NCBI GenBank assembly: GCA_003427395.1
Contig: BFEA01000015.1
Span: 6,633,859-6,697,858 of the forward strand
Length of the DNA stretch: 64,000 bases
Source of the DNA: Chara braunii
Taxonomy: Eukaryota; Plantae; Charophyceae
Direction of reading: 5' to 3'
A program made the position numbers and the translations under genes. Below the pieces are notes generated by a model. That model saw only the letters and a program-made list of their open reading frames with translations. It was not told the origin of the DNA and did no database searches. The stretch's first letter is position 1, and every line of letters begins with the position of its first letter. Of the stretch, positions 1 through 64,000 are shown in pieces.

Positions 1-989
1 TGGTTGGTAACCGAGATTCGGATTCAGAATTCCGGAACAAATGGGTGTGCAGGATATCCGGTTTTGCTCCCTAGTGTATTTCGTCCATAACTAAACCTTT
101 GTCATTATCTTAGCCGTATAATATACAATTGTTCTCGTTTTATCCCGGTCCCTCATCTAGAGTTTTGATTTAAGGTAGGTTGGATGTTAATAGACTTGTT
201 TGGTTGACGAAGCTATTAAGGCTACGCATGTTAGTGTGAAGACGAAGATCCCTAATGAAGACAAATTACTAATTGAACTATATATTTATATTTTAAATGT
301 TGTAAAACATAAAATATATTGGTATTTTGCAAGGGGGAAATTTTTCACAAAATATGAAAAAATGATATTTAATTTTATGGGTAGATGTTTTTTTGATTGC
401 AATGGTTATGATTAATGAAAAAGATATCCCGCCCTTTTTTTCTGAAAGACCTCTGCGTTTGACGTACCCTCTAATGCCCCTGTTGTTCGTTTTATAAAAC
501 AAAGTTTGGGGATTCAATTGTTGAGGGCGATAAGAAAATTCCTAAGTTATTTTTTTAGAAATCCGGATGGCCCTGGACCATCCAGAATATCCGGCCTGAA
601 AAATACCCCCGGAAGAACCCGGAAATAAACATCTCGGGCCTTGCGCAAAATAGGCGTTGGGCTTCTTCTTAGGGTCTAGGGGCGCGAAGGGGTTTTGATC
701 AACCCCTAGCAGCACCTCGTTGTGGTGGATCCCGAGAGGGACCCACAAATTTCGAAAAAAAAAAGGCCCGATCTGGGTCGTCGGTCCACCAAGATCAATG
801 GCCCAGATCGGGCCAATTTTGAATTTGAAATCACGCTGTGCCGCTGGCCCGCTGCTTGCTGCCCCAGTGTTTGTTGCCCTGCTGATCGCTGCTCGCTGCC
901 CCGCGGCCCTGCTGCTCGCTGCCCCCTGCCCCGCTGCCCCGTTGTTCCGCTGCTGCAGGCATAGCCGCCGCCGCTGGAGCCATCTCCAG

Positions 990-2950
990 GTGCTCCTCCT
1001 CCTCTACTCGTCGCTGAAGGTGAGTCTCTACCTCCTCCTCTACTCGTCGCTGAAGGTGAGTCTCTACCTCCTCCTCCTCCTCCTCCCCTTCTTCTTCTTC
1101 CTCCTCCTCGACTTTCACCTCCTCCACCTCCTTCACCTCCCCCTCCTCCTCCTCTTCCTACTCGTCTTCCACCTCCTCCTCCTCCTCCTCCTCCTCCTCG
1201 TTTTCCACCTCCTCCTCCTCCTCCTCCTCCCTTTGCTCCTCCTCTTCCTCCCGCTGTTCCGCTAATGCAGGCATAATCGCCGCCCCTGGAGCCATCGCCG
1301 AGTGCTGCTCCTCCTCTACTCGTCGCTGAAGGTGGGCCTCCACCTCCTCCTCTTCCTTCTCCTCCTCTTCCTACTCGTCTTCCTACTCATATTCCACCTC
1401 CTCCTCCTCCTCCTCCTCCTCCTCCTCCTCCTCCTCCTCCTCNNNNNNNNNNNNNNNNNNNNNNNNNNNNNNNNNNNNNNNNNNNNNNNNNNNNNNNNNN
1501 NNNNNNNNNNNNNNNNNNNNNNNNNNNNNNNNNNNNNNNNNNNNNNNNNNNNNNNNNNNNNNNNNNNNNNNNNNNNNNNNNNNNNNNNNNNNNNNNNNNN
1601 NNNNNNNNNNNNNNNNNNNNNNNNNNNNNNNNNNNNNNNNNNNNNNNNNNNNNNNNNNNNNNNNNNNNNNNNNNNNNNNNNNNNNNNNNNNNNNNNNNNN
1701 NNNNNNNNNNNNNNNNNNNNNNNNNNNNNNNNNNNNNNNNNNNNNNNNNNNNNNNNNNNNNNNNNNNNNNNNNNNNNNNNNNNNNNNNNNNNNNNNNNNN
1801 NNNNNNNNNNNNNNNNNNNNNNNNNNNNNNNNNNNNNNNNNNNNNNNNNNNNNNNNNNNNNNNNNNNNNNNNNNNNNNNNNNNNNNNNNNNNNNNNNNNN
1901 NNNNNNNNNNNNNNNNNNNNNNNNNNNNNNNNNNNNNNNNNNNNNNNNNNNNNNNNNNNNNNNNNNNNNNNNNNNNNNNNNNNNNNNNNNNNNNNNNNNN
2001 NNNNNNNNNNNNNNNNNNNNNNNNNNNNNNNNNNNNNNNNNNNNNNNNNNNNNNNNNNNNNNNNNNNNNNNNNNNNNNNNNNNNNNNNNNNNNNNNNNNN
2101 NNNNNNNNNNNNNNNNNNNNNNNNNNNNNNNNNNNNNNNNNNNNNNNNNNNNNNNNNNNNNNNNNNNNNNNNNNNNNNNNNNNNNNNNNNNNNNNNNNNN
2201 NNNNNNNNNNNNNNNNNNNNNNNNNNNNNNNNNNNNNNNNNNNNNNNNNNNNNNNNNNNNNNNNNNNNNNNNNNNNNNNNNNNNNNNNNNNNNNNNNNNN
2301 NNNNNNNNNNNNNNNNNNNNNNNNNNNNNNNNNNNNNNNNNNNNNNNNNNNNNNNNNNNNNNNNCTTCGAAGCGTCCTGACGATGGTTGGAGGCTCGGAA
2401 TTCTTGAAAAATGTTGTCGAGTGAAACGAAAGATTGGAGTACTAGGAGGAGGAAAGGGCCGACGAGGAGAAGGAGGAGGAAGGATGACGAGGAGGAGGAG
2501 GAGGAGGCAGAGAAGGAAGAGGAGGAGGAGGAGGAAGGATGGCGAGGTAGAGGAGGAGGAGGAAGAGGAAGAGGAGGACGAAGAGAAAGGATGATGATGA
2601 GGAGGAGGAGGAGGAGGAGGAAGAAGAAGAAGAAGAATGAGAAAAGAACGAGGAGGAGGAGGAAGGAGAGGAAGAGGAGGAGGAGGAGAAGGAAGAAGAC
2701 GAAATAGAAGACGAGGAGGAGGAGGAAGACAAAGAGGAGGAAGGGGAGGAGGATGAAGAAGAAGATGCAAGATAGGAGGAGGAGGAGGAGGAGGAGGACG
2801 AGGAGGAGGACGAGGACGACCAAGAAGAGGAGGAGGAGGAGGAGGAGGAGGAGGAGGAGACGGAGGAGGAGGAGGACGACCAAGAAGAGGAGGAGGAGGA
2901 GGAGGATCCAAAATTGGTGGAGCACGAGGAGAGGAGTAGGGAGGAGGCGG
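990..2950. repeat. (CCT)n / (GGA)n low-complexity tracts either side of an assembly gap (N 1443-2364)
   Basis: Runs of cctcctcct at 990-1442 and ggaggagga at 2440-2950. The long ORFs here are low-complexity artefacts. Confidence 0.9.
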
Positions 2951-5863
2951 AGTTCGAACCAACTCCGATACCAAATTGCAAGGAAAATTAGCAGAAGCGA
3001 GATGCCAATAACCAGAATACACAATCACATTGAAAGCAAGAAAGTATTACAGTTTTCAGAAAGCAGCATTGCACCAATATGACACCAATGGAGAATCGTA
3101 ACACTGAAAATCAATGTCAATGAGAGGTTGCTCTCACCACCACCAACACAAGAGTCCAGAACCTTCTTCTTACTTGGCGCAGGCACCTAGCCTACTTCCT
3201 ACACAACTACAATCTGCCTACTAATTGACAATGCAATTGTTGACGTCAGCAGTCCACGAAGTACTTGAAGATGTCGCCCGATGCAGACTATCGCCAATAC
3301 CAGGTTTATGCCCTCACATCATCATCATCATCATCATTCTTCTCTCTCTCCCTCTTCTTACACCCACGTCTTCCTTTTGTACACCCGAAACCACCCCTGC
3401 GCCTCACCGTAGTTCAAACCCATCCAACTATGGAGGCTGGGCTATGGCGCGGTGTCGAGCGCATCGGTCCGGCACCGCACATGGCAGCGCGGGACCCTCT
3501 CGGCCGCGTCACGCAGGAGTTGGACCAACCTCGTCGCGAACACACAAATGAAGCTTCCTTAGGCCGCTCCGGCCGAGTGCGCCAGCCATACCTCTCGCAA
3601 GCCCCTACGACAGGATAGGGCCTACGCGAGGCACAACTTACCTCCACCTTACGGGAGCTGTCACCTCCCTTCGGTGGGCATATCCCCGCCGAGCTACCAG
3701 TCCACAGTACGAAAGCTACTCGGTTGCAATCGCAGAGGTGGACCAGCCGAGGGCTTTTCTCGTTCGCTGTAGCATAGGGGGTACGCGCGGTAATACGCCT
3801 ATCAGACCCGCACGCGGGCCGACATCTTGGGGGGCTGAATTCCCAAGTGTGGCTCGACGTCGGTCGACTAGGACGCATCCCACACACCACGCGCACACCA
3901 CTCTACGAACACAAAAACAAAACACACGCACACGCACACATTGCACAACACAAACAATGCGACAACGCTCCTAGTACCTCGATAGCCAACCCATAACTTT
4001 CCAATGCGGAAATCGGATAGGCGTCGCGCGCGAGACTTAGTATAAAACCGAGCGGACGCAGGGCTAACTCATATCGACTCGCAATGCAAACGTACGCAAG
4101 CAGTCACAATGATAACGTACTATGTCGTGCCCATAATCGTGCAGCCCTCGTTAATTTCGAGCGTCGCATTCGACACTCAAGTGTCGGCTGACACACGCCT
4201 TGAGGGTTAATCTCTCGACGCTGGACAACCGTCGTGCACGGTTGGAGACCACACCCTCTTCTACACCCTGTGCAGAGGGGTTGAGTAGACAACTTTAAGT
4301 TGTCGTGGCGGTCGAACATCAAGGGGTTTGACTTTGACGGCTGCCACGGACTATAACGTCCAACCATGAAAACACAAAAAGGAGACTCACTCCAACCCCC
4401 ATTAGCTGATGGCTCTCTAAAATGGAAAGGGGGTGGATAAGCCTAAACGACGCGCGCGCGGAGGAGGTCCGGTATCCTATCCATAGGCTACCCGGCGTCC
4501 GGGATAATGAGGCCCGAACACGGACCCCCAAAGGCTGACCGGAGCTAGTCCTCCGCCCACGTGCCACTTCACGTTACCAAGACCCCAAGTTTGCTGGCCG
4601 TGTCGCGCTCGTGATCTCGCCACCTGGCCCATAACTCATTTAGTGCGGGATTCGACGAGTGCCGCGCGCGAACTTAGTATAAGATTGCGAGGGCGCTGGA
4701 CTTACACATACTATGTTGCTATGCAGTTCTATGTGAGTAACCGCAATGATGGCGCGTTGTGTAGTGCCCACACCCAAATGACCTACTTTGAGCCAAGGGG
4801 TTCCCTTTCGATGCCCAGGCGTTGGCTGAAGCGCGAGCCAATGGGGGTAACCCTTTAGCTCGTGCAAAACCGGCCTGAGGGCCTTTCCGTCTTCTGCACC
4901 CTGAGGTGTCCCAACGGGTGCGGGGCAAGAGGGCCCCTAGGGCAGGAGGGAGTTTGGAGCGGTGGTGAGTTGTCTGGCGCATCACCAACAACACGCTCAC
5001 CCTTCCGCTCGGAACTTTATCGTTCCACCAAGATAAATCGCAACAAGGAAAAGAAACAAGAACTGGCGAGGGATATCCCCCCCTTTCTATTCACCCCAAC
5101 CTTCGACTGACCCTTAGTACGTGGGCACTTCAGGCCATGCTGGCTCCACACGTAGGTACACATGCACTGGCACGTATATATATATGCACAAGGGAAATAA
5201 TTATGTGACGATCACTTCTCACAGTCATAGTGGGTCTCCTCCTAGCCATACATATATATGCGACCGCAGGGCAGCCCAACCAAAACCCCAAATCTTTGAA
5301 CATACCTGCAATCACATCAAAAGTCAGACAAGAGTCCACCCACTACGCGGTGTCAACTCCAACCAGTTCCCATACTAATACCCCTCACTTTAGCCATGCA
5401 AACCCCAACCTCCAGCCAACCAACCTCAATTAAATACTCAGTACCTTTGTTAAATGGCCATTCAATAAAAGTCCGGGTGAAACCCTTAACAAACAAAAAG
5501 ATCACCAGGGCTAAAGCCTTTTAGGTTGAGTATGGGGAGCGCGTAGGAATTGAGTCGTGAGCCGAAGAATCGGCAACCGACCTGTTATCAGTGATAACAG
5601 ATGATGATCCTTGCAGGATCAACTGAACTAGCCCAAGTCCTGAATCGAATATCCAAGAAAGGCCTATACTATAAGACAGTTCAATGTCCAAGCTAAATCA
5701 TCAGCATACGGGGGATGACCCTTCATAGCACATTCTCACCCAAGTTACCTACCAACTAAATCAAAATCTACCCCTAAGCCAGTGCCCAAGCAAAGGTAGA
5801 CTAACGACAGGATCTCCCCTACTCAGGGTGGATCGCCAGAATCGCCATCTGTCAGAATATAAT

Positions 5864-6270
5864 CTAACTCCTCTAAGTCAAGAAAATTTCGGCAGCGCTT
5901 CCCGTAGGAAAAGTGTCTTTTCAGAATTTATATCAGCCCGAATATGAGAGCAGAAATAGTCTTTGACTTTCCAAAGTCCAATTTTGTCTAACTCCCTGAA
6001 TTAGCAAAAATTTGGGCAGCACTCCGTTTAGAAAAAGAGACTTTTCAGATTTTTACTAAGCCATACATGAACTTTAGACAGGTTGAACTTTGAAAATTCA
6101 AGAATTGACTAACTCCCCGAATTTGTAGAAATTTCGGCATCGCTTCCCGTAGAGAAAGTGACTTACCAAAATTTATACAAAGCCAAGTATAACAAAAGAT
6201 CCCCAAAATTGCGAGAATCGATCTAAGTAAAAAAAACTTAGCTCAGAAAATGCAGGAATTGACCTAACTC
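5864..6270. repeat. Degenerate ~120-125-bp tandem repeat (x3) inside the LTR; second copy ~24613-25020
   Basis: The unit ctaactcc...aaatttcggcagcgcttcccgtag..aaagtg.ctt..caraattta recurs at ~5864, ~5988 and ~6108. Confidence 0.75.
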
Positions 6271-6470
6271 CTATCGCTCTAGCACAAGGCGAGCCTCTAA
6301 AGCAACTACCTGTCAATCTGACACTCAAACCAAGTAGTAGCCTCACTCAGCCTCATGCAGGCCAAACCACAAAGGTAAGTACTCTCGCCACCCCAAATCA
6401 ATCTTTGCAAACAATAGTTCGTAACTTCTCAATGCTTTATCCCCTTATACCTAGCTTACATAGGGCATAA

Positions 6471-7366
6471 AATCAATTCGTCCAATCTTATGGAACTTGC
6501 CTGACTCAGCCATTCAGTATACACGAACAGGTTGCACAACTACTTTTCTCTTCTTTTTGGACATACGACCAGGCCGTTCATCTTAGAACAGGGCTTAGTC
6601 GCCCAGAACTGTTTAATATCCAACTTATATATACCTCTATGAGCTTAGTGTTTAAAAGTTGGGCATAGGACCGAGCCGTTCATCTTAGAACAAGGCCCGG
6701 TCTGCCCACTGCAGGGTTACCTTCAATTATACTCTTAATTATACTCTCTTCATTTTATGATAAGCTATAGCCAGGCCATCCAATCCTATGGAACCCATGC
6801 CTTGCTAGCCTGTTCATACATAGGATGGTATAAAATAGAATCAAAATTTAGCCTTTTGGGTTCCACCATGTGCGAGGCTTTGGGGCAGACCGTCCAATCT
6901 TATGGAACACATCTGGTCCTTTGCCAAGTTCGTTTCTCTCTGATCCACTGTGCACGGCATGAGTCCAAGGCCGTCCAATCTTATGGACATGCTTTGGCCT
7001 CTGCGAGAATTACCCCCTCAGAATAAAACAAGAGGGGGGGCTGAGTCGACCAATCTTATGGACTTGCTCAGACCTCCTCGATCAGAAACAGAAGAAACAG
7101 AACAAACCCCAATCAAACACGACAACCAAACCTTCCAATCTTATGGTACAGGTTCGGCCCCTGAAAAGTCAGCCACAGTCAAACCCTCACAATTCGAAGC
7201 AATCAGACCGTCCAATCTTATGGAACTGGTCTGACTCTCCATGCAAACTCAGAAATAAACATAGCAGTCAGGCCGTCCAATCTTATGCAACTGGATTAAC
7301 TCTCCATGCAAACTCAGAAATAAACACGGCGGTCAGGCCGTCCAATCTTATGGAACTGGTCTGACC
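6471..7366 (+). repeat. Array of 11 stem-loop motifs, core (GG)CCGTCCA-ATCTTA-TGGAAC, in the 3' LTR
   Basis: Cores at ~6479, 6572, 6675, 6774, 6890, 6969, 7045, 7131, 7208, 7271 and 7336, each with self-complementary flanks. Confidence 0.85.
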
Positions 7367-10300
7367 CCATAGGACCCTGTCAACCTCAAGCAAAACCACC
7401 ATTTACCCACCCTTCCCACAGATGCACCCCCTTGTGTTCACAATCTGCCTTCAAGCAATCAACAAACTGAGACTGCGATTGCACACACATTTCTTTATTT
7501 AGTCTGTCTTGTGTCCTGCCAGTCAATCCAAAGTCAAGGTAGGGGTGCATACAGTATACTCAGTCAAACATAGGGGGATGTACAAATAAGGGCTATACAA
7601 GGGTGTATAGAGGGAAGGGAATGGTTACCTCTCAGTTCCCTACCTCCAGAGCCTCGCCTAGGCTCCGGCAGAGCTCCCGCAATCGGTGGGGCAACCTCCC
7701 ACAAAGGCCTCGGCGTGGATTACGGGTTGCAATCCCGCCTGCCGCCTTCCTCTCAGAACTAATGGACTAGACTTAGAATGAGGAAGGCAGAAATAGAGAG
7801 TTGAGTCTCTCAGATACAAGAAGATGCTGTCAGACTCGCAGGAGAGGGCCTTGGTACCTTCATACGCCTGAGGGCCCTGCAATGGAAGCCAAAGTATATA
7901 GCAACTTGGTCAACGAAAGTCCAACCTCCTACCGTTGACCCTCCGGTGACCTTCCAATCAAGAATAATATCCTCTCTTCCGAACGAAACCGGACTCGCCG
8001 TAGAGACCACGACTCGAAATATGAGGACTATGGGTGAGCCCTCTGGCTTGAGGCTCCTCATCAGCCACTTCACTTAATAGGAAGGACTCTGAGGCGGCCA
8101 ACCGCCTAGTACCGCCTCTCGGCTGACCTGTCGTGGCTTCGTTCAACAATAGCCGCCTTGCTGGCCAAAAAGGAGAGTCTGCAGTTCTCACCGTCTGCCC
8201 CTTGTCACTCCGTTCTGCAGTCAATCAGCATACCAGCCAGCAGGCAAGGCTGCAGCCCTGCCACTGTCTCTTTACTTCTCCCCTCACTGAGGTAGGCAAC
8301 TGGTCAGCCAAATGGGCAGATCTTCCCTTGTTGCCCGACCAACGAGGTGAGCAGCTTACTGGGCAACAGATAGGTACTCGACCCGCCCTTCTCCTTGCCG
8401 CCGCTTCCCCTGCAGCTAGCTTACTCAATGGATCATCAGTCCGCTGGTCAGTAGGTAACTCCCGTGGCCGACGTTCTCCCTTGGGCGCAAGTTTGTTCTC
8501 TCACAATGCTCAAACCGTTCTCTTGAAGTCGGATCCGCCACCGCTAGTCAGTCCCCCATACCAGAGAGACCCGCACTAATCTCTTTTCCTACTGAATTTC
8601 ATTTAGAGTCGAGCGCGGAGCCTATTTCTAGCCCCCGCCCTGCCCTTCTCTCCGCCTACGCCACTGTTGTCCTCTCCTGCATGCACCTGGCGCCCGCCCT
8701 CGTCTAAGTTCACCCTCCTTTTTCTCCCCTCCTAACTTCTATCCCACCACCCCTTCGTTAACGCTAACTTCAATGTCGAATTCGCCCGACATCCAACCTC
8801 CAATCAAACCCCTCCACTTACTCGATTTCGTTACGAATCGAGTGGGGAATTCGCTTTCCTTCCTTCCACCATAGCTTTACGCAGCAGCTTTTTCAACTAA
8901 CCCTTTTCCTACTAATCTTTTACTAAATCTAACTACAGATTCGGGATCGCCTTTCCCGAAAACCCTTGTTTTGAGCCTCCACCTGAGTGATTCCGCCCAG
9001 GATTGCACGCGCTACTCTCTCCCCGCTGCGCCAAGCTCGCTGCCCCGCCATCTTCGTTTTCTTATCATGCATGCACCCAGCGCACTTTCGCGCCCGGGTT
9101 CATTCCCCACCTGGTGTTGTGTCCGGCCCTCCGACTTCCTTCTTTGCAGCTACCCGTCGCCCCTCGATACTGCGCTGCGTAGCGCTGCTAGCCCCTCGTT
9201 GCACCCGTCACCCCTCTCCTCACGATCTCTTCTTCCCGCATGTACTCGGCGCCCACCGTCGTCCGGGTTCATCCGCTGCTGTACCCCTGCGCTATCCCCT
9301 CCCGCTGTGTCGTGCTGCCTCCTACTTCTCTCTCCGCTTCCATCCCCGTTTCTTCCTTTCTTCGAACGAATTCGGCGGAAAAGTGCGTCTGGATTCCCTC
9401 CTCTTTGCGCCTGCCTACCCAGCCCTGTTGTCATCACCCCGACCTCCCTGCTCCCCGGTAGTAGTTAGCGCGGCCACGTCCTTCCCGACTGCCCCGATTG
9501 TCGAAACTTTTCGACGGACAAAACTCCCGGTCGCCCTGACCGATCCTCCACTTTAACCACTCTCCTGCTCCTTACGACCCCCGCTAGTCCGTTGCCCTGC
9601 CGGCCGCCCAAAGCCGCGCTACACAGGCTGGCCAACTCCGCCACCCTCATCTGAACCCGGCGGGACCCTCGACTAGGTCCCCTCCCCCTCTTGTGTGCTA
9701 CCTTCACGCTGGGGTGGGGCCGCAGAAACCTCCTCTGCGCAGTTCCAATTGTAACGGGTACCCCGAAGGACCTAATCGCGGTGGTACCCCACCCACGGTT
9801 CTTCGAAACTTGAACTCTCGGTCGAGGCACCGCGTCCCAAGTCAAATGGGACCACGCACAATAACGAAAATAATAAAACAATATAAAAAAAGAAAATGGT
9901 AACAAGGGCGAAATAAGATAATCATAGCCCAAAAAATCCCGAGCAAGATGCGGAGGCCACAACGCCCTACCGGCCCCGTGGACCCGGTCCACTGCCGCGT
10001 CCATCAGCAAAAGCCGAAGGGGGACAGCCCCGTCGGGCCCTCAACCCCCTCAACTTTTCCATACGCTCCGCTACCGCCGCGCCAACGCCGCTGGCCTCGA
10101 TCTCTACACTTCCACCGCAATAGCCCAATACCGTAAGCAATAGGGCTAAGCCCAAGCCTGGTGCAATGGAGCGCGAACTCCAATATGAGGTGGTGCCGCG
10201 CCGCGCTTAGGCCTGGGAATAACAGCTTGGGCCTTCCTGTCCAACCACGGCCGGCACGCCATCACCAGGCACCGGCACCAGCCTACTTGAGCCGTGCCGT

Positions 10301-12742
10301 GGCTATCCCACGGGCCACCCCGCGCGCCAGTCCTACCGTCGACCGTGCATGCCGACCCAAAAGCGGACTTTTATCCCTTAGTCAAAACCGTAGTACGGTC
10401 CAGGTTGGTCGACTAGGCCGACCGTTCACTCAATCAAAGAAATCACACGCGCGCCTTAATTTGCGCCCCCACATACCCCCTAACTTAGCCAGGGCGGGTC
10501 TCGGACGCGGTCGTGCCTCGCATGGCTTATTTCAACCAAACTCATTGTTCCCTGTCATCTGCAAAAACCCAGGGTGGATACCCTTGTAAGGGTATTCGCG
10601 CCGACAGCCTACCGGACTATATTAAGCGACATCCCCGTCGCTACACCAAATCAAAAGCTATAAATTTATCCACACTCCAAATGCTGACGAGAAAGGAATC
10701 CAATCCGATTAGCCGACAGACTCAGGGTTGAGGCCTCCAACACTCCATGCCGACATAATTATATGCTGCTAGGGTTTCAACTTGGGTTTCCAGTGTCCTG
10801 ACGCTAGGACGCAGGTGTATTACGCATCAATACTACAGCATACGTTCCAAAGGCCACCTCAAACCATCCTTTTTTCTTTGTCCTAGACAAACGTCGACTT
10901 TTTGTTGGGTGTCCCGGTTAGACTCTCTCTCGTACGCAGAGTCATAAGGGGACGCGGGCTTTAGACGAGACCTCAGAAGGCACTCTCGCTTCCCTCACAA
11001 AAACCCTCACAATCAAACATATATATATACATAAATCTCCTTTCGACTCTTTCTGCAGTCTAGCACAGAAACGCTAGGTCTCCATCCTGGCCCACCATAG
11101 TCCGGTTGATCGAGCCAGATCTACGGCCTACCACATTGTTATCTTAGCGGCAGTCCCTTCGTTGGTTATGCAACAATAGGTTTTCTCCTGATAGGCATTC
11201 AATCAGAGCGCCCAAACGACTCGACTCGTATCCCCCGCCATTCCACCAGAGTAATTTCCTTGGGGCGTGCATAAGCTCTTAAACTCGTACTCTGCTGGTA
11301 GACGTGGGCCCGCAGCCAGGTTGTGCTGGCTTGCAGCCATCCAATAGGGGTTGCACCCTAGAGGTGCTAACTTTTACCGTTTAGCTTGGTATTCCCTAAT
11401 ATGCCTTAGGATTAGCACAGGTGTCTAGGCGGTGCGTCGCAAAACAAACTCACAGGGCCACTGCGGGACGACGCAGGGATCTGCCCTACTTTTAAGGGTA
11501 TTTACCAGCCCCCTATGGGACAATATAGAGGGCACGGCCCCTTCTCACAATCACAAACAATCTCACCGCTAGGCTCACAAGAGGCCGTGGCCTACTGACT
11601 TGATCAGAGACAGCAGACCACACATCCCACGACATCTTTATGCACTAACTTGCGACCTTCTCGGTTCCACCAATGATTCCAACTCGTGATCCTGGTTCCT
11701 CTCGTCAGACTTTATCATTCAAACATTGTTTACCATGTCCTTAAATCTATCAGCCATTTTTTACACGAAGGGGGTCTCTATCAACAGGTCTCCCAACCAC
11801 CCCTCTCTTTACAGGATGGACTATCACGCGACCTGGGTTACACTGCTGTCAATAAACAACATCCCCACCTTCCATAATCCGAGGGGGTCTCAATTATAGA
11901 ACAACTCAACTGAGGGGCCTTCTTATGGGCCGTCTCCCCAACTTAAACGCAAAACAACTCAAACTAAGGGGCCAACTTATGGGTCCCCTTCACAGCTCAG
12001 CCATAAACATTCGGCATGGTAAGCATCTGTGCCTTATAGGCTCGCAAGACCCCTTAGGGTCCTCATACATCTGTCACAAAAACGACCGCGTTGCCTCCTC
12101 TTATACCCGGCCGTTCCGCCCACCCATGGGCAGGCCGCACGAGTATACCGAAGAGTAGACGGCAATTACAATCACACAATACACATACATGAGATGTATC
12201 CCACACATCTCTCACACAAAGCCCTCATTCATTGGGATAAAGCCACACGTGTGAGAGTGATCGTGATCGTCACAATAATAAGTCCCACAGAGTCTGGAAT
12301 CAAAGATATACTCGGGAGCAAAATATTTCCCTCAAGTCTCAATACGACACTCAACTCAAACCCTCAACACACAACTCGTAGGGTGTATTTGGGAACAAAA
12401 TGCCTGCCCCGAAAACACTAAAATGCTCACTCCACTGTCTCACTCCGCAAGATAAACTCACGTCCCAAGTGTCATGGACTCTCAGAACCTACTCAAAGAT
12501 ACAAATAAGAGTATCTGAATCACACAACTGAAAATGCAAGTCACGTATGTCGTAGATATCATACAACTAAGTCTCATCCCCTAGACCGTATCACACATAA
12601 AGCTCAAGCCGATCACACACCGCCACCTATGTTTATATAACTAGACGGGACTCGCCTGACTAACTCAGAGTATGTACACTCCTATCACGGTCTCTGCGTA
12701 CAGAGGAGCTCTAATCCTACTGTCATATAGACGGACCAGTCC

Positions 12743-15633
12743 CTACTCACTCATAGCCTTCTGGATCTGTCTATATAACTGTGCCCTACCCCCATTTGGA
12801 GCCCACTCTACCACTCGCCCCTGCCTGTCGTACATTCTCCCACCACTCTCTGTTACTCTCCTAGCCGCCTTGTTCTTAAGGAACTTCGGGCATTCAAGAG
12901 CTCTATGTACGCCGTCCTTGCAGAAGAAGCACTAATCGTCCGATCTCCCCCGACACCTCCTCCTCTTCTTCTGGGACCCAGGCAACGGCGGCGTCTCGTT
13001 AGTTTCCCTACTCATCTCATGGCTCTGGGGCATACTCCATGACTCTGCCGGCCCCGCCTCCATCATCTGGGTACTCGGCCCTGCTAGCGCCTCACCGCCC
13101 TCGGGTCGGTACGTTGGAGTGTCCAATCTCAGTGGCCTACCCTCGCGGACTCCTCCCATCGCAGTCGCCCCCTCGTCCCTATGCAGGTCAGAGGGCTGGG
13201 GAGTCACGGCAGTCGCTGGCTCGCTCATAACTTCCTGCTGCTGCTCTGAGATGTGCTCTCTTGAGTCAGCTCCAGTAGCCCAAGAGCCTAACTGCGTCCT
13301 CAGCTCCCCTATCTCTGGCACACGCTCTTGGGTCTTCTATCTCTGAGGCTCTCCTGACGGCATGTCCAACTCCATAGCGACCACTAACTCATCCAGTCGA
13401 GACGCCTCTCCCCCCATTGCCTCCGGCTCAGTGGATGCTGCTGCTCCCGTAAGGGCACCCTCCTGCACCTCCAAAAGGATCGTAGGGGACTCCTCTGTGG
13501 GGCCCCCTTCCTCCAATGGAGGTTGGGGTCCCTGCGCCGGCTCGCCCTCAGGGATCTCAATCGTCATAGGGGTGGCCTGTTGCGAGGCCAACTCCGTTGG
13601 CGTCCTGAAGCTGAACCTCTCCTCCTCGGCCTCCCGCCGTGCTGCCGCCTCTATTGGGTCCAAAAATATCTTCCCCATACCTCCTTGCTGAGGTGGCTCT
13701 GTCGTCCTTTCCCAGCCAAAGAGCCCCTGTACCTCCTCCCCCTGGATACCATACCGGCTTTGCTCCATCCAGTCGACCACCTTAGTGGCCGAGAGCCTCT
13801 CCACCATCGCCGCCATGTCCCGGAGCCTCTTCTCCCATTCCGCTTCCTTAACTTCCATACGGGACCTCCATGCTTGATTTTCTGCCCTCTCTTCTGCCAG
13901 TTGGGTGGACAACTGTCCCACCTCTAACCTCGAGGCCGCCAACTCATCGCTGAGCATGGAGTACCGTTGGAAGGACGAGACCGCCACCTCACCTATCCTC
14001 CTATCTGTACGCTCAATCTCCATCCTGGCGGCTGAAAAATCCCCAAGTCCTCTATCTCTCGTGCCTCGTCCAATCTTGCACTTCCCTGTCCTACCTCTCG
14101 CGACCTCAGGCGAGCCGCATCCCTCTCGCTCTCATAGCTGGCCCAAGCCTCACTAATCCTCTGCTCGCTCGTCGGAGGGTCAATTGGCGGCTTTGGCGCT
14201 TCTCCTGCGACCTCCATCCTAAGCTTTTCGTGGTATAGCTCTTCGAGGCGTACCTGCACCCTCGCGCGTTTCTCTTCTTTCGTCTCCCCCGGCAGCCTCC
14301 CTGTCCTCGCCTCGTGACCCTCTCGCAGTGGATCTCTCGCACTTGTCCCCTCTTCTACGGGTGGCGTCCCTGGCGGAGGCTCCCCGGATGTCGGCACCTC
14401 CACATCCATGCATGCACATGTAGACTCAGTTAGTTGCGGCGCCACAGTAGTAGGTGTCCTCGCCCTCTCGCCCCCATCTGGCTCCGCCTGTGTCGGGGGT
14501 GGCGTAGTAGCTTCCGGTGGGGGCCCCAACATCTCCTCGCTGTCCGGTTCATGAATTCCTTCAAGCCAATACTGCCGCGCCTGTTCTGGCATCGGGGTAG
14601 GAGGAGGGGTATCATCCCCAATAGTGATAAACCCCTCAGTCTGCGGCTCCTCGGGTTCGCGAGACCCCGTCTCAGGCCCCGACTCAGGTGGCTCCTCCTC
14701 TGGCTCATCCTCTACTGGCTCATACCGTGCCGGTCTGCTCTGGTCCGCCCCCAGCTGTGACGCCCCCCACTGGGACGCATCGAGATGAGCCTCCAACCTG
14801 TCGAGTTGCGTCCTCAACGGCACCGCTTCTCCCCCCTCTGGTAACGTCGGCGACGGGCCCCGTAGATCACTGCCCATGATTCGGCGAAACTCCACCTGCT
14901 CGAGTCCATAGGTAGCGGGTAGCTCCGCCGCCTGAGCTGGCCCCGCGGCCTGAACTGGCTCCACCGCCTAGGCGGCCTCTGCAGGCCCCTCTCGCTGTGC
15001 CAAGGCCTTTCGGCCCCCTCTGGTCGTAGTGGTCCCTCTCGCCTCTGGGCCCCGTGGCCTCTTACTCCTATGTCGTCTCTCCACCCTGGGCTCTGGTCTC
15101 TCGGGCTCCAGTCGTCGAAACGCCTGTCTGAACTGGGCCTGGCAGTCCTCCCAGTCGTGTGCTCTGTCCCGGACCTGCCTCGCCAACGACCTCTCCGCCC
15201 TCCGTGTCCAGAGGGGCAGCATCTGCATCCACTCCTCCTGCCCAGTCCCCTGGTCGCGCATATACTGCTCATAGGCCGGGATGAACTCCTCCGCATTGCC
15301 TTCCTCCAATCGAATAGGCAATCCATCCGGTCCCATCGGCGAAGCCCTCAGCATCTGCATCCTCGCCTCCACATTCTGCCATGTCAACGCCTCCTCTCGA
15401 ATGTGCGCAATAGGTTCCTCGAAGCGCCCAACTCCCCTCAGGTGTCGTATCCTTTCCAATGTAGACCAGCTCTCCCATGTCGCATGTGCCTGGTAGGAGT
15501 CCAGAAAAAGCTTTATGTTACCGTCGTCGAAGATAGGTGTAGACTCCCTCCCAACCGATCTGCGCGAGTCATCCCCTCTTGATGCTCCCTGAGGCCTCTA
15601 TCGTGGCAGCGCACCCCTCCCGCCCCTCTTCAT
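12743..15633 (-). pseudogene. Extra ORF downstream of integrase: second Gag-like protein (~960 codons; four in-frame TAG stops and one frameshift near 14040)
   Basis: ATG at 15633 (MKRGGRGALPR). Capsid-like PIFDDGNIKLFLDSYQ...TWQNV and PIRLEEGNAEEFIPAYEQ...DWEDCQAQFRQAF. Pro/Glu-rich and coiled-coil-like middle. CFFCKDGVHRALEC (CX2CX4HX4C) at 12931-12890. Final stop at 12745-12743. Joins track ORFs 14968-15459, 13993-14964, 13337-14023 and 12932-13321. Confidence 0.8.
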
Positions 15634-15655
15634 GGCTGTCTTCGAGAAGTCAGAC

Positions 15656-15701
15656 CTGCACAACAGGCGAGAGAAAGCAAGCAGGCACACAACAAGGTTA
15701 G
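15656..15701 (-). promoter_or_regulatory. Putative 3' splice acceptor upstream of the extra ORF
   Basis: Minus strand: CTAAC branch-point motif (15701-15697), pyrimidine-rich tgcctgcttgctttctctcgcctgttg, then TGCAG|G (AG at 15657-15656). The ATG is 22 nt downstream. Confidence 0.6.
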
Positions 15702-16903
15702 CCCTCGGTCCCTGATACCCAATCCCGCCAGCCTGTCCCGTCCAGCTCCTCGATCTGATAGGCCCTAAATTCGCCGCATTGCAATATTCTATAGGGCCCC
15801 AACCATCTCTTGTCAAGCTTCCTCGACCATTGCTTTTCCAAAGAGGAGTCGTATAATAATACGACATCCCCTACTGCCAATGACTCCTTTCTTACTCGTG
15901 TCATCTGGTCCCACCTCATCTTATCTTCCATGCGACTTCTTTCCACCTGACCAGCGGCCTCTCGCAATCTTTCTTCGGCCGCCCCCACTTGTCGCGCCCG
16001 AATATCGAGCAGTTCTTCGAACAACAGGTTTACCTCCAAGTCCTGGCGCCTCCATGTCTTCATAAAGCTTTCTATGGGAAATGTGGCATGCCTCCCGTAC
16101 CATAGTGTGGCTGGCGCGTACTTGGTAGTCCTCTTTACAGTAACATTCTCCACGAAGAAAGCTGCCCGTAGGAACTTCGGCCACTGACCAGGTTTGCCCT
16201 TTGTCCACTTAGCCAGGAGATTCGTGATGGTACTGTGCCCCCTCTCCACAGGAGCGTTCGCTTGAGGGTGTGCAGCCGTAGTATAGTTGGCCACTACGCC
16301 ATACCCTGCAAGCAACGTCCTCACCTCATTGCAGGTAAACTATGATCCTCGATCCATCACGAACTCCCTGACAAAAGGGTATCGCACGTAATACTCCTCG
16401 ATGCAGTTCGCCAAAACCGGGTCAGTCTTCGTCCGGATAGCTCGTCCGTCCACAAACCCAGTAAGGTTATCCCGTGCATCAAAGATGTAGTTACACCCAT
16501 TCTCCCCTGCTGGCATGAATAACAGGTCCAGGTGCACGACCACACCCACTTCCCTTTCTAACCTTGGGTGTAAAGGTTCTCCAGGCCTTTGCGCCGACCT
16601 CTCTTGGCAAGGTATACAGGACCGGCAGTATTTGATAACCATCGTCAGCATCCCGTCCCAATGGTAGAGCTCGCTTATCTTCGCGCATGTGGCACGTACT
16701 TCTCTGTGCCCCCTTGCTATACCATCGTGTAGGGCCGCTATGATATCAATTTGCCGGTTTCTCCCACATACGATCCTCTTGGGGTTCCCGACCTGCCGCT
16801 TTATAAACAAGTGACCGTCTCTTACCACATAGAGGTGCCTCATCTTCTGTGCCTTGGCACTTGCATCTCTATCCCTCATCTCACATGATAGGAGCAACCC
16901 CAA
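15698..16903 (-). pseudogene. Integrase domain of pol (interrupted by TAG at 16342-16340)
   Basis: HHCC zinc finger (LHDGIARGH...CRSCIPCQ), DDE residues in VHLDLL, MDRGS and NAPVERGH, and a GPY/F motif (RWLGPYRI). No chromodomain visible. Confidence 0.93.
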
Positions 16904-16982
16904 TTCCCGGTAGATCCCATCGTACTCCTCCGCCTGAAACGCCTCCTTGATTTCTCCTTCCTTGAATTCGTCGTCTCGGCTT

Positions 16983-18660
16983 TCAGGAACCAGAATCTCT
17001 GAACGAGCTCTTCCGGTCGAAGTCTCCCTGTAGGAGCGTATTGGTGAGCAGGTACATCCCTCTCATTAGCTGCTCATGCTCCTCTACCTGCGTGGGGTCT
17101 TCCTCTATTGTCCTCACTTCCTCCACCAGACTGTGCGTACCTGCCAACGCCAACTTCATCATCCAACCAACATCCTTACTTCCCCACGGATCCTCCTCAT
17201 GAAAGGGCTTGAGGACTAACTCTTCCTTCTGCTCGTACCCCTTTGGTGCCAGCCATATGGGATGACTGACGCAACTAGGCAATCGCAGGGACCATTCGTT
17301 TATGTGCAGGTGGACGTCCTCCTCTTGATCGAAAAACCCATCAACTGGCGGCGTGTCTTCTATCGATTCCTCGTCCGATCCGTCCCAGTTGATGCGGCTT
17401 AACCCATCTGCCCTGTTCTTGTTCCCTGGGATCCTTTCCAGCTCGAAATTAAACATCCAAATGTAGGTCAACCATCTTGCGACGGTTGGATCAGATAGAG
17501 TATAATTCTTCAGGGAACATGCCAGTGCAGTAGGGTCCACCCTCAAGATGAGCCTCCTGCCAAAAACATAGTTCTGGAAGGTCCTTAGGCAATGAAGTAC
17601 CGCCAGCGTCTCCTTCTTGAACTGAGAGTAGTTCCTCTTAGTTGTATTGAGGGTACGACTTTCGAATCTTAGCGGCCTCTCCTTCCCCTCTGTATCTGCC
17701 TGAATCAGGACCCCTCCCAGGGCAGTTGGCCCAGCGTCCGTCTCAATGACGAATGGTCTTTCCTCCGTGGCCTCATAGTTTGGCGCTCCCAATACCAAGC
17801 CTCCTTCCTTAAACTCTCCCTTTATCCTACCGACCGCCTCTTCCTGGTCTTCGCCCCAGACCCATTCTTGATCTTGGCGCACCAACTTCCTTAAATGCTC
17901 CGTCTTCGTGGCAAAGTCCTTCACGAAGCTCCTCCAAAATCCGCACGTCCCAAGGAAACTCCTCACATCTGCTATCGAGCGGAAGGGCACCGGCCACTCA
18001 AGAATCTTGTCTGTCTTCTTTACATCAGGTCTTCGCCCACTCTCATTACAGACAAAGCCTAGAATCGTGGCCTCCCTCATACAATGTTTCGACTTGGGGC
18101 CGCTCGCCGTCAGGTTATGTTCCCCCAATAACTCCAGAACCTGATCAATGTCTTGGACATGCTTCCAGACAAAGCGTCGCACACCGGGCATCACTTCATC
18201 TTCCTCCTTCTCCTTCGGACCTTTGACTGCCAGGTCATCGATATAGGGCTGAGTGATATGTGGGCTGACCGTCTGCATGGCTCTGATCATATACCTTTGC
18301 ACCATCGCCACTGCATTCATCCAACCTTGAGGCGCCACGTTCATATGAATCAGCCCTCTAGGAGTGTGCATTGCCGTTACGGGTCTGTCTGGCGGGTATA
18401 TGGGGAATTGGTCATACCCCGAGTAGAGGTCTATAAGCGAGATTATAGGCCTCCCTGCGCACGATTCTGACAATGCGTCCGCGTTCGGCAATCCCCCCGC
18501 GTCCTGCACTGTCACTGCATTTAGCTGTTGCAAGTCCTGCACCCACCTTAGCGTCCCATTTGGTTTAATAAAACAAAACCAAGGCGACGCGTATGGCCCA
18601 CTGGAATAATCGGCCACGTGCGTCCGCATCTTGCGGTCCAGGTAGTCCACCACCATCAGC
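16983..18660 (-). pseudogene. Reverse transcriptase and RNase H of pol; RT N-terminus apparently lost by deletion near 18660
   Basis: PYASPWFCF, LIDLYSGYDQ, PQGWMNA, YIDD (18245-18234), VRSFLGTCGF; RNase H IETDAGPTALGGVL, KETLAV and NRADGLSR. Confidence 0.95.
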
Positions 18661-19542
18661 CCTATCTTCCTCCTCGGGTACTTCCCCAAGCCATCTCCGC
18701 TTGTTCTCTGACTCCTCAAAGGTGAACGAGCCTAGATTGGGCCTATTCCTCTCGCTCCCCAGCCCCGTGTTCCGGCAGGTGATAACTTCATAATTCTCAC
18801 ACGCCGGGTCACACAGGAGCAGGATCATTGTTTCATCGTGCTTGTTGAAGATCAACATTTCCGTCCGGCACAGGAATGACTGGCCCAGAAGGATGGGGTG
18901 ATCGACATCGGGCATAACGAAAAAGCAAGTTCTGGCTCACACCTTCCCAATCTCTATAATCACATTTGACGTTGTGCCGCAAAAGGCGGCCTTGCAGTTA
19001 GCGCCGTGCAACACGCCATGGTTCGAGCGGTCGATCTCCATGCCTATCATCACTGCCTCATTTTCCCTGATGATGTTCATCTCTGCACCCTTGTCCACCA
19101 TCCCAGTACACTTCAGGTTCCTTATCACCAAATCCACCTGCCCGCACGCCACACATTTCCAATCCATCCTTGTCCCTGCCTCAGTCCACTCTACCTCTCT
19201 AGGCAGGACCGTACTCAGATGGACATTTGGCACCAACCTTCGCGACAGTCGTCCCTTCAACTCACCATGGAGGCTTGGCGCCGAAGCCAGGATGTCCTTT
19301 AGGTTCATCAAGTCATTGTGGCCTTCCAGGAGCTTGTCCACCATCCGCTCCACATCAAAGCCTTCCTCCATCCGGACCGCGTACTTCTTCCTCTTAGGCA
19401 CGCTGTCAGGCACGCTTGGCTCGGCCTCCTCCTGGGCCCCCCTCTTTTTGGCCCTCAGCTCCGCCCGCTGATCCTCCTCTTGTCGGAGCCTCTCATCCTC
19501 TTCATCGTCATCCTTTTCCTCTTCCTCCGGAACCTTCACCAC
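18660..19542 (-). pseudogene. Aspartic protease region of gag-pol; catalytic motif reads DKG rather than D[ST]G
   Basis: GMVDKGAEMNII (D codon at 19095) followed by DHPILLGQSFL, a typical retropepsin C-terminal motif. Confidence 0.85.
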
Positions 19543-19584
19543 CTCCTTCCTACGTCCAGGCTCCGGCTCCTTTCGAGGGGGTGC

Positions 19585-21593
19585 CTAACTGGGCACCTGA
19601 CTGGGCTCTTGACTATGCCCAGCCTTATTTTGGCTCCTGGTCCTAGCCGCCTGCGGCACCCTCCCATGCGACGTGGGGGGTCTATAGGTCATACATGACC
19701 TAGGGCCCGTCCCTACAGTCGCCACTCTTGGGCACCCTTGTTGTCCTGGCGAAGGCTCTGGCCCGGAGTCATAAAGGAAGACCTCAGGCAGGTTGGCCTC
19801 CCACTCTCGGGCTTCTTCACACAGGGCTTGCAGCTTCCGCTGGTATCTCCCCACCTTTTCCAGCAGATCTTCCATCCTTCCCAGGAGGAGTGTGGACGGC
19901 TCTCCTTCGCCTTTCTGCCCCTCATCGTCCAATTTGACGACTATTGGCTCCTCTCTTATAGTCCCCGCCTTTAGTCGCTGAGTGACCTCCTCGCTATCTC
20001 CCACAATCTCCTCAACTTTTATGGCCAACTCTCCTTTNTCCTGCCACATCCTNAACATGGTCGGGGTTGNCGATGGCCCTGNCGCCGCTCGCCTAAGAGC
20101 TNCTTGCCTGATTCCTCCCGGGGTCCTAGGGTCNATATGCTCTCCCCACTTATCATATATATNNCCGTCCANACAAGAGGAAATTAGACCTGCCAACTCA
20201 TCATCTCGCCGCCGTTGGCAGAACCGTATAGTGTGGCCCACCTCGCTACAATGCCAGCAGGTGGCGTTTCGCCACTCAAAGCGGGGCCTCCCATACCCTT
20301 GGCCCCCCTCTTGGCCACCTCGGCCGCCTTGGTTCTGACCCCCCTGACCATTCCAACCACCCCCGCGATCCCCACCATTTCCTCCTCGGCCTCGGCCGCC
20401 ACCCCCTCGACCCCCGTGACCTCGGCCCCTATTGCCTTGTCCGCCTTGTCCTTGGTTTCTTCCACTGGCCACGCTAACCTGCGAGGCCTGTTGGGAGGGA
20501 GGTGGTTGGGCCATAAACTGACCCTGAGCCGCAGGGTAGCTCGGGGGCCCCATACTTGCCGTTGGGCCCGCTTAAGGGACCATTTGCCCGGGCTGAGTCT
20601 GACTATCCCCGCACGAGGCGCAGTGATTACAAACTGGGCCAGTACGTAGGCTGACAATGCGGCACCCAATGCCCACAAGCCGGAGGCGGCCCCATACATG
20701 ACGGCCCGGCCGTTGCTGACGTTGTCGTGGCTGCAAGTGGCGGCGCAGCAATCGCATGCGGGACCTGTCCTTTTCCGGATCCTTGACCCCCCACTTGTAA
20801 ATTTCGCTGCTTCCTCTAGGCCTTGGTTAGAATCTGGGAGCCCGTCTCTTCTCCGCCATAGTCCTCGCGCCTAGCCTCCTCTTCCACTGCCCCCGACGCC
20901 CGGCCTTGGGCCACGGTCACTCCCCTCTTCTGCACTTCCGCCTCATTATCATACCCCAGCACTGCCAATACGTCCATGACGATCCTCTTCACCCCTGGGG
21001 TCCCGAACGCGGTGGCGTCCGTTTCCTTTCTCTTGCGTCTTTGCAGCCGCACCTGGTGCTGCTCCACCTGGTCCAGTCTCCCCTCCTCCACCCCTTTGTC
21101 GATAGTGGCCCAGGTGATTTCTCATTTCCCCCTTCGTGACCCGTCAGCTCCGAGGCCTCCGAGCCAGTAAGCAGACCCAAAAATATGGCACACTGCGTTT
21201 CTTCGGAGATCCCGTGCACCTTCCGCGCCTTCTTTTTAAACTCGTGCACAAACGCCCCAATCGTGGAGAAAATCCATCCCCCAACCTGTACTTTCTCTGC
21301 ATCATGTCCCTGAACCTCGCCCAACTACCATTGGCGGCATCCACGACCTTGCCCACTTCCTGATGGTGGCTATGAAGGACATATCTTAAGACTCGCTGAA
21401 GCTTGACCTCGTCCGACAGCCCCACCAGTGCTTGCTCCGTCAGGTCCAGCCAGTCGGACATCCGTTCTCCCTTGAAGTGGAAAGTATCAACCTTCGGAAC
21501 ATTGCTCGGCGCCCTCTCGCGCTTATCCAGGGCATCGATGAGGTCGTCGAGCGTTACAAGCTTTCTCCCACCATCCGCCATCTCCTCAGGCAT
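19585..21593 (-). pseudogene. gag (capsid plus nucleocapsid), frameshifted and stop-interrupted
   Basis: ATG at 21593. Capsid-like FHFKGERMSDWLDLTEQ...SWARFRDMMQRKY, a Gly/Arg-rich tract, and the zinc knuckle CWHCSEVGHTIRFC at 20259-20218. Confidence 0.9.
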
Positions 21594-21987
21594 TTTGATT
21601 AACTGCCTTCGGCTTCAATCCCCCTGTTATAAGAAGCGATAGGACGAAAGGTTCCACTCAGCAGTCCATTCCTTCATGATCCTACCAGACCGACCACCTA
21701 AGCACCCAACGCTTTGGACCTGGCAGACATTTCTCTCTCTACTTCCTACCTCCTTTGGGTTCACCTAAGTAAGACCCATTCTCATCACAGAATTCACTCA
21801 CATACTCGTCTCGTTCATGCCATCAACCAAACCACCAATCAGATCAACATTCATACCCACACAGCCATATAGACTACTATACAACCCATCTCATAGTTCT
21901 TCTCTTATTTGCTCACGTACCTATTTCTCTCTCATTCTCATATTACCCGGATGTCGTTCCCACAGGAACGGCGGTAGGCTTCCGTTA

Positions 21988-22005
21988 TCCCCGGCAACGG
22001 CGCCA
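21988..22005 (-). promoter_or_regulatory. Primer-binding site complementary to the 3' end of tRNA-Asp
   Basis: Minus strand TGGCGCCGTTGCCGGGGA, 2 nt inside the 5' LTR. This is the known plant tRNA-Asp PBS sequence (as in Athila-type elements). Confidence 0.92.
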
Positions 22006-22007
22006 CC

Positions 22008-25000
22008 TGTCGAGCACATCGGTCCGGCACCGCACATGGCAGCCCGGGACCCTCTCGGCCGNNNNNNNNNNNNNNNNNNNNNNNNNNNNNNNNNNNNNNN
22101 NNNNNNNNNNNNNNNNNNNNNNNNNNNNNNNNNNNNNNNNNNNNNNNNNNNNNNNNNNNNNNNNNNNNNNNNNNNNNNNNNNNNNNNNNNNNNNNNNNNN
22201 NNNNNNNNNNNNNNNNNNNNNNNNNNNNNNNNNNNNNNNNNNNNNNNNNNNNNNNNNNNNNNNNNNNNNNNNNNNNNNNNNNNNNNNNNNNNNNNNNNNN
22301 NNNNNNNNNNNNNNNNNNNNNNNNNNNNNNNNNNNNNNNNNNNNNNNNNNNNNNNNNNNNNNNNNNNNNNNNNNNNNNNNNNNNNNNNNNNNNNNNNNNN
22401 NNNNNNNNNNNNNNNNNNNNNNNNNNNNNNNNNNNNNNNNNNNNNNNNNNNNNNNNNNNNNNNNNNNNNNNNNNNNNNNNNNNNNNNNNNNNNNNNNNNN
22501 NNNNNNNNNNNNNNNNNNNNNNNNNNNNNNNNNNNNNNNNNAATACGCCTATCGGACCCGCACGCGGGCCGACATCTTGGGGGGCTGAAGTCCCAAGCGT
22601 GGCTCGACGCCGGTCGACTAGGACGCATCCCACACACCACGCGCACACCACTCTACGGACACAAAAACAAAACACGCGCGCACGCACACATTGCACAAAC
22701 AACACAACACAAACAACGCGACAACGCTTCTAGTCCCTCAGTAGCCAACCCATAACTTTCCAATGCAAAAATCGGATAGGCGTCGCGCGCGAGACTTAGT
22801 ATAAAACCGCGCGGACGCAGGGCTAACTCATATCGACTCGCAATGCAAACGTACGCAAGCAGTCGCGATGATGACGTACTATGTCGTGCCCATAATCGTG
22901 CGGCCCTCGTTAATTTCGAGGGTCGCATTCGACACTCAAGTGTCGGTTGACACACGCCTTGAGGGTTAATCTCTCGACGTTGGACAACCGCCGTGCGCGG
23001 TTGGCGACCACACCCTCTTCTGCACCTTATGCAGAAGAGTTGAGTAGACAGCTTTAAGCTGTCGTGGCGGTCGAACATCAAGGGGTTTGACTTTGACGGC
23101 CGCCACGGACTATAACGTCCAACCATGAAAACGCAAAAAGGAGACTCACTGCAACCCCCATTAGCTGATGGCTCTCTAAAATGGAAAAGTGGTGGATAAG
23201 CCTAAAGGACGCGAGCGCGGAGGAGGTCCGGTATCCTATCCATAGGCTACCTGGTGTCCGGGATAATGAGGCCCGTACACGGACCCCCATAGGCTGACCG
23301 GAGCTAGTCCTCCGTCCACGTGCCACTTCACGTTACCAAGACCCCAAGTTTGTTGGCCGTGTCGCGCTCGTGATCTCGCCGCCTGACCCATAACTGTTTT
23401 AGTGCGGGATGCGACGAGTGTCGCGCGCGAACTTAGTATAAGATCGCGAGGGCGCTGGACTTACACATACTATGTCGCTATGCAGTTCTATGTGAGTAAC
23501 CGCAATGACGGCGCGTTGTGTAGTGTCCACACCCAAATAGCCTACTCTGAGCCAAGGGGTCCCCTTTCGACGCCCAGGCGTTGGCTGAAGCGCGAGCCAA
23601 TGGGGGTAACCCTTTAGCGCGTGCAAAACCGGCCTGAGGGCCTTTTCGTCTTTTGCACCCTGAGGTGTCCCAACGGGTGCGGGGCAAGAGGGCCCCTAGG
23701 GCAGGAGGGAGTTTGGAGCGGTGGTGAGTTGTCTGGCGCATCACCAGCAACACGCTCACTCTTCCACCCGGAACTTTATCGTTCCACCAAGATGAATCGC
23801 AACAAGGAAAAGAAACAAGAATTGGCGAGGGATATCCCCCCCCCTTCTATTCACCCCAAGCTTCGACTGACCCTTAGTACGTGGGCACTTCAGGCCACGC
23901 TGGCTCCACACGTAGGTACACATGCACTGGCACGTATATATATATGCACAAGGGGAATAATTATGTGACGATCACTTCTCACAGTCATAGTGGGTCTCCT
24001 CCTAGCCATACATATATATGCGACCGCATGGCAGCCCAACCAAAGCCCCAAATCTTTGAACATACATGCAATCACATCAAAAGTCAGACAAGAGTCCACC
24101 CACTACGCGGAGTCAACTCCAACCAGTTCCCATACTCATACCCCTCGCTTTAGCCATGCAAACCCCAACCTCCAGCCAACCAACCTCAATTAAATACTCA
24201 GTACCTTTGTTAAATGGTCATTCAATAAAAGTCTGGGTGAAACCCTTAACAAACAAAAAGATCACCAGGGCTAAAGCCTTTTAGGTTGAGTATGGGGAGC
24301 GAGTAGGAATTGAGTCGTGAGTCGACGAATCGGCAACCGACCTGTTATCAGTGATAACAGATGATGATCCTTGCAGGATCAACTGAACTAGCTCAAGTCC
24401 TGAATCGAATGTCCAAGAAATAAGACATGTCAATGTCCAAGTTAAATCATCATCATACGAGGGATGACCCTCCATAGCACATTCTCACCCAAGTTACCTA
24501 CCAACTAAACCAAAATCTACCCCTAAGTCAGTGCCCAAGCAAAGGTAGACTAACGGCAGGATCTCCCCTACTCAGGGTGGATCGTCAGAATCGTCATCTG
24601 TCAGAATATAATCTAACTCCTCTAAATCAAAAAAATTTCGGCAGCGGTTCCCGTAGGAAAAGTGTCTTTTCAAAATTTATATCAGCCCGAATATGAGAGC
24701 AGAGATAGTCTTTGACTTTTCAAAGTCCAATTTTGTCTAACTCCCTGAATTAGCAAAAATTTGGGCAGCACTCCCTTTAGAAAAGGAGATTTTCCAGATT
24801 TTTACTAAGCCATACATGAACTTTAGATAGGTTAAACTTTGAAAAGTCAAGAATTGACTAACTCCCCAGATTTGTAGAAATTTCGGCAGCGCTTCTCGTA
24901 GAGAAAGTGGCTTACCAAAATTTATACAAAGCGAAGTATAACAAAAAATCCTAGAAAATGAGAGAATTGGTCTAAGTGAAAAAAACTTAGCTTAGAAAAT

Positions 25001-28000
25001 GGAGGAATTGACCTAACTCCTATCGCTCTAGCACAAGGCGAGCCTCTAAAGCAACTACCTGTCAATCTGACACTCAAACCAAGTAGTAGCCTCACTCAGC
25101 CTCATGCAGGCCAAACCACAAAGGTAAGTACTCTCGCCACCCCAAATCAATCTTTGCAAATAATAGTTCGTAACTTCTCAATGCTTTATCCCCTTATACC
25201 CAGCTTACATAGGGCATAAAATCAAGCCGTCCAATCTTACGGAACTTGCCTGACTCAGCCATTGAGTATACACGAACAGGTTGCACAACTACTTTTCTCT
25301 TCTTTTGAGGCATACGATCAGGCCGTTCATCTTAGAACAGGGCTTAGTCGCCCAGAACTGTTTAATATCCAACTTATATATATATCTATGAGCTTAGTGT
25401 TCAGAAGTTGGGCATAGGACCGAGCCGTTCATCTTAGAACAAGGCCCGGCCTGCCTTGGGTTACCTTCAATTATACTCTTAATTATACTCTCTTCATTTT
25501 ATGATAAGCTATAGCCAGGCCGTCCAATTTTATGGAACCCATGTCTGGCTAGCCTGTTCATACGTAGGATGGTATAAAATATAATCAAAATTTAGCCTTT
25601 TGGGTTCCAGCATGTGCAAGGCTTTGGGCCAGACCGTCCAATCTTATGGAACACATCTGGTCCTTTGCCAAGTTCGTTTCTCTCTGATCCACTGTGCGCG
25701 GCATGGGTCCAAGGTCGTCCAATCTTATGGACATGCTTTGGCCTCTGCGAGAATTACCCCCTCAGAATAAAACAAGACGGGGGGTTGAGCCGTCCAATCT
25801 TATGGACTTGCTCAGACCTCCTCGATCAGAAACAAAAGAAACAGAACAAACCCCAATCAAACACGGCAACCAAACCCTTCAATCTTATTGTACAGGTTCG
25901 GCCCCTGAAAAGTCAGCCACAATCAAACCCTCACAATTCAGAGCAATCAGACCATCCAATCTTATGGAACTGGTCTGACTCTCCATGCAAAATCAGAAAT
26001 AAACACAGCGGTCAGGCCATCCAATCTTATGAAACTTGTCTGACTCTCCATGCAAACTCAGAAATAAACACAGCGGTCAGGCCGTCCAATCTTATGGAAC
26101 TGGTCCCTGTCAGCGTCAAGCAAAACCACCTTTTACCCACCCTTCCCCCAGATGCCCCCCCTTGTGTTCACAATCTGCCCCCAAGCAATCAACAAACTGA
26201 GACTGCGATTGCACACACATTTCTTTATTTAGTCTGTCTTGTGTCCTGCCAGTCAATCCAAAGTCAAGGTAGGGGTGCATACAGTATACTCAGTCAAACA
26301 TATGGGGATGTACAAATAAGGGCTATATCAGGGTGTATAGAGGGAAGGGAGTGGTTACCTCTCAATTCCTTGCCTCCAGAGCCTCGCCTAGGCTCCGGCA
26401 GAGCTCCCGCAATCGGTGGGGCAACCTCCCACAAAGGCCTTCGCGAGGATTACGGGTTGCAATCCCGCCTGCCGCCTTCCTCTCAGAACCAATGGACTAG
26501 ACTTAGAATGAGGAAGGCAGAAATAGAGAGTTGAGTCTCTCAGATACAAGAAGATGCTCTCAGACTCGCAGGAGAGGGCCTTGGTACCTTCATACGCCTG
26601 AGGGCCCCACAATGGCAGCCAAGGTATATAGCAACTTGGTCAACAAAAGTCCAACCTCCTACTGTTGACCCTCCGGCGACCTTCCAATCAAGAATAATAT
26701 CCTCTCTTCCGAACGAAACCGGACTCGCCGTAGAGCCCGCGACTCGAAATATGAGGACTATGGGTGAGCCCTCTGGCTTGAGGCTCCTCATCAGCCACTT
26801 CACTTAATAGGAAGGATTGTGCGGCGGCCAACCGCCTAGTACCGCCTCTCGGCTGACCTGCCGTGGCTTCGTTTAACAATAGCCGCCTTGCCGGCAAAAA
26901 ATGAGAGTCTGCAGTTCTCACAGTCTGCCTCTTATCGCTCCGTTCTGCAGTCAATCAGCATACCAGCCAGCAGGCAAGGCTGCAGCCCTGTTACTGTCTC
27001 TCTACTTCTCCCCTCACTGAGGTAGGCAACTGGTCAGCCAAATGGGCAGATCTCCCCTTGCTGCCCGACCAATAAGGTGAGCAGCTTACTGGTCAACAGA
27101 TAGGTACTCGACCCGCCCTTCTCCTTGTCGCCGCCTACCCTGCAGCTAGCTTAATTAACGGATCATCAGTCTGCTGGTCAGTAGGTAACTCCCGTGGCCG
27201 ACGTTCTCCCTTGGGCGCAAGTTTGTTCTTTCACAATGCTCAAACCGTTCTCTTGAAGTCGGATCCGCCACCGCTAGTCAGTCCCCCATACCAGAGAGAC
27301 CCGCACTAATCTCTTTTCCTACTCAATTTCATTAAGAGTCGAGCGGGACGCTTATTTCTAGCCCCCGCCCTGCCCTTCTCTTCGCCTACGCCACTGTTGT
27401 CCTCTCCTGCATGCACCTGGCGCCCGCCCTCGTCTAAGTTCACCCTCCTTTTTCTCCCCTCCTAACTTTTATCCCACTACCCCTTCGTTAACGCTAACTT
27501 CAATGTCGGATTTGCCCGACATCCAACCCCCAATCAAACCCCTCCACTTACTCGATTTCGTTATGAATCGAGTGGGGAATTCGCTTTCCTTCCTCCCACC
27601 ATAGCTTTACGCAGCAGCTTTTTCAACTAACCCCTTTCCTACTAATCTTTTACTAAATCTAACTACAGATTCGGGATCGCCTTTCCCGAAAACTCCAGTT
27701 TTGAGCCTCCACCCGAGTGATTCCGCCCAGGATTGCACGCACTACTCTCTCCCCGCTGTGCCAAGCTCACTGCCCCGCCATCTTCGTTTTCTTATCATGC
27801 ATGCACTCGGCGCACTTTCGAGCCCGGGTTCATTCCCCTCATGGTGTTGTGTTCGGCCCTCTGACTTCCTTCTTTGCAGTTACTCGTCGCCCCTCGATAC
27901 TGCGCTGCGTAGCGCTGCTAGCCCCTCGTTGCACCCGTCACCCCTCTCCTCACGATCTCTTCTTCCCGCATGTACCCGGCGCCCACCGTCGTCCGGGTTC

Positions 28001-29283
28001 ATCCGCTGCTGTACCCCTGCGCTATCCCCTCCCGCCGTGTCATGCTGCCTCCTGCTTCTCTCTCCGCTTCCATCCCCGTTTCTTCCTTTCTTCGAACGAA
28101 TTCGGTGCAAAAGTGCGTCCGGATTCCCTCCTCTTTGCGCCTGCCTACCCTGCCCTGTTGTCGTCACCCCGACCTCCCTGCTCCCCGGTAGAAGTTAGCG
28201 TGGCCACGTCCTTCCCGACTGCCCTGATTGTCGAAACTTTTCGACGGACAAAACTCCAGGTCGCCCCGACCAATCCTCCACTTTAACCACTCTCCGCGCT
28301 ACACAGGCTGGCCAACTCCGCCACCCTCATCTGAACCCGGCGGGACCCTCGACTAGGTCCCCTCCCCCTCTTGTGTGCTACCTTCACGCTGGGGCGGGGC
28401 CGCGCAAACCTCCTCTGCGCAGTTCCAATTGTAACGGGCACCCCAAAGGACCTAATCGAGGTGGTGCCCCACCCACGGTTCTTCGAAACTTGAACTCTCG
28501 GTCGAGGCACCGCGTCCCAGGTCAAACGGGACCTCACACAATAACGAAAGTAATAAAAAAATATAAAAAAATAAAACGGTAACAAGGGCGAAATAAGATA
28601 ATCATAACCCAAAAAATCCCGAGCAAGATGTGGAGGCCGCGACGCCCTACCGGCCCCATGGACCCGGTCCACTGTCGCGTCCATCAGCAAAAGCCGAAGG
28701 GGGACAGCCCCGTCGGGCCCTCAACCCCCTCAGCTTTTCCATACACTCCGTTACCGCCGCGTCAACGCCGCTGGCCTCGATCCCTACACTTCCACCGCAA
28801 TAGTCCAATACCATAACCAATAGGGCTAAGCCCAAGCCTGGTGCAATGGAGCGCGAACTCCAATATGAGGAGGTGTCGTGCCGCGCTTAGGCCTGGGAAC
28901 AACAGCTTGGGCCTTCCTGTCCAACCACAACCGCCACGCCATCACCAGGCACCGACACCAGCCTACTTGAGCCGCGCCGTGGCTATCCCACGGGCCACCC
29001 CGCGCGCCAGTCCTACCATCGGTCGTGCATGTCGACCCAAAAGCGGACTTTTATCCCTTAGTCAAAACCGTAGCACGGTCCAGGTTGGTCGACTAGGCCG
29101 ACCGTTCACTCAATCAAAGAAATCATACGAGCGCCTTAATTCGCGCCCTCACATACCCCCTAACTTAGCCAGGGCGGGTCTCGGACGCGGTCGTGCCTCG
29201 CACGACTTATTTCAACCAAACTCATTGTTCCCTGTCATCTGCAAAAACCCAGGGATACCCTTGTAAGGGTATTCGCGCCGACA
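22008..29283 (-). repeat. 5' LTR (includes N gap 22062-22541)
   Basis: Starts tgtcgagcacatcgg at 22008 and ends ttcgcgccgaca at 29283. Lacks ~50 bp present at ~9564-9613 in the other LTR. Confidence 0.95.
25220..26105 (+). repeat. Array of 11 ATCTTA-loop stem-loops in the 5' LTR
   Basis: Counterpart of 6471-7366, with the same number and order of units. Confidence 0.85.
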
Positions 29284-30258
29284 GCGGCCCTCAGCAGCGC
29301 CCTGCTTCAACACACGACCGCACGTGCGCAACACCTTGCTTCAGCGCTAGCAGCCAGCACACGAGCGACTACTCCAGCAGCGCTGCCGCCAGCCAGCAAG
29401 TCCGTTAATCCCTCTCGAGGCAGCGCGTTTTTTCCTAAATGGAAAAAGCCTGCCTTCCACGGCAGCCTGACTGGCATGGGTCTCTGTCGAAAAGCTTCTA
29501 GTAGGCCCCAGGAGGTTGTGCCTTCGATGCTGCTGCTGAGCCTCTGTTCTATTAGGCCTCCCAACTGTCTGTGTACGAGGTTGCGATTCTTGACCAGGGC
29601 CTGCGTTTTCGAAAAGGCCTAAAAGACCATGGAATGTCTTTGCTGCTCGGTATGTATTTCCCTCAACCAAGTGGCGTGTCACAACTGCCTAAACCCCAAA
29701 TACAAAATTGACCGCCGAGGGCCTCTCGTGTTTTGTTAGGCCCGCCATCACTTAGGGCGGGCGCATCTTCAACAGGGCCCCCTTAGGCCTACCGAGGATT
29801 CAGATCCTCGCATTATCCTCAAAAATAAGATTTATATTTATTTTTTGAATCGTTTGAAATTTTATGTTTGGTACTTCTTCAATGTATCTTGGTAAATTCT
29901 AACACCCGTAGAGCATGCGTTTCTTTTCAATCTATAAATCAGAATCTTAGTTGGTGTTATTAGTGAATTTTATATTCCACGGTAACTTTTATAATTATAT
30001 TTTGAATTATTCAAAAGTGTATTTTTGGTACTGCTTGAGTGTATTTTTGTAAATTATTACATTTGGGGAACATACAGAAGTTGGTGTTCAACTGACATTT
30101 CGAGTAGCAAATTTTATTCTACCTAGATCAATAGGGTTGTGCTCAATATTTCATATATATGGAATTAGCTAAAAAATGAATTGTTTTTCTTGTATACCTT
30201 GTGATTCGTACTTTTTTTGTTGGTACATGAAATAAGGAATCTATAATATTGTTGTAGT

Positions 30259-31002
30259 CAAGGTAACCGGCATTTGGGACGGTCCAAACGCCCGAATCTG
30301 AACTCTCGAACGTATGGGACCCCTTGGGGATGCGTTCGGTCATTCGAGTCGAACACGGAGGAAAAAAAAATAAAAAAATAAAACAAATAAAACAAATATG
30401 AAAAAATGATATGTTATAAAGAAAAATAAATAAAACAAGATTTCCCTGAGCATTACATCTAAATTCCTTCCCAAATTTGAAATACAAATAAAATACGGAG
30501 AACAAATGCTAATAAATAAATAAAAAAATTAAAAAAAAAAAAAATTTAGTGAGTGTGCGAGCACGTTTTCGACATCGCCATCTTTGGTGATTTTTTATTT
30601 CTTTTTGGCATAGCCAAATTTCGTATAAATTTACAGATGTGTACTTCCCATAGTCCAAAACCCACTTAAAAAGTTTCAAAAAATAATAAAATTGTTTAGA
30701 CCCCGAACTAAAATGAAAACAAAAAGTAAAAAGTGAAAAACAAAAGTGGGTGAGCACGTTTTGACACCGCCATCGTTGGCGATTTTTAATTTTTATTTGG
30801 TAGAGCCAAATAACGTCAAAATTTATATACATGTACCTCACGTTATAGAGAGCTCACAAAGAACAATTTAGAAAAACAACATTATTTTTATGCCTCAAAA
30901 TATTTTTTTGTGGGGGTCGAACGCCTTCGGGTTCGGACCTCGAACACCCGTACGTATGGAGGTCGGCCCGGGGAGCTCCGTACATACGTGCTGGTGACCC
31001 TG
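30259..31002. mobile_element. Non-autonomous hAT-type element, family A (diverged copy)
   Basis: Imperfect TIRs CAAGGTAACC / GGTGACCCTG. 8-bp TSD gttgtagt / gttatagt (7/8). Internal similarity to 62521-63281. Confidence 0.75.
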
Positions 31003-32631
31003 GTTATAGTTATTCTTGATTAATAAAAATATATTTTAAGTCATTGATAAATCAATCCTGCAAATATATGATACATAACAAAATCATTTGATCATCCTAC
31101 AAAATTTTGGAATCACACCGATTTTGATGTTGATATTTAACAAAATTTTTAATGATAATTGATAGTTAACTGAGATAAACTTGCTAGCTTTATTCAAACT
31201 GAGTTTTTTTCTCACAAACCTTTATACTTTAAACCACCACTCCTCCCGCCACTTGAACATAACCCTTTCCGTGAGCTTGGTCAACTTTTGAGGGAAGGTG
31301 GCGACTGAAGGCCAAAACGGCGAACTTAGTCTCTCAATTTCAACGTGACAACTTTGATGACTTTTGACGCTAGAAAAAATTTACAAAAAATTTTAAAATT
31401 TTAAGCATCAATGTATTATACCGTGAACTTTCAAGGAAAAATATTTAAAAAATAAATAAAAGAATCATTTTGAATGTGTCAAAGACTTTTAAAATGTAAT
31501 TATTAAAAAGTTTACATACTCTCACTTAAGACAACTTAAACAATTGTCGCACTGATTCGGTGCATGTTATAGTTTTGTCATTGTGTCATATGTGGGCCCG
31601 CGAGAAAAGTACTTTATTTTCTATGATTTTTTGCGCTTCAAAATATACGTCAAAGACTCTGAAAATTTGAGGGTCCGTAAATTTGATCGTGATCTGTCAA
31701 TAAAAATATTTTAAGAAATTAAAATTTTGCTTAAACTACGAAATAAATCGCGGAGGCAATCTAACACATTTTTAATTTTTGCTACTTTGTCAGTTTTTCA
31801 TATTGTGCTACCGGTAACCCTAACTAACTTGTGCTACGGGTCCCCCCAATTTGTTGACGTCAGGGGAAATAGTTGTTTAAGTTGTCTTAGATAAAGGTCT
31901 GTAAACTCTTTGATAATGATAACAGTTGGTAATGTCAAATAATTGCATATAAAATTATTATATTAGACTTGGACACTTAATTTTGATGGCATGCAAAGGA
32001 CACGAACCCGGAGGATAAAATATTCCCCTGCTCTCATATATATTGGAATGGGTTACTAGGTTAAACTCCATTTAAATTTATTTGAGATGTTATTGTCTAA
32101 AAGTGGAGTCAGACGTTAGATTATGATGTTTAAGTTATGAAACTCTTATTAACCCATTATCAAGAATAAATGGCAGATGTCATGTGCTATAGATTGATTG
32201 TTAATATTGATTGCTATCCTTGTTAGCTTCTCCATCTGTTGTGTTGCTGCAAAAAATCCTTAAAGAGGACCTGAAATGTAAAAAGTGTAGATAGGTATAT
32301 GAGCTAACACCTCTATGTATGGATTGACTAACTTCTAAATGGGATACAAGATTGGTGGAAAAAACTGTGAGATTTATATTATGTTATTTTTTTTTGTTGA
32401 AAGAGAGTTTGAGTTTTGTAGGGAGGGATCCCAATAAGCTCAAACACTAAGAACGGTTAGATATATCTGACACAAATTTTTGAAACTGTTAGTTGTATAG
32501 TAACTTAGAAACATAAAATATGCAAATCTTTATTGTTAGATAAATAAGCAACAAGAAAACTTATGACATGTCCAACTATTTTCTTAGACAAATAATCATA
32601 GTATAAATAAGGATTAAGATAAACAAGGGGG

Positions 32632-32634
<3 letters not shown>

Positions 32635-32709
<75 letters not shown>
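32635..32709. repeat. (AG)n microsatellite
   Basis: Direct inspection. Confidence 0.95.
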
Positions 32710-32711
<2 letters not shown>

Positions 32712-33338
32712 CCCACTCTTGCTTTTTTAGTTTGTTGCTTCCTCTCACAACATGTAGAATAAACAAAATATGACCGTATGTCTTTCCCTGATCTAAGAAA
32801 AGATTTTTTTGTTTTGCATGTTCGGTGAGTTGTGGATCGAGGTCTTTTTGTTTCATTTGTTATCTTATTGGAAATGTAATATGCAATATATGCAAATCGC
32901 AGGCTCTGACCTCCAGAAAAGCGCAAGGTAATGTCCTATTCAAATACATCATCGTTTTCCTTTTGAAATTCAAATAGAACTCTCATGTGTTGCGAGCAAA
33001 ACCCATATGCGTTCTACTCGAAGCGTCCTGCTATTGAAAAAAATAGACCAACTTTTGAAAAATCAAACTTATTTCCACAAGGCTCGAAAATACAACATAT
33101 GCCTTAGTTTCGGGGGAATACGATAGGGTTGTTGGTCCCTTGCAAGTTTTTTGAGGACGGTCATCGCGTTTGGCGCCAAGTGCAGCACGGATCGTTTACC
33201 CGTTTACCAGCGACTACTACTGGTACCTCTTGCCAAGCTTCGTCGGCGGTCTACCCCTACCAGTACCAGGTAGGTCCCACCTACGCAAATCCAGGGCCAG
33301 AACTAAAGAACACGCACAAGCGCGGGGCGTCAGCAGTC

Positions 33339-33442
33339 CCCAGGGCCAAGTCCCACTTACGCTGATTCTTCATTTCTGGCCGTTGATCTTCCAATCTACG
33401 GTCAGAAGTTGAGATTTCGGGTAAGTGGGACTTGGCCCCTGG
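33339..33442. repeat. ~104-bp near-palindrome upstream of RBX1
   Basis: GGGCCAAGTCCCACTTAC (33343-33360) and GTAAGTGGGACTTGGCCC (33421-33438) form a perfect 18-bp inverted repeat. Nested inside is TTCTGGCCGTTGA / TCTACGGTCAGAA. Confidence 0.85.
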
Positions 33443-33742
33443 TCAGTCAAATCGGGGTCCGCAGCACGGCGCTGTAGAGTAACAAAAGGTGGAAAAACCG
33501 GTGGCGTGCTGACAACCATCGCCCAACTTGGTGGAGGCGGATCCTCTTTGCGATCACAAGCGCGAAGTTTTGAGCGCCAAGTTTTCGAATCGAGCCCTTC
33601 TGTGCCCGCTCTCGAATAAGGTTTGCTGGCTGATTCCGTTTTGCGATTCCATTTGGACGCGAGCATCCCGTTAGCCTACCGGCCCGTCGTGTTCCGTTAC
33701 TGCTGTCCTGAGAGTAGTAAGCAGGAGATCGATTGCAGCAAG

Positions 33743-33860
33743 ATGTCGACAGGTGAGACTTCGCTGATGGGAGAGGCGGGGGGCTCCACGTCAGCAGGAA
33801 GCAGACGACCAAAACGCTTCGAGATCAAGAAGTGGAACGCTGTTGCGCTTTGGGCTTGGG
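33743..33860 (+). CDS. RBX1: RING-box protein 1 (cullin-RING/SCF E3 subunit), exon 1 of 5
   Basis: [39 protein letters not shown]; donor G|gtatcg. Confidence 0.95.
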
Positions 33861-36800
33861 GTATCGTATATTCCCCCTCACTTGTCCTCCCTCCTTTCCC
33901 CTGGTTTCCCCTGGTTTCCCTTGGTTTGCCTTGGTTTGCCTGGGGTTGCCCCTTGTTTCCGCTGGTTTTCCTTTGCTCGCCCCTCCTTTCCCCCCTCGTT
34001 TCCACCTTCCTTCTCCCTCCTTCCCCACTCCTTACCCGCTTCTTTTCACTCCTTTCGCCTCCTATCCCCTCTTTTCCCCGCTCCTTTCCCTCTCCTCTCC
34101 CCTCCCCCTCCCCTCGTTTCCCCCTTCCTTTCCCCCTTCCTTTCCCCTTTCCTTTCCCCCTTCCTTCGCCCCCTCGTCTCCCCCTTCCTCCTCTCCAATC
34201 CCCTCCTTTCCCCTCCTNNNNNNNNNNNNNNNNNNNNNNNNNNNNNNNNNNNNNNNNNNNNNNNNNNNNNNNNNNNNNNNNNNNNNNNNNNNNNNNNNNN
34301 NNNNNNNNNNNNNNNNNNNNNNNNNNNNNNNNNNNNNNNNNNNNNNNNNNNNNNNNNNNNNNNNNNNNNNNNNNNNNNNNNNNNNNTCTCCCCCTTCCCC
34401 TTCCTCTTTTCTGCCTCTTCCTCTTCCCTGTTTGCTTCTCAGGAACATCCCCCCTCACCCGTGTTTTACTCGGTTCCTATCCTATTAGAGCGCAGGCATC
34501 GGCTCTTCTTTTCATCATGCTGCTGCAGGTTGTCTCCCGCCGTCTTTACCCTGGGTGTCCTGTCTGTATGGAGCGTAAGAATCCGGGCAGATACAGGCGA
34601 TTGCCGAGGCGTTCTATGCTATGGAAGACGGATTGCTTGGGGTGTCTGGAATGACTGTGATGGATAACTGTTTTCTCCTCCTCTCGTGTTTAGCGGCTTT
34701 CTCATTCTGTCCCGTTTTCTCTCTGTGCTCCCTCTCTCCTGTTGTCGTCTCTGATGCGCACTCTGTTCATGTCGTTGAGCCCGCGCCTTCGTCTGTTTCC
34801 CGGGCATATGTATTTCCAAGGGCATACTCACACTAGCACTTTCCTTACTTATTTTTGGACGCTATTGCGGCCAGATACATCCAAGCAGGGCCGTAATTAA
34901 GTGAAGATACATTCAAGATTGTTTTACTGTGAGTATGCTCTAAAATAAATTATAGTGTGACTAAATGATGAACGAGACGGGGATAACACTGAGGGCCTTG
35001 GTTCCGCTACTCAACCAAATGTGCAAAAAATGAGAATGAATCTTCCGCTTAAACATGGGAAGATACCCCGCCATCTTTTAAATCGTTTTGGTGGAGCGAC
35101 ACCCCCTTTATCTTCGTGAACCCCCAATCGATTTGTTGTGGAGGTAGGGGAGGGAGGCTTGTACGGAGTACGGTGAGCTAAAGGGGTCACTTCACTTCGC
35201 GTTGATGACCCGTTTACTCAGTTGGCCATTTCCCTTCCTCTCTCCCTTTCTTCTCCTCCCTCCCTCTCGCCCTTCTCCCCCCCCCCCCCCCCTCTCTCTT
35301 TGTTTTCTCTCCTTCCCTCCATTCCTCCCTCTTCTGCAGGAGTTAAGACCCTTGCCATGCGGGAAAAGGGAAGGGGACTGAAATGAGAAATAGCTAGCGG
35401 GAGTGATTGGGGTTTAATTTTTTTTAATTAATGAACAGTTCAAAGTGGTAGCCAGCCATTCTCCCTTCTTTCGTCTTTTCTTCTCCTCCCTCCCTCTCGC
35501 CTTTCTTCCTCCCTCCTTGATTTCTCTCCTTCCGTCCGTTCCTCCCGTTTCTCCCTCTGACGACTTGGATGGCTGCCATGCGGGAAAGGGAAAGGGATGG
35601 GAAATAGAAATAACGGGAGGGAGTGGGTGGGTTTAATGACCCGTTCAAAGTGGAGGCCATTCCCCTTCCTCCTCCCTCTCGCCCTTCTCCCCCCCCCCTT
35701 CTCCCCCTTCCCCCCCCCTCTCCTTTATTTCTCTCCTTCCCTCCATTCCTCCCGCTTCTCCGTGTGGGAAAGGGACAAGGATGCAAAAGAGATATAGCGG
35801 GAGGGAGTGGGTGTTCATTACCAATTCGAATAGGTGCTCTCCCTCTCTCTCCCTCTCTCTCTCTCTCTCTCGGTCTTTGTGAATTTTTGGAATTGTGCCG
35901 TTGTTATCCGACGTGGAAATTTTGACCTAGGACAGCTGTTGACTTGGCACAGGGTTGAGAGTTAAGACGAACGTGCGTGCACGTGCAGAATTGGTTAACA
36001 CGTGTCTATGGGGAGTGCCGGTCAATAGGGACTCTCGCTCCACTACTCTCCACATGCACAAACGACGAAAAATATGGCGCGTGCATCTTCCCATGTCTTA
36101 GCGGAAGATTCGTTCTCATTTTGCACGTTCGCAGAGTAGTGGATCGAGGCCCATAGAGTGCCCGATTACCGACCGAGTGTATGGACAAAATCGACTGATC
36201 AGTGCTCCCAAACGACGACGAGAAAAACAGAAATGGAGAGCCGTGGTCAACCGACGTGGAATGTTTGACCGAGGACAGCTGCTGACGTGGCATAGGAGGT
36301 TGAGGTCGTGCGCGTGCAGAAGTGGTTAGGTTGATTGTCTATGAAGTACCCTCTTACCGATCGTATGGAAACGATCGATTGATAACCGCGGCGAACGACG
36401 GGAAAAGCAGAAAAGGAGAGCGAAATGGAGAGCGATGGACGGGAGGAAGATTGGTGGAAAAGAAAGATGGGAGAGGGAAGGAGGAGAAGGGGAGGAGGAG
36501 GATGGCATGGACGGGCAGAGGATGATAAGGAAAGATGGCAGAGGATGGGAAGAGGAGAGATGGAGGAGGAGAGATGGAGGAGGAGAAAGGGAGGAGGAGA
36601 AAGGGAGGAGGAGAAAGGGAGGAGATCGGAACGAGGGCAGGTGAAGAGGGGATAGAGAGAGAAAGGCAGAAAGGCCCGGGAAGGGAGGGGGAAGGGAGGT
36701 AGAGAGAAGAAATGGGAGACGGGGAGGGAGGAAAAAGGGACGGAAGTAATGGGAAGGGCGACGAGTGAAAGGAGGGAGGGAAAGGATGGGGCAGGACGGG

Positions 36801-36977
36801 AGGGAAAACGAAGGAAAGCGGAGAGAGAGAGAGAGAGAGAGAGAGATTGGGGGGGCGTTAAGGAAGAAGAAGAGGTAATTATGTACGCCCAACAGGGAGA
36901 GAAGAAGGCGGTTATGAGGAGCACGTCGGTTTGGAAGTCGATTATGAGGGCCACGACGGTGGTTCCCGAACACACTA

Positions 36978-37082
36978 CCGTCTTCCCTCGAATACAACGC
37001 ACCCTTCGTTATGGCTGTACGGAACCGGAAACATAGCTTGCATACATTCATTGTCAGGTGCGTTGTGCTCTGGGAAAGGCGG
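36978..37082. mobile_element. ~105-bp Tc1/mariner-type MITE
   Basis: TA|CCGTCTTCCCTCGAATACAACGCACC...GGTGCGTTGTGCTCTGGGAAAGGCGG|TA. Confidence 0.7.
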
Positions 37083-37578
37083 TAGAGGGGGGAAAACGGG
37101 AATATAGGAGGGAGAGGGGGAGAACAAGAAAAGCATAAAAAGAGGCGGCGAGGATCAGCTGGCGCGGGAAGAGAGGACAAGGAAGAATCAGTAGCAAGAA
37201 AGCATTCGAAAGGAGAAGAAGATCGTGGAGGACGGGGAGAAGGAGAAGGATAAGAAAAGGGATAAGACGGAAAAAAAGCTTTCAGGAACGGTTGCAGTAG
37301 GACGTTTAAAGGAAGAATGAGGTAGAGGTATATGGGGGAGGACGAGGAGGAGGAGGGGGTCAGAAATCTTACGAATACGACAAGTACGGATAAGATTAAT
37401 AATAATACAATAATAAAAAGAAGGAGAAGGAACAGAAGTGGTTGATCGGTGTTAGTTATGGAAGTATTAGTAGTGATACCAGTAAACGATGAAGAAGAAG
37501 AAGGCTGATCAGAGACGAGGAGGGGAAGGATGAACAATAGTAACAATAAATGGTATTAATATTAACAACAATAATAAT

Positions 37579-38117
37579 CTAGGCTACCAGCCGGGCCGCC
37601 CGGATCACCCTATTTTCCCGGACGGCCCGGCCGTGCAAGGACCAGGGAAGGTCCTAGCGAAAAAAAAAAAAAAAATCCGGAAAAAAACTATGTTATGCAG
37701 AAAAATAACAATTTTTAAAGGCTTATTCTTTTTAAGCCCAACCAATTCAATTTACCTGTCGAATCTGGACAGGACGTCCTTTCAGGCCTTTTTTTTATTG
37801 TCATTATAGTATTACGGGGAACCCTGTAGCTGCCACATCCGTGCTCAAGCCTCCAACGAGGGAACATGCGGGAGCTGCACCCACCCACCAGCAGGTGGTG
37901 CGACACCTTCTGCTACAGCAGGTGGGCGATACCGGCCAGAGGTCAGCCTGATGGTAGCATCAGGACCGAGCTTCTTCTTCGATGGGCCAGTCGCTGTGCC
38001 TCCCCTCCGTCTTTGCCAAATTTAAAATACAAAATAAAGTAAAAAAATAATTTATTATTATTATTATTTTTTTTGGCACTGCCGGGCAAGTGGCCCCGGG
38101 CCACTCTGGTAGCCTAG
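37579..38117. mobile_element. Non-autonomous hAT-type element, family B
   Basis: Perfect 12-bp TIRs CTAGGCTACCAG / CTGGTAGCCTAG. 8-bp TSD ATAATAAT, inserted in an (AAT)n tract. Confidence 0.8.
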
Positions 38118-38156
<39 letters not shown>

Positions 38157-38700
38157 TAATAGTAATAATAATAATAATAGTAATATAATAAGAAAGAAGA
38201 AGAAGCAGCGTTGAAGGATGGGAAGAAGAGATAGCAGCAGCATGAGCGGCAATAACAGCGGCGGTGGTGAAGGCGCTGGCGGCAGCATCATCAGCAGCAG
38301 CAGGAGGAAGGAGGAGAAGAAGGAAAAAGAAGCAGAAGCAGCAGCAGCAGCAGAAGAAGAAGAAGAAGAAGAAGAAGAAGAAGAAGAGAAAGAAGAAGCC
38401 GTGGAAGACGAGGAGAAGAGGCGGCAATAGCTTGCGTCGCAGTAACGGCAGCAGTAAAAGAAGAAGAAGAAGAAGAAGAAGAAGAAGAAGGAGGGAGCGA
38501 GGAATTGGAGGTGGGGGGTGAAGGATACGAAGTAGAAACTCAGGAGGAAGAGGTGATGGTCTTGTGGAAGGTGCTAACGAATCGCCCTTAGCCAATCTGG
38601 AAGGCGATCGTGGAGAACGCAGGTGGCGCGCTTTACAAACGCGTTTACGACCTGACCTTCCTACTAGTCTGCTCTGCGCGTGCTCTTCACTGCCTGTGTG

Positions 38701-38772
<72 letters not shown>
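38118..38772. repeat. Compound microsatellites (AAT)n, (CAG)n, (GAA)n, (TG)n, (AG)n
   Basis: Direct inspection. Confidence 0.9.
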
Positions 38773-38774
<2 letters not shown>

Positions 38775-40006
38775 GATTGTACGCTGCTCGGCGTATAATT
38801 CGCGGCTCTGCCTTGGTCCTTACTGCTAGTGTAGTGGAGGAGGCATTAAGCCGGAGAGCTTTCCCGGCCCAGGTGAAGACCCTATCACCTATCAATCTTC
38901 TAGTAATCACCTTTCTGTGAATGGAGTGGGCCTCGCCATACCTCTGTCGAAACGGAGAAAAGTATAAATGCATCTTTCCGCAGAGAGTGGCTAGATGCAT
39001 CCGTTAGTATGAATGGCAACGGATGCATCTTACCACTGTTTGGGCAAGATGCATTCGTTCTTTTTTCCGTTTCGAAAGCGTGTGTGGCGTGGCCCGTTAG
39101 CTGATTAGTATGTCAGAGTTCTTGGGAAATGCTCCTCGGTGGGTCAGGTCCAGCTTCTTCCTTCCTCAAACGGGTCGTTCCTTAATCTGGAGTATGTTGA
39201 AGCAAATTGATCCTCTCCTCCATCCATGTGCCACGTGGCACGATCTGAATTACTTGACTATGTTGAATCAAGTTGATTATGTCTGAATTACTTGGGACTG
39301 CTATGCAGTGGCCAAGTAGCACCACGGCACAAGAAGCTTTGTTTTTTGTTTTTTTTTGGTTTTTTTTTTGTTGTTTTTTTTTCCCCCAAGAAGCTTCTTC
39401 CTTCTCAAGCGGGTCGTAACGTAGTCCGAGTATATTAGACACCCTTCTGATCGGTTGGGAGGGGTTAAGACTTCTTTTTAATCGCTTTTTTTTTGGGGGG
39501 GGGGGCGGGGTGGTGCACAGGGTCCATTGACGGTGAGGGGAGCTTACCTTTCGGCATTTTCTGAGTCGAGGAATATAGACAACAGGGCAAGATGATAGTT
39601 TTTTTTTTTTTTTTTTTGGGTTTTTGACGAGTCCCTGGGACCGTTACTCGGATTATATTCTTCAGAAGAACAATGATTTTATTTTGTTTTATTTTTTCAG
39701 TAGTAGTAATCCAGCGGGAACCCACTCCAAGGTGATTCTTTTTGTTTTCTTGTTTTCTTCTTCTCCCCCCCCCTTCTTTCTTTCAAGGGGCGGCGGCCTT
39801 GAGATATCATCATTGAACATGGCGGCCCCAGGTAATTCAGCACGATTTTTTGTTCTGGCCATCTGATTGTATCTGGATTCGAACTTGGGTCGGATTCATA
39901 TTTCAACAGTTTGTGGTTGTACCGACTGAGCGATCACCCGTTGTTTTGTTTTCTGCTCTCCGAGGGAATTCTTTTGCGTTAAAAAAAGCTCAGCGATTTC
40001 TAATTA

Positions 40007-40119
40007 CCTTCTTCCCACGAATACAACGTACGGTCGGTCATCATAGCTGTATTCGGGGTATCTTTCAGTCTATATACATCTATGATGACCGTACATACGT
40101 TGTATTGGGGGGAAGAAGG
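40007..40119. mobile_element. Tc1/mariner-type MITE copy
   Basis: CCTTCTTCCCACGAATACAACGTA...TACGTTGTATTGGGGGGAAGAAGG, flanked by TA / TG. Confidence 0.65.
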
Positions 40120-40148
40120 TGGCAGTAGGGCTCGCAACTGAGGAGGTA

Positions 40149-40483
40149 CCGGTCTTCTCCCGAACTGAACACACCCTCATCGTGACTGTTATCTTACCAG
40201 AAAGCTAGCTTGTATACATTCATGATCAGGTTCTCCCGAACTGAACACACCTCATCGTGACTGTATCTTACCAGAAAGCTAGCTTGTATACATTCATGAT
40301 CAGGTTCTCCCGAACTGAACACACCCTCATCGTGACTGTATCTGACCAGAAAGCTAGCTTGTATACATTGATGATCAGGTTCTCCCGAACTCAACACACA
40401 CCCTCATCGTGACTGTATCGCACCAGAAAGCTAACTTCTATACATTCATGATCAGGGTGCGCATTATGTTGGCGGGAAGATGG
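40149..40483. repeat. MITE-derived ~75-bp tandem repeat (x4)
   Basis: Unit ttctcccgaactgaacacaccctcatcgtgactgtatc..accagaaagctagcttgtatacattcatgatcagg at 40155, 40231, 40305 and 40380, with MITE-like ends. Confidence 0.8.
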
Positions 40484-40489
40484 TGACTA

Positions 40490-40594
40490 CCGTCTTCAGC
40501 CAAATAGAACGCCGGGTCATTATCGCTGTATTTAGACTGGAAGTTGGCCCAAATACAGCTATAATGACCGGGCGTTCTATTTGGGTGAAGACGG
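40490..40594. mobile_element. Tc1/mariner-type MITE copy
   Basis: TA|CCGTCTTCAGCCAAATAGAACGCC...GGCGTTCTATTTGGGTGAAGACGG|TA. Confidence 0.8.
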
Positions 40595-41023
40595 TAGAGT
40601 TTAGTTGTTATTGATCTGGAATATTCTGCTTCCCTCGTCCAGCAATCCGGTAGCACGTGCTTCACTAGGTAATGGCCCACGTGGCACTACTCACCACATG
40701 CACCAAAGACACGCACGAATTATGGCGCGGTGTATCTTTCCATGTTCTAGCGGAAGATTCATTCTCTTTGCTCATTTGGTGAGGTGTGCGCTGAGGGCGA
40801 ATGACCCCGTGCACCGTGCAGGCCTGTTGTCCGATTGGATGGGTGGCGTGATCTCCTGCAGGCTCGAGGGGCCGTAAAAACACGGCTCTGGTATGCTACG
40901 GGTTTCCCCGTATGCCTATAGGTTGGAGTAGTGGTAGGTAGGTAGTGTGAGGAAAAATTGAGAGAAGAGTATAGTTTTTTGAAGAAAAAGTAAAAAAAAA
41001 GTGAAATGTGCCCTTTAATTCAA

Positions 41024-41252
41024 TCAATAATAAAATAATAGTAAAACAATAATAGTAAAAAATATTAGTAAAAAAATAATATTAAAAATAATACTTAAAA
41101 AATATAGTAGTAAAAAAATAATAGTAAAAAAATAATAGTTAAAAAATATAGTAGTAAAAAAAATAATAGTAAAAAAATAATAGTTAAAAAAATATAGTAA
41201 AAAAAGAATAGTAAAAAAAGAATAATAGAAAAAGAATAGTGAAAAAATAATA
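41024..41252. repeat. A-rich minisatellite, (AAAAAATAATAGT)n-like
   Basis: Direct inspection. Confidence 0.8.
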
Positions 41253-42042
41253 GTTGGTACACCCTGAACCGTTGAAGTACAGACCTGAGTTCGAACTCCA
41301 CAGTTTTTTTGCAGATGGAGCAGACGAGTAAAATACTGCAAATTTTCCCTTTTTTTAATTGAAAAAATAAAACTTAAATCTGCAGGGCCGGTCAGTTCAA
41401 ATGATGATGACATCTCAACGCCGTTGCCCTTTTTTTTAATTAAAAAAAAAACAAAAACGAAACAAAACGAAGCAAAACAAAACTTAAATTGATTGGTTCA
41501 GGTGGACCGCTCATATGTAGAAGGTGGTGATAAACAGGCCATACATGAGGTCGAATCTTGATGGATAAGGGCCAAAAAAAAAGGGAGAATGGCCGCGCTG
41601 CATCTGAATTCTGTGGGGGGGACCACCTTCTAAGCCTCTTAAGTATTTCTCAGTGACCGATAGTGTGTACAAGTGCCGATGTAGAAGTCATTGATAAACT
41701 GGCCATGAGTTCGAATCTTGATGGATAGGGGCTGCCCTCTTTGAAATAACGGAAAAAAATGGGGAAAATGCGAATGGCGTATCTGAATTCTGTGGGGGCA
41801 CCACCACTGAATTCTGTGGGGGGGACCACCTTCTAAGCCTAAGTAGTTCTCAGTGACCGATAGTGTGTGCAAGTACCGACAGGGAAAGCGGGCAAAACCC
41901 CCTAAGAATGAAAAGATCAGACCCCCTGAAGAAAGTGACAGGGAAAGCGGACAACCCCCCCTAACAATGAAAAGATCAGACCCCCCTAAGAAAGTGAGTG
42001 AAGTAGTTAGACTTCCAATAAGGCCCTTTTTACTCTTGGTTG

Positions 42043-42154
42043 GAGGGCTGGGCTAGATACTTGAGGGGCAATTTGGAAAGAGGGCTGGGCTAGATACTCG
42101 AAGGGCAATTTGGTAAGAGGGCTGGGCTAGATACTCGAGGGGCAATTTGGTAAG
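42043..42154. repeat. 37-bp tandem repeat (x3)
   Basis: Unit gagggctgggctagatactcgaggggcaatttggtaa. Confidence 0.85.
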
Positions 42155-43436
42155 GATGCCCCTTCCTTGGGGATATCGTGTTGTTTCCAGTTTCGCTTTA
42201 AGCATTTCCCTTATGCTGAAAAGATGCGTCTGCTCTGATGCATTTTTTATTTCTGACCCTAAAAGAGCTCGAAAGAGGGGTGGAAAATTTGTCTATTGAA
42301 ATAGGCAGCCCCCTCCCTACTCTGGGTAATAGCCATAACGAATTATGTGCACAGATGAGCGAAGATATGCGGATGCTTCTATTGCAAACAGCAAACGCAA
42401 GGCCTCACTGCACCACTCACCAAAAGTGCAAAATGAGAATGAATCTCCCACGAGAACATGGATGCATTCACTGCCACAGTTTTTGTCTTTTGTGCATGTG
42501 GTGGGTGGTGGAGCGAGTAGCCTAACTAACGAGTAAATGCAGCGAAGAAAAGGCGTATGAGATGCGGACAGGCATTGTGACAAAAAAAAAGGTTGCGTCA
42601 GAGTCTCTTCAGGATATGATGATGATCCAAAGAGAGAAGCGAAAGGGGTATTCGTGGTCTAGGCATTGTTGCGGCAGAGTCGCTTAAGGGTATGATGACC
42701 CAAAGAGAGAAGGGAATGGCGCAAGCAAGCATATTACCATGTCCTACGGAATGACCCACGCGCATTATGATTGCACCGGACCAAAAAGATAGCTTGTATG
42801 CATTCATGGTCTGGGTGGGTGCCTTGTGTTCGGGGGAAGATGGTTGTCAGCATGTTATAATATTTGTTCTAATAATAGCAAGATCAGTGAGAGGCATATA
42901 GCATGATCCATGTAGGAGGTTGAAAGCGATACTCTGTGCGTCTTCCCACTTCTCCTCCTCCTCCTCCTCCTCCTCCTCCTACTACTACTACTACTTTTAC
43001 TCGTCTCTTTACTCTGTGAGAGCTCCGTAGTTCCCTCCTCCCTCTCATGGTTCAATCTCCCCTACATCACCCCCCATGTCTTCTGCATCCTCTCGGGACG
43101 ATTTCTTTCCCATGAGACTCCCTGAACCTCTAGCCATTCATTCCCTTCAATGAACCTTTATACTCAGAATGATTCACCATAGGTTAACGTTTATGTGTTG
43201 ATGGATTAAGCATTATCCTCCACGGAGTCGCCATGGGTTAAGCATTACAGTCCGTCAGAGTAACCGATCATCATCGAGTGTGGCCCCGACGCAAGCCGTC
43301 CTCCTTTGGTTCCGGGCTGGGCTGAAAACTTTTGCTGGTCAGCGCTTGACACTGACATTTCTAGCAGGAGGAGGGGTGTGGGTATCTCTTTAAGTCTTTT
43401 TCGCCATCTTCTCAAGGTAAAGCTTAACTCTCTCCT

Positions 43437-43499
<63 letters not shown>

Positions 43500-43941
43500 T
43501 TCTCTCTTTCTCTCTTTCTCTCTTTCTCTCTTTCTCTTTCTTTCTCTCTCTCTCTCTCTCTCTGTGCGCGTGCTGTCTCTGTGTACGGAGTACAGATCAG
43601 ACACGGAACGTCTGCTCGAGTACAAAACAAATGGGGGCGCTGCATCCAGCAAGCAGCTTGGGAGTACGTTTAGACTGTGGATGGATGGATGTCCTTGAGA
43701 AGCTTTGTTAACTGTGGTTTCCTTTGCAAGTTACTCCACTGTCCAGCAGTCAATGTGCCCAGGGTTATAATACTATGTAATAGACTTCCGCACTAGGGAT
43801 GCACTGGAGCCGAGAAGCCGTTTGCTGCCAATTATTTGGATGATTCAGTTCGTCTGCGCTTACATGCCTCATCGATTTTCGCTGCCCTCTTTGTTTGACT
43901 GTAGGCTTGGTTTCCTTTCTATCCTCAGGCTGGTATACTGA

Positions 43942-44115
<174 letters not shown>

Positions 44116-44655
44116 TGAAAACTCCATTCTTTTTCCATTTTTCTTTGTTCTCTTGTACGGTGAAATTCTTAATTGTCAATCAATCTGGCAATTTATTAAA
44201 TAGGGCTGTTGTTCTTTTTATCGAATCTGGCAATTTATTTAATACGGCTGTTGTTCTCTTTATCGATGTGGTATGACTATGGCAGCTCTGCAAAGAATTA
44301 TCGCACTCCCTGGATTCGTTTTGTGGGAAGAAAATGAAGATGTACACGTCTGAGATGTCGGAAAAGAAACAGTTGCACTTCAGACATCGAAGACCTTGCT
44401 GTTGTTCAGCCCCTCCAACCCTAAACCAGAGCATGGAGGAGGTGATCCTGCTTGCATGCTGAATTGTGGGCTTTTGTTAGACGTGTTCTACTGGTCAGTC
44501 TGGGTGTGTGCTTTGTCCTGCCTTTTCTCTGTTTTTGTAGTTGAGGAGAAAACACCTTGGGGAAGCCGATAACTCGGAGGGGAACCCATCGTAACCATGC
44601 CTATTGGAGGGTGACGGGTAGTGAGTGAGGGTGAGGAAGGTGGAAACTGGTGAAG

Positions 44656-44714
<59 letters not shown>

Positions 44715-44768
44715 NNNNNNNNNNNNNNNNNNNNNNNNNNNNNNNNNNNNNNNNNNNNNNNNNNNNNN

Positions 44769-44825
<57 letters not shown>

Positions 44826-45731
44826 GGATAGAAATCGTTATGTTGCGGAACGCTTATCTGCATTTTCCATGAGAACCTCAGGACACGAAGTGGGCGAAGC
44901 TGAAGGCGCATTCTTGGTCCGGAAACTCTTTCATAAAATTCTGACAAACGTTTTAGCAAAAGGAGAAGGAAGAGGTGTGGTGGGAGGTGGAGGGAGAGAT
45001 GTGAGAGAGCTTCTCGCATGTGTTGATGTTTTCTTTGAGCAGAGTTTTGGTGATGATTAAATGAATCATGTGAAGGCTGGGGATGGTGTACAAGCTCTTC
45101 GTATGGAGTGTGGGAGTTCTGGGGATGACTTGAGCGGCAACAGAAAATGCTGATGGTCTGTATGGTGGTTCAATTGATAACACATTTTTTGACGATATAT
45201 ACATGAATGCTTGTCGAACAACTACTGGGCTTGCATGACAACGTGCTGGTTTTGCGAATGACGGGGAATTGATTCCGTAATCAAAGATGTGCCGACACGT
45301 GCTGATACCCTGGGAGAGATGAGAGGGAGAGCTTATGGGCNCTGGTTTTGCGAATGACGGGGAATTGATTCCGTAATCAAAGATGTGCCGACACGTGCTG
45401 ATACCCTGGGAGAGATGAGAGGGAGAGCTTATGGGCTTAGTTCAGCAGAAGCTGAGGTACGGAGAGGGAGTACTGACAAGTGACAGTGATTGGTATTCAG
45501 GCTGGTGACCCTTCTCTTTCCCAAGCCTTCGCATGTGCGATCTAGAGGGTAGGTTTTTCTCCGCTGCTGTCTGCAGTTGACACTTCTGAGGGTGCAGTAC
45601 TGTGACGCTGTGGATGACGATCAGCTATATTAAGTCGATTTATGTATCCAGTGTTGGGTCTGTCTTTCGGCAGAGCTTCATCCAGCTTAGCGTTGTCGTG
45701 TATTTTTGCTTGTTTGCGCGATTGTCTACAG

Positions 45732-45791
45732 GTATCGAGTGCCAAGCGAACCAAGCCAGTGCCACAAGTGATGAATGCACAGTTGCTTGGG
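45732..45791 (+). CDS. RBX1: RBX1 exon 3
   Basis: ctacag|GT...TGGG|gtgagt; (C)[19 protein letters not shown](G). Confidence 0.97.
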
Positions 45792-45860
45792 GTGAGTTTG
45801 GAACTTTGGACCGTGGATGACACAATGGTCACTGTTGATTTTTCAGGATTTGATGTTCTA

Positions 45861-45966
45861 CCGTTTTCACCCGAATAGAACGCCCGGTCATTATCGCTGC
45901 ATCTGGACTGAAAGTTTTGGCCAAATGCCGCTATAATGACCAGGCGTTGTATTCGGGTGAAGACGG
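45861..45966. mobile_element. Tc1/mariner-type MITE copy in RBX1 intron 3
   Basis: TA|CCGTTTTCACCCGAATAGAACGCC...GGCGTTGTATTCGGGTGAAGACGG|TA. Confidence 0.8.
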
Positions 45967-46769
45967 TAGTCGATCAGTTGTCAAGCAACCTGATGGAGCG
46001 AGCCTTTCTTGGGCGTATGTAGTGTTTATTGGATCGAGGGGCCACTCACACTGGCAGCACATTTTTGCTTATTTCTGGCCGGAATTTCAGCTAGATGCAT
46101 ACAGTTCCGGCCGTGAAAGCGGTCACATGCATATAAGATAGTGCCAGTGCGAGTATGCCCTGAGAATCCCTCGTTGGTTTGCTGATATCATGCCTATCGC
46201 GCCTGTCCCCTAAGCCATCATCTGACTACATAGCCCCGGGCTCTTCTGCTGCCCTCTCCTCCCCCCCTTGTTCATCGTACCTCTGTGCTATGCAACTGTA
46301 AGTGTGTGCTGTTATATTGCAGATGGCTGTGTGGTAGATGGCGAGCCTAGGCCGAACAGAGATTACTCCTCAACCGCACAAATGTTGTAGACCTTGCTCC
46401 TGAAAGTCAAAAAGAATGGAACAGATGAAAGGAATGAGTGTTAAAAAAAAAAAAAAAAGAACCAAGAAAAAGAAAAAGAAGGAACACAAACAAATGAGAA
46501 AGGGAAGGAATGAGAAGCGAATGAGAATAGGAAAAGGGAGAAGTTAGCTCAGTTTGTACACCCATGGACTGTTGACATGCAGACGTGAGTTGGAATCCAG
46601 ATGGAACCAGTAACCTTTCCCCTCTTCCTGTTGCCTTCTGTGTTGTGTAAGTTGTGTTTCTTTTCTGTTGTTGCACATTGCAAATGCCCGGCTCTTCGTT
46701 AATTGCTGTGTGACAATGGAAAGATAACCTCCTGGGGATGAGGATGTTCTGTTTAAATAGTTGAAGACT

Positions 46770-47167
46770 CTGTTTGTGTGTGTGCATGCATGTGTGTGGG
46801 TGAGTGTGCAGTGTGCACCGCCTTTTTTTTCCTGTGTATGTTGATGCGTGTGTTCTTCTGTGTGTGCGCTTGTGTGTGCGTGTTGTGTGCATGTGTGTGG
46901 GTGAGTGTGCAGTGTGCACGTCTTTTTTTTTGGTTTGTGTGTTGACGTGTGTGTTCTTCCATGTGGGAGCTTGTGTGTGCGTGTCGTGTCGTGTCATGTG
47001 TGTGCATGCATGTGTTTGTGTGGTGTGCGCTTGTGTGCATGCATGCATGTGTGTGTGCGTGTGTGGGCGAGTGTGCAGTGTGCACGTCTTTTTTTTTTCT
47101 TTGTGTGTCGACGTGTCTGTTCTTCCGTGTGTGCGCTTGTGTGTGCGCATCTGTGTGTTTGTGTGGT
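46770..47167. repeat. TG-rich degenerate tandem repeat
   Basis: gtgtgtgggYgagtgtgcagtgtgcac recurs three times, embedded in TG repeats. Confidence 0.75.
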
Positions 47168-48503
47168 GACAAGGCTTGCACGATCGTGCCGTGGCCTGTT
47201 GCGTGGAGAGGTGGTGTTTATAAACAACACATGAGAAGGAGCCCGCGGCCAGGCATCCCCAAGAAACGAACGCACATAATGTCAAGCTTCGAAAGGCCAT
47301 GAAGCGAAAAAGAACCACAAGGCAAAAACCAAGCCAAATGTGAGCAAGGCAAAGGTCAGGAAGGATGCATGAAGCAACAAGGGATTGTACAAGAAGCGCC
47401 AGCAACGAACATAGGATGGAGGGCATGGGGGGTAGGTGGGTGGGTGGACGAACAGGATTAGGCAGCAGAGGCGGGAAAAGGCAACAAGCCAAGGAGCAGC
47501 AAGGCAAAAACCCAACAGGGCAGACAACAAAAAAAAGAAGAGTACTAAGTGCCAAAAAACATGAAGTGAAAAAAAAAGAAAAAAAAAAAAAGAAAAAACT
47601 GATGATGCAATATTTGTTTCGTCGGAGTTGCACCGATTCGTCAGGAGGCTGGCCCTCGGCAATCTGCAGAATCTCGATATCGATGCTTCGAGTTGTGAAC
47701 CCTCCGACCCTTGTTGAAAGCAGACTGCCAGCTGGCAATAGCACAAGCAGAACATAGCAGCAGGCAACGACTTCAGTGAAGCGCCAGGCAATGCTGCAGG
47801 GGAAGCTGAACTGCACAACGTCATGAAAGCGGGCTGCCAGCTGGCAATACCACAAGGAGAACATAGCAGTCGGCAATGACTCAGCGAAGCATGAGGCAAC
47901 GCTGTCGGGGCAACGGAACTGCACCACGTCAAAACTAACTGCGTGGAACGATAGCGCAAGTGGACAGGCACCATGGCAACGACACAGCGAAGCACAAGGC
48001 GACACTGCCAAACTTCCAATCCGCCACACGACACACAAGCAAAGTGCGCAGGAAGGCAATGCACACAGACAGTCAGCAATGCAACAGCGCAGCGATGCAC
48101 AGGGCAACATCAACAGCTCAGCCAAACTACACTGCAACACACAAGCTGTGAATAACGGCATGGGGAGCAAGAGGGGTGACAAGCACGGCAGCCGTGGAGC
48201 ATAGCCAAGGGAAGTCCACACATCCGATGAACGGAGCGAAGCTGCACATCACCTATGCACACCGCAAGAAGAACCCCGCAGGCTGTCGGTTCCTACCACC
48301 GGCTGAGCCAGGAAGCCACTCCAACGGACATCTATCATCACCCATAGACTGTATGCATCACCCATAGACTGTATGCATCACCGACATCACGAACAGACAG
48401 CCCCCCCCCCCCTTAATAGCCGTGCAGCTACACTTGACACCCCACCACTGTCTGTTTAGTAGCACTTTTTAAAGGTGCTCACATGGACCCAGAAAGTGCA
48501 TAG

Positions 48504-48884
<381 letters not shown>

Positions 48885-49923
48885 TAGTTTGTGTATTTCC
48901 GGGGGGGGGTTAGGAGAGGGGAGGGAACTCAGCCGTTTCAAAGCGGGATGGGTGTGGACTCTGTGGAGAAGAGGGTACTCTGTGAGTCAGAAGAATTTGA
49001 GCTTAGCAGGAAGGGGGGATCAAGGTTCTGGCAGGAAGCCTTTTTTTCTTGAAGGGCATTCACCCTGCTCTTTGGGTCGCTGACTCATCTCTTGTTCTGG
49101 CAAGATGTGGCGTGTGCAGAAGAGATGCCACCATCTGCTGTTGAGTACTGACTGAATGATGGGTTGCTTTCTTTTCTTTTTCTTTTTCTTTTTCTTTTTC
49201 TTTTTCTTTTTCTTTTTCTTTTTATTATTTGTCTTTTTATTATGTTTTTCTTTTTATTATTTTTTTTCTTTGAAAGGGGTGACCCTAGGACTATTGTATC
49301 CATCGGGATTTTCATGATGATGATCTGTTTATTAACAGTTGTATATGCACAGCACTGAGTCCTATTCAACCACGGGGAAGGTACTGAAGATGGGTCAAGT
49401 TTTTTTTTTTTTTTTTTTTGAGCTGTCTTCTCCTCTGATATGGGGGACAGCTGTATCAGATCAGATACACTATTATCTTCTCTCAACATTTTCCTTGCTT
49501 CTGTCATAATGTGAATTTTCAAGTTTGTGCATTTGACGGAGTTGTGCAACGCAGTACTTAGTGAAAATCTGGATTGCATTTCCCGGGTGCATGGGTTGAA
49601 TCCACGGTTCCAGCCAGCATGCTGCTGCCCGGATGGCCTGGGCGCGGTAGGTCCGGGCAAGGTTCTGGGAAGTCGCAGTATGAAATTAAAAAAAAATATA
49701 CATGTATCTGTAAAGAAAAAAAAAACAAATTATGTTGTGTAGAATCGCTCCATTGATAAGAAAGATCTCGGGAAATGCAGCAAAAAAGTCAAGTGTCAAA
49801 CATGGCTATCTTGGTATCTTCTCTTTTTGGGCCGGCAGCTGGTCAATCATGAAGGCCTCCTTTTAGGGCCCAAATTTCCTATGGTGTACTAAATCACTTA
49901 CAGCACTTCGAAATTCTTTATGA

Positions 49924-49968
<45 letters not shown>

Positions 49969-50089
49969 ATTTTACACCCCTTTAAGCCAAGCCCCGTTTT
50001 ATTAAAACTTTAAACCCTACTGAGCCTGTTAATACCATCCAGATCCCACCCCCCTAACGTAACGACGCCAGGTTCTCAAACCTAATGGC

Positions 50090-50193
50090 GCATTTGGACA
50101 CGTTTTTTGGACACATCATTTGGACACGTTTTTTGGACACATTTTTCGGGGCACATTTGGACACGTTTTTTGGACACATTTTTCGGACACGTT
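50090..50193. repeat. TTTGGACAC short tandem repeat
   Basis: About seven copies of (t)ttggacac. Confidence 0.8.
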
Positions 50194-50877
50194 TCGGTGT
50201 GCGGAGAAATGCCTGGCTGACTATTTTTGGAAGAAGAAAATGGGTCAGACGCTTCGACTCACCCGTGTACTTCCAGGCAGGCGAGCGAGCTCGAGTTGCC
50301 TGGGATCGGCTGGCCCTTGCCGGACTGGTGAACCCACATAACTCTGCTAGCCAGCCCAGGATTGACCAGAGTTTTGTGGGAATTCACGCATCTCTCTGCT
50401 TGAGTTTTGTGGGAATTCACACATCTCTCTGCTTGGATTGCCGTCTCGCCATTGGGAACGAGGTTGTTGTATTGTTTTCTCAACGTATTTCTCTGCTCCC
50501 GATGAAATGCCGCCTCTCTGCTCCACCTGTGCCTCTGGTAATCTTTCCTCTCCTTCCTATTCTTGCCCCTTCCCCCCACCGTCCTCCCCCCCTCCTCGCT
50601 TTTTGCATCCTTGTCCAGCTCTTTCACCACCTCTCTCCTCTCCTTTGAGCCTCGTGCATTTTTGTAATAAAGATAGTAATGTACCCAACAATGAATGAAA
50701 TTCTTTTGCTTGTCCCTTTCGTTGCTCCAGTGGTCGCTCTTGCCTCGGCTGCCAAGAACGAGGGTTCCTTTTTTTTTTCCACCTGGCGTTAGGGGTCTAT
50801 GAACTAGGGTTCTTTCTGACTCGTCGTTGACATTTGTGTAGTCCCATTTGGATCGCGGTGTGTGGGATATCCTGCCA

Positions 50878-51035
50878 TGAACAAGGTTCTCTCTTTTTTT
50901 GGGCCTCTGTTAGGGGTCTATGAACAAGGTTCTCTCTTTTTTTGGGCCTCTGTTAGGGGTCTATGAACAAGGCTCTCTCTTTTTTTGGGCCTCTGTTAGG
51001 GGTCTGTGACATTTGATCCAGTGTTAGGGGTCTTT
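50878..51035. repeat. ~43-bp tandem repeat (x3) upstream of RBX1 exon 5
   Basis: Unit atgaacaaggttctctctttttttgggcctctgttaggggtct. Confidence 0.85.
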
Positions 51036-51107
51036 GACTTCTTGCTGACGTGTTGCCGACATTTGTGTTGTCCCGTTTGGATCGCCGTGCGTGCTTTATT
51101 TTGCCAG

Positions 51108-51145
51108 ATAATAGTGAGTGGGAATTTCAGAAGTACGGGCGCTGA
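51108..51145 (+). CDS. RBX1: RBX1 exon 5
   Basis: tgccag|AT; (D)NSEWEFQKYGR-TGA. The spliced CDS is 339 nt (112 aa) and in frame. Confidence 0.93.
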
Positions 51146-52198
51146 CCTCAACAGCTGCGCAGCAGCGCAGGCTGTCGGGCCTGCTTTCCCCGTTGTGCTT
51201 GTCCATCTGCGAATGATGTACGCAATGGGGTGTGTCATCGGTACAATAATCTGTCAGAGCACTCTGCGGGTAAGCCCCTGCAGCTAACAGCGAGTGAGTA
51301 GGAGTTTCCGAAGTGTGTATGTAGTCCTTAGGCGCGACCGTGTTCGCAGTTGATTGCAGCAGCGCAGCAGCCGCAGCAGCAGCACCTTGCCGGGCCTGCT
51401 TTTTCCCCAGATGACCGGAATGGTCAGGAGGCAGAAAAGGTTTTGGGCCTGCCGGTGGCCGCCGGGAGCGTCTCTTTGTGAAGTGGAAAAGGTTTTCGGC
51501 CTACCGGTAGCCGCCGGGAGTTTCTCTTTGCGAAGCAGGTGGTCCTCAATGGAGCTTGTTGGAGGTCCCAACAAATCTGTTTATGAAGCAGTCTGTTGGT
51601 ATTCAAGAACCAGTCCCACCGACTCGCCCACCCGCCCGCCCGCCCCACCTTATGGCTCAGAAAAGGTAATCCCTGTGCCTCGGCGGAGGAAGTGCTGATT
51701 TGACTGTTGTAGGATTCTCTTGTCCAATCAACTGGTGATGCTGTATTTCTGTTGAACGTGTGCACCGTTTTTTTTTTTCCCTTTTTTTTTTTTCCTGGCT
51801 AAGGTTTTTTTTTTTTTTTTTTTTTTCCTGGCTAAGTTTTTTTTCTCCCTTTTTTTTCTTTTTTCCTGGCTAAGTTTTGTTTTTTGCAGCTCGAATCTTA
51901 CACTTCTTTTTAAACAATTCTCCAAGAATCTTTTGTCTTCAGAACGTGGTGTTTTTTTTTTCCCCTATTTTTTTTGTTTCTTTTTTTGTTGTTGTGATTC
52001 TCACTGATTCACTCTTCCGTCTCCCCTGATTTCTCTTCCACCCTCCACCCCCCCCCCTCTCCCCTTCTATTTTTCGTCTCTTCTCTCTCCCATCTTCCTC
52101 CTGTTGCCCTTACCATCTCACGCGGCTGCCCTGCCTGATGCCGGATCCACATGTGGAGAACGCTTTTTTTTTGTGTGTGTGTATGTGTCTGTGTGGAG

Positions 52199-52238
<40 letters not shown>

Positions 52239-52245
52239 TGNGGNG

Positions 52246-52276
<31 letters not shown>

Positions 52277-52306
52277 GTATGTCTGCCGGAGGGCTACTGT
52301 TGGAGG

Positions 52307-52614
52307 TGTTGAGAAGTGAAAGATTTATGAAAAAGTCAAGATTCTCTCTCTTTGTTGAGAAGTCGAAGATTTATGAAAAAGTCAAGATTCTCTCCTTGTT
52401 GAGAAGTCAAAGATTTATGAAAAAGTCAAGATTGTCACTTTGTTGAGAAGTCAAAGATTTATGTAAAAGTCAAGATTGTCTCTCTTTGTTGAGAAGAAGA
52501 TTTATGAAAAAGTCAAGATTGTTTTTTTTGTGCCGGCTCTTTGTTGAGAAGTCAAGATTGTCTTGTGCTGCTGCTCTGATTTCCCTCTCTCTTTGCTAAG
52601 AAGTCAAGATTGTC

Positions 52615-52615
<1 letters not shown>
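52307..52615. repeat. ~45-bp tandem repeat (x6-7)
   Basis: Unit tgttgagaagtcaaagatttatgaaaaagtcaagatt(c/g)tctct. Confidence 0.85.
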
Positions 52616-52660
<45 letters not shown>

Positions 52661-53214
52661 AATGAAAAACAGAAAAGAAAGCATGAAATGGTTTTTATGA
52701 AAAACGTGAGGGAAAAAAAAAAAAAATCGTATGGCCTGCTGCCTGTTATGGAGAATAATCTTTAAGTTTAAACCGGTTTTATGATACGTGTAAGGGGCCT
52801 GGTTCTAGTCCGGCACAGAAACAGCCTTTTGAACGCTGACTCGAGGTATGGGCCTTCAGGGCATCCATTAGAAGCGGGAATGATACACAGAGGGAGAGAT
52901 GAAGATTAACATGGCCCCTGCACTGCGGAGGATGACACACAAAAATTGGGAAATGGTCCCAAGTTTTTGGTATGATCATATACCACAACTGATGCACCCG
53001 ATCCCATCTGAAACTGGAAGCTCAAGTCCCGTTGGGCTGCATGCAACACAGACAGGTATGTATTTCAACAGTTCATCGGTGTAGCAACTGAGCTCGGCCC
53101 GTCGGTTATTGGTCCAGTTTTTATGGATGGATGGATGTCCCGGAGGACGGTCGTGCCTTCTTTTCGGTTCATTAAAATTTCTCTAATGGCACTTGCGTAG
53201 ATTATAACCTTACA

Positions 53215-54011
53215 CAGGGTTGCCAGACCAAACGTACGGAGGCCCCTAAGCTGACCCCCGAACGTTCGGGCGTTCGGGTCCCCGTACGGGGCCCGAACCT
53301 GAAGGGGTTCGGACCCCGCAAAAAAATAGTTAGGCACCTAAATATTGTTATTTTTTTCTGAGTTTTTTTTTGTGAGTTCTTTGTGATGTAAGGTACCTCC
53401 CTGTAAATTTTGAAGCCATTCTGCTTAGCCAAAAAAAACATGAAAAATCGGCAAAGATGGTGGTGTCAAAACTTGCTTGCCCACTCAATAATTTGTTTGT
53501 TCTCTCTTTTCACTTTTTGTTTTTCCTTTATTTCGGGGCATGAACAAAATTATTATTTTTTCAAACTTTATTTGTAGATTCTCTATTATGTAATATACAC
53601 ATATATCAATTTTCATGGCATTTTTCACAGCCAAAAAAAAAATTAAAAATCGCCAAAGATGGCGGTGTCAAAAACGTGCTGGCCCACTCAATAATTTCAG
53701 TCTAGTTTTATTTTTTCTAATTGTCATTATTATTATTTATTTTTAGTATTTTATTTTTATTTAAAGTTTGGTAAAGAATTTGGATGTTACTTTGAGGCAA
53801 ATGTTGTTTAGTTTATTCTTCTGCATAACATATTTTTTTTTCAGATTTTTTGGATTTTTTTTTTTTTTTTTTTTTTTTCGGGGTCCGCGTTCGGCCGAAC
53901 GCCCGAACGCGTCGAGAGGGGGTGCCGAACGTTCGGGCGTTCGGGTTCGGGCGTTCGGGTTCGGGTGTTCGGGTTCGGGCGTTCGGCCCGTCCCGAACGC
54001 GGGCAACCCTG
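53215..54011. mobile_element. Non-autonomous hAT-type element, family A (797 bp)
   Basis: TIRs CAGGGTTGCC / GGCAACCCTG. Perfect 8-bp TSD ACCTTACA. Subterminal GTTCGG repeats. Confidence 0.92.
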
Positions 54012-54064
54012 ACCTTACAAAAAAAAAAAACTTACAAGGTAAACTTCAGTAAATCGTAAAGTAC

Positions 54065-54348
54065 CCAGGCTACCAGAGTGGCCAGGCGTCCCTTGATAGA
54101 CCAATGCAAAAATGAATGAAAAAATTTAAAAACATATACTTTTTTATTTTTTTATTTTTAATTTGGCAAAGAATTTCGATGTGGCACTGAGTCAAAAGTT
54201 GTTCAGTTTGTTTTTCTGCACAAGTTTTTGTTTTTCGAATTTTCTGTTTTTTTTCTTTTTTTCTTTTTTTCTAAGGGACCTTCCCTTGCCCATGCCCGAT
54301 GGGGCCGTCAGGGCAACCGAGGTTTAAAGGGCCCAGTAGGTAGCCCGG
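54065..54348. mobile_element. Non-autonomous hAT-type element, family B (284 bp)
   Basis: TIRs CCAGGCTACC / GGTAGCCCGG. Perfect 8-bp TSD TAAAGTAC. Confidence 0.85.
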
Positions 54349-56332
54349 TAAAGTACCATTAGAAGCGTGATTAATTGCAAGGAAAATGATCTTTTTTTTT
54401 TTTTTTTTTTTTTTTTTTTGGTCAAACCCCAGGTTGTTGTAGAGGTGGGATACTCTAGACAGATGAGAGTCACCCACAGTAATTGGCCTTTCCGCTGTCC
54501 AGATGAGCCTCCTTGACGACCTTCCCTTCCTCTCATCTTTTTGCCCTGGCGCAACCCCCATCCCCCCCTTGTCCTACCCTACCAAAGTGTTAACCACCCA
54601 GGACCATCACCCATCGCCATCTTGGCGGGCCGACCTGACTAGACAGCAGTTGCAGGCAAAATGATCTTAATATTTGGACCTGCAGTCGTTCCGAGGCACT
54701 TTTCTCCGGGGTGGGAAGCGACCTGCGTGCCAAAAAACACTTGCATAACTAACTGGCACGGGCTTCCTTTTGGCTGGCTTCGCCAGCCATTTTCCTCCGG
54801 AGGTCTAGCCCCGAACGTTGCGCCGGTCTACAAGCTCTGCTTATGTTGTTCATTGCCCGGGAAACGTACTGGTGGTTCAATATGTGTCCACATGCAGGTC
54901 CAACACACAAAGTCGTCAACTTGCGTAAGCAAACCCTCCAGTTGGCACAGGATCACGCGGAAGTCCGTCAATAATATTTTGTGTGATTATTACAAGGATG
55001 CTCGGCCACCGCCAGGAGACCACCACAATGTAAGGGATGCTGGACCAGGTTTCCAGCAGGTGCTGCTCCCCACCAATAGACGGAGCCGTCCTGGGGGTGC
55101 TAGCGGTGTCTGCTCACACCAGCACCTCTAGCACCGCCTGTTTTTTTGGTAAAAAAAAAAAAGAAAAAAAAAAGAGGATACTGGCGTCACGCGGGTCACG
55201 ACCTTTGTTTGCTTTTCGAGCTCTTTTTCTGCTGGTGAGGAGTTATCGGATGTAGGAGTCCCAGGGCGAGATCCGACTAACAAACTCGAAGAGTTTTAAA
55301 GCCACCAAGCCTGTATTGATCTGAGACTGTGCAGTGAGGCCAAAAAAAAAAGAGAGCCGCCGTGGCTTCGTGGGGGTGATTTTTTGGTCGTGGAGGCGTG
55401 ATTTTTTGTTTTCTTTTTGGCTGGCGGCACCGGCCAATTTTTTGGTCTAGAAGTATTATCCGTCCGAAGGCTCCACTGCTTGCAAACTCGGGGCATGCTC
55501 ACACTAGGACTATTTTGCTTATGAAAATGGATGTGATTGCAGCCAGATGCATCGAGGTCTGGTCGGAATTGAAGTCTGGATGCATTTTGGGAAGTGCTAG
55601 TGTGAGTATGCCCTCAGAGTCTTGTTTTGGGGGGCGAACGCAATCGTTTACTGTGCCGGTGGCGGTTAACGACGGAAGGGGAAGTCTCTTTGGTGGCAGG
55701 TTGAGGCTCAATGTCGGGAGAATTTGTGTTTCGTTTTTGATTGCAGATGATTTGCCCTTCGGGTATACTCACAGTAGGACCCTTTCGACAAGAGATCTGG
55801 ATGAGATCGCATCATCGCAGTAAGATGTATCTAGGTTTGGCCATAATTGAAGTCAGATGCATTTAATAAAGTTCTAGTGAGAGCATGGCCCAAGTACATT
55901 ATGAAAGAGTGAAATCCATTGTCTTTTTTTTTTTTTTTTTTTCACCCTCTGGATTAGGAGAAACGGTCTTGTAATAATATTTGTACTTTCCCCCTTCAAG
56001 AATTGCTTGGAACGCTGGCTGCAACATCATAGGGCTTCGCTCTCACTACTGACCGCAGGCACCAGCCGCAAAAAAAAAATGATGGTGCATCTTCCCATGT
56101 TCTAGCAGAAGATTCATTCTCTTTGTGCACATTTGGTGAGCAGTGGAATGGGTCCCATGTCCTCCAAAATTGTGAACTTTGACTTCTCTTGTCGAATATC
56201 TTATCCACTACACAAATATGCACACCTCAAATTAACAGTTTTTTTTTTGTTTTTAATTAACAGTTGAACAATTAAAGAATGTGGTAAACACATGGCAAGG
56301 TGTTTGCAATGTTTACTAAATACTTTTCCCCT

Positions 56333-56363
<31 letters not shown>

Positions 56364-56639
56364 CCATTTTAAACCACCACTACCTTTCCAAGCTGTAGTC
56401 CCATTTGGGAAAATGACCTCAACCACAAAGTTCAAGGGTACGGTGTAGGGCCGGTAGGAACACCAAAAAAAAAAAAAAAAGAGTGGGACCCCGCGGGCCC
56501 TCAGTGAGGCAAAAAAAAGAAAAGAAAAACTAGGAACGTTGAATCCAGCGACGTCGTGATAGGGGTCCTCAGGGACATGGAAGTTACACCGGTGCTTTGA
56601 GGAATGTATCTGGCCAGAATGCAAGGAACGTGAAATCAA

Positions 56640-57160
56640 TGCTTTGAGGAGTGTATCTGGGCAGAATGGAAGGAACGTTATTTTTTTTGTTTTCGTTTTT
56701 CTCGATTTTGTTTTTTCTTTTTTCTTTGTGCCTTGCCAGCGAGGCAGGGCGGTTTCCACGGGCGGCAGGTAACTGCCTCACTCACCACATACTAACATCA
56801 ACACTGTGGCGTTCTGTATTGGACCGCGATAGCGGCGTAAGGGAAGTTTCTTTATTTATTTTTTTCTTCATTTGTTTTCATAGGGGAAGGCACCCATGAA
56901 GATGCAAGTGATACCAGTGCTTTGAGGGATGTGTCGGGCTAGTATGTGGGGAACGTGATTTCTGCTGTTTCCATTTTTTTTTCCCTCTTTTTTTTTGTTT
57001 CTTTCTTGTGCCCTGCCAGTGAGGCAGGGCGGATTCCCAGGGGGGGCAGGTAACTGCCTCACCCACGACATACTAACATCAGCGCTGTGGCGTTCTGTAT
57101 AGGACCGCATTCAAGGCGGCATAAGGGAAGTTCCTTTTTTTTTTTTGTTCTTCATTTGGT
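56640..57160. repeat. ~280-300-bp local direct duplication
   Basis: gaggcagggcgg...ggcaggtaactgcctcac...catactaacatca...tgtggcgttctgtat occurs at ~56741 and ~57022. Confidence 0.75.
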
Positions 57161-57810
57161 ATGCCGAGGGACAGTCTCACCAGCACCTCATACAATGTAT
57201 CTGATGGCTACAACAGAAGTTTCTGTTTTTTTTTCTTTTTTCTTTTTTCTTTTCGCTTCTTTTCGAAGTAGCTGCCGTGAGTACCAGAAAAGAAAATACG
57301 ATGGGACCCAGGCTCGGTAGAACTCGGTGCGCAGTGAAAATCAGGATCGGCAAAAACAGGATTGGAGGTAGTGGTGTGTAAGGGGTGATGGTCCTGGGGG
57401 TGGTTTAAGGGGCGACGGTCATGAGATACCGTCATCGATGGCCTTGGGTTGGGTCATTCAGGATCGTAGTACTTCACTCGTCCAGGATCGCAGTACTTCA
57501 CTCGTCTGTTTGCAGTGAAGTTCGAACTGAGGTCTGTATTTCAACGGTTCAAAGGTGTTCCTACTGAGCTATAGGCCCCACTTGGTCCGTGTCAGATTTC
57601 CCTTATACACTTCCAGCATATCAAAGGGGCAGCAGCATTGATCCCGTCATCCTTGCACAGCTCGGTTTCACAGCTGCTGTTTCCTGTTGCGTAGGAAAAG
57701 GGCAGTTGGCAACTGAGGTAAGTGGACAAGTGAAAGGAGGGGAAGCTGACCGCTCATGAACAAACTTGAATAATGATTACGGGCAAAGACTTCCTCTAAT
57801 GCAGCAAAAG

Positions 57811-57880
57811 ATGACATTACATCAGTTGGTTAGGCATTCAAGTGCGCTGCAGGAGGTAGTGGGTTCAATCCCCACTGACC
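57811..57880 (+). pseudogene. tRNA-like sequence (pseudo-tRNA or tRNA-derived SINE head)
   Basis: A-box-like tcagttggttagg and a perfect T-arm GTGGG-TTCAATC-CCCAC. Acceptor and anticodon stems are not intact. Confidence 0.5.
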
Positions 57881-59424
57881 ACCTGGGTCACACACGGTGC
57901 GAATCAGTTGGCAGCCAGCACGGGTGTGAGTGTGTGTGTGTGTGTCTGTGTGGGAGAGTGTTGGCACTTAGACAGTGCTGTTACTTGGTAGGGGTCGGGG
58001 AAGAAGAAAAGGCAGGTGCAGATGCTTGGCCAAATGCTCGGTCTTTGTGTTAGCCGGGTGCCCACTGGTGGCCCTGCGCTACTCTCTGACCCCCGCAGTT
58101 CGGGCTGGGGGCCAACATGCCATCCGCTTCATTGTGAGAGGCAAGTACTAGGCTTGAAGGGGTCGCTTGTATATAGCCTCACGAGTAGTGGTTGGTAGGT
58201 AGTGAACGGTGAGTTTGAGAACCGTCGCCACTATCCACTTTGCTAATTGTAACCTCGTTGATTTCCTAATATGTGCATGCCGTGAAACAATTGGCCGTGT
58301 AGAATGCAGTTTGTGAGCCGCATCACTACACCCTCAGGCCGCAGAAATTCCACTGCACCTCCATCTAACGGAATGATATTTTGACTGTCAAAGGCCCTCT
58401 CCCATCGAGAGGGGGTCCGTCGAAAACTTGCTTGTTCTGGTGCCTAGGCTTCAAAGGGATCTGCATAGCTGACAAAGGCAAGACTCTGATGTTTTCTGTT
58501 ATTTTAAACCACCAGTACTTGGCCCAGCTATCGATGCCGAGCCTCGAATGCCCCTGCGTGCTGATTTTTGCCGAAGCGCCGGGGTACCATTGCGAGTCAA
58601 CATCTAACTTTGCCGACCTCAGTGTGGGTGAGCCACAAGCAGCATAACTGAGGCGAGTTCTCCGTAGTGCTCGTGACCTGTATGACAACCAGAAATTCAG
58701 AGTTTGCACGCCTGACGGCCGCCGAAGGAATGTGCGCACTCAATCATCATCATTCACAACATCATGCATCTGCCTCTCACCCTTTGTAAACTCAGGCTAG
58801 TCGGAGCTTACACCTCTCTGGAGAGGCTCAATTCTATAAGGTATCTATTTGACACTAGTGAGCGAAGAGTGAAGGGCATTCCGGTGCTTCTGGTGGCCAT
58901 AGCGGGTTAGTCTCAAATTCCATTTGCAGGCTGCACATACTAGCCGAGCGAAATCATATGATGGGAATTGTGTTTAATAAAGTTTCTGGCATAAGTGGTT
59001 TATCTTGCTTTGCAAGCACTCCATACGTGATATCCTTTTTAAACTACTGTAAGTTGTGGTTGCTGGCACCAGCTAACAGGAAGTTTGCACCGGTTCTTTT
59101 TTCCTTTTTTGGCACAGAGGGCAATTTTTGGGTCAGCAAGGGAAGCATCAAAGGTACTGGCGGTTTAAACAACCAGTACCCCGCTGGGCTATCAAGTTCA
59201 ACTCTAAATTAGCCCTGCGCAAGCAAAAAAAACAAAAGTGGGCAGGGGCTTGCTTTTGGTGGGCATTGCCAGCCATTTCAGTTTGGTACGCGGATGTATA
59301 GATTTTTTAGCTGGGTGGGGTACTGGTGGTTGGACAGGGAGCTTGAATACTCGTTGAACCACCAAGCCATCGGAAGCTAAATTGACAAACCAGAAAATGT
59401 ATTTTGTGGCCGTGAAAGTGATTA

Positions 59425-59529
59425 TTGTCTTCACCCGAATAGAACGCCTGTTTATTATTGTTCTATCTAGACCAATACTTGGACAAAATATAATTAAAAT
59501 GATCAGGCGTTCTATTCGGGTGAAGATGG
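59425..59529. mobile_element. Tc1/mariner-type MITE copy
   Basis: TA|TTGTCTTCACCCGAATAGAACGCCTG...CAGGCGTTCTATTCGGGTGAAGATGG|TA. Confidence 0.75.
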
Positions 59530-60359
59530 TAGTACCAGTAAAGGGGAAAACCAACAGAGAACATGTATTGATATCTATATTCTTGGAAGTTTTGGGCCTT
59601 GTGAAAACCGTTCTAGGGAACAAAGCTATTTTTCATACGCTGCTCTATCGATAGTGTACCAAATTTATCACTGTACATGAAAATGGGACACCACTAACTT
59701 TGAAGGGACTAGCGGCTTAAACCACGAGTGGGACCTCTGTTTTCCAAAAACTTTTAGCACTATGTATGGCCACACTTTTAATGAATTGACCTGACCCAGA
59801 CAGTGAAATTTGTTTGACTTGAAAAACAATGTTAGTGGACCTGCCGCAGTCCCTCTTCCTCCATTGCCGTGGTCGTCACCGTGCTCATGACCGTCGCTGC
59901 CATCATCATTAGGATCACTCCTTCCTCCTCTGCGTCCATCCTCGATCCTCCTCCAGACATCATCATTTTTGTCCGACTCCTCCCCCTCACCCGACCTCGT
60001 CTCCCTTGTGCGACCTCCTGCTCCCCCTCCTGCGACCTCCTCCTCCTCCTCTTTCCACCTTCTTCTACCCCTCCGTTGGCCCCTCCCCACCCTCATGCGA
60101 CCTCCTCCTTTCCCACGTGCGACCTCCTCCCCCTTGCTTGACCTCCTCCCTCTTGCACGACTACCTCCTCCCCCTCACGCGTCCTCTTCCCACCTTCTCA
60201 TCCCCCTTCCCCTCACGACCACCTCCTTACACGACCTCTTCTTCTCCCTCTGACGTCCTCTTCCAACCTCCTCTCCCTCGTACGACCTCCTCTAGACTCT
60301 TTTGGCGTCCTCCACTTGGATGATGTCCTCCTCCCCCTCAACTTCTTCCTCTCGTCTGA

Positions 60360-60399
<40 letters not shown>

Positions 60400-60667
60400 G
60401 TATGAGAGAGAGAGCTCACAGTGATTGTTCCCTTTCGCACGTCCTCTTTCGACCTCCTCCAAACTCTCTTCCGACCTCCTCCTCCACTTGTACGATGTCC
60501 TCCTCCCCCTTGTAACCTCCTCCATCCCCTATTCCGACCTCCTCCTCCCACTTGCACAACCTTCTCCTCCCCCGCACGCGACCTTCTCCTCCTACTCTCC
60601 AAACGGCGCCCGAATAGAAGCACGCTAAAAACTCGCGGCCCCCACATCCTCACCGTCACTCACATAT

Positions 60668-60803
<136 letters not shown>

Positions 60804-61248
60804 CAGCAATGCACGTAGAGAGATAGAGAGAGGCATAGATAGAGAGAGGCTACTTCCATCGATAGGAGCAACATCGGAATGAATCTTCCAATGGATAATG
60901 AAAATATACACTGCTATCCAGCCATGCCTGCAGAGAGATAAAGAGAGGCTCCTTGCATCGATGGGATGATCAAATTGGAATGAATCTTTAGTAAGAGTAT
61001 AATCGGAATGAATCTTCTGCTAGAACATGTAAACATACATTACCATTTTATTTTTTTATTTTTTTTTGTGAGAGAGACACAGAGAGAGAGAGGGAGAGAG
61101 AACAGGGAAGTCTCCAGCCTCACGGCTGGCCGCATGCTACTTCCATCAATAGGATTAGCAAAATCGAATGTATGAATCTTCTGCTAGAACATGGAAATGT
61201 ACACTGCCACACTTATAGAAACTCATTCCCTTACATTTGCAGCGTCCC

Positions 61249-61311
<63 letters not shown>

Positions 61312-62520
61312 AGAGATAGAGAGAAAAAAAAAAACTCATGACGCTCGTTCCCGACACTGGACGTAACCCCACCCCGCGATGTTCCACCGTAACGCTTCCA
61401 GTGTCGAACTCGCTCGGCATGGGCGAGTAAAGCACTATAAAGGTCGGTGCAAGTCTGCTGCTGCGCATGTGCTACGCGCCCTCAGTGTCAATGCCTTGTC
61501 TCACCATAAGGTTGTCTTTTAGGGCGCCAGGAGTTCATCATAGTTGCCATCGCTATACGGGTGCGCTATCTGGTCAGGTGTCTCCATCGCTAGCATTATA
61601 GGCGAATGCTCACCAATCTTTTTGCGGCGTCATCCACGTCATGTAACACTCATTCGCTATCCTTTTGAGAAGGGGCGAGGTCGATCCGCAACGCATGGTG
61701 CCACGTTGATAGTCGCAGTTGAAAAGGCGGCACTTTTGTGACAGTAACTGCAACCAATGTTGCAGCATCGCTGTAAAGGTGAAATTATTTCATTGTTGGC
61801 TTGACTCATCTCGAATATGTTTGATTGTTTGCAATAGAGGTAGTGTTGCTTTGATTTTTAATCTACGCATATCGGTTGAACAACATTTATCGTGGTGAGC
61901 ATTTACAATACTCTCCCTTTGACATGCACACACATGCATCCCTCAGAGGGGTGTAAAGGGATCAGTATTACGTCAAGGTCTTTATTTTGTTTTTCTTCTT
62001 GCTAGTTTCGAATTGGAGAGGACCGTCAACCAAGATATATCCCTTTTTGCAATATGTGTATTTATTTATTTATTTTTATTTTTATTTTGTGATGTTAACC
62101 GGGTTTGGATAAACCCATGTTTGGATAGATGGCCAGACGGGTGTTCGATCGGACATCTCGAATAACCAAGAGGGCCGCGAACATCCACCCTGATAACGTA
62201 AGTTTAGATATACAATTTGAACCTTTGAACAAAATTTCGGCGACATTTATTAAACCAAGAGTTCCTTTGCGATTGTGAAATTTGCAATATGGCACGTAAT
62301 GGTTTAAGGACATGTATGACTTTGTGAAGCTGGCTGTTCAAAAAAAAAAAAAAGAATTATAATTTATAAAATTTTTTGCTTATAAAATATACCAAATAAA
62401 TTAACAAAAAAACATATTCATAAATTTTGTATTAAATCTTTCTTTGTCACAAAACAGTAATAATACTTTGTACTTCTACAAAAGAAGAAGAAATTTTACC
62501 GAGAAGTTGATAGACTTTGT

Positions 62521-62620
62521 TAGGGTTGCCGGCGTTCGGGACGGGCCAAATGCCCGAACCTGAACATTTGACCGTTCGGCACCCCCTCTCGACGCATTCG
62601 GCTGTTCGACCGAATGCGGA

Positions 62621-62655
<35 letters not shown>

Positions 62656-63281
62656 CAAAAAATATGAAAAAAACTATATGTTATGAAGAAGAATAAACTT
62701 AACAACATTTGCCCCATCATTACATCCAAATTCTTTACCAAAGTTGAAATACAAATCAAATGTTAAAAAAAATAATAATAATGAAAATAAAAAAAATGAA
62801 AATGAAAATGAAATGATTGAGTCGGCGAGCACGTTTTGGACACCGTGGATATATATATATTTGTTTTGGCTGCGACAAATACCATGCAAATTTATATATG
62901 TGTATATCTTACATATAACATAGAATGTCCAAATAAAGTTTGAAAAAATAATAATTTTTTAATGCACTGAAATAAAGGAAAAATGAAAAGTGAGAAGAGA
63001 AAAAAAACAAATTAGTGAGTGGGCAAGCAAGTTTTGACACCACCATCTTTCCCAATTTTTCATTTTTGTTTTGCTCAACAAAATGGCTTCACACTTAAAA
63101 GGGAAATACTTTACATCACAAAGAGATCACAAAAAAACCTTCAGAAAAGCAAAATAATATTTAGGTGCGAAAATATTTTTTTGTGAAATCCGAACCCCTT
63201 CGGGCCTCGTACGAGGATCCGGACGTTTGAACGTTCGGGGGTCAGCTTAGGGGCCTCCGTACGTTCGGCCTAACAACCCTA
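62521..63281. mobile_element. Non-autonomous hAT-type element, family A, inverted relative to 53215-54011
   Basis: TIRs TAGGGTTG / CAACCCTA. TSD gactttgt / cactttgt (7/8). Collinear reverse complement of the 53.2-kb copy. Confidence 0.88.
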
Positions 63282-64000
63282 CACTTTGTCATATTTTGTT
63301 TTTATTTTTTTCGGCTTCGCTGCAAACAACAGGTTTACATCATTTTCACAAAATAACTTAAGTGTTATCTTGCATTCTAAGCAGCATGATAAATAACTAT
63401 CTTAATACCGAATGCAAATGTTTCTATGGAAAACCAGCAGAATTGTATGAGACGAGGGGTTCTTTTATGATATATAAAGTCACACATTCTCAAAATGCTG
63501 TACTTTTTTTAATTTATTACCACAAATAAAGACATCGTGTAGAAACTTTTAGTGAGTTCATCCGATAGATTATAAATAATAATACGTCAATCTATACTAG
63601 AGTAAAAAAAAAAGTTTAAAATTACAATTTGAGAGAAAAGAGAATCGCAAATTGCACTTCAAGCAATGTATAGAAGCCAACTTTCTAATCACGTAAGGTG
63701 TCATAGGGCTGTTTTTGTGATTGTACTAAAGTTACCCCTTATGAAAATTTTCTCTATATTATTAAAAACTGCAAGGGCCCAACGAAATTCGGTGTTGTGT
63801 GACAGACCCACAATGCGGCCCGAGTGAGGTCCCCACGCAGTGCAGGAGTGAAGGGCGTGTGCTGGAAACGTTGTGGGTTTCCGCGGGCGTCCTGGGCCAA
63901 GTAGGAGCTGATGCGGGGAGTGAGCAAATAGTTCACACAGGGTTTTTTCAAGGTACTGCTGCCAACCGTTAGTGCAGCAAATAATGCAATTACCACTGTT

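Follow-up and report, generated by a model that had tools for sequence, protein, structure and literature searches.

The window, by which we mean the whole 64-kb stretch of Chara braunii DNA that was analysed, holds a Ty3/gypsy element of 25.8 kb on the minus strand. Its 5' LTR lies at 22008-29285 (7278 bp, including an N gap at 22062-22541) and its 3' LTR at 3453-10608 (7156 bp, with TG...CA ends and a 5-bp terminal inverted repeat). The two LTRs differed at 331 of 6734 aligned bases (4.9%). We observed a target duplication of 4 bp, GCGG, at 3449-3452 and 29286-29289, and the empty insertion site was visible in read ends at 3450. The primer binding site (21988..22005, minus strand) starts 2 nt past the 5' LTR and is, we assume, of the tRNA-Asp type. 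Gag-pol is present in pieces at 15698..21614 on the minus strand and comprises Gag1 with a CCHC knuckle near 20259, RT, RNase H, an integrase zinc finger and a weak SH3-like end. The element thus has the TG...CA LTRs, the target duplication, the primer binding site and the order of gag followed by RT-RNase H-integrase that define Ty3/gypsy. Relatives of its RT were named Chara braunii gene models in 118 of 120 cases among the matches listed. About 2 kb of non-coding sequence precede the 3' LTR, and no polypurine tract of the classic form was seen directly ahead of it (10609-10640, minus strand). Within the LTR we also noted an internal repeat of about 85 bp in two copies (4020-4100 and 4655-4735, 74% alike). 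The element is surrounded by another repeat (2950-3452; 29286 onward), and what we take to be a tRNA-Met-type primer site on the minus strand near 2965-2975 suggests that this repeat is the LTR of another element. A host gene starts at 33743 and runs onward on the plus strand; its first residues presumably resemble those of RBX1.

Past the integrase lies Gag2, a second Gag-like ORF (12750..15666, minus strand) that contains stops in this copy and has a C-terminal CCHC knuckle near 12931. Its N-terminal part was predicted to adopt a capsid-like fold (mean pLDDT 75). When the model was used in a fold search, Arc, dArc and Ty3 capsids took the top ranks, at E values of only 0.1-0.6 and with none below 0.001. 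The Gag2-like ORF is conserved in about 100 family proteins. The labels Gag1 and Gag2, which came from the sequence-only reading, are reasonable, as two Gag-like ORFs with CCHC knuckles do exist, and both proteins are candidate ligands of the array described below. The two-Gag Ty3/gypsy layout (12750-15666, minus strand) deserves a study of its own. We compared the element with two lineages. Phygy elements prefer NCGN targets and are short (PMC6317226); the GCGG of this single insertion fits NCGN, but the size does not fit, as a Phygy element has its internal part filled by the polyprotein and ours measures 25.8 kb with an extra ORF and about 2 kb of non-coding DNA. In the OTA lineage (Athila/Tat/Ogre), elements carry an additional ORF and extensive non-coding regions, and their LTRs are very long (PMC6317226). 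The size and the extra ORF of our element match this lineage, whereas its 7.2-kb LTRs exceed the roughly 5 kb reported there. For neither Phygy nor OTA did the sections of this source at hand describe a second capsid-and-knuckle ORF past the integrase, such as the one found here (PMC6317226).

Each LTR carries an array of 11 hairpin units, and the claim that the array was kept in both LTRs was confirmed. In the 3' LTR, folding and motif count placed the array at 6470..7367 on the minus strand, with units at 6470-6507, 6566-6601, 6668-6703, 6768-6807, 6882-6919, 6963-6999, 7038-7074, 7123-7160, 7200-7237, 7265-7302 and 7330-7367, and with loops starting at 6485, 6580, 6682, 6783, 6897, 6978, 7053, 7138, 7215, 7280 and 7345. 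The same array occupies 25219..26105 (minus strand) in the 5' LTR, where loop starts span 25234-26089 and unit 11 is without its outer arm owing to a 14-nt deletion. The loop ATCTTA was indeed present in 10 of 11 units: it occurred 10 times in the 896 bases of 6471-7366, while 0.34 occurrences were expected from base composition. The one odd loop, ATCCTA, also exists; it starts at 6783 and not near 6774 as first given, and the 5' LTR reads ATTTTA there. The spacing of 63-120 bp had to be corrected slightly, to 65-114 bp. The spacers, described as mostly unrelated, include three that are related (6, 9 and 10), and units 9-11 form a recent 65-bp tandem repeat; therefore the array likely grew by duplication. 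The closure of the loop was read correctly (TCCA/TGGA-type in 9 units, GTTC/GAAC in 2), but the two types do not differ by a simple compensatory substitution, because the GTTC/GAAC head has one pair fewer than the TCCA/TGGA head.

In the sense orientation of the element, each unit comprises about 7-12 bp of lower stem, a 5' bulge of 1-4 unpaired bases, 4-5 bp of upper stem and the loop UAAGAU. In most units one side has two more bases below the upper stem. All 22 loops share one orientation, and the asymmetric bulge was never ironed out. CCAAT is found in 9 of 11 units; both GTTC units (2 and 3) are without it, yet they retain the loop, the bulge and the stem. When correctly centred units were folded (unit 4 excluded), 7 of 10 per LTR reached z <= -2.5 on the minus strand and 6 of 10 on the plus strand. 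In folds of the whole array on either strand, the probability of the loop-adjacent pair exceeded 0.5 in 9-10 of 11 units. Under DNA parameters, 8 of the 11 units folded on the plus strand in each of the two LTRs, and 8 and 5 units did so on the minus strand. Of the 22 units, 20 were recovered by a covariance model trained on 10 units, which missed both copies of unit 2 and found nothing beyond the array units at E < 1 within the 64-kb window. CpG is scarce in the array (observed/expected 0.54). A separate set of repeats lies at 5860-6270 and 24609-25020, with three units spaced about 120 bp apart (a fourth is partial) that begin CTAACTCC; two of its units fold into long sense-strand hairpins, and its DNA depth is very high. 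We also noted a perfect antisense splice-donor consensus at 6372-6382 (plus strand), just past the array in both LTRs, which may be due to chance.

The lower stems had been said to differ in sequence and still pair, and this was borne out: of 99 cells per LTR, 70 held Watson-Crick pairs in the first LTR and 66 did so in the second. Arms paired better with their own partner (6.44 Watson-Crick pairs of 9 in both counts) than with the partner of another unit (4.25 and 4.40; p ~5e-5). These counts covered 9 units, without units 10 and 11, used registers chosen by eye and were tested by a permutation that ignores descent among units. The advantage persisted when cross pairs were allowed to slide by 2. 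A register-free test on folding energy, which likewise ignores unit descent, gave p values between 5e-5 and 1.4e-3 when 9 units were used and between 6e-4 and 1.1e-2 when 7 were used. Own-partner pairing was the better in every test run. In five disjoint sister pairs we observed 8 double changes vs 5.7 expected, which is marginal (p = 0.056). Six of these retain Watson-Crick pairing and one is a transversion pair (units 6 vs 7), which counts in favour of co-variation because decay through methylation does not give such changes. Covariation on 10 gap-free rows was marginal, with 12, 233, 22, 498 and 40 of 500 shuffles reaching the five observed measures. RNAalifold found no structure in a 22-row MAFFT alignment, in which registers and short-head units were misaligned. 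Among the non-Watson-Crick cells shared by both LTRs, 11 of 12 were simple transitions. The proposal that selection acts on structure rather than sequence therefore holds up in part: the arms co-evolve under a fixed loop, and the signal is marginal in the tests least exposed to relatedness.

We consulted other copies of the family through tables of reads placed on the window (40 of 882 and 40 of 342 rows, selected by the tool). At all 8 listed loop or upper-stem positions at which this copy deviates from the motif, the letter most frequent in the family brings the motif back, at 94-100% of DNA depth. For departures in the lower stem, the family letter betters pairing at 9 of 10 listed positions; at the shared stem position 25421 it pairs worse. 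The DNA depth summed over the array was about 8,000-13,000 vs 12-19 in a near-unique part of the LTR, which is not a copy number and points to an LTR family of hundreds of copies. Since insertion, loops, stems and spacers of this copy changed at like rates between the LTRs (7/154, 14/194 and 32/549). This is the decay of one copy, as expected if the copy is dead, and gives no support for selection. We consider the array real and probably selected.

The sequence-only reading placed most G.U pairs on the plus strand, antisense to the element. We did not observe such an excess (plus vs minus, 8 vs 11 in one LTR and 12 vs 12 in the other). In cells common to both LTRs there were 4 on the plus strand vs 10 on the minus strand, a lean to the sense strand that was not significant (two-sided p = 0.18). 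Stem changes at 25221, 25319 and 25899 leave a sense-strand G.U and likely predate the insertion, because they are common to both LTRs; one change goes the other way. In two poly(A) RNA runs, first mates over the array on the plus strand stood at 0.97 vs 0.08 (X6) and 0.85 vs 0.08 (X8), figures that come from a depth of about 1 read, from 6-13% of each run, mostly from diverged copies and without a strand control gene. If the libraries are of the usual stranded kind, this side of the first mates is that of sense RNA. A third run, X7, had reads in both directions, tracking DNA depth both ways, as genomic DNA or an unstranded signal would. The proposed antisense or single-stranded DNA ligand is thus disfavoured, as there is no wobble excess on the plus strand and stranded RNA favours the sense strand of the element. 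We infer that the sense strand, with the loop UAAGAU and the 5' bulge, is the functional one.

Just upstream of the array in the sense direction lies a high-copy, RNA-rich block (7629..7885, minus strand; 26359-26635 in the 5' LTR), which has roughly six times the DNA depth of the array and holds most of the RNA reads. At its 3' end is an AG|GTAA donor-like site (7629/7628, minus strand); in read ends of a diverged subfamily, read by eye, this site stands in the same place though its flanks differ. The sole sense-strand AATAAA of the LTR (7494..7499, minus strand) is followed by a G/U-rich stretch and is a candidate poly(A) signal on weak evidence; an A-rich signal is absent in most streptophyte algae according to the part of PMC1868727 used here. 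The array begins about 130 nt past this AATAAA and 260 nt past the donor-like site. From the block to the array, RNA per DNA depth fell from 3.0 to 0.57 in X6 and from 5.9 to 0.51 in X8, and was flat at 21 in X7; per copy, the array was 5-11 times rarer than the block in the poly(A) RNA of X6 and X8. Because it is downstream of the RNA-rich block and the donor-like site and rarer per copy in poly(A) RNA, the array probably lies in U5 or in a leader intron; unequal expression of subfamilies could also give the drop in RNA. No spliced joint was seen among the read rows listed, and neither the transcription start site nor the poly(A) site of the LTR was found. A TATA candidate near 7900 was rejected, as RNA reads with other letters extend beyond it and the depth declines in step with that of DNA. 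Between the donor-like site and gag lie 4.7 kb with 75 ATG; translation of gag therefore probably depends on splicing or some other bypass, in which case the array would be a mark of unspliced RNA. A packaging signal placed past the splice donor would be restricted to unspliced RNA.

The same block, the most transcribed and the highest in copy number, is overlapped by a possible LTR-internal ORF (7565-8073 and 26295-26803, minus strand), which ends near the donor-like site. Several synonymous changes in one frame, seen when read ends of the diverged subfamily were compared with this copy across the block, hint at a coding frame. The putative frame has stops in both LTRs of this copy, and its protein matched none of 254 candidates of longer length and none of 210 family proteins.

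We looked for the array elsewhere. Rfam over 3400-10700 gave one weak, unrelated match and none relevant to the array. A metagenome scan returned 2 single 19-mers without array or lower stem, which is near chance; viral contigs gave 0 matches to the array, and prokaryote genomes gave 3 unrelated tandem repeats and no such array. Our literature search found no description of it; the supplements of the Chara genome paper, outside the scope of that search, may describe the family. The sequence-only reading had likened the array to MS2 and CsrB. Like MS2/PP7 and CsrB/RsmZ, it combines a fixed loop on an exchangeable stem with avidity by repetition. CsrB is a free bacterial small RNA whose loops carry GGA, and the CsrB-like label fails since GGA is absent from the loop on either strand (ATCTTA or TAAGAT). 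Natural MS2/PP7 operators are single sites, in contrast to 11 units arrayed in an LTR. Lentiviral TAR has a 5' pyrimidine-containing bulge, a short upper stem and a hexaloop on the sense strand of the LTR. The array resembles TAR in the pyrimidine-containing 5' bulge, short upper stem, hexaloop and sense strand of an LTR, and differs in its loop, UAAGAU, and in its 11 copies; neither the TAR models of Rfam nor the TAR loop sequence matched the array.

The nearest plant case is that of the maize Sireviruses Ji and Opie, whose LTRs hold several short symmetric motifs with predicted hairpins. As far as the excerpts of PMC4728375 go, these palindromes average 7.3 per LTR and are siRNA hotspots; they are near-perfect, with arms better kept than the centre, and occupy the upstream half of Copia LTRs of 1.3 kb. 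Our array has the opposite conservation, with a fixed loop, co-varying lower arms and an asymmetric bulge, and it belongs to a Gypsy element with 7.2-kb LTRs. We rejected the array as Sirevirus-type palindromes since its loop is invariant, its lower arms are variable and its bulge is asymmetric. Retroviral packaging signals and Ty1/Ty3 encapsidation offer another likeness, namely RNA structure at the 5' end that a zinc knuckle of Gag recognises (PMC4974528, PMC11499389). In the portions of these papers seen, the known signals consist of a small number of dissimilar stem-loops close to the PBS or downstream of it, whereas the array has 11 like units within the LTR, about 3 kb ahead of the PBS. 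According to the part of PMC4974528 available to us, it is not precisely known where Gag binds Ty1/Ty3 RNA.

The explanation we tentatively favour, at somewhat less than an even chance, is that the array is a multivalent docking site on sense RNA for an RNA-binding protein encoded by the element, which would select full-length unspliced RNA for export or packaging. The array may have grown by tandem duplication of a unit of about 65 bp, the spacers drifting apart as selection preserved the loop and the pairing. In unspliced genomic RNA it would stand close to the 5' end, and RNA that is spliced or terminated early would lack it. A fixed loop and bulge on exchangeable stems has the look of a hairpin recognised by a protein, with 11 copies providing avidity; the ligand could be Gag1, Gag2 or the possible LTR-ORF protein. 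A narrower form, which we regard as doubtful, makes it a natural counterpart of an MS2 array, i.e. an 11-fold hairpin address read by a dedicated protein of the element (Gag2 or LTR-encoded). Such a protein might decide whether full-length RNA is translated, exported or enclosed in one of two kinds of capsid.

The main rival to a docking site on RNA is an array of duplex CCAAT-type sites. Here the core would be a transcription-factor site in a DNA enhancer or insulator and the stems by-products of a duplicated quasi-palindrome, their complementarity upheld by template switching and transition-biased decay. We judge this fairly unlikely. Several points suit a duplex site: conservation is much higher in the core than in the flanks, G.U and A.C pairs are divided almost evenly between the strands, the most conservative covariation tests gave marginal results, CpG is depleted as noted above, and Sireviruses offer known cases of repeated palindromes in LTR cis-regions (PMC4728375). 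It does not explain why units 2 and 3 keep loop, bulge and stem without CCAAT, why 22 of 22 loops have one orientation with a bulge never ironed out, why one transversion is compensated, or why own-partner pairing wins every test run. The version of the sequence-only reading, in which structure matters on the plus strand as antisense RNA or as first-strand cDNA in reverse transcription, appears quite improbable. The plus strand folds about as well per unit and at least as well under DNA parameters, and X7 has many reads in the direction expected of plus-strand RNA; against this, the G.U excess is missing, X6 and X8 indicate sense RNA, and X7 follows DNA depth both ways.

Hairpins in sense RNA could instead control transcription or processing, either as an elongation signal like TAR or as a switch for read-through or splicing, by which the 5' LTR would choose between a short RNA and the full genome just past the donor and candidate poly(A) site. 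The sense geometry (5' bulge, 4-5 bp, hexaloop) is TAR-like as TAR is generally described, the array follows closely on the sole AATAAA and on the donor-like site kept in the diverged subfamily, and RNA per copy falls at the array. In foamy viruses, as given in the part of PMC3694450 consulted, the splice donor is tied to poly(A) choice. We still think a switch unlikely: it has no Rfam match, the 3' LTR has the same array after the same site, and 11 copies over 900 nt would suit avidity better than a single switch. It is very improbable that the hairpins act as a decoy for a host RNA-binding protein or feed Dicer-like enzymes, as the stems, interrupted by a bulge, measure no more than about 12-15 bp and it is the loop, not the stem, that is fixed, even if Sirevirus LTR palindromes are siRNA hotspots and predicted templates of hairpin RNA (PMC4728375).

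Even in yeast, the means by which LTR retrotransposons pick out the RNA of their own that they package are poorly defined, as far as the part of PMC4974528 at hand goes. An 11-fold fixed hexaloop, natural stem variants and hundreds of copies make this question directly testable, with one short RNA, two or three candidate proteins and compensatory mutants already built in. A cognate pair of hairpin and protein, if true, would be a new orthogonal RNA tag. If the docking site is real, it would mean retrovirus-like control of RNA in the algal sister lineages of land plants, and if the array also works in the MS2-like manner, this algal retrotransposon would possess an RNA-protein switch like that of complex retroviruses.

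Follow-up and report, generated by a model that had tools for sequence, protein, structure and literature searches.

A stretch of 64,000 nucleotides from Chara braunii (contig BFEA01000015.1; hereafter the window) contains on its minus strand a complete but dead retrotransposon of 25.8 kb, whose LTR pair ending in TG...CA, target-site duplication, primer-binding site and gene order gag-protease-RT-RNase H-integrase place it in Ty3/Gypsy (Metaviridae) (Table 1). When the window was compared with itself by BLAST, the LTRs were 93.8% identical over 6.8 kb. The empty target site is visible in a related repeat, as reads with loose ends at 3450, and the primer-binding site is of what we take to be the tRNA-Asp type. 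The genomic RNA (the element minus one LTR) measures approximately 18-19 kb. The gag (Gag1) reading frame is broken by frameshifts, stops, and single Ns; a sister Gag1 (P0052) matches Retrotrans_gag (E 0.002) and DUF4100 (E 5e-6) in a Pfam scan. Pfam matches in pol include RVT_1, RT_RNaseH, and Integrase_H2C2, together with weak matches to SH3_Tf2-1 and Asp_protease_2. Behind pol lies a further gene, ORF3, which we consider, with high confidence, to be real, conserved, and derived from Gag. The ORF list contains no minus-strand ORF of 70 aa or more wholly inside the stretch that separates it from the 3' LTR.

Table 1. Features of the Ty3/Gypsy element, in window coordinates.
Feature	Position	Strand	Remarks
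Target-site duplication	3449..3452, partner 29284-29287	-	CCGC, 4 bp; ends read directly
3' LTR	3453..10606	-	7154 bp, TG...CA; ends read directly
Non-coding stretch between ORF3 and 3' LTR	10607..12742	-	2.1 kb
ORF3	12743..15633	-	Very probably a Gag-derived accessory gene; ~960 codons; broken in window copy
CCHC knuckle and conserved tail	12746..12931 (knuckle 12931-12890)	-	Gag1/DUF4100-lineage type
Linker	12947..15100	-	~700 residues; acidic, proline-rich, low-complexity; basic patch at each end
Capsid lobe 2 (predicted)	15109..15321	-	Four helices, N-lobe-like; from profile and predicted structure
Capsid lobe 1 (predicted)	15346..15540	-	Four helices, N-lobe-like; AlphaFold pLDDT 93.5 when folded alone
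Predicted splice acceptor of ORF3	15656..15701	-	Branch point 15701-15697, pyrimidine tract, AG 15657-15656
pol	15701..19584	-	Protease, RT, RNase H, integrase, in this order; broken
gag (Gag1)	19585..21593	-	N-lobe, C-lobe, Gly-rich stretch, CCHC knuckle 20259-20218, tail
Primer-binding site	21988..22005	-	2 bases behind 5' LTR; from sequence
5' LTR	22008..29283	-	7276 bp, TG...CA; contains 480-base N gap; ends read directly

Reading frame and sister copies of ORF3

Minus-strand translation bears out the original prediction of a sense ORF of approximately 960 codons. The frame runs from an ATG at 15633 to a final TAG at 12745-12743 (2891 bases), and is interrupted, as had been stated, by four internal TAGs (at 15600, 14970, 13339, and 12934) and by one frame change near 14050. 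The two N-terminal modules that had been quoted (lobes 1 and 2 in Table 1) and the C-terminal CCHC knuckle, CFFCKDGVHRALEC, followed by a GRMYDRQG...GG tail, were recovered in the same translation. ORF3 had also been described as lying directly after integrase. A sense ORF does lie behind integrase, but its immediate adjacency is partly peculiar to the window copy: reads of relatives stop matching the window at 15707 from one side and at 15711 from the other, from which we infer that the end of integrase and a spacer were deleted in this copy.

Such a frame is not a product of chance, because 90 related proteins and 112 profile matches exist. All 90 proteins related to the N-terminal part of ORF3 are labelled as Chara braunii gene models, the window's own (P0079) among them. 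The profile matches came from a search of 1.84 billion representatives; ten of the more distant ones were looked up and proved to be eight Chara models and two unrelated repeat proteins. The latter (P0158, a Clytia repeat protein, and P0163, an unnamed repeat) were excluded as chance matches before all counts. A search with the knuckle returned 22 further matches, all from Chara, and scans of metagenome and viral contigs for relatives yielded 203 and 64 pattern matches, respectively, none of which was confirmed.

Among the 90 sister proteins searched, a residue rather than a stop occupies the four TAG sites in 38/38, 19/21, 35/35, and 22/22 of the models spanning them, and 37 of the 47 models that reach both sides of the frameshift site read straight through it. 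P0003 matches the first ~810 residues of ORF3 with four gap positions in its alignments, and P0007, P0009, and P0045 match the last 430 residues without a gap. Gap-free cover of the entire ORF3 was found in 0/171 gene models, and no intact copy was seen. Given that gene models are open by construction, these counts indicate that the breaks are not family-wide, and they do not give the share of intact copies. The window copy is itself dead throughout, because its gag and pol also carry frameshifts and stops.

The claim that ORF3 lacks a transmembrane segment also stands. The top Kyte-Doolittle 19-mer scores are 0.47 and 0.61 in its two frames, and no hydrophobic segment appears in 40 sister parts (19-mer scores of 1.45 or less). 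ORF3 thus has the env-like position, as a sense ORF between pol and the 3' LTR, without the env-like transmembrane segment.

Capsid-like lobes, linker, and knuckle

Both N-terminal modules had been likened to Gypsy capsid domains, and structure prediction agrees. AlphaFold models compared against 48,161 chains match Arc/dArc N-lobes with Z 8.8 each, a value close to the caution line of the comparison tool. Lobe 2 aligns to residues 46-121 of dArc1 (Z 8.8, rmsd 1.9, 72 aligned) and reaches Z 6.4 at most against C-lobes. Lobe 1 aligns to the Arc N-lobe (Z 8.8, rmsd 1.6, 62 aligned) and to dArc1 47-121 (Z 8.7), with Drt2, a Ty1-derived C-lobe, as its fifth structural match (Z 7.8), about tied with the N-lobes. 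The top Foldseek rows for the lobes are capsid lobes of Arc, dArc, Ty3, PEG10, and Ty1, none with E below 0.001, and the pair modelled together again forms two four-helix lobes (pLDDT 83.9). In a profile search of the PDB with 26 sequences, N-lobes of Drosophila Arc2 and Arc1 make up the top four of five matches, the best being that of dArc2 to lobe 2 (E 0.0011); a lobe-1 profile gave chance matches only in the PDB (best E 0.13). Pfam found no gag family, Retrotrans_gag included, in the ORF3 pieces or in the 26 lobe sequences. An Atlas feature search with the lobes, which supplies leads only, scored 0.91 to DUF7041 and 0.86-0.87 to Retrotrans_gag and DUF4939 clusters. Both modules are predicted, on these models, to have the capsid-lobe fold.

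Which lobes they are is a separate matter. Compared by profile, lobe 1 and lobe 2 resemble each other strongly (95.8%, E 8e-9; 73 sequences each). Lobe 2 also matches the Gag1 N-lobe (E 9e-4 over 64 columns), lobe 1 does so at E 0.06, and shallower lobe and Gag1 profiles found nothing (E 0.12-0.22). Against the Gag1 C-lobe the ORF3 lobes gave short matches only (E 0.07 and 0.13), and no C-lobe was recognised in ORF3 by the lobe profiles and by models of the two lobes. The modules probably represent a tandem duplication of an N-lobe without a recognised C-lobe, a reading tempered by the fold that N- and C-lobes have in common and by the thin margin for lobe 1. One correction to the earlier comparison is that the modules do not look like the ordinary N-lobe and C-lobe pair of a Gypsy capsid, both scoring best as N-lobes. 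This bears on the idea that ORF3 encodes a true second capsid, with lobe 2 in the role of the C-lobe and with its own particle built round its own spliced RNA or the genome. N- and C-lobes are one fold that arose by an old duplication (PMC8121366, in the part available), both modules match C-lobes too (Z 6-7.8), and the order lobe-lobe-knuckle is that of Gag domains. Against it, besides the preference of both modules for N-lobes, stand the poor fit of the complete lobe pair to Ty3 and Arc (TM ~0.3, rmsd 12-16, with an uncertain predicted angle between the lobes) and the 700 residues between lobes and knuckle, which together leave a true second capsid quite unlikely.

The intervening linker evolves faster than the lobes and the knuckle, and its middle (~14350-13640) is helical and probably coiled-coil, as judged from sequence. 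At the C-terminus the parallel to Gag1 that had been pointed out is substantiated by hhalign: knuckle plus tail align at 93.6% (E 2e-7) and the tail still aligns by itself (E 2e-4), with 15 versus 12 sequences after the removal of four ORF3 rows from the "Gag1" set. An earlier value of E 3e-35 was discarded, 4 of the 16 "Gag1" rows having been ORF3 knuckles. The Atlas model of a sister knuckle and tail matches land plant and basidiomycete clusters (TM 0.71-0.76), two of six of which carry DUF4100 or gag-protease families. In a tree of 54 rows and 68 columns, with labels assigned by best profile and a bootstrap that had not settled, a long branch (100/100) divides 33 ORF3 knuckles from 21 Gag1 knuckles. 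This Gag1/ORF3 phylogeny, which had been proposed as a check, fits a single split that would predate the spread of these families. Descent from the lineage's own gag is well supported by these comparisons for the knuckle and tail; for the lobes, the profile matches hint weakly at the same descent.

ORF3 had accordingly been viewed as an old gag paralogue kept as a separate gene. Its Gag ancestry and its fixed place behind pol, documented below, agree with that view. It is not a complete second Gag; it has two N-lobe-like copies, no recognisable C-lobe, a linker of ~700 residues, and no protease behind it.

Inheritance, constraint, and predicted splicing

The lobe is present in 160/161 proteins, of which 136 also contain gag/pol parts. 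In 134 of these 136 models the gag/pol parts lie solely upstream of the lobes, and in 2/136 on both sides; in none do the lobes precede all gag/pol parts, the first-ORF place typical of a Gag. The ORF3 knuckle occurs in 41 proteins, within 13 residues of the C-terminus in 37, and nine proteins carry both the Gag1 and the ORF3 knuckle. It should be noted that sister copies are kin, so that these position counts, like the identity counts below, are not independent. The order lobe-lobe-linker-knuckle behind pol is kept in distant families (P0130, P0145, P0153, and P0154). The possibility that ORF3 is a one-off fragment is thereby answered, as diverged families carry it in the same place.

In pairwise comparisons, lobe identity rises and falls with that of protease (rho 0.93, n 17), RNase H (0.88, n 12), and integrase (0.82, n 17), followed by RT (0.71, n 18) and the Gag1 lobes (0.69 and 0.50). 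Across all parts rho ranges from 0.50 to 0.93 and n from 8 to 26, using the same models and non-independent kin. In relatives whose lobes are 55-58% identical to those of the window, the knuckle is 65% and parts of the linker 32-38% identical, and the Gag1 N-lobe and RT are 69% and 83% identical, respectively. Read differences offer a second view of constraint. Without selection, a quarter to a third of differences would be expected to be silent. Among the differences listed (40, of which 36 fall within a frame; 210 further ones exist), 9/15 at the start of ORF3 and 16/21 in integrase are silent. The position counts, the co-divergence with pol, and the silent differences together indicate that ORF3 is inherited with the element and is under constraint, and the identities suggest that it evolves somewhat faster than Gag1.

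These data also weigh on the reading of ORF3 as a passenger, namely a remnant of an old nested element or a captured gag that is copied along without function. The five breaks in the window copy, and the lack of an intact copy among those seen, would suit such a remnant, but gag and pol of the same copy are equally broken. Furthermore, families with lobes below 45% identity to those of the window still have lobes, knuckle, and acceptor, against a drifting linker, and, as originally noted, ORF3 bears no marks of nested insertion: self-BLAST reveals one LTR pair round the whole element, and neither an LTR remnant nor a repeat pair flanks ORF3. A nested insertion is ruled out by this absence together with the fixed place and the co-divergence with pol, and the passenger reading is largely refuted and highly improbable.

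The original prediction overlooked a splice acceptor upstream of ORF3 (Table 1), which would start an exon at 15655, leaving 22 bases ahead of the ATG. The branch motif takes another form of the same consensus in reads of relatives. A peptide beginning at 15655 is shared by 52 of the 90 gene models, nearly all of which join it to differing upstream parts; these joins are evidence of a conserved acceptor-like site rather than of real splicing. Two contigs from run X4, which is RNA by guess only, match 15615-15657 and 15615-15658 beyond which each continues into a sequence of its own, neither of them a pyrimidine tract. One contig has 3160 bases, approximately the length of ORF3, at a depth of 24; the first exon base is number 31 in it, which a fork of the assembly graph at the junction would explain. 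The upstream pieces match nothing in the window (best 9/28 and 4/18 mismatches) and could be host exons. Raw RNA reads over ORF3 are sparse in X1 and X3 (depth below 1, with 5 and 7 reads there), and in X2, 237 reads cross the acceptor unspliced, mostly opposite in orientation to those of X1 and X3. No joint or loose end at 15655 is listed in three raw-read runs, of which 6-13% was read. On the strength of the branch point, pyrimidine tract, and AG, and of the two X4 contigs that leave the element at this point, ORF3 is likely expressed by splicing in the manner of env.

Possible functions and relation to known systems

For the ORF3 protein, which joins two N-lobes to a nucleocapsid knuckle through a long tether and has no recognised C-lobe, the role that we tentatively favour is that of a minor, accessory component of the virus-like particle of the element. 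A transcript started in the LTR would be spliced to the acceptor at 15655, as in env messages. C-lobes link capsid rings, and a protein without one would be unable to close a shell alone; its paired N-lobes would fit into the rings that N-lobes make in the Gag1 lattice. In the dArc capsid, both the pentamers and the hexamers are built from N-lobes (PMC8121366, in the part available). The knuckle, at the end of a 700-residue tether, would keep hold of a genomic RNA that is unusually long (~18-19 kb), and the protein would help to build a large enough shell or would load the RNA. A prediction of the complex of the Gag1 capsid with the ORF3 lobes, run without alignments, scored 0.00 and speaks neither for nor against such docking. 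The great distance of the ORF3 lobes from those of Gag1 makes co-assembly less obvious.

A partial capsid protein may also spoil a particle. Under self-restriction, the ORF3 protein would bind the Gag1 lattice or RNA and disrupt assembly as copy number rises, in the manner of Ty1 p22/p18. An incomplete capsid protein made from a subgenomic RNA is the p22 design (available parts of PMC4599808 and PMC8458377), and Drt2, the fifth structural match of lobe 1, is an endogenised Ty1 restriction factor. Both p22/p18 and Drt2 are C-terminal-domain copies of their target Gag that reside within GAG or at a host locus, whereas ORF3 is separate and deeply diverged and has no more than the short matches described above to the C-lobe of Gag1. 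A 2.9-kb gene kept by many amplifying families also suits a helper more than a brake, and we regard self-restriction as unlikely.

The linker draws attention to a role outside the shell, in which the lobes would bind peptides in the way of the mammalian Arc N-lobe. The knuckle would bind RNA or cDNA complexes of the element and so tie them to host partners that serve export, entry into the nucleus, targeting, or movement through plasmodesmata. A long, fast-evolving, partly helical linker with basic patches is adaptor-like, peptides are bound by the human Arc N-lobe (PMC8121366, in part), and ORF3 sits in the env slot, for which movement and chaperone roles have been proposed (PMC7264820, in part). 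Against this, dArc N-lobes themselves have not kept the peptide site, according to the sections of PMC8121366 at hand, and Pfam scans revealed no host partner or targeting domain; an adaptor is likewise an improbable explanation. An extension of the minor-subunit reading, less likely than not, is a retrotransposon with two capsid genes, in which a spliced twin-N-lobe Gag paralogue would co-assemble with Gag1 as a dedicated scaffold or size-setting component for a genome of nearly 20 kb, or for cell-to-cell carriage.

Comparable elements are found among the non-chromovirus Ty3/Gypsy of plants (Athila, Tat/Ogre/Retand, and barley Bagy2) and the Copia element SIRE, which are also giant, have very long LTRs, and resemble the Chara element in a sense ORF placed after pol and ahead of the 3' LTR; for Bagy2, splicing has been reported (PMC7264820, PMC6317226, both in part). 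These extra ORFs are env-like or belong to other families, in contrast to ORF3 with its lack of a transmembrane segment, and most extra ORFs behind pol in plant retrotransposons are without known origin or function (PMC7264820, in part). The REXdb extra-ORF domain table, restricted to E 1e-10 or better and to five or more elements, has no gag, capsid, or knuckle domain in its 12 rows (PMC6317226). A link to moss elements is the match of a sister Gag1 to DUF4100, a Physcomitrella family. The Physcomitrella non-chromovirus Phygy likewise has a 4-bp target duplication, NCGN, like the CCGC of the one insertion here, but it measures 7.7-10 kb, has no extra ORF, and mostly uses a tRNA-Trp site, compared with 25.8 kb and ORF3 in Chara (PMC6317226, in part). 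The four-helix capsid-lobe fold, present twice and in ORF3 by prediction, and a terminal CCHC knuckle are common to ORF3, Ty3/Gypsy Gag, Arc/dArc, PEG10, and PNMA2, from all of which ORF3 differs in its two N-lobe-like modules, its 700-residue linker, and the presence of a normal gag in the same element. In LTR elements of bdelloid rotifers, third ORFs (GDSL, DEDDy, coiled-coil, TM) also fill the env slot with a non-env function and are typically spliced, but these are captured enzymes or membrane proteins rather than Gag derivatives (PMC5408684, in part).

A second gag behind pol is absent from the available portions of PMC7264820, PMC5408684, and PMC13524379, and from the literature searched in part, a body that did not include the Chara genome paper or REXdb supplements 1 and 3. 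Within that literature there is no precedent for a Ty3/Gypsy element whose env slot carries a Gag-derived ORF with an unusual, predicted twin-N-lobe design. ORF3 has a clear origin, in the element's own kind of Gag, and predicted domains that are directly testable. It implies that a duplicated structural gene can occupy the env slot and use the splice route that goes with it, and it offers a natural tandem N-lobe protein for the study of how shells of the Ty3/Arc type are sized or controlled. If the two-capsid-gene reading were true, ORF3 would be a second structural capsid gene, of a kind not encountered among the retroelements covered by the partial literature searched.

Insertion site and repeats

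The element, a dead Ty3/Gypsy LTR retrotransposon, is inserted within another, transcribed repeat, and the empty site of this host repeat is shown by the RNA, since loose read ends occur at 3450 in all three raw-read runs (X1, X2 and X3). RNA read depth over the LTRs, which carry internal repeats of their own, is far greater than over the internal region. Another repeat is dispersed in the window.

Coordinates of features in the window
Feature	Position	Strand or orientation	Remark
Host repeat	3300-3452, 29284-29330
LTR internal repeats	5864-6199, 7198-7359; copies 24613-24948, 25939-26105		diverged ~123-bp three-copy array and 65-bp tandem repeat
Dispersed ~700-bp repeat	30267-31013, 53204-53958, 62529-63280	both	three copies, 69-80% identical
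Conserved pol region	17400-16900	minus	~170 residues
Predicted acceptor to ORF3 ATG	15655-15634	minus	22 bases
Pyrimidine tract and AG at gag	21690-21593	minus
Donor-like AG|GTACGT	near 21920	minus	strong

Conserved pol region and related gene models

After RNase H and before the integrase zinc finger, pol holds a conserved region without a Pfam match. Among Chara gene-model proteins related to the element, P0159, P0160 and P0164 represent a distant family in which the twin capsid lobes are kept behind pol; these models stop in a helical region and lack the knuckle, reflecting either a truncated variant or cut gene models. P0089, named a GT2-family glycosyltransferase, consists mostly of sequence of the element's retroelement family and is probably an annotation fusion.

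Splice signals at ORF3 and gag

From the predicted acceptor to the ATG of ORF3, the Gag-derived gene behind pol, the reading frame is open; the short peptide encoded there is conserved between subfamilies (sister gene models), and the sole read difference in this stretch, among the differences listed, is silent. Translation of ORF3 may start within the upstream exon. The gag ATG, too, has a short pyrimidine tract and an AG ahead of it, so a single leader might be spliced to gag or, alternatively, to ORF3. A strong donor-like motif also occurs in the element.
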